DNA of 64,000 nt, the filler included, from Hausera hauseri (lineage: Eukaryota): NCBI GenBank assembly GCA_046269625.1. It is 11 parts of 11 records of this genome, joined end to end, with 100 filler letters (N's around TTAATTAATTAA, not from the genome) between each part and the next. Parts side by side here need not be neighbours in the genome. Positions count along the whole stretch, not along the records: positions 19,130 to 24,293 come from JBJURY010317606.1; positions 24,394 to 31,049 come from JBJURY010077772.1; 9 more parts are not named here. One strand, written 5' to 3'. The stretch's first letter is position 1, and the number at the start of each line of letters is the position of its first letter. Of this stretch, positions 1 to 64,000 are shown in pieces. The notes under the pieces were generated by a model, which worked only from the letters and a program-made list of their open reading frames with translations, was not told where the DNA came from and made no database searches. The position numbers were made by a program, and so were the translations under genes.

Positions 1-784
1 TATTGATTTCAAAATTACAATTCCCCGCTTCATGGTTGGACGATCCGTATTCAAACTAAACTATTCATATATTACTTCAAGCAATAATCATTTAACTAAG
101 ATCCCACCTTGTGATTCTTCCTAACGGCTGATGTCTCCGAGTCACCTTCACTGACACCTCAAGTTCGACTCAAGAATATCATACGATGATTCTGGACTAC
201 AAGACTTTTCCCCACAATGATGCTGGTTCTGCAGACGTCTTCGTTGGAAGGCTTTCTTCGGTGTAGGTTAACGATGAGCGTTGACTAGCAGCATTACGTA
301 CACTGTCTTTTGGGCTGCCGTGACCGAATGAAAACGTGCTCGTTCGGTTTACAACGATTGTGAAGACCTGCGCTCATTAACGTCTGGAATCTGGTGAGCC
401 ACAACCTTCGTTTAACGGTGTTGCTTGTGATTATGGACAGCTGTAGACTACTGGATCTGCATTGATGTTCTTAGGACAATCGGCGGCGGACCAATGTCGA
501 ACTGCTGCCGACTCTTGAATGCTGTCTCACTGACTACTGCTTCTCTTCTCTCTCTGACGTGTCATAGTAACGTTATTTCGTCACCATCTCCACAGCCGTA
601 CTTGGTGCTTCTTGGTGCGCGTTTTATAAGTTCCACCTACGTTTTACTGTCTTACACGGATCGTCCTCCGTGGTCGTGCCTTCTCTCGTTAAGGTAGATA
701 TATTCTTAATCCCCTTTACCATTTACTTTAAGATTTTAATATATTCTTGGAGGAACTTTATCCTAGCCCCCCCATGTTACTACA
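1..784 (-). mobile_element. Possible LTR / solo-LTR remnant
   Basis: Minus strand begins TGTAGTAAC at 784, has a TATA-like TTATAAAA near 625 and no coding frame; other end not in window. Confidence 0.25.
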
Positions 785-1399
785 GTGTCAGTGGCTTTCG
801 TGTCAACTATTTTGTCGACTGAAATGTGCAATATCACTGGGGCAGAACATGCTGTCCTACAAATTGCCAGAAGGCATGATGGACAGCAACTGCCTTTTAA
901 AGGTCTTCGCCCAGAGACTGATTGTCATATTCTGTACAATTGCCCGCCTTTTGATCATTTTATTTTGAAGCTCGTCCCCGTGCGACGTTGCTAGCTTGTG
1001 GCATGTAATAAAGATGTAAATATTTCGATAAATATGTCACTTATCATCATCAGGGGCCACACTCTGATGCATAGCCCATCATCTTCATTTCTTGCAATTC
1101 TTGGTGTCCCCAATTATTTCGGCTGTTGACCTACAATAAGTCTTTCAACTAAACCATCCAGACACTTCATCCATTACTTCTATTTCCTGGTATTTAGCCT
1201 GTTTCCAGACCTTGTCTTTTTTTAAAAAAAAAAAAAAAAAAGAGTCAAAATGTTACCCTCTCTTGAAAGACGTACCCCCAAACACTCTCTGCCAGACTAT
1301 CCTCGGTGGTGAATATGAACTTGGGCAGGGGGGAAAGATAATGTCCTTGTATAATAATAATGTCCCCATAATGGAACGAACTGTTAGTGCCTTCATTTT

Positions 1400-1570
1400 T
1401 CTAGGCTTCGGCTTTTGTGAGTAGGGACGCCACCACCTTTCATGTCGCATTTATTTCCCAGATTTTATCCTGGTACTCATTTCAGGCTGGGTGAACCTGA
1501 GGTTCGGGGGCCAAAATTGAACCCGTGCCACTAGACCCAACAGCCGAGTGCATTAACCATCAATGTTGCC
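1400..1570 (-). mobile_element. tRNA-derived SINE with Nin/Deu-like core
   Basis: Minus strand: A-box-like TGGTTAATGCACTCGG, B-box-like GGGTTCAA, then CACCCAGCCTGAAATGAGTACC core-like motif. Confidence 0.6.
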
Positions 1571-2599
1571 AATCATAAATGCTTGCCCCCTTCTGATCTT
1601 ACTGATGAGTATTCTTTCTGCATGTGCTTCATATAAAATATTTGTTTTTTTGTTGTTGTCCATGGGGTTTTCAACATTCTTGTGAAAAATCGTGTCTCTG
1701 TTACTTCAAAAGAATTTTCCAATTTTGTAGCCATACAGGAGTATGGGTTCGATATAACACTGCAATGACAGAGCAGTAAGATAGCTTAAATATTTTGGCT
1801 ATAATGAATCTAATGGATTGGAGAGACTGTAGGGGGTATGGTGCCAGGAAAAGGAAAGTTGGTGACTCCATTAACATTAAAAACAAGATATCACAGAGAA
1901 TTAATATGACAATCCAATAGGCTAGCCTGCTTTGCCAAGATCATTCTGCATTGATCAGCAGTTGTAGGGCGAGGATGCTGCCCTGTGACGGTGATATGAT
2001 TTTGATTGAAATCGTTCAGTTTGGATAACCAGTTGATGAGCCATTCACAAGTATTTGGTCAGGCCACAGAAATGCCAGCTGTCAGACCAGGTCTGCATTG
2101 CTCAGCTGTTTGATTGTGTCAGGATCTGGCAAGACAACCCTGTCCCTATGCATCTGTCATTGAAGGGCAAGGCTATTCTGAGCCACCCGAACCTCTGACA
2201 GGCATAATTGTTATTAGGATCACCTGCGGGCAGTTTGTCTACTCGATTTGGGGGGGGGAACGAGTAGAGTCCTGTCAGTTCCAAATGGGCCAGAATGTCC
2301 TTGCAACTACATTAAGAGTTACCTTGTTGACATACCTGGAAGATGCCAGCCCTTATAACAAATAATATTTTGAAAAGAAAAAAAGGAGGAAACATTGAAG
2401 AAGTTTTTCTTGATCTGTGTAAAAACTGGTGTGCTTCAAGTCACCAGTTTAAATGTTCGTGTTTGATGTGACATAATAATAGTATTTTATGAGCTGAAGT
2501 TATTTTCACTGTTGCATATTTTTATGTTTGTAACCAGTATTAAATATTACCTTAATATTTATTTTTTTTTTTTTTTAAATTACTTCCTTTTTAGCTCCT

Positions 2600-2970
2600 T
2601 GAGGAGCAAACATCTCAGCTTTGTATCATGGCAGGTTCTTTTTTCTTGAAGCAGTTATTCTGCTTAATTTCCGCTTTGATTCTCTTTTTCTCTTCAATAT
2701 GTATGTTATGGTGGACCCTTCATCCGTGTCCCCTGAGATTCTAGAACAAGGAATGAGCTGCGTACCACTAGTTCTGTGCTCACTTTTCTATATTCTGCCC
2801 TTTGTCAGTGTTGTCTTTTCACTTATTAGACAGATGTCTGGTGTCTTATTTTCTGTTTTACATAGACACCCACATATAAAAGTCTTCTGGCCAATGTATT
2901 AAAATGTTTGTAACCTCATTGTTTCTGAACCATACATTTAATACTAACTTGATATTTAATTTCAAAACTG
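2600..2970 (-). mobile_element. Degenerate RTE-like LINE 3' fragment
   Basis: Weak resemblance of the minus-strand translation to RTE ORF C-terminus; heavily decayed. Confidence 0.3.
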
Positions 2971-3599
2971 TCTCTTTTTGCATTAAAAACATTTTAAAAC
3001 ACAGAGTTTTATTATTAAACACAGTCAACTCATCATTCTTTTCATCATGATAACAGTTACTTTATTATTTATGACTTTTTCCCGTTTTTTAAAAAAAAAA
3101 AAAAAATTATGTTCCATCTGTTAAAAATAGTTTCCCAAATGTTTCTTTATTGTTTCTGTTGTATTCTTGTATGATTTCACTACGCCTGGATATTTGTGAA
3201 TTCCGGAATGCAAAAAATGTTTACTAATGGCATAATGTAACAGTAAAACAGCATCTGTTGTAATTATAAACATTTAGCTAATATAGATACTGTTTCTAGA
3301 AATAGGCTGTTCTTGGGTTGTCCAGTACCATTTCTATAATAAAGTACTATTTCTGCAATTTCATCTCTATTTTGTTTATAATTTTTGTCTGTCTGACTTT
3401 TATTTTGTGTACCCCAGATGAACTGCTGGTTGTGAATTGTACTCACAATTCACCAGAAAAACTTCCTATCCACATTTTTAAGGTGAACTTGTATTATGCA
3501 AAAGAGAGGAACAAATTAACAGCAATCAGTACTATTCACAAAGCTCCAGATATACATGGATCATAATCATGGCAGCAAACAGTACAATATGAAAATGAA

Positions 3600-4060
3600 A
3601 GATGCATATATGTTACATTTTTGACATCATTGCAAACAAGATAAATCCATAACTGTTTGCTGTCTGCAGGAGCACATATAATAGAGAATGTGCTGCCATG
3701 TTTTTAATGAAAGGTTTCCAGATTCAGTGGAGGGAGGAACATGAATTATACAACTACAGAGATGATGCAATGCATTCCCTGAAAGGAAAGGAGCAATGAG
3801 TCATCTTTATACTCAAAACTAGCCACAGCTGCTTAAGCCAACATATGTATCACCCGGTCATTGCCAGTAGCCCCCTGCATGTGTGTGTGTGCGGCACTGA
3901 TACCCAGATTCCATTTCACAATATTGCACACAGAACTGTCCTAACCTACTAGAACTCTGCCAAATGCTATGGCTCACAGACACAGAGTTTAGCAGGAAGT
4001 TGTTGGGGAGCCCCGGTGACTTGGGAAGGACAGTCTCATTCCTGTCTCAAACAAATCCAT
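3600..4060 (+). mobile_element. Degenerate non-LTR retrotransposon (I/Nimb/Ingi-like) ORF2 C-terminus
   Basis: EQxVIFILKTSHSCLSQHMY (cf. EQxxIFRLRTGH), CVCGTDTQ..H....CP knuckle, KLLGSPGDLGRTVSF. Confidence 0.6.
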
Positions 4061-4334
4061 GACCAAGTCTTTCAGAAGAAGCACACTAGATCAATAGCTA
4101 TGGCACATCGAAAATATCAAAAACAGTGCTGTCATGGCTTGTTTACTAAGCACCACACAGTTCAATGTATTTAAATAAATGTCACAATCTACAGTATAAG
4201 TAAAAGGTCCCCATTCACAACCTAAGGTGTAGAAGGGAATGTGGAGTTAGTGTACACATTTTCTCACTGACCAACGGCACGTAAATAGATACCAGTATGT
4301 GGACAGCAATGTGGACCATTGTTACTTCTCCAGA

Positions 4335-4465
4335 GAGCATCAGTACCCATTTTTTTTAAAGACTTGGTAGATTCTTGGAGTTAGTATCAGTCTAAAATCC
4401 TCAACTAGCAATTGAAACACGACCATGTGATCAGAAGCAAGTGCACTAACCACTATGCTGCTGCG
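4335..4465 (-). mobile_element. tRNA-derived SINE fragment
   Basis: Minus strand GCATAGTGGTTAGTGCACTTGCTTCTGATCACATGGTCGTGTTTCAA head and AAAATGGGTACTG core-like motif. Confidence 0.5.
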
Positions 4466-5418
4466 ATTCACACAAAAATAATGTTAAAAAAATGTATTTA
4501 AAAAAAATAAATGAAAACCAAACAGAATAATGAAATTAAAAAAAAAACAACAAAGTAACATGATAGAGAAAAGTGAGAAAGACTTATTTCGTTAATTGTA
4601 AAGTAGTTTAATACATTTTTATCTACAATTTCTACATGTGGAACACACTCAGCAATGGTGTAACAGAACTGTTATACCAGCAAGTTGTCCTTGGTTACAG
4701 GAGAGTAGAGTAAGAATATACAAATTATTTACAATACATACATGGCCTCTATTAGAGTCATAGGTAGGTGAGTTTTATTCTTTACTCCTTTTTCTATTGT
4801 ACTGAGCAAAATCCACTTTCTACTTCTATACTGGGGCAACTCAATCATTAAGCTCCTCTATGTAGGAGTTGTCTTTGACTATTGTTTTCCCTTTGAGATT
4901 AATTTGCCTGGAGGGCATGGTGCCAGGAAAAAGAAAGGTGATGGCAACATGGACACACTGTGTCCGCCTTCCACATTCTGCTTTTAATGTATTTTAAAAT
5001 TTAACTTAATCATGTTTATAATAATGTAGTATATACTACAGTAACTGAAGCATTATGAAACTGTGTCATACAAAGTGAATCTGGCAGGAGGATGGCTTGT
5101 GCAGAGACACTAGAAAATGACAACAAGCTAGAGGGTAAGAGGTGAGCACAACTAAACCTGACTTTATGATAATAATGTAGCTTAGTCTTAACTTAGAATT
5201 AGTCAGTAGTTGTCTCACACCCCCTAAACCAGCAACACTACTGTACTCACAGACTACAGCCCAGAAGTGGCACACTGGGGCATTTTTCATGGTTCTATGT
5301 TGTGACAAACAAAAAAAACAATGTATGCTCATTAAGCAGAGAAAATATTTAAGTAAACACTGAACTGTTAGTTGATGTACGCTTTAGTGAGATTCTAGGA
5401 CATTCCGAGCACATATTG

Positions 5419-5518
5419 NNNNNNNNNNNNNNNNNNNNNNNNNNNNNNNNNNNNNNNNNNNNTTAATTAATTAANNNNNNNNNNNNNNNNNNNNNNNNNN
5501 NNNNNNNNNNNNNNNNNN
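5419..5518. other. Artificial contig spacer N44-TTAATTAATTAA-N44 (also at 11895-11994, 19030-19129, 24294-24393, 31050-31149, 36720-36819, 44838-44937, 50630-50729, 54965-55064, 59703-59802)
   Basis: Identical 100-nt N-padded palindromic linker with stops in all six frames, seen ten times between unrelated sequences. Confidence 0.97.
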
Positions 5519-5531
5519 CGAGATAGAATCG

Positions 5532-6116
5532 ATGGTCAGGAGGAACACCATAGAAAGAGTAAAAGGAATCGAAGCGTTCAACACAAGTCAAGATGGTCGA
5601 TATATGTCGATAGAAGGTGGGAGATCGTACTTCACAAAAAGAGAACAGACTATGAAGAAAGAAAATGAGAATACGAATCCCGGTTTCAGGAAGTGTGATC
5701 GAGAAGTTAAGAAAGAGACGCAGTTTAGCCGCCCAAAAATACAACGCGAAGATCAATGTTGGAATTATGAGAATGATGGTCAATGTAAGTTTGGAAACAA
5801 TTGTAAATATTTACACGAACCTAACAAAAAAGATCAAAGAAGGGTGTGCTGGTTTTTTGCAAATGGTGAATGTAAGTATGGGAATAATTGTAAATTCATA
5901 CATGAAAAAACTGGTAATAAGAAATCGAATAAAAATGGCGAAAACAAGGAGGAATCAGAACGAGAAACTAAAATTTCAAGTGGACAAATGATGGGTGCAA
6001 CAACAGAAGAATCACTGTCAAGGATGTCGAAAAAAAAAGAAGGGAAGGAGGTACAAAATAAAGAAAAGGGTGTTAGAGTTTATGTGACCCAAGGTCTTCC
6101 AAAAGTGAGCGAATAG
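5532..6116 (+). CDS. BEL gag segment with two CCCH zinc fingers
   Basis: CWNYENDGQCKFGNNCKYLH (Cx8Cx5Cx3H) and CWFFANGECKYGNNCKFIH (Cx7Cx5Cx3H) just upstream of the protease region. Confidence 0.8.
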   Translation: MVRRNTIERVKGIEAFNTSQDGRYMSIEGGRSYFTKREQTMKKENENTNPGFRKCDREVKKETQFSRPKIQREDQCWNYENDGQCKFGNNCKYLHEPNKKDQRRVCWFFANGECKYGNNCKFIHEKTGNKKSNKNGENKEESERETKISSGQMMGATTEESLSRMSKKKEGKEVQNKEKGVRVYVTQGLPKVSE

Positions 6117-9100
6117 GAAGAAAGGATAGCTCTAAGAACGGTAGGAGTGTGATTAAAGAGTGGGAATAGGATGAAAAAGGCAATAATGTTGTTGGACAAT
6201 GCTAGTACCTAGAGCTTCGTCGATTCAAGACTGCGTGAGGAATTGGGTGTCGGTAAGAAGACGGAAAGGTTGACGATAACAGTCGTCGGAGGGAAACAGA
6301 CCAAGATATCCATCGATAGGGTAAAAATGGTGTTACTAAATATGGAACGGTCAATAGAAGTTAAATTCGAAGCGCTGGCTATGAGAAATCCAACAGGGCC
6401 AATGAGGGAAGTAGATTGGTTTACAGAAAGACAGAAATGGCCACACCTGAATGATTTAAAGTTTTCCAAAATGTCACCTAGGTCGGAAGTGGATGGGATC
6501 ATCGGGGCGAATTTTATAGAATTACATAGGTTGATCAAAGAGGTATACGGTAAAAGGGGGGGGGCGCCGGTAGCAAGATTAACCCCGCTAGGTTGGACCT
6601 GTGTAGGATAAGTAAAAAAGGGAAGGAAAGTCATAAATAGTAATTTTATGAGGACCTTTTGGACTAGGAAAGAAAAAATTCAAAACGACTTGAACCGATT
6701 ATGGGAGATAGAATTCAATATGGATGTGAAAGATCCTGAAATTATCGAACGAGACGATAAAACATTGAAGAGTATACTAGATGAAACGACTTACGCGGAA
6801 AATAGATACTGTGTGCCATTGCCGTGGAAGGAAAGGATACAACCAAAAATGGAAAATAATGAATGGATAGCACAAAAACGATTGAAAACATTAACGTGAA
6901 AGCTGGATAAAGATGAAACGGCAAAGGCAGCTTATGAAAATGTGATAGAAACGCATACTAAAGAAGGGTATATTTGAGTAATAGAGGAACGGGAAGAACA
7001 AGAGACAGCCTGGTTGTTACCACACTTCCCAGTCATGAAGGTCGATAGGGACACCACGAAATGTCGGGAAGTTTTCGACGCTGCTTCGAAATATCGAGGG
7101 AAGTGTCTGAACGATTTTCTGGATCCCGACCCGAAGTTAAAGTTGGATATTGTGGATATCATATTAAGGATGAGAAAAAGACCATGGGTGGTAGTATGTG
7201 ATATTCAAGAAATGTTCCTGCAGATCAAAATAAAACCAGAGGACAAAAAATATCTGAGGTTTTTGTGGTATAAGGATGGGAAACTCAAAACATACGAGTT
7301 CAATCGGTTGGTATTTGGGTCGAACTCCTCTCCTTTTCTGGCACAATTAGTATCAAGGCACAACGCCGAAAAATTCAAAAATAAATTTCCCAGAGCCATA
7401 GAGACAATATAGTATTCTACGTACATGGACGACTGTATCGATTCAGTCAGTACTGAGAAAGAAGCTGTTTCATTATATAGTGAACTACGTGAGATATGGA
7501 AAGAAGCTGGGATGAAACCACACAAGTGGGTATCAAATTCTGGTGAATTAATGAACATAATACCTGTCATGAGTCGAGCAAAGGAATTTAATATATCGGA
7601 AAAAACTGATACTGTTACCAAGACGTTGGGGATGAAATGAAAAATCGAAGACGATAGATTCGAGTTTGAAGACCGTAATAAACAAGAAACGGAGGTAACA
7701 AAGCGAACACTATTAAGTACGTTGGCAAAAGTGTTCGATCCACTAGATTTCCTCAGTTGTTTCACATTGTTAGGTAAAATGTTCTTGCAACAACTATGAA
7801 TAATGGGTGTAGACTGGGATGAAGAGATCACAAAGGAATTAAGTAAGAAAATTAAGAAATGGACAAAAGGCATGGAGAGTTGGAGTACAATAAAGGTACC
7901 AAGATATTTATATTTTCAAGAAGGCGATGGCAGTGTGATACACGTTTTTTGCGACGCCCCAAGATGGGGTTATGGGGCGATCGCTTATTTAAGATCGATA
8001 GTGGAAGGAAAAATTAAAGTAGTGATCATATGTTTAAAAGTTAAGGTAACGCCAGTAAAGTGTGTCGCCATACCAAGACTGGAATTGATGGCAACCTGTG
8101 TAGGCGTTAAGCTGGGGAGAAGGGTGAGAAATATCCTGTGCAATGAGACGGAAGACGTATAGTACTGGACGGATATCATGAATGTACTGTATTGGATCAA
8201 AGGCTGCAGTAAGTATTACAAAACGTTCGTAGATAATTGAGTAGGTTTTATACAAGAAGATACGACCGGTGATCAATGGAAATATGTAAAGTCGGAACAC
8301 AACCCAGCGGACTACCTTTCTAGAGGACTAGATATAGAGGAGCTACGAGAAAAAATAAAGTGGTGGAACGGTTAAGAATTTCTAAGAAAAACAGAAGACC
8401 AATGGCCGACTTAACCCAGAGAATTAACAAAACCGAAAGATGAGGAAAGCGGAAAGGATGTGTTCACACTGATGACTCTCGGAAACGATACAACAAAGGG
8501 AGAGCAACAGGGTCAGGATAATACGATTAACATTGAACAAAATGCAAAGTCCCGTTGGGAGGAGGTAATTAAACAAAAAAGTAAGGGAAATTACATTAAG
8601 AGATGAAACCAATAACTTAAATAAAGTACAGCTGAGAAAGAAGGCAAGGCTGGAAATAATAAAGGAGGATCAAAGGAAAGAGTTTCATGCGGAAATAAAA
8701 AGTTCATTATCTAAGGGAGAAATTAGTACTAAAAGTGTTACTGCCAAGATGAATTCCATTTTAGATGACGAAGGCATATTGAGATCTGGTAGCCAGTTGA
8801 TGACGACTTCTTGGTTAAATTGGGAACAAAAATACCCAATAATACTGTCACCGAAGAGCATCGTAACAAGACTGATTATTGAAGATATACATTTGAATCT
8901 GCGACACGCGGCGGGAGTCAACCACCAAGTTGCGGAGTTAAGTAATAGGTATTAGTTCCCCAGGATGAGGAAGCTAATTAAAGCTTACCAGAACTACTGT
9001 ATGGTTTGTAGAATGTCAAATGCAAAGGGGATGCGGATGAAAGGGGCACCATTACAAACGTTTAGGAACAACTACAGCTAAAAGCTTTCGATAAGGTCGG

Positions 9101-10020
9101 AATTGATTTTGCAGGACAGGTGAAAACACGATAAAGACGAGGTTTTATACATGAGAAAAAGTACATATGTGTAATCACGTGTTTGCTCTGTCGAGGGATG
9201 CACGTAGAAATGTTGATAGGATTGGATACAAATTCTTTCCTAAAGGTGCTCAAGCATTTTATAAGTCGGAGGGGGAGACCTTCGTTGATAATCTCCGACA
9301 ACGGAGGAGCAGTTATAGGAGCGAACAGAGAAATATGTGAATTTAAAATAGATACATATAGTCTTAAAATAGAATTGAAGGACACTGAAATAAGGTGGAT
9401 ATTCAAACCTCCTGCAACCCCTCATTTCGGGGGAGTCTATAAAGTAATGATCAAATCAGAAAAGAACGCGCTAAACAAATTACTTCCGGAAACCTCCCTG
9501 ACAGACAGAGCTGGAAACATTACTAATAAAAATAGAGGGAATAATGAATAGTCGGCCATTAACAACAGTCGTTGACAACAGTAAGAACGATGTCGTACTG
9601 ACTCCAAACAATTTTATAATAGCTGGACACAAGGGAGAAACCTCCTTGGAAATAACCGGAACGAGGAGCAGCATCTTGGCAGATAGGTGGAGATATATAA
9701 AAACTACTCAATGAATATTGGGATCGCTGGAGAAGTGAACTTCTATCCGAATGGCGAATTTATGACAGAATAAAAGGAGAAAAGATAGAATTAAAAATTG
9801 AAGATAAAGTGTGGCTATTAGAGAAAAATGAAAAGTTAAATCACTGTCCAGTCGCAGAAATAACGAAGGTTTTCCCAGGGACAGACAACGTTATAAGAGT
9901 GGTAGAGCTAAGACTGAACGGGGAAACTTATAAAAGACCAGTGGACAAGTTGTGCAAAATAAAAAATGAGTTGAATTGGATGGACACTGTGGAAGACGAA
10001 TCTGTGAGCCGGATTGCCCC

Positions 10021-10034
10021 AAGGAGGGGGGAAA
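10021..10034 (+). promoter_or_regulatory. Polypurine tract; 3' LTR probably starts with TG at 10035
   Basis: AAGGAGGGGGGAAA followed by TGCTGG right at the end of pol. Confidence 0.65.
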
Positions 10035-10499
10035 TGCTGGGACCCGATTGTTAGTTGGGGAATCCGGCAAAAGGGTCAATCATAAATCGAAACTATGGAA
10101 AATAAGAGAGTTCATGTGTGTATATAGATGTATTCGTGTATAGGTACGTGTAAATAGGTACGGCATGTTGACTATTTATGTATATTTGTACATAAGATTT
10201 ATGTTTAATATGTTAAATGTGTGTGAGCTAAGTTAAATAGAAAGAATGTCGGTTGAAAAATGTAAAATATGTGGAATGCGAGATGATGTGGGAATAATAA
10301 ATATAGCGCAACCCTTATCAGTGTCCTGGGAGAGGAGATGTTTACGTGGAATTAAGAAAGGGCGGATAGGATAGAAATGTGAAAAAATAAAATTGATTGT
10401 TAATTATAGAAAAAGAAAATAAGGAATTTAAGAAATTATGTATATTATATTATAATTAAATGATTATAGATTAAAGAAAATTTTGAAAATTTAAAATAG

Positions 10500-11730
10500 C
10501 AGAATGGTATATCTTCTATGTGATCTATCCAAAAGGGAGGCGGAAATGATGATTAGACGATTAAATATGGTAAACTTTATGTCGGAACGGGGCAAAATAC
10601 GTTGTGATATGTCAATCTTCGGTACTGACTGCAGAAATGAAGATAATGAGGCGAATTTGTACAAACAATACGATTAAATGAAATCAGTTGTCAAAACAGT
10701 TATATCGGAGATAGTCGTTGTAAATTCTCTCGTGCAATTAAAGCTTATGTTTATTTCTTCATCATTGGATCTAAATGAATTGACTATTGAAGTTTTATTC
10801 CAAGTTACAAAGAAACGAAATTCTATGGTCTCATTAAATGAAAACAGAGAGGAGGGAATATTTTGGTTTGTTGGATGTTGGAATCATATCATCACATATC
10901 ACTGTGTTATGGCTAACTACGTAAATGATCATCGAATCGACGACAAAAGAACGAAATAGTATACTCAAGCTCTTTATATACAAGAAGCTCGCCGGAATAT
11001 TTCCTCGGGGTTACAGTCGATGACTCGAGAAGACGTAAAGTCAAAGAATAACAGGAATATATACAAATCAAATCATGGTGTGATGAATGATAGTCACAGA
11101 CACCTCGATATGAAAAGATCGCGAATTACTTACAAGCTTTGGTTTTACTGGGGAGAAGTAAAGCTCCGGATGCTCGGGATACGTGACAGTGAGTGGAATT
11201 TTGACGATAGATGTGAATTCAATAATATTGCTATGATTCGTTCTTACATCTCCTTTCTTGGTTACGCTGATGTGGGTTGTATTGCGGGGAGGATTATTTG
11301 TATGATTGAAATGGGTACGGTAAATGGGTCGAAACATAACATAAAGACAGGTTGCTTGTTTAAAGTAGTGATAGGTGGTCAGTGGTTTAAGGCCTCCCTG
11401 GAAAGAATGATATCGATGGAAATAGGGAAGTTAGTTGAAATTGGAGGAATTTTAAAGGTGATTCATAAACTCATACAATAGGCCTGGCAAATTAAGTTGT
11501 ACGGAAAGTCAGTTGTGGTAATGTTAAAAGGAATACCACTTGGGGAAAAGACGTCCAACGAGTCAGTTCCGAGGATATTTGGGGTTGGATGAAAAATGGT
11601 AAAAAGGACCAGGATTTTAGATGTGGGAGGCAAAGGGATGGGCAAAATGTTTTGCTGTAAGTGTGGCGTGTGTAAAAATAAAAGAAAATTAGTGGCAAGT
11701 TTATGTATAAAATTTCCAGCTTGTGCATCT
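10500..11730 (-). pseudogene. Possible decayed antisense glycoprotein-like ORF
   Basis: Minus-strand open stretches with many NxS/T sequons (NIT, NHT, NTT, NHS, NET, NKT, NIS, NCT); no recognised family. Confidence 0.3.
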
Positions 11731-12444
11731 CTTAAAAGTCAGCGTACGAGCACAGCGTTGAAGTATTGCATGTGGGACATAGATATGTGAGTAGTTGGAA
11801 GGGAGGAGTTGGCACCAACCCCCCAGGGAAGGAAGGAAACCAATAGGAGGAGAACACGTCATCAAGGGGAAGGAAAACTGGCGAATGGGAAGAGNNNNNN
11901 NNNNNNNNNNNNNNNNNNNNNNNNNNNNNNNNNNNNNNTTAATTAATTAANNNNNNNNNNNNNNNNNNNNNNNNNNNNNNNNNNNNNNNNNNNNCTTCTA
12001 ATCGAATGGCCGAGCCTGCAGATATTTACAAAACTTAAATTATGTTGTCTAAATATTGAACTTAAATTATCTGATAATTAATATACTGGGTTTATGAAGC
12101 ATGTTACATTCACACTATGGTGCACAGACTATGAGACACATTGAATTGTATTTTTAGAGTATTTAGAGTTATTTCTCAATAAACTTCGGAGATTCCTTAA
12201 TTCGAATTTTGTCCCACATATTCTAACGACATCTATAAACTCTAAACTGAACAGAAGAAAATTGAGAAATAAAATTTTGATAATTCTGCGCAATTATTGA
12301 TGTGATATTTAAAATTTAGTAGTAGGTTCCAAAATTTAATCTATATAAATAAAAAGCAGGTTGTACATGTGTTTCCGACATTAATTTAATTGTTTAAATA
12401 ATTATCAATTTTAGGATATTTCAGGTTTCGTTTAAAAATTAACT

Positions 12445-12888
12445 ATGGCTAGAAGAAAGTACTCATCTGATTCATCCGACGAAGAATATCCTGGTAAAAA
12501 TGCGTCAACTAAGGGGATTTATCAAATTTCTAGAAACTAAAAGACGAATCGCACAGGAGGATGTTCAAGAAACAATAGAAACGCTTATTTATGAATTGGG
12601 TGATAAGGTAATTTTTTGTTTCCATCGGAATGTGAAAATTTTTTTAAATTACCATAGGATTTATACACACTTCCCGCCGATATTCAACTTGTTGCGTCCG
12701 TTATTAAGAAAGATTCCACTATGCTTCGAAAGGAAATCTTAGATATTTTAGTTAATTGGTAAGTAGATATTTATGTTTCTGAAATAATAAACTTTTGTTA
12801 CAGTTCGAAAAATATTCCGGAAAAATTAACGATTTTCGTAACATTAATAGGATTGGTGAATGCTAAAGATTATAGTTTAGGAGAAGAA
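12445..12888 (+). pseudogene. NCBP1: Nuclear cap-binding protein subunit 1 (CBP80), 5' fragment, 4 exons
   Basis: Spliced: MARRKYSSD..ETLIYELGDK..ILDILVNCSKNIPEKLTIFVTLIGLVNAKDYSLGEE (cf. [25 protein letters not shown]); GT-AG introns 12494-12533, 12608-12657, 12759-12803; no downstream exons recognised. Confidence 0.85.
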
Positions 12889-13864
12889 GTTGGTTTATTT
12901 TTTGTTAAATAATTATTCTTATTTATATAACCATTATTTTATGTTTTTGTTTGGATATAAAGTGATTAAAATAGAAAATAGTCGTTAAAGTTATACAGTA
13001 TGTACTACCGCTTCGTAGTTTACAAACGCCGTTTTTCTCACAATTTCTGACAGGTCAAGGTCATTCAATCTATTGTCAATTTACAAATGCACAGAATGTG
13101 GCCTGCAAACAAATTTAAATGATGTCTTATTAATTATATTCGGATGTAAATTTATGTTGAGATACATTCGTTTTCAAAATTTTCTTCTGAATCTGCAAAC
13201 GCAACTGATAACTCTAATTACGCAAATAACTTTAGTTCTGAACACATCAATGGCGTACGGTTACAAATCATTATTGAAACTTGAAAGTGAAATAATCAAT
13301 TTTTGTTCAAATTTTTTTATGTATTGATATGAGAAATCGCTTATCAAGAAGTTGCAACAATATTGCTAAAAATGCATAGGGTGATGAGCAAATTCCAATG
13401 CACACAAACATTATAGTGGGAAACGTGCAACTACATTTCGCATGCATTAATTATCTAAATTTGTATAGAATTTACAAAATTTTATTTCTATATAAATAAT
13501 ACTCGATATGGCTTTTTCAGAAAAATGAGTTAATTAAACTTGACTAATAAAACTAAGATATTAATTAAATATTTATTTCATCGTTATATAAACTTGTTTT
13601 CATACATTGGTTTTATGAACCTTATGATATTAACCCAATTGTGCGCTAGATGTGACAAATTGTCTGAAATTTTGGAAAATTTTATATCGCTTTGGATTTT
13701 TTATTTCATAATTTTCCGAAATTCATATGAAAATAAACTGGATTTTCCTTTTTTAATAAATAATTAGCTTGCGTTTACCGGATTTACTGATCTTTTTAAA
13801 AGTAATAATTGTTTAAGCGTATCATTATCAAATTTTAAAATCATACCATATTTGATATTGCACA

Positions 13865-14090
13865 GTGATGCTTTTAAAAATGCAATATCATAAATTTATG
13901 CATAAAATTGCCATAAACAGCCAATTGTCCATTGAGGTAACGAGCAATTCCATGACGGGTTTTCGTGCAAATTTCAAAGTTAATTACGAATATCCAGAAT
14001 CAATGGATGGGTTTTATTATTGTAAATTATGGAATAAATACAATTCGGTTGTGTCGAATTACATTGAAATAGACGACATAGATCATAGAA
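13865..14090 (+). pseudogene. Immunoglobulin (I-set-like) domain fragment
   Basis: DGFYYCKLWNKYNSVVS resembles the Ig F-strand motif DxGxYxCxxxN. Confidence 0.4.
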
Positions 14091-15372
14091 TAATGAGTAA
14101 GCCATCAATTTACTTCTGCTTTGGTAAGACTAATTTGCAGCTTCGCTTTGGCATTTTCATACGGACCATGTCGCGTGATCGATTTCCGTAACGGACAACC
14201 GACCGATTTCTCTTCACTGTGGGAAGGCAATTGCCGGCATTCCAGATTCGTTGTCCGTGTTGCCATTTTATTGTTCCAATGGCCAATGTAATGTTAATGA
14301 GGATAGGCTACAATTGATTAACAATATGTTCGAGTACATTCAGCACAGCAATGGTTAGTAATGTTATCAATCATAGTTTTTGTTACAGTTTTTATGATAA
14401 CTTATTTTTAACGATAACGATGATCTAGATTGGATATTTTATTTCCACATATCATGTAAAGAATTGATATTTACAGTTGATTTCAGTTTAGTTCACAATG
14501 GGGTAAATTGAACATTCTTTCATAAAAGTAGGCCAATGAGTTATTTTGATTTTGAATATTTTAAACCATATTTATAGTCATCTAAACCATGTAAATGAAA
14601 TAAAATTTACTCATTGCCTTGGCCATTTACAATCACATTTTTAATTTACCATCAATTTACACTAAACAGTGAATCATCTGTAGTATATTCTGTACTGGGC
14701 GAATCGGATAGGTCTGCAAATTTCTTATTCATTGACGTTTATCCATAATTGTTATTAAATCTCATATTTAACGTAATGTTTTATGGCAATCGACAGAAAA
14801 GATCTTGTGGAAACTTATTAGACTTGCTTAAGTGTTACAATTACGATTTTCCAGTCGATTGTCCAACAAATTCGGGAATGATTATTATTCAATTGTCTCT
14901 TTACAATTTTTAATATTCTAAAGACTTTTCTACAAATACCAGTAATATTTTTCCGATTATTTAATTGATATTGGAATAAATTCCGTTGAATTGTTCATAT
15001 GGGGTAAATATTACACTTTATGAAAAAACCCGAATTTTCAACACAATATAAACTTCATTATTCAATCTGTTGTTTTTAAATTCAAACCAAATTTATTCCA
15101 TCAATCAGTAAACAGAATTTACTGTATTTATAATTGGTTTTTGAATTTTCGGGCAAATTGGTCAGGTTTACCATTTCGTTTTGGAATGATATTTATCGGT
15201 TTTTCACGGTGTTTAGTGTACTCTGTATAGAATGGAAACATTTTCTAAATGTTTTTTTGTCTATTGTGAATTAATGATTAATAATTGTATTCGATAAAAG
15301 AATTTATGGTGGCGGGAGGGGGTAGGGAGACCACATCGAATGAGTTATTTTTTAATTTTCAGAGAATTTCTC

Positions 15373-15840
15373 ATGTATTGGCTTAGCCACCCCGCGAGGT
15401 AGTTGCACGAATGGATATGTTCAAAGAAATTTGGCGTTTGTTCCGAAGAAAAACGATGACTTTAAACCCCCGGGATTAAAACCGCCATCAACATACAAAA
15501 AACCGAATAAGGAAATTTTAGAGCATGAAAGAAAAAGGAAAATTGAATTGAAGTGTGTCGAATTAGAAGATTTAATGGAACGACAAGGGTTACTTTAGTT
15601 GGATCGTTATTTTATTGATCACTATTTAGATATGATGTTGATGAAATTAAAGAAAAAGTTAATTCATACAGACAAAGTTTAATTGATAAACATAACGAAC
15701 AACAAAAAGTGGACCCCGATGTGGCAATTGAAGATTTAGAAAAGTATATTGGTGGCCGCATTGTCGGGAAAAATACTTACGAAGAAGCTTTGGCTAACTA
15801 TATGAAGGACCAGAAATTTAGAAGCGGAACCATATTGTAA
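15373..15840 (+). pseudogene. CWC21: Splicing factor CWC21 / SRRM2 N-terminal domain
   Basis: IGLATPRGSCTNGYVQRNL..PNKEILEHERKRKIELKCVELEDLMERQG|YDVDEIKEKV; 41-bp intron 15589-15629; ATG at 15373 is out of frame (small deletion in MYNGIG). Confidence 0.88.
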
Positions 15841-17084
15841 CAGAACAGTTCATTTTTGAGTATTGGTATTGTGTTATCATAGATTACGTTATCGAAATGT
15901 TTTTGAAATATGAAATTCTGATACAATTTGGTACGCAATGTAACTACATCACTTTTGTATTACGAGCAATAGTGAAAAGGCTGTTGGTAAAATTGGAATC
16001 AAATTCTGATTTGTAACCATTGAGTACTAAATTGTATGAAATTGTCGTTGAAATCCAAATAAATTCCGGTCAATACGCGGAATTTCACATTCAGTAATAA
16101 CATTTCATTTATAGAATTTCATGTTTCTATATATTTGCAGTAGTTTTCTGTCATATTGTACTGTTTTTACTTTCTTGATTGTGTAATTTGCCTCTCAATT
16201 CTCAAAACTAGAATTCATTATTTTGTCTTGAAGATTGATTCATAGAAAGACTTTACGAATCGAATTGTTCATTGCATAGATAAAATATGGTCATCTATCT
16301 AAATCTAAAGAAATACGTTAAAGTAATTCTTTATTAAACATTAAAAAATCGTAAAACTCAAAGTTGTACATATACAGAAATTATTATATTCACACAAAGT
16401 TTTACCAAATAGAAAATTTAAAAATTGAATTTACTAAATTACTGTTAAGTTTAGGATAAATGTCAAAATCGCTAATGGAAACAAGTAGAGTGATACAGAG
16501 AACAGATAAGTTAATATTCACATATGAATAAATTGTAGTTTTTGATAAATACAAAATATTTCAATGATCATATTTATTTAATTAAATATGAAATATTGTG
16601 TAAAAAGTTTGTAATGTTAGTATTCGTTAACATTTTATTTCAGGATGTTGCGCTAGTGCAATATATTTCTTAAACCAATTATAAAATATGTCCTTTTGTT
16701 AATTAAATTTATGTCAGATTGAAAGAACAAAATTAAAATCCAACCTGGAAATTGCATTTGTGATAGTTGAAATTTAAAAATGCCTTTAGGATAAAATATT
16801 GCATAAAAATTCTTTATTTCAACACGGCGCACGAACTTTTCCTCAACCTAATAATATAATGCACTAACAGTATAGAAACAAACCACTGAATATTTATTTA
16901 GATGTAATTCTGCGCAAATTCTAGCAACTGATACTTACGAAATTTTGTTGTATGTATCGTGTAGATATTCTACAATTTGGTTTTTGCTAATAATGTACAA
17001 GAGCAGCTTCATTTTGTTTAAATATTTTTTAATTTGAACAAATTTAATTCTGTATTTTGATATTCAATTTCTTTTTGCAGGTTA

Positions 17085-18237
17085 ATGACAACTATTGAAA
17101 TTCCTTTAAGAGATACAGATGAAGTAATAGAATTAGATACTTTCGCCTTTCCGGAAGTTGACGAAGTTTAAATATTTTAAAACAAGAGGTGGCTCCAATG
17201 CATGTTTGGATTTTAGTAGCCTTACAATATTATCGAACAAAGAAATACAATGATTTCGTTAAAATTTTGAATGAGGCAAATATTAATGCCTCTGTTAATT
17301 ATGAAGAAGCTGAAAAAGACCAAGTGAAAGTGTTAGACATGCTGGCAAACTATTATGTCAAACAAGCAACTAAAGAAAAAACAAAAGAGAAGAAACGCGA
17401 ATTGATTGGACAGGCCGCCGTTCATTTTACAACCGCTGACAGAATAGCAATGTTTGATCACAATCATTTATTGAGTCGAGCGTTTTTCTTTTTATTTGAA
17501 GGTGAAAATTGGTCACAGGTTGATAATCAGTTGAATTTTGTTTTAAATTCATCTCAAACAAATGTTCCCGCACTTGTAGGAAAGGCTTGCATCGCTTTTA
17601 ACAAAAAGGAATATCGACAGGCGCTTTCGTTTTATCGTAAAGCATTACGAAATCATCCTAATTGTCCAGCATCTGATCGACTTGGTATGTGCCACTGTTT
17701 TTTCCGTTTAGGAAATACGGACAAAGCGAAGCTAGCTTTTGAGCGTGCACTGGATTTAGATTCAGAATGTGTTGGAGCGCTCGTCGGCCTCGCAGTACTA
17801 GAATTAAATGAAAAGACTCTAGAAAATGTGCATCAGGGTGTTCAAAAGTTGTCCAAATCATACATGAAAGACAGTAATAATCCAATGGTTTTAAATCATT
17901 TGGCCGATCACTTTTTCTATGCCGGACAGTACAAAAAGGTTCACACTTTGGCATTGCATGCTTTCCATTTTACGGAAAACGAATTAATGCGAGCTCAAAG
18001 TCGTTACCAAATTGCCAGAGGATTCCATAAAGAAGAAAACTATGACGAAGCATTCCAGTACTATTATCAGGCAACACAGTTTGCATCAAATCAATTTGTT
18101 AATCCATTTTATGGATTGGGTCAGATGTATTTGTATCGGAAGGATTTTGAAAATGTAACATTTTTCGTTTTCTTTCGTTTACTCAAACGCATTTTAATTT
18201 TTAGGCAATCAATTGTTTTGAGAAAGTATTAAAGAAA
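17085..18237 (+). pseudogene. CTR9: PAF1 complex TPR subunit CTR9, N-terminal third
   Basis: IEIPLRDTDEVIELD, PALVGKACIAFNKK, NPMVLNHLA, AFQYYYQATQFA; frameshift near 17170; 50-bp intron 18155-18204; similarity ends after CFEKVLK. Confidence 0.92.
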
Positions 18238-19129
18238 TCTGGTGGTATTAAAATGCTCATTTTGGAATTACAATGGACGGGAATTTGTATTTTGGGTGAA
18301 TATTTGTGTTTGAAGTGTTATTGTTGTTGTCGTTGTTGAAGTTATCCAACTACTGATAAAGTCAATTCTGGTGATTTCCTGACGATGGTCGGCGGAGTTA
18401 TTTGGCTAATCCGTGATGGGAAATCGGTGATGCCTTATTTATTACGAATTTAAAATAATTGGTGAGTCTGTGTTTAATTTTCACCGGTTCTGTTGATGTG
18501 ATGAAATTTTAAATGTGTCTGTTATGGCGATAACTTTCAAGCTCAACAGGTCTGATGTTTGTAAAAAATATTAATAATTTCGACATCCTTTAACTGGTTT
18601 TCTGGAGGTATAATTTTTTGTCTAATAAATTGTGTCGATTTTCTGGTCTTGTTTTTTTTACGATTACAGTGTGGGAATAATTTATTTTTTATATATTTTC
18701 CATGCGATTTAGTGTTTCAAATACAACTAATCGACAGTAATAAATCTTAGTGTATCATAATCGCAATACAATTTTTTAAAACTCCAATTGTGTTATTTTG
18801 GCTTACTTGGCAATTTTCTGGCAATATTAAATTTTTGCACGTCTTGCTGACTATTTCGATGCAGAATTAAACTCTGAACAAAAATTTTTTAGATATTTAA
18901 AACATGCAAAATTAGCACATTTTTGTGTTGAAGCACAATAGGGAAAAGTCATATGAAGTTGACTCCTACACCATTCGACGCAGAATTAAATTCTGCACAA
19001 GATAGAACTTTCAAAAAAAATTTAGCTACNNNNNNNNNNNNNNNNNNNNNNNNNNNNNNNNNNNNNNNNNNNNTTAATTAATTAANNNNNNNNNNNNNNN
19101 NNNNNNNNNNNNNNNNNNNNNNNNNNNNN

Positions 19130-19422
19130 GTAAATTGCAGGCCTCCTGAAATTAATCCGAGTGCTTGGTTCTAGGTGCGGTCTAACCTGTTCCTCTGGGT
19201 CTGGCTAACATTGGCAGGAAGTAGTCCATGACAGAGCTTACATATCCCAGGTATAGTAGTCGTAGTGTGTGCTGATTGGCTCCCCAATTGTGCTTGCCAA
19301 TCCTTTTATAAGATTTAGTCTTTTTGAGGCCTTTGCTACCAGTGTGTCAACATGTAATCTGTATGTAATTTTAGTGTCAAACTGAACTCCTAGCTAAGTA
19401 GGCTTGTTTTCTTTCACCAAGA
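19130..19422 (-). mobile_element. Non-LTR retrotransposon (I/Nimb/Ingi-like) RT thumb fragment
   Basis: LGVQFDTKITYRLHV..KRLNLIK..WGANQHTLRLLYLGYVSSVMDY..NQALGLISGG. Confidence 0.75.
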
Positions 19423-21483
19423 AATTGTCACATTTTGGTGACAAAAGCTAAACAGTTGTTAGTGGTAGCGACTCTCGTCGTGAACACAAATAGCTGCATG
19501 CTTTCTAACAAGCCATTAAAAAGCGGAAATGTCCCTCTGTGTGAAAAATGACTGGCGGAGACATAACAGATGCTGCTCTAAATGTCACAAAATTCCCCTA
19601 AAACTCAGCAGAGAGTCCTGCTTGTTGACAAAAACACAGATTTGGGGACACCAGCGTCGTCTTCCACTCATACCACGTCGCATGTCTGCTGCAGACATTT
19701 CTAATTATCCTGCCTCGTTATACTAATAGCTGGTCTAATATTTTTAAAAATAAAAAAATAGCCAATAGTATTCTCTTAAACATATAAATTCTCCAGTCTG
19801 CCAGCAGAACCAATAATACTCACCTGAAGAACCTTACCCTCTCCTCTGTGCGAAGCCTCCACCTGGAACCTGTAAGATCTGATATTCACCTACAAGATCC
19901 TGAAACCTGAACCTGTCACCTGCAAATACTTACCAGCTGTTCTCTTTCAGATCCTGATCCATTTTACCACCACCACTGAACATAAAGGATCACTTCCCTT
20001 ATGTACTCCGCCTCCTGTGTCTGTTTCTGCCCGCTGCTCACCCTTTGACAAACACCTGGAAATCTGTTCATTTCTTGTACTGTACGGTTTTCTTGGTGAT
20101 CTGTTGAACTGAAATGTATTCGTCTAATTAGCATTCACATCTTGTATCATGTATGCATATTGGCTAAAAACAAACGAAAACAGTGTAGACAGATTATTCG
20201 ACAAATATTCTTCATTTTCTACAAAATATCAAGAAGCACTATGAATCGTGTATTAAAAGAGCATTGGCTGGATAGAGATGCACGAAAATATTATCAAAGT
20301 TAAAAAGTTTGATGCATATTTAGGGAAAGTGAATATCAGCGATACAGGCGGTAACATTTTAAAGATCTGAAAAATGTAATTTTGGCTTTGTTGATAAAAG
20401 ATTTTTCATTTTATTGTTATTGAGTATTATACTTTTCACCCGTCCAACTATTTATAAAAAATCCTGAATTACAGTAAAATTCGTATTCCTGTGAGAAATT
20501 TTGGGATAAATGTAAAAATAATTTACATACTCGAAATTATTATCAAATTGATCGAACTCTAATCGCCCACTAAACAAACTAAATTAAAAAAGCAAATAAA
20601 TAAACAAAACCTACTTATCTGATCGAACTCTAAACTGGCTCTAAATTGAAAATAAATTAAAGACAAATAAATAAACCTCTACTGATCAATTACCTGCATT
20701 TCTGGAACGTCGTCTGCCCAATAATTGCAAATCGTGACAGTTAAATAAATTGACTTTTAATTTTCTGCCCATGTTATGTAAATTTTTATATTGACATTAT
20801 TTAATGGATCAGGTGTTAAAAGACTATAAATACTGTACATTTTTTATGACAAATTAGAACAAAAAGTTAGTCCTGAACGACTGCTCTTATCTGAACTTCA
20901 TCTTCGTAACGATTGTTATACTTTACGTGAGTATTTTAGATTTTGGTGAATTAACGTTTGGTAACCGTTTTGTTGTTATTTTATTTTTTATGATTACATA
21001 CGTTTATAAATTGATAGTCAATACATTGTATTTTTACTGTTTCTGCACGTTTGTTATCTCAACCCACTAAATAATCTGATTAACTAATTAACTTTAAAGT
21101 AATTGGTTCAAAGCCGTCCAGGTCAACCCTACCTGACGGCGTCCTGTCTAAAATAAAGTAAACGAGAGTCAAGTAAACCTTAAGGCTAAGTAAATATAAG
21201 CCCACAGGCCTCAATTGACCCGACACATCACCTATAGGCTAGTGATAGGTAGGATAGTTACATCTGATCCCCTCTAACCTACTTTATCGACAGTCAACTA
21301 GGTGCCTACCCTTGTTCTATCCACTAATTTGAATAAATTATTATTAAGCCTCTCCCAACTCAAATTGGTGTAGATTGAACATTACGCCTTTCACGGCTGG
21401 AGCTGTGTGCATTATTTCCTGCATCGTTTGGAAACGATTGTAGAAACGGAAATCGTACCGTGATATGGCAATAACAGCACAAA

Positions 21484-23375
21484 ACCCTTGATTTGGACAG
21501 ATGAAGATGAACGCCTGACGTTTGCAGCCACCGATGAATGTTACCTGTGCCACCACAAAATATTGTCGGAATGGCTCATACCGGATCACGACCATTTTAC
21601 CCGGTCGATACTTTGGAGCAGCATGCAACGCATGCAATTTGGCAAGACGGGTGTGCCCATTCTTGCCGGTGATATTTCATAACTTCAAGGGTCATGACCG
21701 TCATCATATTCTAAAATGGGCCATAAACGGATTTCGCAATGGGAGCTATCCATAATCCCAACGACGATGGAGAACTACCTGTCCCTATCGACACGCATAA
21801 ACCGGTTTCAGGTACGGTTTTTTGACTCATTGCAGTTCCTCAGTGAGTCTATAACAAAGCTCGTAAATGCCTTGTCCCATGTGCCGCTAACACTGACGCA
21901 GTTCCCCACACATATTGCACGCAGCAAAGGCATATGACCTTGCCGTGCCATATGAGTGACCACGGACAACAGAGGAATTACCGCCGCGTTGGATAGGTAT
22001 CACGGAAGATGAATATCAGAGATCACAGGAATCTTGGACAGAACTCGGTTGTAGAAACATGTTGAACTACATGCTTCAGTATCTAAAGCTCGATGTGTAC
22101 CTATTAGCCGATGTGTTTCAGGCATTTCGGGCTAAAGCGTTGGAGGAAGATAGGTTGGAACCGCTCAACTTTTACTCAGTATCGGAAATGAGTTGGCCCT
22201 CTGCACTAATGTCAGTGTATTGGTGCATTGAGCTGCTACAAGACCCGGGAATGTACCAACTTTTTCACGTTGGCATTCGTAGCGGCATGACATTTGTCAA
22301 CAAGCATCACGTAACCAGTGATGACGAAGATAATACAACGTCAATGTTGTACATCGATATTAATAACCTGTACGGCTGGGCGCTTTCGCAACCCTTGCGG
22401 TACGATTAATTTGAATGGATAATGGACAAACAAGAACTGGATACATTGCTGAACAGACTGCCAGCAGAAAACATGACAGAAAGCAACTCAGTCGGCTACC
22501 TAATGGGCGTTAATCTCGAGAAACGAGCTGCAGCTTGTACAAAGTTCGAAAAGGACTAATACAAGCTCAAAAACAATTAACTTTACGGGAAAACAGTGGA
22601 AAATCTAAAGATTCGGCTCAATGTGCTCCTGTGCAACAACAAAAAATGACTGGTTACGTACACCAGCAAGTCTCAGTTCAGGCGGTCAACGCACATTGCC
22701 GATGGATTGGTCACCGTGCTTCTAAACCGGGAAGAAGTCGTATTGGACCAACCAAGCTACATCGGATAAGCGGTATTGGACCTGAGCAAGTTGCAAATGT
22801 ACAAGCTCCAATATTGCGACTTGGTACGTTACCGGCAAATGTTCGGCGGCCGCGGCGGCGGTAGCTGTGAGATCAATATCGTTGCCGGTGACACAAACAG
22901 CTTCTTCTTTGAGCTGAAAAACATCAGTCGAGACCAGCTGCTCTGACAAATGATGTCAGATAGACTACTGGACACGTCCAACTACCCACCGGACCATCCA
23001 TTGTACAGCAGCGTGATAATAAACAAAATCGGCTACTTCAAGGGAGAAAGTGAAGGCCGGGTTCAATACAGCTAATGGATATTTTTGCGCCCAAAATGTT
23101 ACAGTCTTCTGACAGAATGTGTGACGAAAGTGCGGGCAAAAGGCATCCAGCTGAAACAGACGGAAATAAATCACGGTGATTATCGCCGTATCTATGATGG
23201 ACAAGAAGACGGAGAAGGAAGAAAGGCTGTTGTGTCTCAAACGACCATACGATCGATTAAGCACCAGCTGTATACCATTACAAATAAAAAGGTTGGTTTG
23301 TCATGCAACGATGACAAGCGAAAGTGGGTGGGGCAAAATAAGAGTTGGGCGTACGGACATTGGCGTTTGAGATAA
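21484..23375 (+). pseudogene. Polinton/Maverick-like protein-primed DNA polymerase B with N-terminal endonuclease VII-like zinc motif
   Basis: CYLC..DHDHFTGRYFGAACNACN, FHNFKGHD, FFDSLQFL, YLKLDVYLLADVF, YIDINNLYG, KLKNNxLYGK, GDTNS, LDTSNYPPDHPL, LRPKCYS, AKG, DDKR, AYGHW; stops and frameshifts. Confidence 0.9.
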
Positions 23376-23674
23376 CACACGTTCAGTAACAAAACTGTTC
23401 AGTCAGTACAAAGATGAAATTCAGACCAACCAGATCATTGTGACATTTGTGGTCTTTGTTTGTTATACATTCATCTGCTGTACATGTGATTAATAACGTA
23501 TTTGTACACTATATTTTGTCTTATGTTTTATAACAAGGAAATGGGGCTTAAGTTGGGTTATCAAAAAAAAATCTCATATTACTCAAAATCTCAAATATTT
23601 TTCACAACACAACACAAAAACTCAAATAAATTTTATTACAAATCCTAATCTGAAAACACCAAAATCTAAAGTCA

Positions 23675-24110
23675 ATTTATTAGGGTAAACTTTCCCAACT
23701 TCCACATTGGCGATTTAATACCATGCAGTTCCTTATATTCTTTCAGCTTCATTGTCAGGTATCCTTTAACCATTCCCTTGGCAAAACTGCTGTTTGTCCC
23801 TTTGCACGCACAATTTTAGCCATGTTGCCTTTAAGGAAAAGCGAGGATGTATCACGAATATCATTGGACAACATTAAATCATTGTTCACTTTCTTCATCG
23901 TTTCCTCCAATGCATCCAAGTCACTGTCACCTAGTTTCTTTGCCAACAGACCATATATTACCTAGTTCATTTTGATCGGTGTTGATAATTGCACTACAGT
24001 GGGGGTTCGCAGGAAATGTAGATTGTACCCGTTATACACTCTGGACTGTCTGAGGGAATACGGACCGTACTTGGAGTCACTGTTGTTTTCTAAATACATA
24101 TTAAGGACAA
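23675..24110 (-). pseudogene. Decayed small ORF convergent with pPolB, probable Polinton accessory gene
   Basis: ORFs 23962-24225 and 23755-23946 share a frame and continue after a shift to LTMKLKEYKELHGIKSPMWKL; function unknown. Confidence 0.35.
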
Positions 24111-26945
24111 AAAAGTAAAAATGAAATGGACTTACTGCAACCTGGCACAATTGAACTGTCGTTGTTGTTGTAGATGCTGTTGTTTTGTGCAGACATTTTA
24201 GAGACAAAGTGAAATAAAAAGACATCCATATTTATATCAACTTTTGTTTTCATTGTAAACAATAGACATTTACTTTGTAAGTATTGTCTCATANNNNNNN
24301 NNNNNNNNNNNNNNNNNNNNNNNNNNNNNNNNNNNNNTTAATTAATTAANNNNNNNNNNNNNNNNNNNNNNNNNNNNNNNNNNNNNNNNNNNNGATATTC
24401 CTCCTTTAATGGAGATGATAAAAATTGCCTTTGTCGAAAACCGACGATGTGCGGACTTAGAGAGCCGCATAAAAATGGAAAATGAAAAAAGGTCACAGAT
24501 CAACAGTTTGAGAAATCGAATTATGTTTATAAATAATGAAGAAACCAAATATATAATAAAACCTTGTATCATAGAATTCGACGAATATAAGGATGAGCTC
24601 AATTATGTTAGTCAATTCATGAACTTCATAAAAGGCCCAGACTACGAATTGAAAGATGCCTACAAGATATTAGACAAAATGATATTAGCCATGCCAATAA
24701 TCGCCAATCGATTGTCAGAATGGTCCGAATTAATAACGAGATTAAGTAAATTAGTAGAACGTAAGAAAGAATTTCCGGAAAGCGAACCATCGGTAAAAAA
24801 GCAACTGGGAGAGGGTGCACGTAACTTAACCACCATACAAGCAGAAATTGGCATCCGGACATGGTTCGAAGCAAATTTTATGAAGAAGAAACAAGAAAAG
24901 ACAACCTTAGAAGAAATATATAAAATGACTGAAGGGACAAACTTCACGGAAAAGCAGAATATGACTTTCAATCTGTACTCAAGGTTAAGAAGTCTTCGAC
25001 GAGAGGGAATCCAATACTTAACAGACAGATATATCGACGAGATTTCAATCCAGGATACCGAAACCTTGGATATTTGTCCGGGAGATAGAGTAGCCCTAAT
25101 AGAAGCAGTAAGATTCTTGCATAAACCACAAGAATGGATAGCTGGTACTGATTAGAACTGTTACACCGAATTGACGAAAATAAGAAACAACCAACGTCTT
25201 AGTGCTGAAAAATTTAATTTCGTAAAGATATTGCTGGATGCGATGGACCCCGACTCAAAAATTATAAATAAGATGTATGGACTAGCCTACTTATTGGTAG
25301 AAATGGTGGAGATTAATGATGAAAGGATGAGGCAATTAATGCCCAAAATACAACAAGTTGAAGAAACATGCATCAGAACGAAACAAAGAACAACGAGGCT
25401 AAATGAACTAGTAAGAGTTTGAAGGCTACCGGAACAAATACGCTTTTACGGAATCAGAAATTAAAAATAAGCGAGAATTTGTACAAAGATGGCAGAGATG
25501 TGGTTATTAAGCTGACCGACTATCACCAAAAGGAATTCATCAATTCTAACGAGTTAGGCGAATTACTGAAAAGGATTCAATATGCCTGCGGAAATGGAAT
25601 AGGATTACGAACTACACAAATGAAAGAAATACAACCAAAATTGAGAGAAATTTGAGAAAATGTGCAAAAAACAAACACAGCTCTAGTAGACTATGGACTC
25701 CCAGATATTGGGAATAAACCGGAATGGAATGCTTATTTAGAAGAAATAACGGCCGAAAACCTGATAACTCCAATACATCTAAATAAAACAGAAATGTATC
25801 CGCAGGACAGGAAATTCAATGTGGAGATGCTCCTAGACTCAGCACTAACCGAAAAGAATCTGATCGAACTAATTAACGTAAACATGTCTGAAAATAAGCT
25901 AAGACAACTTATTCCGACCTTGACTAAATTAGCTAGCGAATACGATTTAAAGCGCGGTGCCGAAACTTCTGATGAAGAAATATGCGAATATTTTGAGAGC
26001 CCAACCCGAGATAACGATGAAGGTAATGCTATCATCCGAGTGGATGGAAGAAAATGAATGTGAGTTAACTACTTATTCCTACGTAAAGGACGTAAGAGTG
26101 GTTATTAGATAATGGCGGAACAAATGAGCTAATCTACCGATTTTACTTTAGAGAAAGAATACTCGACGATTTAGAACAGTTAATAGATGTCGGAATTATC
26201 CCCGTCGAAACAAATCTCATAATAGTAACAATAGCCAATGAACAGACGAAAGAAGAAGCCACGCGAAAGGCTAAAACGGAACAATGTGTAGGACAAATCA
26301 TGGGAGTACGAGATTCGGCAATGTATTTCGAGTATTTACAGACGGATGAAGACAAGGAACAATACGACAAGAATCTAGTACCGCTAGGTGGAATGCCAAC
26401 CAATGTTCCAAGGCCAAAACGTCCGGTCGGTAGACCTAGGAAAGTCCTAGAAGTTGACTATAACGGAGAATCAATTAGAGAACTGAGACAAATTTCAATC
26501 CCCGCCTGTAGCACAGACAATAAAGAATTAAACGAGTTAATGAAGGATTTAATACGGATTGTGAATTATTCCAATCTCCGAGAAGATACATTAGATGACA
26601 AAGAAAAAGCAATATTCAATGCAGCCAGGACAATGAGAAGTTCGCGTTTCAAACTATCAAAAAGTAGCCTAACTGACGACGCATTAGTTGAAATGATGGT
26701 GGAGAATACGATAGAAGAGCTGAAAAAAGTATTATTGTACTTGGCAATTAAGACAAATCCAAATCGGGAAGATGAACTAAATCGAGATACACGTTTCGCG
26801 CGAAAAGCGTCTAGAAAACTTCCGTGAAGTAAATTGGCCAAAACTGTTTGACAAGGAAGAAAACAAGAATAGTAATAATGGACTCGGAGGCATCATACGG
26901 AACCTGATAACGACAGATAACAACAACCGAAAGAATGATTCTAAC

Positions 26946-28980
26946 TGGTTAATCAGTTTGCTCACTATAATGATGCTAATAAAACAGATGGATGTTGTCA
27001 CTGTCTACGATTGCGGTAGACTTAAGTTAGGACAAAAATACTCATTAATGGACTTAGAAGCGTGTAAAGATGCTAGACCACATAAATTGGAAACAAAGGA
27101 GAAGAATTATTTCCTATACCAACAAGAGTTGATATCTTTGGATGGCATGGAATGTATGCTGAGACAATCTCGCAACATTTTCCACTGTTTACTTATGAAC
27201 GGACATTCTTCAATAATCAAACCAACAACCCATCCGATTCCAATGAATTTGGAAAGACAGCATTGAAAGCAGGCCCGAGAGACCGGAAGATTGAAATGGG
27301 ATAGTATGGAACTAGAAAGGCAGCCCCGAAAGATAATTAGAGCATACAAAATAGTAGTTGGAAGGTTAGATATGCATAACGGGCACTGTAGTGGAGCAGA
27401 ATGACACCGGAAAAGGACTAGAAGCAAACGTAGTAATAGTGGACTTTTACAAATCGGAAATGCGAGTCCAGAAAGTGATGTTCCATAGCGTCACTAAGCT
27501 ATATACAGAGAATCAAAAATGCCACATGCAAGACGGGACCTGCGCTTTCAGAAGTTCTGTCGTCATATGGGAACCACCCGCAGGAAAAGGCTGTAATTTT
27601 ATTAAGATTAAGGAACTAAAATTTATTGAAACTACCGGAAAACAATACGTAGATAAATCCGACATCAGATCAAGAGCACGAGAAGACGTATCAGAGCACC
27701 ATACACCTACGATATTAATCTCGGATCAACACGGGTTAAAATTCATAAAAAAAGAAATGATTTCACGCTGCGAAGTAGTAAAGTTCACCACTAACTACAA
27801 AGTGTTCTTCGTCGCAGAAACGGAGATAAACGCAAAAACACAACTTAGAAACGCAAGATATTAGAGTTGAGAATTATCTAAAAAACCGAGACGATTATTT
27901 TTATTATAAAGGACAAGTCGGGATAGCCGAGCTATATCACAAAATGATAAATAATGACTGCAAAGTAGATACGAAAATTATGAGAACAAAATTAGCCCTC
28001 ATTTATGCAAACCCGGAATTAGCCTCACCAATTATTCCCATGAGAAAAGGAATTTTTGGTCGAGTTACTGGTGAAGTTCTGTTGACCTAAGAATGCGAAA
28101 AAAGAGACGTACCGATCAATGTCGAAGAAAAACGATGAATACAAGAGCTCCCTGTAATCTACCAAAATACTCCACGTCTAGCCATGCCCCTCACTAGTGT
28201 TGCTTGATAATGCAACACAACCAACCATCTTAAAGGATTGTAAAGCAAATCTGGGTGAACCAATTGGGTTAGCTTACCTAATGGAGGTATCACTATAATT
28301 CCTAAAAAACTAACTCGAACAAATTTAGCAAAAGGAATAACTGATGATAAGTTTCAGAATATATCAAAAAGGTATTTACAGGCCTAAAGAAATCGAAGCT
28401 TTCTGACAATTCCTTGCCTTTCCACGACAACGAACACACGAATTAAATCGGGCTATGGCATCAGTAGTTGATGACACTCGATATCAGGCTAAATGGGAAT
28501 CCTTACTTGGTGCAAACCATTACCAACGGGTGATCACAGAAATACTACAAAATATGGGGAAGGTTTTTAATTTTTGGACAAGCTGCATCTGGATTTTTAG
28601 CAATCTGTTTCTTGGTACAACTAATAAAAACAGTAATCCAAGCGGTTATAAATGGGTACGAAATATTCACGCTAACAGGATTTTCCTGCAAGATTTTGAC
28701 CGCAATTATCACCCCGTTTGGTAAAATGCTTAAAGTATACGAAGAAAATCGATGGAAAAATGACGTTAAACGCCATGTCGGCTACTATAATTATAAACGA
28801 CGAGCAAGACCCACATTACTAAAACACAAAGCTAAGAAACCAGCAACACGAAGAAATGACTCCCATGATGACGAGCCTAAGGGAGGAGAAGCAATCCTCA
28901 AACAAAATAGACAAAATGTATTTAGTAATCAAAGCACCTTTGCCTATTATGCCGCCAACGGCTCCAATATACGAAGATTG
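26946..28980 (+). pseudogene. Envelope glycoprotein, chuvirus-like (class III fusogen), copy 1
   Basis: Hydrophobic signal, then VYDC..YSL..C..YQQ..C..FHC..GHSS..ETG, Cys-rich ectodomain, TM region ~28570-28720, cytoplasmic tail. Confidence 0.75.
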
Positions 28981-29389
28981 TAATAGAACATCTATGGTGT
29001 CATAGAAATAGGATTTCTGTCGAGGACCTTTTAGCTATGAGGACCCTTATGAAGGAACAAAACAATACGGAGTGTGAAAAATCAAATCACTAATCAACGA
29101 CGAGCGGAAGATGATCATAGGATATTGTACTCACCGAGAATAGTTCGTAATAGAGACAAGATCGACAGTCTGGGGAACTCAAGGAATGAAATCGCTCCAA
29201 AACCAAATAATACAAGAACCATCAATTAGAAACAACGCAGGTAACGTAGCAATCAACGACTTATACCCTAACGAAGAACTGAAACAGTTGACCGAGAATA
29301 TCATATCATCACCAGAAATAACGATAAACGGACATAAAATTTCTTCAATTAAACGACCAAAGAACGTGTCAAGTTGTTATGGAACAGTT

Positions 29390-29750
29390 ATGGAAGGGAG
29401 ACCTTTCACGAAGGTTACCATAGAAGATTGGGAAGTTTATGCCTTAATCGACACAGGATCGGAAAAAACGTTTATCAAATTAGAATCAATACCGCCGATA
29501 TTACGGAAACAATTACAGCCAGCGTCATCATCAGACCCGGGGAGTATAGGAGCCTTCGGGCAAGAATCCAAACTGAAATTTAAATGGAGTCCTGTAGTTC
29601 AATTAATGGGCCAAATCTTTCGACACGAATTCGCCGTAATGGAGCAACTAACTGATGACTTAGTATTAGGATGTGACATGCTGAAACAATTACCTAATAT
29701 CGCAATAAATTTACAGACTGGGAAACTACTTGAACTCGGACCAGTGAAAG
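29390..29750 (+). CDS. Retropepsin aspartic protease domain
   Basis: GRPFTKVTIEDWEVYALIDTGS..DLVLGCDMLKQL. Confidence 0.9.
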
Positions 29751-30254
29751 GGATTAAAACAATGAAAGAAAGCAAGGAGCAGTATGGATTCCCGTCGACG
29801 AAAATATTCCGCCAAGAAGCGAAATGCTAATTTACGCTCAAATCCGCGAAGAGGACGACCAACTAGTATATTTTGAGCCACAAGACGTTAACCCAAATAT
29901 CATACTTAGTAATATTTTGATAAGAGTAACGAAAGGAAGAGTGCCAATCAGATTAGTAAATAACGCACCAACTCCTGTAAAGTTGTACGCAAATACTACA
30001 TTGGGTCATACTTATAAGGTGTCAGCAATAACAATTGAAGAAAAGCCATATAAATATGCTGAATTTCCACCTCATGTCGAAACGGAATTTTCACCAGAAG
30101 CATATTGTCAATTTTATGAATTATTACGTAAATATAAGTCGATCATCGTCCAAAATGAAGAAAATATAGATAGAGCAAAAACCTTAAAGTTAACTATATC
30201 ATTGAAAAAGAAACCCGGCTCAAATGATGAAATAGATTTAGAAGAGCAAAAGAT

Positions 30255-30910
30255 GCCAAAATGGTACCCACCGCCTCATTCCTTAAGGCCCGAAATAACA
30301 AAAGAGGTAGAACGTATGTTGAAAGCCGACATAATACGACCAAGTTATCGATCTTGGTACTCACTAATACTCATGGTCAAGACAAAAGGTACCACTAAAC
30401 ATCGATTCTGTATAGATTAAAAAGCCCTAAATACGCTTATGATGAAAGATTCATTTCCGCTACCGTCAGTAAAAGAAGCTCTAGACAGATTATCGAGAGC
30501 AAAATGGTTTACCACACTGGATTTACAATCCGGATACTGGCAAGTAGAAATTGAAGATGATCGTTATAAAACGGCATTCAAGGCACATGATGGACTGTAT
30601 GAATTGAATGTCATGCCGTTGGGTATAACAACTGGCTCAGCTATCTTCACAAGAATGATGAATAAAATGCTAATGGGACTCGATCATGCGTTCGCATATT
30701 TAGACGATGTAATGATAGCATCAAGGACAGAAGAGGAACACTTAAAGGACATCGAAGACACTCTTATGCGGTTGGAACAAGCAGGATTGAAACTGAACCC
30801 AAAAAAATGTAAATGGGCTCAAAATGCTGTATCTTATCTCGGACATATAGTCGGAGAAGGAGGGTCAAAACCAGATAAATCTTTACTAAACAAAATATCG
30901 GATTGTATGT
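30255..30910 (+). pseudogene. Gypsy reverse transcriptase domain
   Basis: RFCID*KALN, DSFPLP, LDLQSGYWQV, KTAF, MPLG, AYLDDVMI, KCKW..YLGH. Confidence 0.92.
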
Positions 30911-31149
30911 GTGAGGAGGAATTCAGGCAGCCAATATAAAGTGAGGAAATTCATAAGAGGAGGAAAATAAGGTTCATTTACTGATTGAATTGAGTGAAAT
31001 GTTATATCAACTTTTACAATAAAAACCTTATGGAAAATTCTACTTTACANNNNNNNNNNNNNNNNNNNNNNNNNNNNNNNNNNNNNNNNNNNNTTAATTA
31101 ATTAANNNNNNNNNNNNNNNNNNNNNNNNNNNNNNNNNNNNNNNNNNNN

Positions 31150-32545
31150 AAATTATGTATTTGTTATACCTTTGACAACGAAAACAACAAAACTATGCTT
31201 CAACTTAATTAGCACAATTAATCCATTCAACCATAAATGGTGTCAGAAAAATTCGTGGCAATCGGATGTGGATATTATCAACAAGGTAATGTTAGTATTC
31301 CTATCCAGTTTAAATTTTAAAAATTATTACAATATTTTTAAGTTTGTATCTACTAATCCTCATATTTTCCTTTTGTTCCATGTTGTTGTACATAGCCGCA
31401 TTATCGCTTTTGTCTTCATTTAACGCGCCAGAGTACATTGATTTTATAACGTCAAAGGACTACATGGAGTCGTGGAATTTGAAAATCGACGCAGAACCAT
31501 TGACTTTAAGTGTAAGAGATGTAAACCCGTATAATGTATCATTTGGCGGGCGAGTCATTAATACGAAAGCGAAGCATGATCGGAAGTTTGGTCAAGTTCG
31601 ATTCGATGTTACCAGAGGTACTAATCATAGAATTGTGGTTATTGTCGCTGAAACAAATTCAAACCATTTTACAAAATTTATTGAAGATGTTCAGAGAGAT
31701 TATCAAATTGGGAGTTAGTTCTTCGGTCGAAATACTTATTTCCTGTCGAAGCAATGAAATTGCAGACGTTTTAAGCGAGCAAATCTAGGTTAATAAAATC
31801 CATATTGCGTTGATATTTAATAATGATGACAGAGCTTACAGTCGAGTTAAAGCTTTCACCATTAACACAAGTTTGTTGACTCAGTGTGTCACCCATAGAA
31901 ATGGCACTAATCGTGATAAGCGAAAACGTAAGGTTGTTGCTGATAAAACCGTAATGCAAATGTTTGCTAAAATTAGTTATAATCCGTGGGGCATTGATTT
32001 AAAACTTAGTCTGACTTTTTGTTTGTTTAGACACATTCCACAGTAAGACTGGTAGGAGATCGGTTTAATCTTCAGTTTTTCCTACCAGTACAAAGTTCAC
32101 TCAATATATTAGCTTCGTTAATATGACTAAGGACAAAATTGAATACCACGATTCGTTGAACGGAAATTTCGCAGCGACAATTAAGTGTTTAAAAGATAAG
32201 TTTAACATTTTGCTTCAAAGGTACATGATCTGTCATGATGATGCTGGCGATTCTCCGTCGTATTTTATCAAACTGCATAAAACTGAAGCAGTTTTAAAGA
32301 TTATTGAAAATATCTATGAGGGTGAAAACTTGCCGGAGATTATTTTTGTTGTCGTTAAAAAGCGTATTAGTGTGAAGTTCTTCAAAGATGGTGGAAATGC
32401 AAATGCTGGGACACTTGTCGATGAGAGGATAGTCAAGCCGCATTATTATGAGTTTTATTTGGTGTCTAAAAACACAACAAAGGGTACTGCATCGCCTATC
32501 AATTATAATGTTTTGATGAATACTATGTTAGAATTACAAAAATAT
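31150..32545 (+). pseudogene. piwi: Piwi-clade Argonaute fragment (MID-PIWI), decayed and 3'-truncated
   Basis: LTQCV..QMFAKISYNPWGI, IIFVVVKKRISVKFF, GTLVDERIVKPHYYEFYLVS, GTASPINYNVL; stops and frameshifts. Confidence 0.85.
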
Positions 32546-32559
32546 TGTACCCTTACCTT

Positions 32560-35500
32560 TCTTACCAAAGACGTCGAAGAACCAATTCCGCATAATCTTA
32601 GAAAATCATTGCATGCGGCGAATTCGGTCACCCCAAAGTTTGAGATTCGCTGCGGCGAGGCTGAACGTTTGGCCTCCCACCCTATACCATTGGGCCAGAT
32701 GGAACCGTTTGCCGACGCTTCACGACACGCCCATGGCTACACGATCACACCGTATTCCCTCTTCTTTTTTTAAATAACAAACATTTTTACACAACGGCAT
32801 TAACGCACTTAAACACTGCAGCTATCTACAACGTCATCTCCACTTTTCTTTGATCATCTGACTTTTACATCACGCACAATGGCTGCACAGTACCTATCGC
32901 CGGAACCCTACAATCTTTTTGAACTTATACCCATCTCCACATACACTTCCGCATCCGTGATGGCATAAATTTGTCGCCAACCATCGACACAACGGATAAA
33001 ACCGCCTCGAAACCAAAATCTGTTAAACGGCTTCAAAAATCCACCCCTACCTCTGCCAATAATTTTTCACATGCTACACCTTCCACTCCTTTCCCTCACT
33101 GCACCGAATTCTTTACTGACAACCAAGGCTTCAGCAAAACTTGGTTGCAATTCCACCAATTGTGGCTACAAGCAAACAATATCACCGATTCCTTAACCAA
33201 ACCACACAATCTACTCTTCTTACTCCCTAACAACATTGAAACACAAATTCACAACATTCGCGAAATCTTTGAACTTCCTGACCCATATTCACAACTTTCA
33301 ATGGTGTTCTCTAGATCACAGAACTCTCAGTGGACGCGATCATACAACGCTTCTTTCACGACAATGCTACAGGCACACAACGACCATCAGACCTTTTACG
33401 CACCTCTTTAGCACATCTATAAACCCTTGGCGTCACTAAGAGCACAATCCAGAACTACTGCGCCACTACTTCCTCAACGCGTTACCCATCCAAATTCGGA
33501 TCCTACTTACCATGGTGCAGAACTCCACGGCTTTTGAGAAATTGGCCGAATTAGCCGATAGAACACACGACATCCTACACTTAAATTCCCCACCAGTCGT
33601 TTCGGCGGCAGTTGCCACTACCAGTATACAAAACAACAATACATCAATAGAGTAACAACTAAGTCAGTTACGTGCCAAAAATACAGCACTACAAGCAACA
33701 ATTAACAATATAAACAACAAATTAAACGAACTTTCCCTGTCCCGGCGAAGGGATTTTGTTGCTGACCGCGCCCATTCTGCATCTAAAAACCGGTCACCAT
33801 CGCCTGCGCGGTCATCTATTTGCTACAACCACAGCATATTCAATAAGAATGCCAAGAAATGCTGCCTAGGGTGCAAATTTTATAATAAAAGTTTTTCTTC
33901 ATACATCGTTGTTTGCATTTACCATGCAAAGTTTTAAAATCAAGCCCGTAAATGCATTCCAGGCTGCACTTTCAAACCAGATACGAACGACGGACGTGCT
34001 ACCTTTTCTTATAATAGCCGTCCTAGTTCACCTTTTCAAAAAAACTAAATTTTCCACCAGAAGTCACGGAAACTCTGGGAAAGACACTACTACACTTTCT
34101 GAATGCCGACACGCCTCCTTCGCTGTTTTTACTATAAAGGCTGCAATCGCTGCTGCTACAACGCAATCCGTTGATTTCCTCATTGATACAGGTGCAGCAA
34201 TTTCTTTATTACTACAAACCTTTCCTGTACAAAATTCACCATTCAGAATTAAACCCTTGTACACCGCTTCAGGTCAATCGCTGCACATTTCTGGCATGTC
34301 TAAGCTATCTTTTATTATACCAAAATTTCCTTCACCTTTGCACTGGACGTACGCAGTTGCTAACGTCCAGACGGCAATCCTAGGGTCTGATTTTCTATCG
34401 CATTAGGACTTATTGGTTGACTGGAATCAACGATGTCTGAAGAGCAGCATCACTGGCAGCATTGCTGAGCATATCAATAGCATTTCGACTACTGCGCAAT
34501 CGATAGAGACGCGGAGATCAATTTTGAGAAAACCAAAAACTACTTTGAATTTTCCTAATATTTTACTCCGTAAATTTTTAAATAATAATACTGATATTCA
34601 ATCGAAGTTCAACGTCGCTAATTGTGGTACTGTCACCAACCTTAATTCACTCGACGAAATTACTTCATAAAACACCATTTTTAATTCGACTATCTTACAC
34701 CAAATACCACTTGACTGCACATTATTAAACCATTTGCAAATCGCATCCGCTACTACTCAAGCTGTTTTACCATCACAGTTGCTTATAACTTTACAGCAAT
34801 TCGTTACCACATTATGTCCACGAGTACTTAAAAAAGATCGTTCGTTTACCCCTGAAAACAGCACTGTACATGACATAATTACACATCATCAACGATCAAT
34901 ACGCCAGAAGGTACGACCACTGTCATGTCGTCGTAGACAGGCCGTAGAAACCGAATTTCTTGAACTTGAACACTCCGGCATTGTATGCCGTTCCAAATCT
35001 CTTTGGTTGTCAACTTTACACGTTGTACAAAAAGGACGGCACTTTTAGACCATGCGGTGACTACATACAGTTGAACAATTTGACCGCCATGGATGCGTAC
35101 CCATTACCACTTATCAGGGATATCTTGCATCGCCTTAATTCAACTATCATTTATTCGACTATCGATTTTGCCAAAGCATACCACCAAATACCGGTGGCAC
35201 GGGAAGATATAGAAAAAACTGCTGTCACTACTCCTTTTGGCCTCTACAAGTACCTGTTTATGCCTTTCGGTTTGCGAAATTCTGCACAGACCTTTCAGCG
35301 ACATATTGATTCGATTCTCTCAGATTTCCCGTTTGCGCACCCTTACATTGATGATATTCTGATCGTTTCGTCTTCCGTCAAACAACACGAGAAACACCTT
35401 CGCGCAATATTCCAACGCCTTGACCATCATAATCTCCAAGTCAATTTTGACAAATGCCATTTCTTCAAAAAGCGCATCAACTTTTTGGGTCACGTTATTT

Positions 35501-36719
35501 CACCAGACGGCCACTCTCCTCAACCCGACCGAGTTGAAGCCCTTAAAAATATCCAGTTACCACATACGACCACCGAAATGCGCAACTTCCTTGGTACACT
35601 ACACTTTGTACATAAATATGTACCATATTGCTCTGAATTGACAGCACCATTTGCACACTTAAGCGATGGCAAAACACATCAGCCAATCTAGTGGACACAT
35701 GAGTTGGTTGAAAAGTTTGATAAGCTACGCTAAGGAATTAAGACCGTCGACATTCTCGCTTTCCCCAAGCCCGATGCAGAAATCATCCTTACCACAGAGG
35801 CTTCAACCACTGCAGTAGGTGCTGTGCTTCACCAAATCTACAAAGGAGAAAATGAACCGCTAGAATTTTTCTCTCGTAAGATAACATCCCCTGAAACCAG
35901 ATATTCAACGTTCGATCGAGAGTTATTGGCCATCGTTATCGCTTTAAAGCATTTCTTCCACCTACTTGTCGCCCGCCATTTTACTATACAAACCTATCAC
36001 AAGCCCTTACTTAGCGTCATGGCTATGAAACATCCATCCACACGCCAAGAACGACAGATATCATACTTATCGACATTTAACTTCGACATAAAACATATTA
36101 ACGGGGTCAATAATTTGGTTGCCGTTTTTTTATCTAGGTCGGTTAGTTCGATTAATTTTAACCGATTTTTACGCAAGCTCAACTTCAACAGAACCAGCCA
36201 CCTCAGGACACACTTAATTCTTTCAAGTCTTGCACGATTGTTGACGATGTGGCTTTAAACACTTCCAAACCAGGTCATTTTTTAATAATCCTTGCACCAC
36301 CGTTGCAAAGGCAAACATTTAATAGTGTACATTCGCTACACCACCCTGGTTCTAAAGCCACTTTTCGTTTACTCCATTGACAAGTAATTTGGTCGTCAAT
36401 GCGTTCTGATGTGCGGGCATGGGTTAAGGAGTGTGTGGCTTGCCAAAAATACAAAACAACTAAGCATTTAAAGCCACCACTGTTCCACCTTCCCTGCACA
36501 TCGCGTTTTGAATCCGTGCATATTGACATCGTCGGCCCCCTTCCTTCAGACAACGGTCATCAATTCATTCTCACCATGATGGACCGTTCCTCGCGATGGC
36601 CAGAAGCCATCCCTCTGCGCAGCACTAATACAGACACCATAACTGACGTTTTTATTCGCACATGGATTAGCAGGTTTGGATCACCTCGCTTCATCATCAC
36701 GGACCAAGGTCCACAATTT
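32560..36719 (+). mobile_element. Ty3/Gypsy element (family B): UBL-gag-PR-RT-RH-IN, decayed
   Basis: FLIDTGA, RPCGDY, DFAKAYHQI, YIDDILI, RNaseH TEAS..YSTFDRELLA..HKPL, integrase H..HPG..CVAC, HIDIVGPLP, TDQGPQF. Confidence 0.93.
32740..32964 (+). pseudogene. Ubiquitin-like leader in frame with gag (ends HLHIHFRIRDG)
   Basis: Homologous to 53029-53271; same frame as gag ORF 32971-33411; two internal stops. Confidence 0.55.
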
Positions 36720-36955
36720 NNNNNNNNNNNNNNNNNNNNNNNNNNNNNNNNNNNNNNNNNNNNTTAATTAATTAANNNNNNNNNNNNNNNNNNNNNNNNN
36801 NNNNNNNNNNNNNNNNNNNCGAAATCCCCAATCTAGGTAAAGAAACCATCATGCACTGGACATTAGTCCCCGTGAATTACGACCCTAGAAAAAGTTTGAT
36901 CAATACTTAACAAAACGAATTATATGGTTATCTGTACTCCGACCAAGATGGTTTA

Positions 36956-37264
36956 GTGCTCGAACAAATACAAATAGTATCCAAAGTCGATTTAGATGGT
37001 GACGAGAACACAAACGAAAACAAAAATATCTTCCCAGTGTGTAGCGAAAATATCTGGCAAGGACACGTTAAATTGGATAATCAAGAGTGTAGGCACAAAT
37101 ATTGTCGTACATGTCTAGAGACGTGGATGTTGGATAATGGGAAAACAACGTATCCAGTGTGCCGAGCGAAAGCAAATGGTCTAAAATATTTTTCAAATGG
37201 CGAATACAATAGATCTATTCCGATCATGACTCAACCCAGCACTAGAGGCGGATGCAGTCAATGA
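36956..37264 (+). CDS. RING-finger (C3HC4-like) ORF at the 3' end of an LTR element
   Basis: (C>F)PVC..CRHKYCRTCLETW..(C>Y)PVCR, just upstream of PPT and LTR; two Cys substituted. Confidence 0.7.
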   Translation: MLEQIQIVSKVDLDGDENTNENKNIFPVCSENIWQGHVKLDNQECRHKYCRTCLETWMLDNGKTTYPVCRAKANGLKYFSNGEYNRSIPIMTQPSTRGGCSQ

Positions 37265-37356
37265 CAGTAATCTCCGGGGTAGACTGGATCTACTGCGCCG
37301 ACAATAAATAGACTCCACCTCTCCTGACGCAATAGGCACATAGGAGGTGGAGTTCA

Positions 37357-37366
37357 GGGAGGAGAA
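37357..37366 (+). promoter_or_regulatory. Polypurine tract
   Basis: GGGAGGAGAA immediately before the LTR start. Confidence 0.65.
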
Positions 37367-37367
37367 T

Positions 37368-38209
37368 TGTTACAGAGTGTGAATGCTATAGTATATTGCT
37401 ATGGAATGTAAATACTATAAAGTAATATGGTAGCAATTATTTGGTATGTATACAGATAAATTGGAATATTTAACAATTAATCGGAATTGATAATGATGTA
37501 ACTATGATTACATAGTTAATTGATGATAGAAAATTGATAAAAATGCACGACAGTTAATTATCAGTCGAAATAATGAAATGAAAATATGTAAATAATCAAG
37601 TGAAAATGACGTAATCGTAAAAACAGTATAGTATATATAGCGACGGATTTCAGTAGTAAGGGACACAGAAATTTTGGAATTGATCTCCAGTGCAAGCGAT
37701 TCAAAGCTATTGAAGCGACAAATTCTTCGGAGAAATCAGACGAACTTGGATTAGTATCCAGTACGAAAGAGATACGAAACGATTGATTGACAGATTCGTT
37801 AGTGAATTTAGAAACGAGAGAAATATTGAAATTCGAAAGCAGTTTTCTTGAAATTATTCGACAGTGATCGAAAGGTTCAATGGACGTGATTGTCATCGGT
37901 ATTAATTATATTTTTTGTGTTTAACAGTCTGAAATTTTTTATATAGTTTCCATCGATCCTTAAGATGGATTAGACTACCCTAAGCTTCTAAAATCTAAGT
38001 TACCTTGTATAGTTAGGAGAGAACTACGATTAACTTGACGCATCAGAAACGCACGCAGTACCTGCACGAATTAATATAATTTTCTAATAAAGTCTACAAG
38101 GTACATCCTGATTTGCCGAGAACGGTAAACCGTACCTGCTAAAAATAAATTTACGATAAACTATTGTTAGATAGTGGGAGACGATTAGGGCCCAACCCGA
38201 AATCTAACA
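37368..38209 (+). repeat. LTR (~840 bp)
   Basis: Inverted termini TGTTA...TAACA, preceded by a PPT and followed by a PBS; AATAAA signals inside. Confidence 0.8.
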
Positions 38210-38211
38210 TT

Positions 38212-38228
38212 TGGGGACCCTAGCAGGA
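38212..38228 (+). promoter_or_regulatory. Primer binding site
   Basis: TGGGGACCCTAGCAGGA 2 nt after LTR end, complementary to a tRNA-type 3' end (TCC...CCA); tRNA not identified. Confidence 0.7.
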
Positions 38229-38604
38229 CAGTTTGTGCCTCGCTAGACTATTACTTCAACTCAGAGTTAATTAAACGACACACCCGCGATTAGCGCATCA
38301 CACCAATTAATTGAATCGACTAGGATATAAAATTAGGGATATAAGGTCCTATATTAAATAAGTGGGTTTTAAAAGCACAATTAATGACAGACATAGTAGA
38401 TAAGAATATTTAAACTTAAACGGTAAAGGAAATATAAACCAAAGACAAACGCGTAGCAAAGTAATAGTAAATTCAAGTGAAAAACACGCACTATCTGGAT
38501 CACGTGAAAATTTAACTAACTTATTACAGATAAAATTTAAAACTCCAATTAAACCAATCGACCAACATAAAGTAGAAAATGGAATAGACGTGAACCGGAA
38601 TAAA

Positions 38605-41600
38605 ATGGCAGCTGATACGACTCGACAGAAATTAGACATTTTTACGTATGAATCATTGAATCTTCCGGCGTATGAAGGCGATCCAGAAGGGCTAAATGAA
38701 CTTTTGAAGACATAAGCTTCACGCCGAAAGCATAGGGTTAGAACCTCATCAGATGATTAGACGATTATCACTTTATTTGAAGAATTTGGTCTCACATGCC
38801 TACGCCAAGTTGACGGACGAAGAGAAAAGAGATTGGTCGTCATTAGTAGGTGCATTAAATAGGAAATTATTACCGACAGTAACTCCACAACAAAAGTTAA
38901 TGGCATTTCAAAATAGAACGCAACAGCAGGGGGAATCAGTCACCCAGTTTGTGTTTGCTTTAAAGAAGTTGGCAAATAGTTATATTAGTACTCTTAGAAT
39001 TTGAAACATGGCTAAGACAAAAGATGACGCCGAACGTAGAGCCGCGGAAAAGGCAGTTCGCTCAGATTTGGATGTAATGATGACAGCGCAACTAATTAAT
39101 GGTATTTTGTCGAGAGACCTGGTGAAACAACTCATTTTAGCGAGACCAGAAAACTTTGAGAAAACATTACAATTGGCTCAAGACTTAGAAATGGCGTTAG
39201 ACAGATGCTAGGCAGAATGAACGATACGACAAGGACGTCGAACGAAATAAGCGCAGAGATAGAAATAGAAACAGTGGATGATTCAACAAACATAGTCAAA
39301 ATCAAAATTTCGATAATAGGATGGATAAGAATCCGCGTTATGCGAACAAAAGTTTAGACAATAATCGAAATTCAAATAACATGAACGCGAAGTCCAACTA
39401 TAACTCGAACCAAGACGGTTACAAAAACAATAACAGAAGTTTCAAATTCAAAGATGGAAACAGATACAATGATTTTAGAAACAATGAAAACAAATATGGC
39501 GGAAATAGTCGAATAGAATCTTCAAACGCAGGCTATTCTAGGAGCGACAGCCGCTCAAAATCGCATATAAATGAAGACGGTCGACGACGGATTGGTAGAA
39601 ACAGAAACTTAATATGCTATACATGCGGCAAGGAAGGCCACATAGCACGATCATGCCCAAATCCTCCGAGCGTTTCGTTTACCGAACCGACTAAGGCAAT
39701 TATGATTAAGACGCAGGAGGATTTAGAAGCGAAATATGGTCCCAGAGGTAACATAGACGCAATTTTGGATATTCAAGATTCACGACAATACCTGCAAAGT
39801 CAACGAGAAACAAACAATCCGCAAATCTTGAAGGCTCAAAAGGAATATAAAGATAACGTACGGATATTAGAAGTATATCATGGATTAGTTAAACCCCGAA
39901 CAAAATATGAGTACTTAATAGCGCCAGACAATAGTAATATGGTTCGCAAGAAGAACGTGCCTGTAAAGCCCGTAGTGACAGAAGAGGTAAGCAAGGTGGA
40001 AGTAGCAGAGACATCGCCCAGCGTAGACTTGGACGCTGAACCTGAAATCCTGACAAAAGGATGTCAAGATGTGTCTGACGAAATAGAGGTCGCAGTCCAT
40101 CACTTAAAAAGAAGCCAAAAGGTCGATCGAGATCGCCATTAAAAAGAGACAATTTAGAGAAAACTCAAGTCCAAGATGCTGACATAGAGGACATCCAGAA
40201 CTTAGACACTCCGGATGTGAAGCTTACTGAAGTTCCAGATATTCCAAGAACAAGCGTAACAGTAGAAGACGCGAACAGCGAGATAAACGAGATATGTCCA
40301 TTACCCGATAGCGAAGGCGAGACTGATGGCACGGAACGAATTAAAAGGCTAGACGGAAAAGTGTGGAGGATCAGAAAGTCCTGGAAAATTGCAGACAAAT
40401 TAAAAGAAATTAGGATGGCGCTAACAGATACGGAGACGATGCGTCGCAATCTGGAAGAATTAAGATATATAAAAACTCAAGTAGATGTGTCTGGAAAAGA
40501 ACAGAAGTTCGCCAAAAGAATGTATAAAGAATTTAAACGATACATTGAGGGAGATGTTAGCAAGGAGAAAGAACTAGAGGTAGTAGATGAAATTGTGGAG
40601 AAATCAATTGAGGAATGGAAGGAAACTAAATTCATGAATAAAAAGCGGAATCGACTTCACCTAAACATGGAATAATCAAGAGATAGAAATTAAGAGTAAA
40701 GTGGAGACTGCCCAAGGATTACTTAAGACGCTAGAGACGGATCCAAGACAGAAGCGAACAAAACAAAATTTAGAAAAGTTAGTGGTAGAAATAGAGAGCG
40801 CAGTAATCTATCACCTCAAAAATAAACCAATATACGAATTGGATGAAAACAAATTTTAATACTAGGCATAGAACCTGTAGACAATCCTCTCATAATGGAA
40901 ATGTGAAAGATCGAGTTCAACGCACCCAAAGAATATACGGACATAGGAATTCGCATAGCCTCGCAAGATAAAAGGCGCTCCGAAATTTACAGATGTAGGA
41001 ATACAATAACGTATGCAGAAAACCAAGAAGTACAAAACATAACGAAAACATGTATTTTAGAACTGGACGAATACAAGAAGGAAGTTAACTACGTTAAAGG
41101 AGTAATGGACTATATTAAAGGTCCAGACGATAAATTGAACGACGCCTACGAACGATTAGAAAATGTAATAAACGCGAAACCAATGATAGATTACCAACTC
41201 AAAGAATGGATTGAACTGTTAGACAAATTAGTGAGTCTAACAAAATATCGTCTAAGGAAGTATTCAGAACGTGAACCGATATTAAAACAACAGTTAAAGG
41301 AAATACTCCGTAACCTAGATGCTTATAAAATAGAGGCAAACCTTCGAGTTGAAATTAACTCATTATTGAGACTAAAATTTATGATTAGAGATCAGGAAAT
41401 AAAACTCACAGAAGAATTGTATACCATGATCGAAGAAATGGAATTATCGGCAAAACAGGAAAAGATCTCCTCCTTATCGATGAGACTAAAAGATGTCCGC
41501 CTAGAAGGCGCACGACACTTGGCAGCAAGGCCCATAGACAAAATATCCATGTGATTTATCGACGTTGGATATTTGCCCAAATCATCGGATCGCGTTAGAA

Positions 41601-44600
41601 GTATTAAAATATCTACATCGTCCTTTTGAATAGGCATCAGATACCGACCAGAATTGTGACGCTGAATTAACAAAAATAACCAAAGATCATCGCCTCACAC
41701 CGGACGAAGCTAAATTCGTAAAGAGGCTGATTGAAGAAATAGATCCAGATTCAAAGACTCTAAAAAAATGCGCGAAATAATATCACTACTATCGACAATG
41801 GCAGAAATAGATGACAAGACGCGACAATTGACAACTCAAGTTAAAGATATAGGAGAATTGCGAATTCGCACAAAGCAAAGAGCCACGAAGCTAGATAAAT
41901 TAGGCAAAGAATTGAAGACTTATAAGAATAAATATAAGATCACGCAATCAGAGTTAACGAATAAAAGAGAATTCGTACAAAGATGGTTAACGAATGTAAC
42001 GACCAAATTAACAGATTACGAAAGAAAAGGATTGCTTCTTACAGACGAACTAGGACCGACATTAAAAACGATACAACTTGCGTGTGGAAATGGAGTAGAG
42101 TTCCGAACTAACTTGATGAGAGAAGTACAGTTGATATTAAACGAGATACGCGGAAATGTACGAAGAGCGTCCGCAGTATTGTTGGATTATGGATTACCAG
42201 ACATCACAGACGACTCAGGATGGGATGCTTATTTGGAAGATTTGTACAACCAAAACCCAAAAACACCCATCCAACTTCAAGAAATCGATATTCTTCCAAC
42301 AGACCGACGATTTGAACAGACGAAAGATGAGGCTGTAAGGAAAGTGAGAGATGAACATTGCGTAGGACGCATTATGGGAATCCGAGACCCTATAATGTAT
42401 TTTGACTACCTCCAAAGTGAAGAAGATAAGGAACAGTACGATAAGAATCTAGTACCGATAAGCGAAACAATACCAACTGCGCCGAAACAGAAACGACGAG
42501 TTGGAGGGCCGAGGAAAATAAAAGATGATATTAACCAAAGTGCAGCTCTGATACGAGAACTAAGGCAACTATCCATGCCCGCGATTAACTCCGATAGCGA
42601 AGAATTAAACGAGTTGCTGAGAAACATTATAAAAATAGTGAACTATTAGGGACCAAGAAACGAGATGTTAAACGAAAAAGAAAAAGCAATATACGACGCA
42701 GCAAGGATAATGAGAACATTTCGGTTCAAAATGAACAAAAGCAACTTACCTGATGAAGTTTTAATCGAAAAAATTATGGTAGAGAATACTAAGGAAGAAT
42801 TAATGAAAGTAATATTGTACTTGGCAATTAAAACAAATCCCTTAAAGGAAAATGAATTCAATAAAACCATTGGATTGATCAGAAAAGCTGCTAGGAAGAT
42901 ACCTAGAGAGATAAATTGGTCCAAGCTATTTGTCGACGAAAATGGAAATAGGCCGACCACTAGAATTGAAGGTGTGGTAAGAAAATTAATACCAACTAAC
43001 TCAGCGCAAGATAGTAAATCAATTTGGATGATTAAACTAGTAACACTTATAATGTTAATAAGACAGCTCGGTGCAGTCACAATATGACTGCGACAAGTTT
43101 AAGGTCGGACAAAGATATTCCTTGATGGATCTGGAACTATGCGAAGACGCCCGACCTCACAAGTTAGTAACTATTAAGAAAAGGTATTTCTTGTACCAAC
43201 AACGCGAACTAATCGCAATAGATGTGATAGAGTGTATGTTACGACAATCGCGAAGCATTTTCCACTGTGGAAATATGCACGAACATTCGTCAATCATAAA
43301 ACCAACAACTCCGCTGATTCCTATGGATTTATAACGACAACAATGCAAACCAGCCAAGGAAACAGGAAGATTGAGATGGGATGGGATGGAGTTAGAAGCT
43401 CACCAGGAAAGATAATTCGGGTGTATAAAGTAGCAATTGGGAAATTAAACATGCACACCGGATATTGTAAAGGAGGTGAATACGATACAGGAAAAGGAGA
43501 AGCGGGAATAGTGGTGGTTGATTTCTGAGACAGAAATGAGAAACCAAAAGGTGATGTTCCATAGTGTTACAAAAACATACAGAAAATCAGAAGTGTTATA
43601 TCCAGGATGGTGCCTGTACTTTCCGAAATTCGATAGTTATTTGGACTCCGCCACTTATGAACGATTGTAACTTTGTTAAAATAAGAGATAAATTTCAACG
43701 AAACCACGGGAAAACGATATGTAGACACAACCGACAATAATGCCAGGTCAATGAAGGACGTCGCTGAACAGTTTATACCCACGATACTGATCTCCAAAGA
43801 TCACGGATTGAAGTTCATTAAGAAGCAAATGCTTTCCCGATGTAATGTAGTAATGTACGCCACCAATTACGAAGCATTCTTGGTAGCAGAAGCGGCAATA
43901 ACTACTTTTGCTTTGGAAGCACAAGATGTAAGAATAGAAGATTATTTGAAGAATAGAGATGATTACTTTTATTACAAAGGACAAATTGGACTAGCAGAAT
44001 TATACCACAAGATGATCGCAAACGACTGTAAATTAGATATAGAAATTATAAGAACCAAACTAGCCTTAATATATGCAAATCCAGAACTAGCATCACCTGT
44101 AATTCCAATAAAAAAGGCATTTTCGGAAGAGCTACCGGAGAAGCCCAATTAACTTACGAATGTGAAAAACGAAATGTATCCATAAACGTAGAGGAAAAAC
44201 GTTGTATTCAAGAATTACCAGTCATATATCAGAACGTACCTCGATTGGCTATGCCACTTACAAGAGTTTTGCTAGAAAACTCGACTCAGCCAACACTTTT
44301 GAAAGAATGCAAAGCAGGTTTAGGCGAACCTATGTTTAAGAGAAGTGAGACAGATTGGGTAAGTCTGCCAAATGGAAGAGTAATAGCTATGCCTGGCAAA
44401 TCAACTGGAACAAATTTGTTAGAAGGAATAACCGACGATACGTTCGCCGACACTGCAGTAAAGGGATTTACAGACCAAAGGAAATCGAAGCTTTCAGACA
44501 ATTTCTAGCCTTCCCTCGACAGCGTACACATGAGCTAAATAGAGCCATGTCAACGGTGATGGATGACACTCGCTATAAAGCAAAATGGGAATTCCTACTT

Positions 44601-44837
44601 GGCGTCAATCATTATCAGAGTCACTACAGAAATACTATATAAAATTTGGGAAAGATTTTTAATTTTCGGACAAGCTGCATCAGGATTTTTAGCCATCTAC
44701 TTCTTGGTACAACTCGTAAAGGCTATAATTCAATCCATCATAAATGGCTATGAAATATTAACTCTAACCGGATTTTCATGCAAAATTTTGACCGCGATCA
44801 TAACACCGTTTGGAAAATTTCTGAAGGCTTACGAAGA
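38605..44837 (+). mobile_element. Ty3/Gypsy element copy 2: gag (capsid + CCHC) - coiled coil - glycoprotein
   Basis: Gag capsid motif FQNRTQQQGESVTQF, knuckle CYTCGKEGHIARSC, long helical region homologous to copy 1, glycoprotein from ~43025. Confidence 0.9.
43025..44837 (+). pseudogene. Envelope glycoprotein, chuvirus-like, copy 2
   Basis: Signal WMIKLVTLIMLIRQLGAV, YDC..YSLMDLELC..FHCGNMHEHSS, NDCKLD, TM GQAASGFLAIYFLVQLVK. Confidence 0.75.
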
Positions 44838-44937
44838 NNNNNNNNNNNNNNNNNNNNNNNNNNNNNNNNNNNNNNNNNNNNTTAATTAATTAANNNNNNN
44901 NNNNNNNNNNNNNNNNNNNNNNNNNNNNNNNNNNNNN

Positions 44938-45010
<73 letters not shown>
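44938..45010 (+). repeat. (TAAC)n microsatellite
   Basis: Perfect tandem TAAC at contig start. Confidence 0.95.
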
Positions 45011-45879
45011 GATCTCAATCTGTGTATTCGACAGGAACAATATGTTATTGCAAGGAAAGCAGTCACGATTTTTATTTCCGATAAACATTTTGGCAATTTA
45101 AATCGTTCATTTCTTTTAATAATCGTCGTGAATGCTCACCTGACACATTCTAAAGGTGTTTCCGTCGCCTTGTGTTTTGTCGTGAAACAGTCTACCTAAA
45201 AGAATTAAATCCACCAAATATAGGCATTCCTGGGTAAAAATTTGTATACGTTGTCATCGGACTGCAACTTTTTCAAATAGTCTTCACCGACTAGACCTGC
45301 GGTCTTTCTGTGAAGTTGATAACATAAGGTTTACAAGACATTTAAGGCGCCCTTCAAATAAATATGGCATGCTCCTCGTCGGGAAATGGCTTTTGATTCC
45401 ACTCATTTGATATTTCCAATTGAAACGGATTTTATATTATACAAAGATTTCAAATCGACTTTCTGGGTCTTAAGCCGAGTCGGATACAATCTGGAATCAT
45501 GGGAATGTCTTTTCTCTTTTGTTTCAGTGGTCTCGAGGTATGACAGTACTGTTGAAATGAGATGACCACACTTTTTGGGTGGGGATCAGCCACAAATAAA
45601 ATAGACAGATAATGTCGTCACCACCTTGTTTTATATTATAACAAATCGTTTCATTCACCTACTAGATACATAATCATTTAATGTATCAGTTATTCTTTTG
45701 TCGTTTTCACGTTGCAACTTTCAGTGCTTCTCTTAAATTTAGATCTGTCTTACGCCTCATGAACTCTGTAGCGGATGTTCTATTGTTTTGGCAGACCGTT
45801 TTTACTTCGGCTATCAATTTCCGAACCTTTAACTACAAAAAAGCTTCACTGGCTTGCCAGGAAACTCATCAGGTAAGGT

Positions 45880-46400
45880 GATATAAGGAACATCTATAAT
45901 TGATAGCCAGGGGGACACCGAAGATGATCTGAAATCAAGAGTAGGAAAAACTAGAACAAAATTCGCATTACTGGAGAACACATGGAAAACCAAGTAGTTA
46001 ACAAGATATGCATTTTCAAAAGCAACATGAAATCAGTCATGCTGTATGGAGGAAAAACATTGAAATGGTCATTGAAGATCACCAAAAAAAAAAACTGCAG
46101 ACCTTCATAAATACCTATTGAAGAAGGATACTACACATATACTCGCCTAACAATATCTGCAAAACAGACCTCTGAAAAAAAAATCTAACCACCAACCAGT
46201 TGAAGAACATATTGGAAGAAGACACCAGAGATGGGTAGATCATACACTGCGTAAACCCCTACAAATTGTACTAGGCAGACATTTTCTATGAAATCAGAGG
46301 CAAACAAGAATATAAAAACACCAAGAAATAACTTTCGCAGAAATTTAAAGACAGATACACAAAAGTTTGGCTACACTTGGAACCAGATAGAACGAAAGAG
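45880..46400 (+). mobile_element. RTE-clade LINE 3' fragment
   Basis: GDTEDDLKSRVGKTR..F, IFKSNMKSVMLYG, KLQTFINT..RRILHI, RWVDHTLRK. Confidence 0.75.
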
Positions 46401-47639
46401 AGTAGAGGTTAGAAAGCTCTTATAGTGGGTGAAAGGGATACTCGGTGAATAAAGGATCGGTCACTTTATTTTATCATCTGAGTTTCACTTTTGACAAAAG
46501 GAGCGCAATTTGCCTGCCGTTACTTGATCAGGCAACCACCACTGAAACAACTCGGCTTGCAGTCCGTGCTATTATTGTTATATAGGTCTGCTTATGAGAT
46601 TAAATCTTAATCTCACTTGTCAAAAAAATCAGTTACGCACGATGAATGAACGAGTGTCCAGAGTAAAAAAAAATATTTAACAAAGACAAGTGTTGATTTT
46701 AACGTCTATGAATAGAAATGTATTAATTATGTCATCTTAAAAATTATACCAGAGCAGTTTTTGTGTCTACACACTAGATGCTTCAGTTTTATAAAACGGT
46801 TGGACAAAGAAAACTTTGGACTAAGAGTAAAACAGGTTTAACGATATTTGGTAGGACATACACTGTGAAGGAAGTCTGTGAAAGAATACTGTTCAAGACG
46901 TCTTCAGAATGTATTTTCCACCAGCGACAGGCGCTGTTTCCTCTTTATGGAGTGATATGTTCACATTACTACATTACATGATCACACATTTATTTAGCAC
47001 TTTCCTTAAAACATTAGTCTTTATTTAAAAGCCCACGAAGAAGCATTATTTCAGCATGGGGGTAATACAAAGTCTGAGTTGGTGTGTAACATATACCGCA
47101 GCTTTTTGCACAACTGATTTATTTTTCCTCACCTAGGTTTCCAGTGGCAAATTATCGTTTCACTTCTTATCTTCATAAACACCAATTTAAAAGAATGCAA
47201 GCTCTTTAAACAAGAAAGACAAAAAGATAAGAAAGAAAGAAAGTAAGAAAGAAAGAAAGGAAATTATTCTTTTCCTTTTAATTAGATCGTTCTCGAATAA
47301 AAGAGGAATGTTTTTTCAATCATCAAGAATATGAAACAATTTCAAAGACATTTTTTCTGGGGGGAAAATCTATAAAGTGGACTTCAAGAGAAGGTCATGT
47401 CTTTATTAGCCCGGCGGTCTAATTGATGTGCTCAAATGGCGATGACCATTCAATCCTAATCCTTGGCGGTGAGCAAACAGGACCGATTTTACATGAAGAA
47501 ACGGTCGCGACTTTACCATATTGTCGCTCTCATTGATCTTTTGTCCTGACAAAGCAATTGCAACCTCTGACGGCCAGCGCTCTTATTTTCAAAAAAGACT
47601 CACTTCTTGAGACACGGTCGCGGTCTGGCCATATGTTAA

Positions 47640-47800
47640 CTTTGATTGGTCAGTCGCATACTTCTTTCAGTGATTCTTATCTCAAAGGTTACTTTGAAGT
47701 CGTCGGTGGTTTTTTTTAACAAAGTCGAATAGTTTGATTGGCTCTTAAAATGTCAAAGGGCGGACCAATACTAGCATTATTTGCAGCGGTATATAAAATT
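47640..47800 (+). promoter_or_regulatory. Putative Pol II promoter of kinase gene
   Basis: ATTGG at ~47645 and ~47737, CCAAT at ~47765, TATATAAAA at 47790-47798, ~130 nt before ATG 47926. Confidence 0.55.
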
Positions 47801-47925
47801 GGAACATTCTTTAAGAACACAATCATTACTTGTTTCCAATATTCACACAGCGAACATTGCGACTTCTTAACTCACAAATTTGTACCACATTTGGATATTT
47901 TCACCTTCAACTACAAGTGCAAGAA

Positions 47926-48777
47926 ATGGCGGTAGCTAGAGTGACTCCTGAAGCTGCAGACCTCGATGAGGACTTCTTTACTGCAGCCAATGTCCTCCGT
48001 GGTCCAGTACTAGGAAGTGGAATGTGTGGGGAAGTGGTTGTAGCCACATCACGTACTAATCCATCAATCAAACGGGCTGTTAAGATCTTGCCATTGCTCA
48101 CACCTGATGGAAGTGTTTTAAGCATGAAGTTGTTTGCTTCTGAGATCGAGGCTATACAAGGATTGTCGCATCCTCATGTCATCAGGCACGTCATGTCAGC
48201 TCGTTGTCCTGGATATCTCGTTATCTGTACAGAGTACTATCCCAACGGGACACTGTGTTCGAAACTTGCAGATTTGGATCCCAAATTATGTCCCACGTAT
48301 TTTATCCAGATAACAAGCGCAGTTCGTTATCTCAATGACAAAAAGAAGATTGTACACAACGACATTAAACCAGAGAATATTTTCATCAACCGTAAAAATG
48401 ACGTCGTTCTTGGAGACTTTGGATTATCTTTCTTTATTGACCAGGATGACGACGTGATTCCTGCAGAAACTTTGGGTGGAACTCCCAACTTCAGTGCTCC
48501 TGAGAAAATCACTAGATCATATGTGGACCCTAAAAAGCTGGATCCTTATTCCGTGGGCGTTGTACTTTGGTGTATGATGTTGAAGAGACAACCAACATTT
48601 AGGCGTATCTGCAAGAGTATGAGGAATTTGGAGCTCTTGCTTGCTATTCCACAACCGCTACGCTGGTGCCTAATGTCCTTATTGGAGCTTGATGCAGCGA
48701 AAAGACTTACTGCTACAGCGGTCCTGGAGAAGCTTAGCAGCCAAGGATTTATGAAGAGTGTTATCGATATTCTGTGA
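47926..48777 (+). CDS. Ser/Thr protein kinase, catalytic domain in a single exon
   Basis: GSGMCGEV, AVK, alphaC E, HNDIKPEN, DFG, GTPNFSAPE, DPYSVGV; possible short intron 48774-48839 giving an alternative C-terminus. Confidence 0.9.
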   Translation: MAVARVTPEAADLDEDFFTAANVLRGPVLGSGMCGEVVVATSRTNPSIKRAVKILPLLTPDGSVLSMKLFASEIEAIQGLSHPHVIRHVMSARCPGYLVICTEYYPNGTLCSKLADLDPKLCPTYFIQITSAVRYLNDKKKIVHNDIKPENIFINRKNDVVLGDFGLSFFIDQDDDVIPAETLGGTPNFSAPEKITRSYVDPKKLDPYSVGVVLWCMMLKRQPTFRRICKSMRNLELLLAIPQPLRWCLMSLLELDAAKRLTATAVLEKLSSQGFMKSVIDIL

Positions 48778-49004
48778 GTATTATTATTTTTCTTAACTTT
48801 AACTTTGTTTTGTAATTTTTTTCTTGATTAGCTTTGCAGGTCATTTAAGCATTTCGCTTGGACGGAGGTGCTGTGTGTCGGCGACCCATAGCCGACAATG
48901 ATACACAAGACCAGGGCTGAGGAACGATGTTCAGCAAAAATCCTCTACCAGACATTCCTGTCGTCGTGAAAGGCAACGGTAGGGAAAATTGCTGCATAAC
49001 TTGT

Positions 49005-49640
49005 TAAATAACTAACTAACTAACTATCTAACTAAGTAACTACTCAAACACGTAACAAACAAACTAACAACTTCACGAAACAGCTATACATAATAGTTTA
49101 AATAACAAACTAAAAAACTAACGAATTAAGTAATACGTGTAAAAACTAATTAATTAAAAAGTAGCCACTTAACAAGTTAAGTAAGTGATTAACAGTTAAC
49201 ACCCAAAGTGAAAAAAACTAGTTAATGGTTTAAATAATTAACAAACTCACTAAATAGCCAACTATTAATTTCCTAAAGACTTATAAAAAATAACTATTCA
49301 TGTAATTATGTCATTACTAAATTAGAGACTGTCAAATATATTAGTATACTAAGAGATCAGCCAATTAAATATATAAACAGCTATTTTCACTTAACTAACT
49401 GATCTACACTTAATAACATGTGTACAAAAATGGTCACTAATTAACAAGCTAACTTACTATCTACCTAGCTATGTAGTTAACTTATTTACCTGCTTGCTAG
49501 CTACCTAACAGACTAATTTACTTATTTGTTTGCTAACTAACAGGCTAATTTACATAATTGCTAGCTAACTCACAAGCTAATTTACTTACTTGTTAGCTAA
49601 CTAACAGGTTAATGTCCTTATTAAGTAACTAATTAACACA
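49005..49640 (+). repeat. Degenerate TAAC/AACT-derived low-complexity minisatellite
   Basis: Recurring ctaactaa, gctaatttac units. Confidence 0.65.
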
Positions 49641-49959
49641 CTATTAATTATACCTTTTTAATCAGGCCACGTAGCACACAGCTGTGTATACGTGACGGTC
49701 CCAAGCCCGATTGAACTGAGAGGGAAAAGGTGTTTTATTTATGTATTATAAACATGTGTAATAATATGCTGTACATGGCCAACATAACTAATAACTGAAT
49801 CACTTTGACTTGTAGTCATCTTTGGTGATACGTCAAACACTATGTTTTATTTCTTCCTTGCATTTTGAGATTTTGCGAAGGCTTCTCTTTTTCTACTCTT
49901 GTTATCTCTACATTGGGATACGGACGGTGGTGGATTCAACTCCCAGCAGTGGCATATGA

Positions 49960-50260
49960 AGATTTTTCCGACCAAAACGTGTTCGTAGTTTTAAAAAAAA
50001 GTGCTGGTAACAAGAATAAAACAAACAGCGTAAATCAGCTAACCGAAGCATTGGGTCTAAAAATCAAAACAGTGAAAAGCACTGTATAATAATGAATGCC
50101 AGCAATACAGAGAAAATGACTGTCGATGGAAAAAGGCTTGAAGAAACAGACCAGTTTACGTATCTCATGAGTTATATTACCAAAGCTGATGATGTGGACA
50201 GAGAAATAGCAACAAGGAAATCCAGCAGGAAAGAGAGCACAAGGGCGACTCAGAGAGAAC
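49960..50260 (+). mobile_element. RTE-clade LINE RT fragment
   Basis: LGLKIKTVKS..VDGKRLEETDQFTYLMS..DVDREIATR. Confidence 0.7.
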
Positions 50261-50552
50261 TGAAGACGAAATACAGAGAGAGAACAGATAGAGTCTGGCA
50301 AGACTGAGCAGGCATGCGCATGACAGATCTGGTTGGAGAAAATTCATTGATGCATTATCTTTCACGGGGATCTAGAAGATGATGAAAAAGAAGATTATGT
50401 CACTACGGTTACTTGGTTGTTGGTCCTGAAGTAACTGTGAGTTATGTTCTCTCAACATGTTACGTAGTGGCTACAGCTTGGCAGTGAATGCATACGATTC
50501 GGTCTCTGCGTAAAGAAGGTCCCAAAACAATGTGTTGGTGCCTATCTAAGAT

Positions 50553-50629
<77 letters not shown>
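50553..50629 (+). repeat. (TAAC)n microsatellite
   Basis: Perfect tandem TAAC at contig end. Confidence 0.95.
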
Positions 50630-50932
50630 NNNNNNNNNNNNNNNNNNNNNNNNNNNNNNNNNNNNNNNNNNNNTTAATTAATTAANNNNNNNNNNNNNNN
50701 NNNNNNNNNNNNNNNNNNNNNNNNNNNNNACATACATATACAGGATATTGTCCGCAATTCGATGAACTTCATAACTCATTGACATGTGAAGAGGAACTGT
50801 ATCTGTATTGCCGAATAAGAAGGTCCCATCTAATAAATTGAAGGAAATCGTTGACACGGAATTGTTGACACGAAATCGTTGACATATTTAATGTTGGCCA
50901 ATTACTTTCTAAAAACAAAATATCCGTTCATT

Positions 50933-51666
50933 ATCACAATTTGTGAAGAAGTATCCGGTATGCCGACTTTGTGTAGACCTATTACGGAAGGAGGTGCCGG
51001 GTTTGATTATTGATTGGCAATGGCCATACCGGATAAGTGGATTGAGCTGACGAAAAAGTACGCCAATGAAGATTGGAACATGGGAAGTATTGTATTTGCC
51101 CTCACTAATCGTCGCTATGACGAACCGAATATTGCATATACCGAATCACATGATCAGGCACTCGTTGGTGACAAAACATTGGCATTCTGGTTGATGGATA
51201 AAGACATGCACACGAGTATGAGCACGATAGGCGAACACAATCTTGTAATCGATCGGGGAATAGCTTCACATAAAATGATACGACTGATAATCCATGGTCT
51301 CGGTGAGAAGCTTATATGAATTTCATGGGTAACGAATGTGGCAATCCGGAGTGGCACGATTTTCCTCGTGAAGGAAACGGAAACAGCTACCATTATGTTT
51401 GTTGACAATGGAATCTTGTCGATGACGAGATGCTCAAATACAAATTCGTTAATAATTTTGATCGAATCATGAACACAACAGAAGAGAAGTACAAATGGTT
51501 AGAACCCCACAGGCATTTATTAGCCGAAAGCACGAAGAAGATAAAGTTATCGTTTTCTATCGAGCCAATGTCGCTTTTGTGTTCAATTTCAATTCGTCTC
51601 AAAGTTTCACGTCATATAAAATCGGCGTGGATGTTGCCGGTCGTTATAAAGTCATCATCAATTCGT
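50933..51666 (+). pseudogene. GBE1: 1,4-alpha-glucan (glycogen) branching enzyme, C-terminal fragment
   Basis: [79 protein letters not shown]; stops and frameshifts. Confidence 0.92.
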
Positions 51667-51729
51667 ACAGTGCTGTTTTACTTTACACAATTATTGACCG
51701 TCCAGAAGTTATCCAAATAAATAGACCAT

Positions 51730-52860
51730 GTGCGGGTACAGTTTAACAACCTCGTCAACAGCATAATTTTGGTATGCAATGGCCTAATACTAATAGTACA
51801 GAAAGTGTTCCAAGCGATTCTCAGTCAATGGCAAGAAATTTATCCCACCATTATATTTCATCGGATTTGGTTAACAAACTTCATTATGTCTAAGAACAAA
51901 CTTATTTATCCGTATTTGTTTCTCTGCCCCGACAAGGTTGCTAGAAATTTGTTTAGCAGATTTATTCAAGAATTAGTCAAGTTAATATTAAATAACAGTT
52001 ATAAAGCTGTAAATTCAGAAATGCAAACGCGACAACCGCATGGGGATTGCTATTTGCCTTAGTTTCTCAAAGTTGCACAAATCAACGACCCCAGCCTGAG
52101 TTCTTATAGCTCATGCAACAGTCTAAAAAAGCTAAATCTAAAAATTTTGTTTGAACTCAGAGGTGCTTAATCAAGACGACACTAAACTTATGGTTTATCT
52201 GTTGCCAGGTCTCTATCGAGTTTTCCGAACATAACCAATCGAAAACCTGACCTTTGCTCGTCTGAGCATTTCGTCAATCGATGCAGTGGAAATTAGTCAG
52301 TCAGGTCTCGAGATTCAAAAGACAGACATCGAATTGTTCGACGCCAGAAGTATTGTCGACGTGCCGGCCCACAGTTTGGATTGGGGTGTCATCAAGCAGT
52401 GCTTTCTGTGGAAACTAATATCGGCCCACAATATTCCCGATAAGAATTTCTGCGCACTCGTGTCAAAACTCGATTACGATCATAAAAAAACGAATCATAA
52501 AGTCATTCGGCCACTGTTGAAGAGGGACATGGAGAAAGGCGGTTACTTCACTGTCAATATTCTCCATGTCTGGAGTAGCGAGATTCAGTCGGCGGACTCC
52601 AAATTCGTTACGATTCTGTACAATATCCTCTCAAAGTCTCTCGGTAACCATTTATTTGACAAAAGAAAAAACAAACATTTCAGAGATGTCGACGAGACCG
52701 GCATCGATTTGATTAACAAGTGTGATCCATTGGTGGAAACACTTCAGATGTGGCAAAATTCGACAATCAGGATTCAGACATTCGGACACAGGTGGTTGAA
52801 GTTTTTGTCACTTATTTGCGCCCACCAGTACGACCATTTTCTGCGGTTATGCAAACCTTT
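51730..52860 (+). pseudogene. INTS3: Integrator complex subunit 3 C-terminal fragment
   Basis: SEMQTRQPH..YL, QDDTKLMVYLLPGLY, SIDA, SLDWGVIKQCFLWKLISAHNIP (cf. SLDWETFEQYCAWQLFLAHNIP), FTVNILHVW. Confidence 0.75.
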
Positions 52861-52869
52861 CGTGACTAA

Positions 52870-54964
52870 CACCATTTTTCCTTTCAAAGGGTTTCTAAGC
52901 TTAACATCTTTAGATATTCCTTTATCTCAATCGTCATTTGCCACAGCTATCCCGGCTGTACGCTCGAACCGCTTCTTAATTAAAAAGGTAACCGCCCAAG
53001 CTTCCGTGCATTTCATCGTTCCCCTGGGATGATCTCATTACAATTATCTTTTCTGGTCTTTAGCTACAATCAACACATTTCAACCTTAAAAGCTCCACTC
53101 AACGAGACAGCACACTTCTTACATAACGCTTTATCCTCATCATATAACACTTTTGATTTTTATTTCACATATCAAGGGCTTATAATACATCCTTCCGATT
53201 CCCTTTTGTTTTTCATTTGCCACGAACGTCTCATCATCCACCTGGTGCTCCATTTTCGCATTCGGGGTGGATCTATCTTTTGCCGCACTTCCAACAGTCA
53301 GGAGGTTTATTAAATTTACCTTGCGTGGAATTTTTCCTTTACAAAAACAACTCCAGCAAACCATGGCTCCAATTCCATCAACAGTGGTTAAAATCGAACA
53401 ACATTACTGATTCTTTTGTGCGAGCCAATAGCCTTTTAATTCTTCTGCCTGCCAACGTCAAGCAGCAGATTAGTAATATCTCCGAGCTGCTACAATCCTC
53501 GACATCTTACGAGACACTCTGAAGTTGTATTGCATGTCACGGATCCTTCGATTGGCAATATAATACAAAGGTATTTTAACGACCACGCGATAAGAAGCCA
53601 AAAGCCATCCGACTTTCTCCAAACGGCCTATGAATAACGCGGATCTAATTCCCCGTTTTTTCTTGTTATCGTTGCCCACCTCAATCACAGCCTTACTAAC
53701 CGTTGTCGACGAATCAACTGCTATCGAAAAACTGACAATAATTGCTTTTTTGAGATTCTTCATACCAACTGTTATCTCCCTATTGCGGCTGCAATCACAT
53801 GTGCTCCAACTACAGACACAACATTTTTTACTGAACAACTGCAAGTAATGCAGCGACAGTTTGACAAGTTACAGCATTCTATTTTGGCCATTGCTACCCA
53901 ACGAAATAATCTTAATGGGCCTCGACGAAGTTAAACAAACCTTCAAGGGAGGGAAGCATTTCCAGACACTCTGCTCGATCAATTTTACTTGACGGACGCA
54001 TAACTTGCTTTTATGACACGCGATTTCGAAGGGATGCTAGGAAATGCCTTTTGGGTTGCGGTTCTACAGCGAACGGTACGCTGTAGACAACCCTATTTTT
54101 GTCTCCCACAATGAGTTCCAGTCATAGGCTAGATCATGCGTGTCTGGTTGTAAACAATTTCAACGAAAAATCTCTTCGCTTTTTTTCCTCTCCTTCCTTT
54201 CCTCCAAATCTTCCAAAAGAACTAATAATGCCGCCAGATTTTACAGCACATTCTGGCGCAGGCAATATCGTTCAATTTGCTGACCGTTTCAACACCGCCT
54301 CTGCAGTCTTTCTGTTGAAAGCTGCACTGTTATGAAGTGATACTTCACATAACGACTTTTTTATAGACTCAGGAGCTGTCTTTTCACTCCTTACGTTGTC
54401 CTCCCTCCTACATCCACTATAATTTCCTGTCCACCGGTTTTCACTGCCAATGGTCAACCGTTGCACGTTGCAGGAACCTCGGAATTGACTTTCGCATTTG
54501 CCAACTTGCCAGATAAGTTTGTCTGGAAGTTCCACGTGGCCAACATAAAATCTCCCATAATAGGCNNNNNNNNNNACATAATCTATTGGTCGATTGCACA
54601 TACAGCTGTCTTTTAAGCAGGAACTCTATTGCAACTCCAAGCATGTGTCTCGTAGACAACGTAGCGAGCAGTTCACTGCACTCATCTATGAACCTGTTGA
54701 ACGCTTCGTCATCTATATAAAAACTTCCGACAAAGTCGCCAATATTTCAGTTATAAACGACAATCATAAATCTATTCTGAAACAAAAATCTAAATTAGGC
54801 ATCGACAGTAGCGATTCAAGTTGCTTTTCATCAAACACTGGAGCTGTTCTCTTTAATGACATGCATCCTTCATTCCTGTCTCTAGACTCCAATCTTAAAT
54901 CATACGTCATAACGTCTTGCTTCCGCATAGTTAAATGAAAAGTCAACTTCAAGCCTCCATCCAC
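52870..54964 (+). mobile_element. Ty3/Gypsy family B, second decayed copy (UBL-gag-PR)
   Basis: gag PCVEFF..KPWLQFHQQWLKSNNITDS homologous to 33090-33240; PR FFIDSGA ~54360. Confidence 0.8.
53029..53271 (+). CDS. Ubiquitin-like domain ending HLVLHFRIRGG, upstream of gag
   Basis: ~80 aa with DFYFTYQG (cf. QRLIFAG) and C-terminal HLVL..RIRGG (cf. ubiquitin HLVLRLRGG). Confidence 0.65.
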
Positions 54965-55064
54965 NNNNNNNNNNNNNNNNNNNNNNNNNNNNNNNNNNNN
55001 NNNNNNNNTTAATTAATTAANNNNNNNNNNNNNNNNNNNNNNNNNNNNNNNNNNNNNNNNNNNN

Positions 55065-58000
55065 GATTCTGGGGTTCCATGCAATCCGATATTTTATTTA
55101 GCAATGATTTATCCGGCTTTGATCCTCCTTCTCCGACTGTGTCCAAGATAAACACAGCATTTTGAGCCAATTTGCATTTCTTAGGATTCAGCTTCAATCC
55201 AGCATGCTCCAATCTCATGAGGGTACCTTCAATATCCTTTAAATGACCCTCTTCCGTTTTTGACGCAATCATGACGTCATCTAGGTAGGCGAACGCGTGT
55301 TCTAATCCCATTAGCATCTTGTTCATCATGCGGGTAAAGATGGCTGGTCCGGTAGTTATTAAAAATGGCATGACATTAAATTCGTATATACCGTCGTGTG
55401 TCTTAAACGCGGTTTTGTAGCGATCTTCTTCTACTATTTCTACTTGCCAATATCCGTACTGTAAATCAAGTGTGGTGAACCATTTAGCTCCAGAAAGTCT
55501 ATCCAGAGCTTCTTTACCCATGGTAATGGGAAGGAGTCCTTCATCATAAGCGTATTTAACGCTCGATAGTCGATACAAAATTGGTGCTTAGTGGTACCTT
55601 TCTTCTTAACCATGAGTATAGGTGAATACCAAGATCTATAGCTTGGTCTGATTATGTCGGCCTTTAACATTCGTTCAACCTTCTTGATTATCTCTGGCCT
55701 TAACGAGTGTGGAGGAGGTACCATTTTGGCATCTTTTTATCCTCTAAATCTATTTCATCGTTGGACCCAGGCTTTTTCTTAAGTGGGATCATGAGTCTTA
55801 AGGTTTTGGCTTGGCCAATATCTTCTTCATCTTTCGCGATAATCGACCTACAACGACAAAGTAAGTTGTAAAATCGACAATATTATTCCGGTGAAAATTT
55901 AGTATCAACGTGGGGTGGAAATTTGGCACATTTATACATTTTCTCTTCGATAGTAATTGATGATACTCTATAGGTGTGTCCCAAAGTGGTATTGGCATAG
56001 AGTTTGATCGGAGTTGGTGCGTTATTTGATATTCTGATTGGCACGCGACCCGTTGATACTCTTGTCAAAACGTTACTGAACACAATGTTCAGATTAATCG
56101 ATTCCTTCAGCTCAAAATATACTGGCTGGTCGTCATCTTGACCTATTTGAGCGTATATCAATATTTCAGTTCTGGGCGGTATGTTTTCGTCTACGAGAAT
56201 CCAAACTTCTCCAAATTTTCTGTCTTTAGTGGTTTTACCTCCTTTTATTGGACCAAGTTGCATTAATTTCCCTGAATTGAAATCTATCGCGATGTTGGGT
56301 AGTTGTTTCAACAGATCGCATCCCAATACTATGCCATCCGTTTATTGTTCCATTATGGAATATTCATGATGAAAAGATTGTCCCATTATACGAATTTCTG
56401 GTCTCCATCGGAATTTGCTTTTACACGATTGGCCGAAGGCTCCGACACTTCTTGGGTCTGTTGTGGGAGGTGGATATAATTGTTTCCGTAGGAATTGTGG
56501 TATTGAATCATACTTTATCAGCGATATTTCAGATCCTGTATCTATCAGTGCGTAAACTTTCCAATCTTCTAATTGAATTTTTGCGAAGGGCCTACATTTG
56601 ATTATCTTACCGCAATAACTTGGTGCTATTCGGGATTGTCGTATCGTGGACACCTTGTATCCGTTGATGGTAACTTGAGTGGTTCCAACTGGCTGATAGA
56701 TTAATTGTCTTAACTCTCCAATTAGGTAAAGTCCATTATTCGCACCATTCGCATTTTCTATTTCTTGTTTTCTAACTGGCGGCTGGATTCCTTGGTTTCT
56801 AGGATGGTGTGTTTCGCGGCTAACGGTAAACTTTGACTGACTTTCGTTTGGTCTAGGTATTCTAGGTGAATAAATTATACCGTGATCGTGGATCTTACGC
56901 AATATCCCGTGGTGTTTTGTTCCTTTGTAATGATCCTCTAGACTAAACGGTTTTCGATAGGCGTCTGTCTGGCACGAATTCATGGATTGTTTCTCGCAAT
57001 CTTCATATATAGGTGCCGTCGGTGGCAGTATTTGCAATGGCAGTTTTATAACAGATTAGTGTCTGTTCGACTGGGGAATAGCATCTCCTCCCATAGTCTC
57101 GTCATCATCAGAATTATTTCTCCGCGTTTTAATATTTATGAATTTTTGCTTATAGTTGAATATGTGCCTTCTCGTACGGTTCCGATTGTGGTAGCCACAT
57201 GACGTTCTACCTCCGGATTTCAACAACTTTCTTTATAGGCCTTTAAAAATTTGCCGAAGGGTGTATATTAGGTGTGGACTGTTCGGCTACATCTTCTCGC
57301 GTTTTAGAGTTAGTTTCCGTGCTACTTATGTATCGTTTCCCTGTCGTCTCATTAAACTTAAGTTCTTTAATTCTGATGAAATTGCAATCGGCTTAGTTGG
57401 GGATTTCCAAATTACCACGGATCTTCTAAAGGGGCAAATATTATCCTGAACATGTCACTTCTGATTTTCTGTGTAAAGTTTAGTAACGGTATGGAACATT
57501 ACCTTTTGTAGGCGCATCTAGGTTTCGTAAAAATCTACCACTACGACCTTCGACTCTAGCACTTCTCCAGTATCGTATTTTGAGCCATTACAATGTCCAG
57601 TATGCATATCTAGTCCTCGAGCTGCTACTTTATATACCTGATCATCTTTCCTTGTTGCATTTCCAATTCCATGCCATCCCATTTTAATCTTCCCTACTCT
57701 ATAGCTTGCTTACAATGCTGACATTCTAAGTTCATCGGAATCGATGGGGTTGTTGGCTTGATTATCGATGAATGTCCATGTACCAGTCCACAATGGAAAA
57801 TGCTGCGAGATCGTCGCAACATACATTCTATTCCGTCTAATGTAACTAGTTCGCGTTGCTGGTACAACACGTAATTTTTCTTTTTTGTTTATAGTTTATG
57901 TGGTCTCGCATCTTCACACATTTCTAAGTCCATTAATGAATATTTTTGGCCAAGTTTAAATTTGTCGCAGTCGTACACTATAACTGCACCCATTTGCCTT

Positions 58001-59702
58001 ATTAACATAATAACGGTTAAAAAGTTAATTAACCAGTTTGGCTTGTTTCATCTGTTATGTCGGGTTACGTTTCGTAACAAGTATTCAAATCCATTTTTGC
58101 CAAGGAAGGGTCTATTATGACGTTTTTCTTCTTTTTCAAATAATTTGGACCAGTTTATTTCTCGGGGCAGTTTCCTGACAGCCTTCCTTTCCAAGCTAGT
58201 GGTCTTATTAAATTCGCTTTCTCTGACCGGATTGGTTTTAACGGCCAAATATAGCAACACTTTTTTTAATTTCTCGATTATCGTTTCATCGCTTAAGGTG
58301 CTTTTGGATAATTTACATCGAAAATTTTTCATGGCCTTGGCGGCATTAAATATAGCCTTCTCTTTCTCGTCTAGCATACTGCTATCAAGACTGCAGTGGT
58401 TCACTATACGTATTAATTTTTGAGTTCATTCTGCTCTTTGTCATCTACACTGCAGATCGGTATGGACATTTGTCTCAATTNNNNNNNNNNGCTTCTGTTT
58501 TGTTACAGTCGGTGCGGTGCCACTAGTTGGTACTAGATTCTTATCATATTGTTCCTTGTTTTCGTCTGTTTGCAAGTATTCGAAGTACATTGCTGCATCT
58601 CGAACTCTTACAATTCGTCCTACCCATTGTTCAGTCTTCGCCTTCCTGGTGGCCTCTTCTTTTGTTTCGTCGGTTGGAATTTTTAGTACTATCCGGTTTG
58701 CTTCGTCTGGAATAATTCCAACTTCTATTATAATTCCAGTTCGTATAATATTCTTCCTCTAAAATAAAGTCTACAATTCAGCTCATTTGTATGGCCATTA
58801 CTCCTTAACCACTGTGCTACGTCCTTCACAAGGGAACGTGTAGTAAACTCGTGTTCCTTCTCGTTTCTCCAGTCAGACGTTATTCTTACTTTAATAGTCT
58901 CTTCAGGCTTTGTCTTTAAGAATTTAGCATATTCNNNNNNNNNNCTCCACACTGAATCTTTGATCTGCTAGACACGTCTCAGTTTCGTACAAGTGCACGG
59001 GAGTTTTCGGGTTTTCGGCAACTATCGAATTCAGATAAGCATCCCATTCATTTTCATTCTCGGGTAGTCCGAAATCAGTCTCCGGAGTTTCTAACGGCCG
59101 AGCTAAGTTTGCTTCTTTTATTGATTCTCTTAGTCCCGTACTTTTTGTTGCATTATAACCATTTGCGTTGTTCGTAAACAACGTCAGTTTTCGGAAGTTT
59201 GGCGCAATACTGTTAGCAGCTGACATAAATCTTCGGCTGATATAAATTCTTGTTCATGATAATTAGTTAACTCGGAAGCTACGTCTCTTTGACATCTTTG
59301 CACAAATGGTGACTTGTCAGCCTTTTATGCTTTTGTAAGAGCATACTTAGTTTTATACAATTTGAGTTCTTTAGTTAGTTCGTTTAATCTTACCGCTCTC
59401 AGTTTGACTTTAACGAAAGTTTCTTCAACTTGTCGTATCTGCGACAACAACTGTCTTATTTACTCGTCACTAATTTCTGCCATTCCCACCATCAGCAGTG
59501 CTAATTCATGCATCTCATTAATAGTTTTTGAGTCTGGGTCTATTTCATCAAGCAATCTTTTTACAAACTTGGCCTCTTCAAAATTAAAATGGTGGTCATT
59601 CCTTATTTTAGTCAGTTCGGTATGATACCTTTGATCTGTTCCAGCCATCCTTTCTTGTGGGTTGTGTAAGAACGTCATTACTTCTTCGAGGGTCGACTGA
59701 TA
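55065..59702 (-). mobile_element. Ty3/Gypsy element copy 3: coiled coil - UBL - glycoprotein (internally deleted) - PR - RT
   Basis: Colinear with copy 1: IVYDC..FHCGLVHGHSS, LPPTAPIYEDC, ALIDTGS, YLDD. Confidence 0.92.
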
Positions 59703-59804
59703 NNNNNNNNNNNNNNNNNNNNNNNNNNNNNNNNNNNNNNNNNNNNTTAATTAATTAANNNNNNNNNNNNNNNNNNNNNNNNNNNNNNNNNNNNNNNNNN
59801 NNAC

Positions 59805-59978
59805 GCAAACTTAACACAAGTTATCCTTTTACCTTGTGGTCATTTCAACACATGTGAGAAATGCTTAAATCTAATAACGAATTGTCCAGTTTGCAGAAGC
59901 CGTATAGAAAGAAGAATAACATGTTTCCAATTCCCAGAAATGAACAGCAAGGATATCTCTACCTTAAACGAACACTAA
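59805..59978 (+). CDS. IAP-type RING finger ORF, 5' end lost in gap
   Basis: VILLPCGHFNTCEKC..NCPVCRSRIE. Confidence 0.75.
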   Translation, partial: ANLTQVILLPCGHFNTCEKCLNLITNCPVCRSRIERRITCFQFPEMNSKDISTLNEH

Positions 59979-60379
59979 CTGATAGACTAGTGTGAGTCTT
60001 ATTTGAATACCCATTTGTATATGTATATAAATCTTTTAAATAACCATTTAATGTAATATATTGAGCAAATTTGTTTATAGAATTAGCGAATACCAACAGT
60101 ATGACCTTGACCAACCTCAATAATTGGACAATCCAGTTACTAACTATAAGAAATCAATCTCCTTAAATAGTTTATGGATGGTATAAACTATACAATAATC
60201 CTCTACTCAATAGGGTAACAAAACTAAGATACTCCAAATATCTGACTATGATTGCCATCAAAATCAGTTAAAAATCCGAATATAAAACATTACCATCCGT
60301 GATTACCAACATATATCAAATGAAATTGATGGATCATAAATACTACCAAAAAGTCCAATACTTGACTTCGACATTAAAA

Positions 60380-60588
60380 GAAAAGGAAGCAGAAGTGGAA
60401 GAAGATGTAGAGTTATTAGCCGTACAATTTGGACTTGTTTGATCTGTAGGATAAATCAATTAGATACAATCTACTTACCATGCGGATATATTGTCTATTG
60501 TAAAACTTGTGCAGCTAAACATTTCACGTTATTGCAATGTACTATATGTGAGTTACCCATAGGAGAAACCTGAACCATATATACGTAA
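60380..60588 (+). pseudogene. Second IAP-type RING finger
   Basis: CLICRINQLDTIYLPCGYIVYCKTCA..QCTICELPI, preceded by an acidic helical stretch. Confidence 0.7.
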
Positions 60589-60622
60589 TAAAACGATCGT
60601 AACTTGGTCTCTTTTGATCACA

Positions 60623-63600
60623 ATGGCGATTGGACACCAATACAATACCCGATACCGAGGACGATTAACACAAAATCAATTGACTGCAGTTAATGAAATA
60701 AATTCAAACGAAGAAAGCACTAGTTTCAGCCCCAGAATCGTTACTTGGCATTGATCCAATACAATTATCTCCCGTTCCAGTACAACATCATTGGGTACGA
60801 GGAGTCAATGGACAAAAAAACCACCTCTAAGTCAATACCGCAATGCACCTAACTTACGCCAGCTAGCACAGAGAATTATTAATCAAGAATTGGAATGTCG
60901 AACACGTTACAAATTACATCGGGTAGACGTGGATGACTTGAGAGTAAGAAAAAAGCAGACGGAAGGTAACATTCGACAGCTAATCAGAGACATACAAGAT
61001 ATACTGCGACAAAGAGGAGACGACACAGTAGAAATAAGCACCATAAATAATGGTATGAGATTAAATAGAGCCGAAGAAAAAACCACACGAATAGAACAAA
61101 GAGTAAATAATAACAGCATGAGTCTAAATGAATCCGAGGAAAGAACTGATCAAATAATACAAAATACAGATGCTCGCACTAGAAAAATACATAATTTACA
61201 ACAGCAAACTATTGGCAATATAGCAGCAGTACATAGAAATAGAGAACAGATTGATTATATTGAAAGAAAACGAATCAAAGAATAAGTGTAATACAGAACC
61301 AAGTAGCAGTTATAGTGTGCAAACAAGAACAGATAGAAACAGAACATAATCTTGCCAGAGATAAAATTGATGTTCTGGCTAGAGACATTAAATAACTGAA
61401 CGAAAGCATTGAACAAGTAAGGCGGAAGAATAAATAACTCGACTAATGGACGAATAGAACATGTGCCATCACCGGAATTTTCAGCGGAACTAAGTTCCAC
61501 ACCTTGTGAAACCTCTGACACCGATAGTAACAACATGGATCCATTAAGGAATAATCGAGATCTGTTGGCTCAACATGGTGAAGGCTACTGTGGTATACCG
61601 AGGGACATAAACATCAATGCTGGTTACGACCCACCAAACATTAACGAAAGAAGGAGAGAAGAGAAATACCAAATGCTCCCTCGCCTTCGACCATATGAAG
61701 GACGAGTATCCGATTTAGAGGATTTCTTAGATGAATACGATTCACTAGCGAAAGCCATGCGTTGGGATGACGCAAAAAATATCCCTTTTACCATTCAATG
61801 TGATTAATAATTTAAGAAGGGCAATAACACGCTTACCTAAACATGTTGATGAAAACTGAGCACAGCATCGAGAAAGAATTTTACAAAATCAGCAGGTTAA
61901 TAAACAAGAAAACCGATATCTAAAATTTCAAAACTGTAAACAGAAACCGAATGACGAAGTCTTACCATACATCAACAGATTTAAATCCGCAATGAATAGA
62001 TATTTCGGTCCGAACGCACAGGCTTTTTGGGCTATAATCATGAAGCAATATATACTTGGACTTTTACCGCCTTTACGAGAAGGAGTCAAATTCCACACAG
62101 CAAATAATTTTAACGAGCTGATAGAATATGCGCTACGAATGGCAACTCGGATATACTAAACACCTGTCTGGATTAATCAAACAAAAATCACAGCAATGGT
62201 TACGACACCACTGCTAGTAAGACCAGATGTAGCAAATCGTAGTAATTCACCTTGGAGAGACCCTTCGAGAAGCCAAAGCCCTAATCGACAAGACAGTAAT
62301 ATACCACAGAGAGACAATGCTCCAGAAAGAGGAAATTATAACCAATCATCCAAAAACTACAACAATAATCAAAGAGATACCTCATATTAAAGAAATAGGG
62401 GATATTATGATAATCGACAGCGGAATGATACAAGATACGATATATCACGATAAAAACCGTTTTCCTAATAGAGAAAAGTACAGTAGTGATCAAAATCCCA
62501 ATCGTTATGATAATGGAAATAATCAAATGAACCTATTTTATAGAAGAGATAATAGCCGAGCACGATATCCAACTAATCGGCCGGAAGGACTAAGAACCAA
62601 CTATCCCAACGACAGGCGAAGCGAAAGCCGCGAGAGGTTTGGAAGAGATGATAGTCCAGAACGATATGGTAACTTCAATAGGAATGATAGCAAGGAAAGA
62701 GATATCCAACCAAGTGATAGTAGAAACATATATAATTCAGGAAATGATAATAGAAATAGGTATAACGATTCGAGACCTGGAAATTATGACAGAAGTTATG
62801 ACTATACCCCACCTCGACGAGAATCGGATAGATGTAATAGGAATCCCAGTCCATATCCTCACAGAGACTGAAATCAAACCCTTTCCCATACCGAGCAATA
62901 ATAATGATAGATATTCTCGATAACCAGATTATAGTTCCAGACGAAATGCGTCACTGTAAACCAGAAATACTTCCCCATCTAGATACAACAGAAATATGAC
63001 ACCAGAATATCCTAGGTACCCAAATGAAGGAAAATTTGACTTAGCAATACTATTGTATAGTAGTTCCTAAAAAGAAATGAAAATACTTCAGACAACAAGA
63101 AAACCAATAATCACGAAAGGAATCCTTCAGCCGGCCGCTCAGCAACTTTTAACTAACAAACTAAGTCAGCCTTTACGCGATTGTTAATGGCTAAATCAAT
63201 AATAGAACAGCAACAAATCACACCAAGACCATCACCCAATATGTCTATTTTAGAAAAACCCTTCATAATGAGAAACTACTTGGATTAAGCGGAACGAAAA
63301 GTACTAGATATCCAAAATAATACACATCCGTATATGTTATGGCCAGAAACAAAGGAAATCAAAAACCTACTCTTAACCTTATTGAAACAGTAGAAAAAAC
63401 TATCGAAGATGAGGAGGAACCAGAAATCAATCGAATAAGAATAGAGAACCTCGAAGATGATCTGATAGTTGAGTNNNNNNNNNNAGCCTCAGAGAGTTAC
63501 TCTGTGGAAAACGCGTTGTTGGAATCGAAATATAATAGTTGTTTAAGCAAATACAGCTAAAGGAAACAGACATATTCGGTACGTTTAATTCAGGTAAGAA

Positions 63601-64000
63601 TTTTAACTTACCAAGTGATCAATAAGAAAGAGAAGGTACATTACCCCAACAACTAACAAACCTAGGATAGGAATACGAAATTAAACTTAACCGTCAGGCA
63701 TCCACATGTTATATTTTTCCAAGCAGACTCTTGTATAAAGACGACAGACATCCCCAACGAGAAGTAATATGTAACACCATCCTGATTCCGAAAGTAAAAT
63801 GACGGCGTTTGGACATAGATACAGTTCAAAATTGGCATAAAATATTAATTAGGAGAAAGTCCAACCGAATAGAGTTTGATGATATTTGTATGGAAGGTAC
63901 CGATAAAGCAAATTTAAAGAATACCGATATTCAGATTAAAAGCATGATCCACCATGTGACATAATCAACAAACAAGGAAAAGCCCGACTACACGTTGGTA
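60623..64000 (+). mobile_element. Decayed long gag of an LTR retrotransposon
   Basis: MAIGHQYNTRYR start, coiled coil, capsid motifs PYEGRVSDLEDFLDEY..MRWDD and FQNCKQKPNDEVLPYINRF..LGLLPPLR, then R/S/N/D-rich tail; pol not recognised in window. Confidence 0.75.

Follow-up and report, generated by a model that had tools for sequence, protein, structure and literature searches.

We asked whether a Ty3/gypsy family in Hausera hauseri carries its envelope gene inside a single gag-env-pol polyprotein, upstream of the protease. The window analysed, 64,000 nt in all, is made up of 11 contigs joined by artificial N44-TTAATTAATTAA-N44 spacers, and three copies of the family were found in it, which are separate loci because they lie on separate contigs so joined:

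24394-31049, plus strand: copy 1
36820-44837, plus strand: copy 2
55065-59702, minus strand: copy 3

Sequence comparison found the copies to be collinear, with pairwise DNA identities of 65, 68 and 62%, and all three contigs stop short of RNase H, integrase and the 3' LTR. Between them the copies bear the marks of Ty3/gypsy (Metaviridae) elements, i.e. a gag capsid with a CCHC knuckle, a retropepsin and a gypsy-type reverse transcriptase (RT) in the order protease (PR)-RT, and a chuvirus-like class III glycoprotein (PF24664) is placed between gag and protease. They are very probably old, decayed members of a large multicopy family of the Burro/GAG-ENV-POL kind, encoding one gag-env-pol polyprotein. 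For the gene CTR9, on another contig of the window, the best 8 of the 120 matches listed were trematodes (64-67% identity), with molluscs and insects next among them (61-62%); the host therefore probably falls within the flatworms (Platyhelminthes), assuming one organism for all contigs.

The order coiled coil, signal peptide, glycoprotein, noted for all three copies in the preliminary description, was confirmed by collinearity (62-68% identical DNA), PF24664 and hydropathy, and the relevant features are as follows:

26943..26996, plus strand: copy 1, internal signal-peptide-like segment (hydropathy; open frame from REVNW to YDC)
26997..28650, plus strand: copy 1, chuvirus-like class III glycoprotein ectodomain and transmembrane (TM) segment, the latter at about 28588-28650 (PF24664, E 5e-7, 3e-7 and 6e-14)
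43013..44837, plus strand: copy 2, signal-peptide-like segment, ectodomain and TM segment (about 44686-44742), followed by the contig end (PF24664, hydropathy)
57197..58047, minus strand: copy 3, partial glycoprotein preceded by a signal-peptide-like segment, with ~1 kb of the ectodomain absent (hydropathy, alignment)

As had been claimed, the frame of copy 1 stays open over 26781-27266, which takes in REVNW, the hydrophobic segment and YDC; the glycoprotein of this copy is interrupted by several private frameshifts and stops, and is collinear with two relatives, L001 and L002. Eight open stretches of the copy 1 and copy 2 glycoprotein regions were scanned with Pfam, and six of them matched the Monjiviricetes_fusion profile (PF24664; E 6e-14 to 3e-4). 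For another relative, P0121, Foldseek returned a class III fold (gB, GP64; E 3e-6), and the matches listed in a wide fold search were to capsid and gB. A topology of signal peptide, ectodomain and one strong TM segment fits the hydropathy profile. A word-based search with the signal-peptide stretch yielded none from 170 candidates.

Downstream of the glycoprotein, the following were identified:

28651..29392, plus strand: copy 1, cytoplasmic tail and linker to the protease, with three frame changes (alignment)
29393..29692, plus strand: copy 1, retropepsin (RVP, E 3.2e-6)
30265..30909, plus strand: copy 1, Ty3/gypsy RT (YLDD), contig end soon after (RVT_1, E 8e-30; tree)
55066..57196, minus strand: copy 3, tail, retropepsin (about 56593-56285) and RT (Pfam, collinearity)

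Thus tail, PR and RT do follow the glycoprotein in copies 1 and 3, with retropepsin found by Pfam in both, RVT_1 in copy 1, and an RT in copy 3 that is 83% identical to that of copy 1. Copy 3 also runs from tail into PR in one frame with a single TAA (57058-57056), as described, but copy 1, credited with one 1-nt shift there, has three frame changes (near 28915, 29075 and 29145). Between PR and RT, where Burro has a dUTPase-like stretch, the copies have a 110-residue stretch that is kept at 70% identity between them and gave no Pfam or PDB match. In a quick RT tree of 60 rows and 222 columns, from which 13 chimeric Cordylochernes models and lower-scoring rows were left out, the copies lay nearest P0015, P0128 and P0123, and their grouping with env-carrying polyproteins had weak support (SH-aLRT 83). 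In P0015, the nearest in RT, ankyrin repeats follow the integrase. P0095 and P0107, placed apart in this tree, carry a different Cys-rich glycoprotein, which lies between their gag and PR. An RT-based search led to generic gypsy proteins, with PF24664 in none of the 17 long matches scanned.

The reading frame was then considered across the copies. Each of the 26 in-phase stops at which another copy could be aligned is open in that copy, and of 36 frame-changing gaps none is identical in two copies; the claim that the disruptions differ between copies is therefore upheld for every comparable stop and every gap. Around the glycoprotein, the frame changes just before REVNW in copy 1, just before YDC in copy 2 and just after the TM segment in copy 3. 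At each junction from spacer through RT, one copy or more keeps the frame; the spacer at about 25817-25978, where the frame changes, is covered by copy 1 alone. Synonymous sites between copies are saturated (pS about 0.8); pN/pS is 0.18-0.21 in the ectodomain and 0.18 in PR-RT, and the glycoprotein, as pol did, evolved under purifying selection. Near 28367/44458 the frame is lost in copies 1 and 2 within a few bases of each other; a programmed frameshift there was rejected, as chance suffices (permutation P 0.43) and 10 relatives, as well as L001 and L002, are unbroken at this point. In sequencing run X1, which may be the source sample, contig pieces of the family numbered 12,751 and covered copy 1 evenly, in 30 of its 30 bins; other copies in this run differ from copy 1 at two stops and three frameshifts.

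These data also bear on the possibility that a nested viral insertion, or an artefact of assembly, explains the glycoprotein. The contigs are fragmented and joined by spacers, and chuvirus glycoproteins are known as solo insertions in other animals, according to the available part of one report (PMC7642597); against this, the glycoprotein sits at one and the same place in distant relatives and in the three copies, whose synonymous sites are saturated, is under purifying selection, has no termini and is evenly covered in run X1. This reading is in substance refuted, and we regard it as exceedingly improbable.

Turning to the 5' portion, gag precedes the glycoprotein in copy 2, as previously noted:

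38202..38225, plus strand: possible 3' end of a 5' LTR (..CTAACA), then a TGG-starting primer-binding-like site, seen in the sequence upstream of copy 2 gag
38606..39211, plus strand: copy 2, gag capsid region, interrupted by stops and a frameshift (Retrotrans_gag, E 0.0025)
39615..39662, plus strand: copy 2, single CCHC zinc knuckle (zf-CCHC, E 3.3e-7)

Both Pfam matches occur in copy 2 only of the three copies, and its gag matches that of P0121 (E 2e-13) and L002 (E 2e-8). For the segment at 38202..38225 no partner LTR is present; judged by familiar motifs, it may be an LTR end followed by a primer-binding site. The gag-spacer junction is likewise present only in copy 2, where it is broken at several places, and for this junction the relatives are informative. 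A phmmer search gave 32 matches, of which 15 (the 10 longest plus 5) were scanned: all 15 contain PF24664, eight continue into the protease and four into RT, RNase H and integrase, P0138 containing knuckle through integrase. P0121, P0126, P0129, P0138 and L002 are unbroken from gag into the glycoprotein. Two unbroken relatives were seen as DNA, namely L001, open over 3,426 codons, and L002, from a metagenome, in which one 3,703-codon frame holds gag, two knuckles, signal peptide, glycoprotein, TM segment, PR, RT, RNase H and integrase, and is matched, in the same order, by the copies' gag, glycoprotein, PR and RT; P0128 had no match in the genome-contig search. The unbroken relatives are distant from the copies (env about 30-37%, RT 45-50%), with almost no similarity in the spacer.

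Retroelements usually make Gag in excess, and a programmed break after gag (a frameshift or a read-through stop) would leave spacer-Env-Pol as a fusion only. The frame of copy 2 does change several times between the knuckle and the part common with copy 1, and slippery-type heptamers occur in this region; such heptamers are, however, equally frequent everywhere in the A-rich copies (20, 21 and 10 per copy), copy 2 is broken all along, the five relatives just named run through this junction without a break, and Burro ORF1 is single (PMC6431247). As such, we consider a programmed break very unlikely. That active members would have encoded one polyprotein is instead well supported, because the breaks are private, selection is purifying and L002 lies in one frame; env sharing a frame with pol is supported from spacer to RT, and the gag-spacer junction is read from the relatives. 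The proposed single-polyprotein ancestor is thus backed by the private breaks, by family copies lacking several of the copy 1 breaks and by the unbroken relatives. As read, the order in active members would be Gag (capsid, knuckle), a long accessory spacer ending in a Bcl-2-like domain, signal peptide, glycoprotein, TM segment, tail, PR and RT, with RNase H and integrase following past the ends of the contigs.

It is also conceivable, if unlikely, that Env, though in frame in the DNA, comes mainly from an RNA that is spliced or started internally, as is the case in errantiviruses. Insect errantiviruses as a rule express env from a spliced RNA; here, though, the 275 alignment columns that precede the cleavage site contain only one AG common to the three copies, where 7-10 of 20 nt are pyrimidines, the sole ATG that they share in frame falls within the hydrophobic core and comes too late for a signal-peptide start, and spacer and tail are kept as protein in the same frame. 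The signs named beforehand as speaking against a single polyprotein were sought, and no common stop, no start codon suited to a separate env and no nested insertion was found.

The region between knuckle and signal peptide was resolved as follows:

39700..42580, plus strand: copy 2, long spacer from knuckle to Bcl-2-like domain, with charged and coiled-coil stretches and several breaks (Nuf2_DHR10-like coiled coil, E 0.003)
42581..42937, plus strand: copy 2, helical domain, probably Bcl-2-like, directly before the signal peptide (low-confidence model, structural matches)
24394..26940, plus strand: copy 1, spacer with coiled-coil part, ubiquitin-like-looking stretch, basic GRPRK motif and Bcl-2-like domain (pN/pS 0.30-0.41)
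about 25978-26230, plus strand: copy 1, ubiquitin-like-looking stretch (by eye only)
about 26500-26850, plus strand: copy 1, Bcl-2-like domain within the spacer
58050..59702, minus strand: copy 3, spacer including Bcl-2-like domain at about 58425-58140 (collinearity, profile comparison)

The copy 2 spacer lacks a stretch and is ~0.4 kb shorter than that of copy 1. For the low-confidence copy 2 model, Bcl-2-fold proteins made up 15 of the top 50 structural matches and seven of the top nine (best Z 6.4). The Bcl-2-like stretch of the relatives occupies the same position, and their profile matched Bcl-xL at E 0.0086; the direct profile link between copies and relatives reached only E 0.065, and the stretch in the copies had no Pfam match. 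The segment earlier called a coiled coil thus probably also contains a Bcl-2-like domain directly before the signal peptide. The ubiquitin-like look, seen by eye upstream of this domain in copies 1 and 3, found no domain or profile match in the copies; L002 has a weak ubiquitin match at the corresponding place (E 0.018), as does P0121 (E 0.03), yet in P0121 the stretch is modelled as helices. ESM Atlas had no usable match for the copy 1 or P0142 spacers.

The preliminary description took env to be normally a separate ORF downstream of pol, which does not hold as a universal rule, since Burro/GYPSM1 and GAG-ENV-POL errantiviruses are published exceptions; the novelty it implied is without support, the gag-env-pol layout being already published for planarian Burro. 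Nematode endogenous retroviruses (NERVs), whose host is said to be a nematode, reportedly encode gag, env, pro and pol in one continuous ORF, the glycoprotein being nyamivirus-like, and differ from our copies in host (probably a flatworm here, by CTR9) and in the long accessory spacer of the copies. Like the copies, they reportedly have env before pol in a metavirus (Sacco et al. 2022, J Gen Virol 103:1739). Burro/GYPSM1 are giant planarian gypsy elements (Jurka 2007; Grohme 2018), described by Arkhipova and Yushenova (2019; PMC6431247) as having a single ORF with Gag, knuckle(s), Smc-like coiled coil, Ubi2/SUMO-like domain, BCL2-like domain, a mononegavirus-fusion-related env in frame between gag and pol, PR and RT, and as having a flatworm host, many copies and decaying fragments in Dugesia japonica. 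The copies resemble Burro in their probable flatworm host, copy number and decay, in an env that shares its frame with gag and pol and lies between them (seen from spacer to RT, the gag-spacer junction coming from relatives) and, with moderate support from a low-confidence model, in a BCL2-like domain just before env. They differ in having one CCHC knuckle (copy 2) against two or three in Burro (L002 has two). From gag to RT they span about 2,900-3,000 codons, their 3' half being absent; Burro has an ORF of about 5,000 residues in over 25 kb. MATH, BIR and ankyrin had no Pfam match in the open stretches scanned from the copies, which lack this 3' half. No Burro sequence was among the search matches; the copies are a further, divergent and decayed family of the known layout, probably of a flatworm, set beside Burro by description.

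GAG-ENV-POL errantiviruses with an HSV/gB-type env occur in Platyhelminthes, Nematoda and Bryozoa (Chary and Hayashi, eLife RP108449, PMC13524379), with nine flatworm elements, six from Schmidtea mediterranea, at up to 215 copies. As far as the available text goes, they share with our copies a Ty3/gypsy pol and a gB-type class III env between gag and pol (here PF24664, and the gB/GP64 fold of P0121), and are intact whereas ours are decayed; this text has no occurrence of 'fused' or 'single ORF' and no mention of a Bcl-2-like domain. Anakin, a group of mosquito BEL/Pao elements (Dezordi 2020, PMC7642597), shares a chuvirus-type glycoprotein captured by an LTR retrotransposon, but is BEL/Pao rather than Ty3/gypsy, and embedding of the glycoprotein between gag and pol is not described in the part of that paper available. 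Our finding extends the published layout by a further divergent family, probably of a flatworm, and by unannotated unbroken metagenome relatives (L001, L002, P0123, P0128, P0132, P0138), showing env-inside-polyprotein elements to be common beyond Schmidtea.

With regard to processing, the internal signal peptide would direct the ribosome to the ER, signal peptidase would free the glycoprotein N-terminus (a small residue precedes V/I-x-YDC), the ectodomain would be lumenal, the TM segment would return the chain to the cytosol and retropepsin would excise the Gag and Pol parts. Cleavage by these two enzymes, as proposed earlier, is what we infer, and Gag, Env and Pol would be made at 1:1:1 unless other RNAs exist. 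More speculatively, Burro-like elements might be a widespread retrovirus clade built like alpha/flaviviruses, with a polytopic polyprotein, the cleaved glycoprotein signal peptide kept as tail anchor of the Bcl-2-like domain and also of uncleaved Gag, linking ER assembly to apoptosis control, and a second membrane cassette after integrase, a proposal that we hold only tentatively. The Burro review (PMC6431247, section 7) is silent on signal peptide and topology, and literature searches found no account of the topology proposed here. The unbroken relatives allow the topology question to be addressed on natural sequences; in four of them (P0123, P0128, L001 and L002) a signal-like segment and a TM segment follow integrase.

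Three decayed Ty3/gypsy elements, copy 1 (24394-31049, +), copy 2 (36820-44837, +) and copy 3 (55065-59702, -), each lie on their own contig among the 11 short contigs of the window (separated by N44-TTAATTAATTAA-N44), with collinear gene order and DNA identities among them of 65, 68 and 62 %. Using Pfam, we identified gag and a single knuckle (copy 2), retropepsin (copies 1 and 3) and reverse transcriptase (RT). In the glycoprotein region, six of the eight open stretches scanned, all from copies 1 and 2, matched PF24664, a family of chuvirus-like fusion glycoproteins. Each of the three copies has a hydrophobic segment ahead of V/I-x-YDC, and the ectodomain terminates in a stronger one; in copy 3, ∼1 kb of the ectodomain is missing and the frame changes beyond the transmembrane segment (TM). 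All three contigs stop short of RNase H. The gag-env-pol order noted in the preliminary description was real and correctly read; its junction details hold in substance, except that copy 1 changes frame three times, not once, between the cytoplasmic tail and the protease.

The same description had proposed that the ancestor encoded a single membrane-spanning polyprotein, and we addressed the frame question by comparing the copies with one another. Twelve of the 38 in-phase stops flagged fall where sequence exists in copy 1 alone, and each of the remaining 26 is open wherever another copy has sequence. None of the 36 frame-changing gaps (2 nt in 14, 1 nt in 12) is identical in two copies. The stretch ahead of the signal peptide contains neither a start codon nor a good splice acceptor that the copies share. 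There are two places where copies 1 and 2 do lose frame close together: near 28367/44458, a few bases apart, and near 28545/44617, no more than 20 columns apart (permutation P 0.43 and 0.23, respectively). With synonymous sites close to saturation (pS about 0.8), pN/pS was 0.18-0.21 in the ectodomain, 0.18 across protease-RT and 0.30-0.41 in the spacer between knuckle and signal peptide, indicating that all parts were coding during lineage divergence. In sequencing run X1, possibly the source sample, copy 1 is covered in 30 of 30 bins by 12,751 contig pieces, most of them 90-95 % identical to it. Among the matches listed, other copies differ from copy 1 at two of its stops, in at least six and at least 16 contigs, and at three of its frameshifts, in at least eight, two and three; none of those listed bears on its other breaks. 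The weak points of the one-frame case are the gag-spacer junction, present only in copy 2, and one spacer stretch present only in copy 1.

A search with the copy 3 junction, with X at stops, returned 32 matches, of which 15 (the 10 longest and five others), known as proteins only, were scanned. All 15 contain PF24664, eight continue into protease and four into RT, RNase H and integrase; P0138 extends from knuckle through to integrase. At the DNA level, JGI metagenome contig L002 holds a single 3,703-codon frame that combines two knuckles and a weak ubiquitin match with glycoprotein, two proteases, RT, RNase H and integrase; it matches gag, glycoprotein, protease and RT of the copies in the same order. 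A second JGI contig, L001, has 3,426 open codons that start ahead of the glycoprotein and extend past integrase. The predicted structure of P0121 matches herpes gB, baculovirus GP64 and retroviral capsids. In a quick RT tree, P0015, P0128 and P0123 are nearest to the copies, within a weakly supported group of 12 rows (SH-aLRT 83) that includes all four glycoprotein-carrying polyproteins and also five proteins besides P0015 without env evidence.

Several relatives show further features. Two to four retropepsin-like domains occur per polyprotein in P0123, P0125, P0127, P0129, L001 and L002. Past integrase, additional hydrophobic segments are found in P0123, P0128, P0132, P0015, L001 and L002, in several cases a signal-like segment plus TM, which suggests a second membrane protein within the polyprotein. 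L002 has a separate downstream ORF (12085-13473) with a weak exonuclease match (RNase_T, E 0.001). P0095 and P0107 are unbroken gag-glycoprotein-pol proteins whose glycoprotein has no PF24664 match and whose RT branches elsewhere; they make up a second env-inside lineage.

A profile built from four relatives matches Bcl-xL across BH1-BH2 in the stretch immediately before the signal peptide (E 0.0086), and P0124 alone matches Pfam Bcl-2 (E 0.001). The corresponding stretch of copy 2, modelled independently at low confidence (mean pLDDT 40), has Bcl-2-fold proteins as seven of its top nine and 15 of its top 50 structural matches (best Z 6.4, within the helical-bundle chance range; rmsd 3.1-3.5 over 84-102 residues). 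The direct profile link between copies and relatives reaches only E 0.065, and the GGW motif is absent from the copies. We consider it fairly likely that the stretch is Bcl-2-like. Another spacer stretch resembles ubiquitin by eye only.

Domain order, continuity between spacer and RT, selection and the occurrence of unbroken relatives are established. For processing, we infer from established membrane biology that the internal signal peptide would send the ectodomain into the ER lumen, where signal peptidase would cut it free, that one TM would bring the tail and Pol back to the cytosol, and that retropepsin would release the Gag and Pol proteins. In most relatives, the ectodomain is flanked by a single signal-like peak and a single TM peak; a second, less hydrophobic stretch that follows the TM (KD about 1.5) is assumed not to cross. 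Searches of open-access text turned up no account of processing by signal peptidase, nor of a signal peptide that serves as a Bcl-2 anchor.

The observation and its reading are well supported, and the architecture itself has already been described, the copies being a new decayed member of it. Sacco, in 2022, reportedly described a continuous gag-env-pro-pol ORF. Chary and Hayashi (PMC13524379) list elements of the GAG-ENV-POL layout that carry a gB-type env, from nematodes, bryozoans and flatworms. The copies work like Burro, the planarian giant gypsy elements with env in frame between gag and pol, and on its published description probably belong to the same broad group; having one knuckle, they are only putative members of Burro in the strict sense.

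The host is probably a flatworm, provided that the contigs derive from one organism, because CTR9, on another contig, is closest among the listed matches to flatworm proteins: the best eight of 120 are trematodes (64-67 %), followed by molluscs and insects (61-62 %). Other features of the window were as follows.

5520-10051, +: decayed element with two CCCH-like fingers, by eye presumably BEL/Pao-like
17162-18229: CTR9 exon
21960-22406: Polinton-type DNA polymerase-like stretch (by eye; no Pfam match)
32069-32773: Piwi-domain fragment (Pfam E 5e-20)
32923-36719, +: gypsy element without env, on a long branch in the RT tree
about 53157-54620: 5' part related to the preceding gypsy element
47815-48774: protein kinase, intronless
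36911-37264, 59805-59978 and 60340-60573, +: RING-finger ORFs (C3HC4 E 3e-5; C3HC4_3 E 4e-11 and 4e-9)
60624-64000, + (last contig): gag and spacer of a further element, truncated where the window stops

The element at 60624-64000 is 35-43 % identical to P0142, which bears the same glycoprotein type downstream, and gave no direct match to copy 2; it probably represents a fourth member of the family, more distant than the three copies. The RING-finger ORFs lie directly upstream of gag on both gag-holding contigs and are possible accessory ORFs of the elements, by analogy with Burro, for which upstream accessory ORFs are reported.

Follow-up and report, generated by a model that had tools for sequence, protein, structure and literature searches.

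Sequence analysis points to a decayed class III-type envelope gene in a Ty3/gypsy element laid out like planarian Burro

The window analyzed here, i.e., the whole stretch of 64,000 nucleotides from the Hausera hauseri assembly GCA_046269625.1, consists of 11 pieces of 4–8 kb each with N spacers between them (five of the five spacer cores checked were identical). An envelope (env) gene was located on the plus strand at positions 26946–28720, inside a 6.7-kb piece (24394–31049) referred to as copy 1. Its reading is split across three frames, with at least four frame changes (near 27.40, 27.82, 28.37, and 28.55 kb) and four stop codons in the in-frame pieces (27264, 28088, 28136, and 28404). In a Pfam scan, three of the four frame pieces passed the cut-off of PF24664 (Monjiviricetes_fusion) and kept the order of the model, namely 26781–27263 (E 5e-7, model positions 6–98), 27830–28087 (E 3e-7, positions 296–378), and 28534–28980 (E 6e-14, positions 538–613), all on the plus strand. 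The fourth piece, 27370–27861, was without a Pfam match, yet could be aligned to intact relatives.

The env region of copy 1, read along the plus strand, begins with a hydrophobic segment (26946–27005; hydropathy peak of 1.78 at 26949–27005), which is a putative internal signal segment and is found before the YDC/FDC motif in relatives as well. It is followed by a class III-type (gB/chuvirus-like) fusion ectodomain (27006–28593), interrupted by stops and frame changes, and a predicted transmembrane anchor (28594–28650; hydropathy peak of 2.22), which lies inside the last of the three PF24664 matches. The cytoplasmic tail and the linker to the protease (28651–29401) are broken in copy 1; a PTAP motif at about 28955 lies in the frame of the protease motif, as it does in copy 3. 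The ectodomain is collinear with intact relatives and retains 11 of the 14 cysteines conserved among 13 of them. An earlier note on this DNA had described a cysteine pattern running from YDC through HCG to ETG. When all six frames of the window were searched, a loose form of this pattern turned up three times, once in each element copy, compared to 0 of 100 shuffles, and a chance motif was thereby ruled out; the loose form is also found in 21 of the 36 database matches described below. The strict form with HCG was not upheld to the same extent: it fits copy 2 only (at 43083), and HCG is absent from copy 1.

The PF24664 matches agree with the previous description of the gene as a chuvirus-like class III glycoprotein and, together with the polyprotein context, rule out a cellular protein. 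Comparison with viral fusogens gave a match for the Pfam profile, but 0 matches for the env profile against PDB sequences. A word-index homologue search with the env N-terminal alignment also returned 0 matches, which is weak evidence, and pattern scans of metagenome and viral contigs, which reach close relatives only, confirmed no related locus. Judged from its sequence, the stretch 26946–28720 is the decayed class III-type (gB/chuvirus-like) envelope gene of a Ty3/gypsy element.

The remainder of copy 1 lies on the same strand. What remains of the long helical linker that joined gag to env (24394–26090) is broken and showed patchy nucleotide similarity to copies 2 and 3 and no significant Pfam family in the scanned pieces; the matching region of copy 2 gave weak coiled-coil matches. 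A pre-env open reading frame (26096–26827) contains a putative Bcl-2-like helical domain from about 26500 and, at 26429, the sequence GRPRK, which we take to be AT-hook-like. Beyond env, an aspartic protease (29402–29740; DTG at 29450; PF00077, E 3e-6) and a Ty3/gypsy reverse transcriptase (RT) together with its linker from the protease (29758–30936; YLDD at 30697; PF00078, E 8e-30) were found; the RT is truncated close to the piece end, RNase H and integrase lying beyond it. For the linker, Pfam gave no match, yet it aligns to relatives; the best of eight PDB matches of the RT was Ty3 RT (E 1e-30). The Gypsy-type nature of both enzymes, as assigned in the earlier note, is confirmed by these matches. 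Since protease and RT were found downstream of env, env stands upstream of pol, an order that the earlier note had left unmentioned.

Two further copies were detected in other pieces. Copy 2 (36820–44837, plus strand) is 68% identical to copy 1 at the nucleotide level over 2.56 kb, and copy 3 (55065–59702, minus strand) is 68–75% identical in five stretches. Positions 37357–38230 of copy 2 comprise a purine tract, an 842-bp TG...CA LTR-like segment (37368–38209), and primer-site-like bases, recognized by sequence pattern only and with a single LTR-like copy. The gag of copy 2 (38600–39670), 4.3 kb upstream of env, has a CCHC knuckle (about 39615) besides the capsid region and was assigned by zf-CCHC (E 3e-7), by the gag of the relative P0007 (E 6e-15), and by Retrotrans_gag (E 0.0015, below the cut-off). 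Positions 39700–44837 cover the linker, the Bcl-2-like domain (42530–42964), the signal segment, and env, which is cut by the end of the piece; this region was assigned by its identity to copy 1, and two pieces of its env match PF24664 below the cut-off. In copy 3, identity to copy 1 and the frames at the junctions delimit linker, Bcl-2-like domain, 5′ part of env, an internal deletion, env tail, protease, and RT. A RING finger (36929–37258, plus strand; PF00097, E 2e-5) immediately precedes the purine tract and the LTR-like segment in copy 2, a position that suggests the 3′ end of a preceding element sharing the LTR in a tandem arrangement.

Stops and frame changes occur in each of the three copies, which puts these copies, though not the family, outside the intact-ORF rule of the published errantivirus catalogue. 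The order gag-env-pol was assembled from three sister families that are about 70% alike, with gag-env taken from copy 2 and env-protease-RT from copies 1 and 3. In copy 2 the pre-env reading frame continues into the signal segment with 0 stops. Copy 3 keeps the start of env in the frame of the pre-env domain (one stop), and the env tail, PTAP, and the protease motif likewise lie in one frame with one stop. These shared junction frames, along with the single-ORF relatives, point to an ancestral element that may have encoded gag, linker, env, and pol as one polyprotein.

A HMMER search over 1.84 billion proteins retrieved 36 matches at E ≤ 0.001, ten of them at 1e-10. All database matches scanned (15 at first, then eight more, with two cluster members scanned beside them) fit PF24664, with E values of 1e-78 to 1e-98 for the intact full-length ones. 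Among the first 15, eight encode gag, protease, RT, or integrase domains together with env in a single ORF, and env precedes the protease in seven of the seven that have one. The nearest intact relatives are single-ORF polyproteins in the order env, protease, RT, RNase H, and integrase; P0041, a cluster member of 4,844 amino acids, combines such an ORF with ankyrin and C2H2 domains. Repeated aspartic-protease-like domains were seen in P0041, P0010, P0006, and P0008, with up to seven stretches in P0041. In four of six located relative tails, a YP-D/N word lies about 40–50 residues before the first protease motif.

The env of copy 1 is 17–30% identical to 13 relatives and at most 30% identical to any database match. 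In the env tree, the window copies and eight relatives form a clade (100/99) in which the window branch is long (2.59), and P0016 and P0023 fall outside. The RT tree, which comprised five relatives only, recovered the same split, again with P0016 and P0023 outside the window clade (96/100). The comparison of glycoprotein and RT phylogenies proposed in the earlier note is therefore concordant for the one split shared by both trees, and reaches no further than the five relatives of the RT tree. Both trees were built from the window copies and their database relatives. The agreement is weak but concordant support for a common descent of env and pol.

A Bcl-2 domain stands directly before the env signal segment in six of the 36 relatives (P0007, P0008, P0005, P0031, P0035, and P0038), four of which were chosen by eye or by Pfam and two by the profile of those four. 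All six matched PF00452 below its cut-off, and BH1 and BH2 were clear in each of them. Against the PDB, the relatives' profile found Bcl-xL as the best match (E 6e-5), and the best 60 of 107 rows all belonged to the Bcl-2 family. No match to this profile was found in P0006, P0010, and P0041; the module seems to have been gained, lost, or diverged within this group.

For the window, comparison of the relatives' Bcl-2 domain with the pre-env reading frame by HMM and hhalign was not significant (12 of 100 shuffles reached the score), the window pre-env profile found nothing meaningful in the PDB, and the ESM Atlas gave no usable match for the domain. An AlphaFold2 model was built from the three window copies alone, with copy 2 as the first sequence (pLDDT 63, pTM 0.61). 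When it was compared with 48,161 solved chains by VIA-align, ranks 1–23 were all of the Bcl-2 fold (Z 4.9–6.7; rmsd 3.3–4.8 over 94–114 residues), values below 7 being common for helical bundles. BAK came first (Z 6.7, rmsd 3.3 over 108 residues), and a fold other than Bcl-2 appeared only at rank 24 (Z 4.8). The Bcl-2 hypothesis had been set before this structure search. Foldseek returned nothing with E below 0.4 for the model; its named rows of highest probability were viral Bcl-2 proteins. Based on the model, the pre-env domain of the window is probably Bcl-2-like, and by its sequence such a domain is one that has lost the BH1 and BH2 motifs detectable in relatives.

The dN/dS check suggested earlier was run as pN/pS on codons in frame in copy 1. 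For env, the ratio was 0.18 between copies 1 and 2 (0.15–0.21; 465 codons) and 0.23 between copies 1 and 3 (245 codons). The pre-env domain gave 0.35 and 0.22, respectively, the protease 0.32, and the RT 0.12. As synonymous sites are near saturation, the true ratios are probably lower. These sequence comparisons indicate that env was under purifying selection while the sister families diverged, i.e., that it was functional then and that the copies decayed afterwards. The infectious endogenous virus suggested in the earlier note stays hypothetical, as all three copies are broken and the ratios speak of past selection only. In run X1, 18,691 contig records of at least 85% identity covered all 30 bins, as did 1,222 in run X2; the contigs are short, and none spans the whole stretch. 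This abundance fits a high-copy family, with the reservation that depth is not copy number.

Several features were observed in the other pieces. A separate BEL/Pao element (5519–11894, plus strand; Peptidase_A17, E 4e-24) and a second, unrelated Gypsy RT-RNase H-integrase region (34948–36719, plus strand) showed no env in the ORFs scanned. A BEL/Pao context for the env gene was ruled out, the Pao element being situated on another piece. At 59803–64000, two C3HC4 RING fingers (PF13920, E 3e-11 and 2e-9) precede a stretch of coiled coil and gag-like sequence; this piece gave no tblastx match to the three copies and is possibly a further element of Burro-like type, with the RINGs as accessory domains. 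Furthermore, a long CTR9 coding stretch (17198–18151, plus strand) and a PIWI-domain fragment (32069–32770, plus strand) were found, both suitable as markers of host affiliation, as well as an ORF (21960–22409, plus strand) that by eye resembles a protein-primed DNA polymerase B fragment, presumably from a Polinton-type element. A word-index homologue search with an Ints3-like host ORF gave 0 matches, again weak evidence. A single-ORF Ser/Thr kinase (47815–48774, plus strand) is located in a piece with TAAC repeats and lower CpG, which is possibly prey, host, or contaminant DNA.

An arrangement of this type has been described for planarian Burro/GYPSM1. According to PMC6431247, a 4,873-amino acid ORF of Burro/GYPSM1 contains Gag, Smc-like, Ubi-like, and BCL2 motifs; the Burro env, which matches mononegaviral fusion glycoproteins, lies in frame between BCL2 and the protease; a dUTPase-like region is present; and decaying Burro copies occur in Dugesia japonica. 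An IAP-carrying Burro1 that protects stem cells is cited in PMC13465017. The likeness of the window family to Burro/GYPSM1 is one of layout: Gag with a CCHC knuckle, a long linker, and a BCL2-like domain are followed by env, protease, and RT, and both have decayed copies with stops and frameshifts and a high copy number. Burro/GYPSM1 differs in having two to three CCHC knuckles versus the one seen here. Burro elements are giant (an internal region of up to 25 kb and more than 30 kb with LTRs), a scale beyond that of the window pieces, which are at most 8 kb long. The 842-bp LTR-like segment looks short beside Burro proper. MATH, BIR, ankyrin, Ubi/SUMO-like, and dUTPase-like domains, which belong to the Burro/GYPSM1 description, had no Pfam match in the window pieces scanned. 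The Bcl-2-like domain here is without BH1/BH2.

Chary and Hayashi (PMC13524379) count 114 gypsy elements with a Chuviridae-like glycoprotein, report GAG-ENV-POL gB-type elements in Nematoda, Bryozoa, and Platyhelminthes, argue for an ancient acquisition, and present gB-like AlphaFold models for the HSV/gB-type ENV. Among these elements, Smed_errantivirus_1-6 (Platyhelminthes_C1a, HSV/gB-type ENV) are similar to the window copies in their Ty3/gypsy RT, in having env before pol, and, compared by eye, in the cysteine spacing and motifs of env domains I–II, in which they also resemble the relatives, but they are intact elements, whereas the window copies are broken. The Anakin-type mosquito BEL/Pao elements and Jingchuvirales glycoprotein EVEs carry the same broad kind of glycoprotein (PMC10084718 and PMC13524379), and the HCG motif known from copies 2 and 3 is present in three mosquito BEL sequences as well. 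They differ in RT superfamily and in their arthropod hosts, and the window is without a sign of a free-standing viral insert. With the count of 114, the earlier premise that such captures are known mainly from BEL/Pao elements is not supported, a premise accounted for by PMC10084718 (2023), which found no clear Gypsy capture of such a glycoprotein.

The main text of PMC13524379 contains 0 occurrences of Burro, Bcl, or polyprotein. The Burro polyprotein and the gB-type GAG-ENV-POL errantiviruses may nevertheless be two descriptions of a linked kind. Among the literature found, PMC6431247 alone bears on the structure or mechanism of Bcl-2 or late domains in elements of this kind; Sacco 2022, Lee 2026, and Grohme 2018 may cover the subject. 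The window family is a divergent new member of the described kind, Burro-like by layout and not assigned to Burro proper.

With high confidence, we regard the locus as the env region of a decayed, high-copy GAG-ENV-POL gB-type Ty3/gypsy LTR element that is built like planarian Burro/GYPSM1, and env is an old, inherited part of the element lineage. The element would have run from gag through the long helical linker, the Bcl-2-like domain, the signal segment, the class III-type fusion protein, the anchor, and the tail to protease and RT; in relatives, RNase H and integrase come after RT. In active ancestors, one polyprotein would have spanned the ER membrane two times: its internal signal segment would have directed the ectodomain of Env to the luminal side, and the anchor would have halted transfer. 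A signal segment combined with a stop-transfer anchor would leave both Gag and Pol cytosolic and tied to the Env-bearing membrane. Signal peptidase and the element protease may then have freed the parts, and particles with a fusogenic coat could have budded and moved between host cells. Cellular Bcl-2 proteins have a C-terminal membrane anchor, and the signal segment might have doubled as such an anchor for the Bcl-2-like domain, which probably dampened apoptosis of the producing cell. PTAP is a motif for ESCRT budding, and its presence in the tails of copies 1 and 3 would suit this route. Among relatives, a late-domain motif was present in two of the six tails in which the anchor was located (11 tried), versus 7 of 95 control windows, and 157 of 5,000 shuffles reached this level, a weak signal.

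Two other readings of the env gene concern its origin and its use. The earlier note had proposed an independent capture, and in line with this, PF24664 is named after Monjiviricetes, the window env stands on a long branch at low identity to its relatives, and a viral protein may be among the 36 database matches, most of which are without an organism name. It is nonetheless highly improbable that a Gypsy element without env recently took up a chuvirus glycoprotein, or that a viral insert of non-retroviral origin merely sits inside a retrotransposon: env occupies the same place inside the gag-pol polyproteins of relatives and has the same Bcl-2-like neighbor, frames are shared across both env junctions, and one split, the only one open to comparison, is common to the env and RT trees. 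The proposal of independence is not supported, given that the nearest relatives found are retroelement polyproteins with env in this very place and that the layout was already published for Burro. Alternatively, env might have been selected for cell-cell fusion or as a membrane scaffold of intracellular particle assembly, with an element that never leaves the cell. The signal for a strict late-domain motif is weak in relative tails (two of six), and PMC13524379 gives the transmission mechanism as unknown outside Drosophila. Against such a role, the signal segment and the anchor have been kept, as have 11 of 14 cysteines and an ectodomain of full length, and selection on env was near that on the RT; we consider it rather unlikely.

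The host is, we infer, most likely a triclad flatworm, and the earlier statement of a non-arthropod host holds insofar as it is probably not an arthropod. The same element and mechanism could instead belong to a land snail, which would place a Burro-type family outside planarians by horizontal transfer or old inheritance. This was raised by the kinase at 47815–48774, the one host gene with named matches: 11 of its 13 matches are named, all Candidula or Bradybaena (presumably both land snails), at 44–58% identity. However, each piece is a contig of its own, and the sample may have been mixed, either from a predator with its prey or from a host with its parasite, and CpG observed/expected is 1.04–1.20 in the three element pieces versus 0.74 in the kinase piece. 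Furthermore, all 25 rows examined among the 46 for molluscs in supplement 1 of PMC13524379 have F-type env, and the window env resembles, by eye, the Schmidtea group. A snail host is thus unlikely, and a mixed sample may be the simplest account of a snail-like kinase next to a flatworm-like element. An enveloped, Bcl-2-armed Burro-type family resident in a land-snail genome, with a polyprotein whose signal segment anchors a motif-less Bcl-2 mimic and whose PTAP serves budding, is distinctly unlikely. If true, residence in a land snail would be the first outside flatworms in the literature found and a candidate case of transfer by means of env, with a predator or parasite on one side and its prey on the other.

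Read as a Burro-like GAG-ENV-POL element, the locus extends a described kind by a divergent, decayed family and joins the Burro BCL2-Env-protease polyprotein with the gB-type GAG-ENV-POL errantiviruses, which, on this point, seem to have been described without reference to one another. As the putative Bcl-2-like module was kept under purifying selection after the loss of its motifs, annotation by sequence only would miss modules of this type. The finding would matter more if the host were not a flatworm, or if the double-pass topology of the polyprotein were true. In the latter case, such elements would have a way of forming enveloped particles that does away with an env message of its own.
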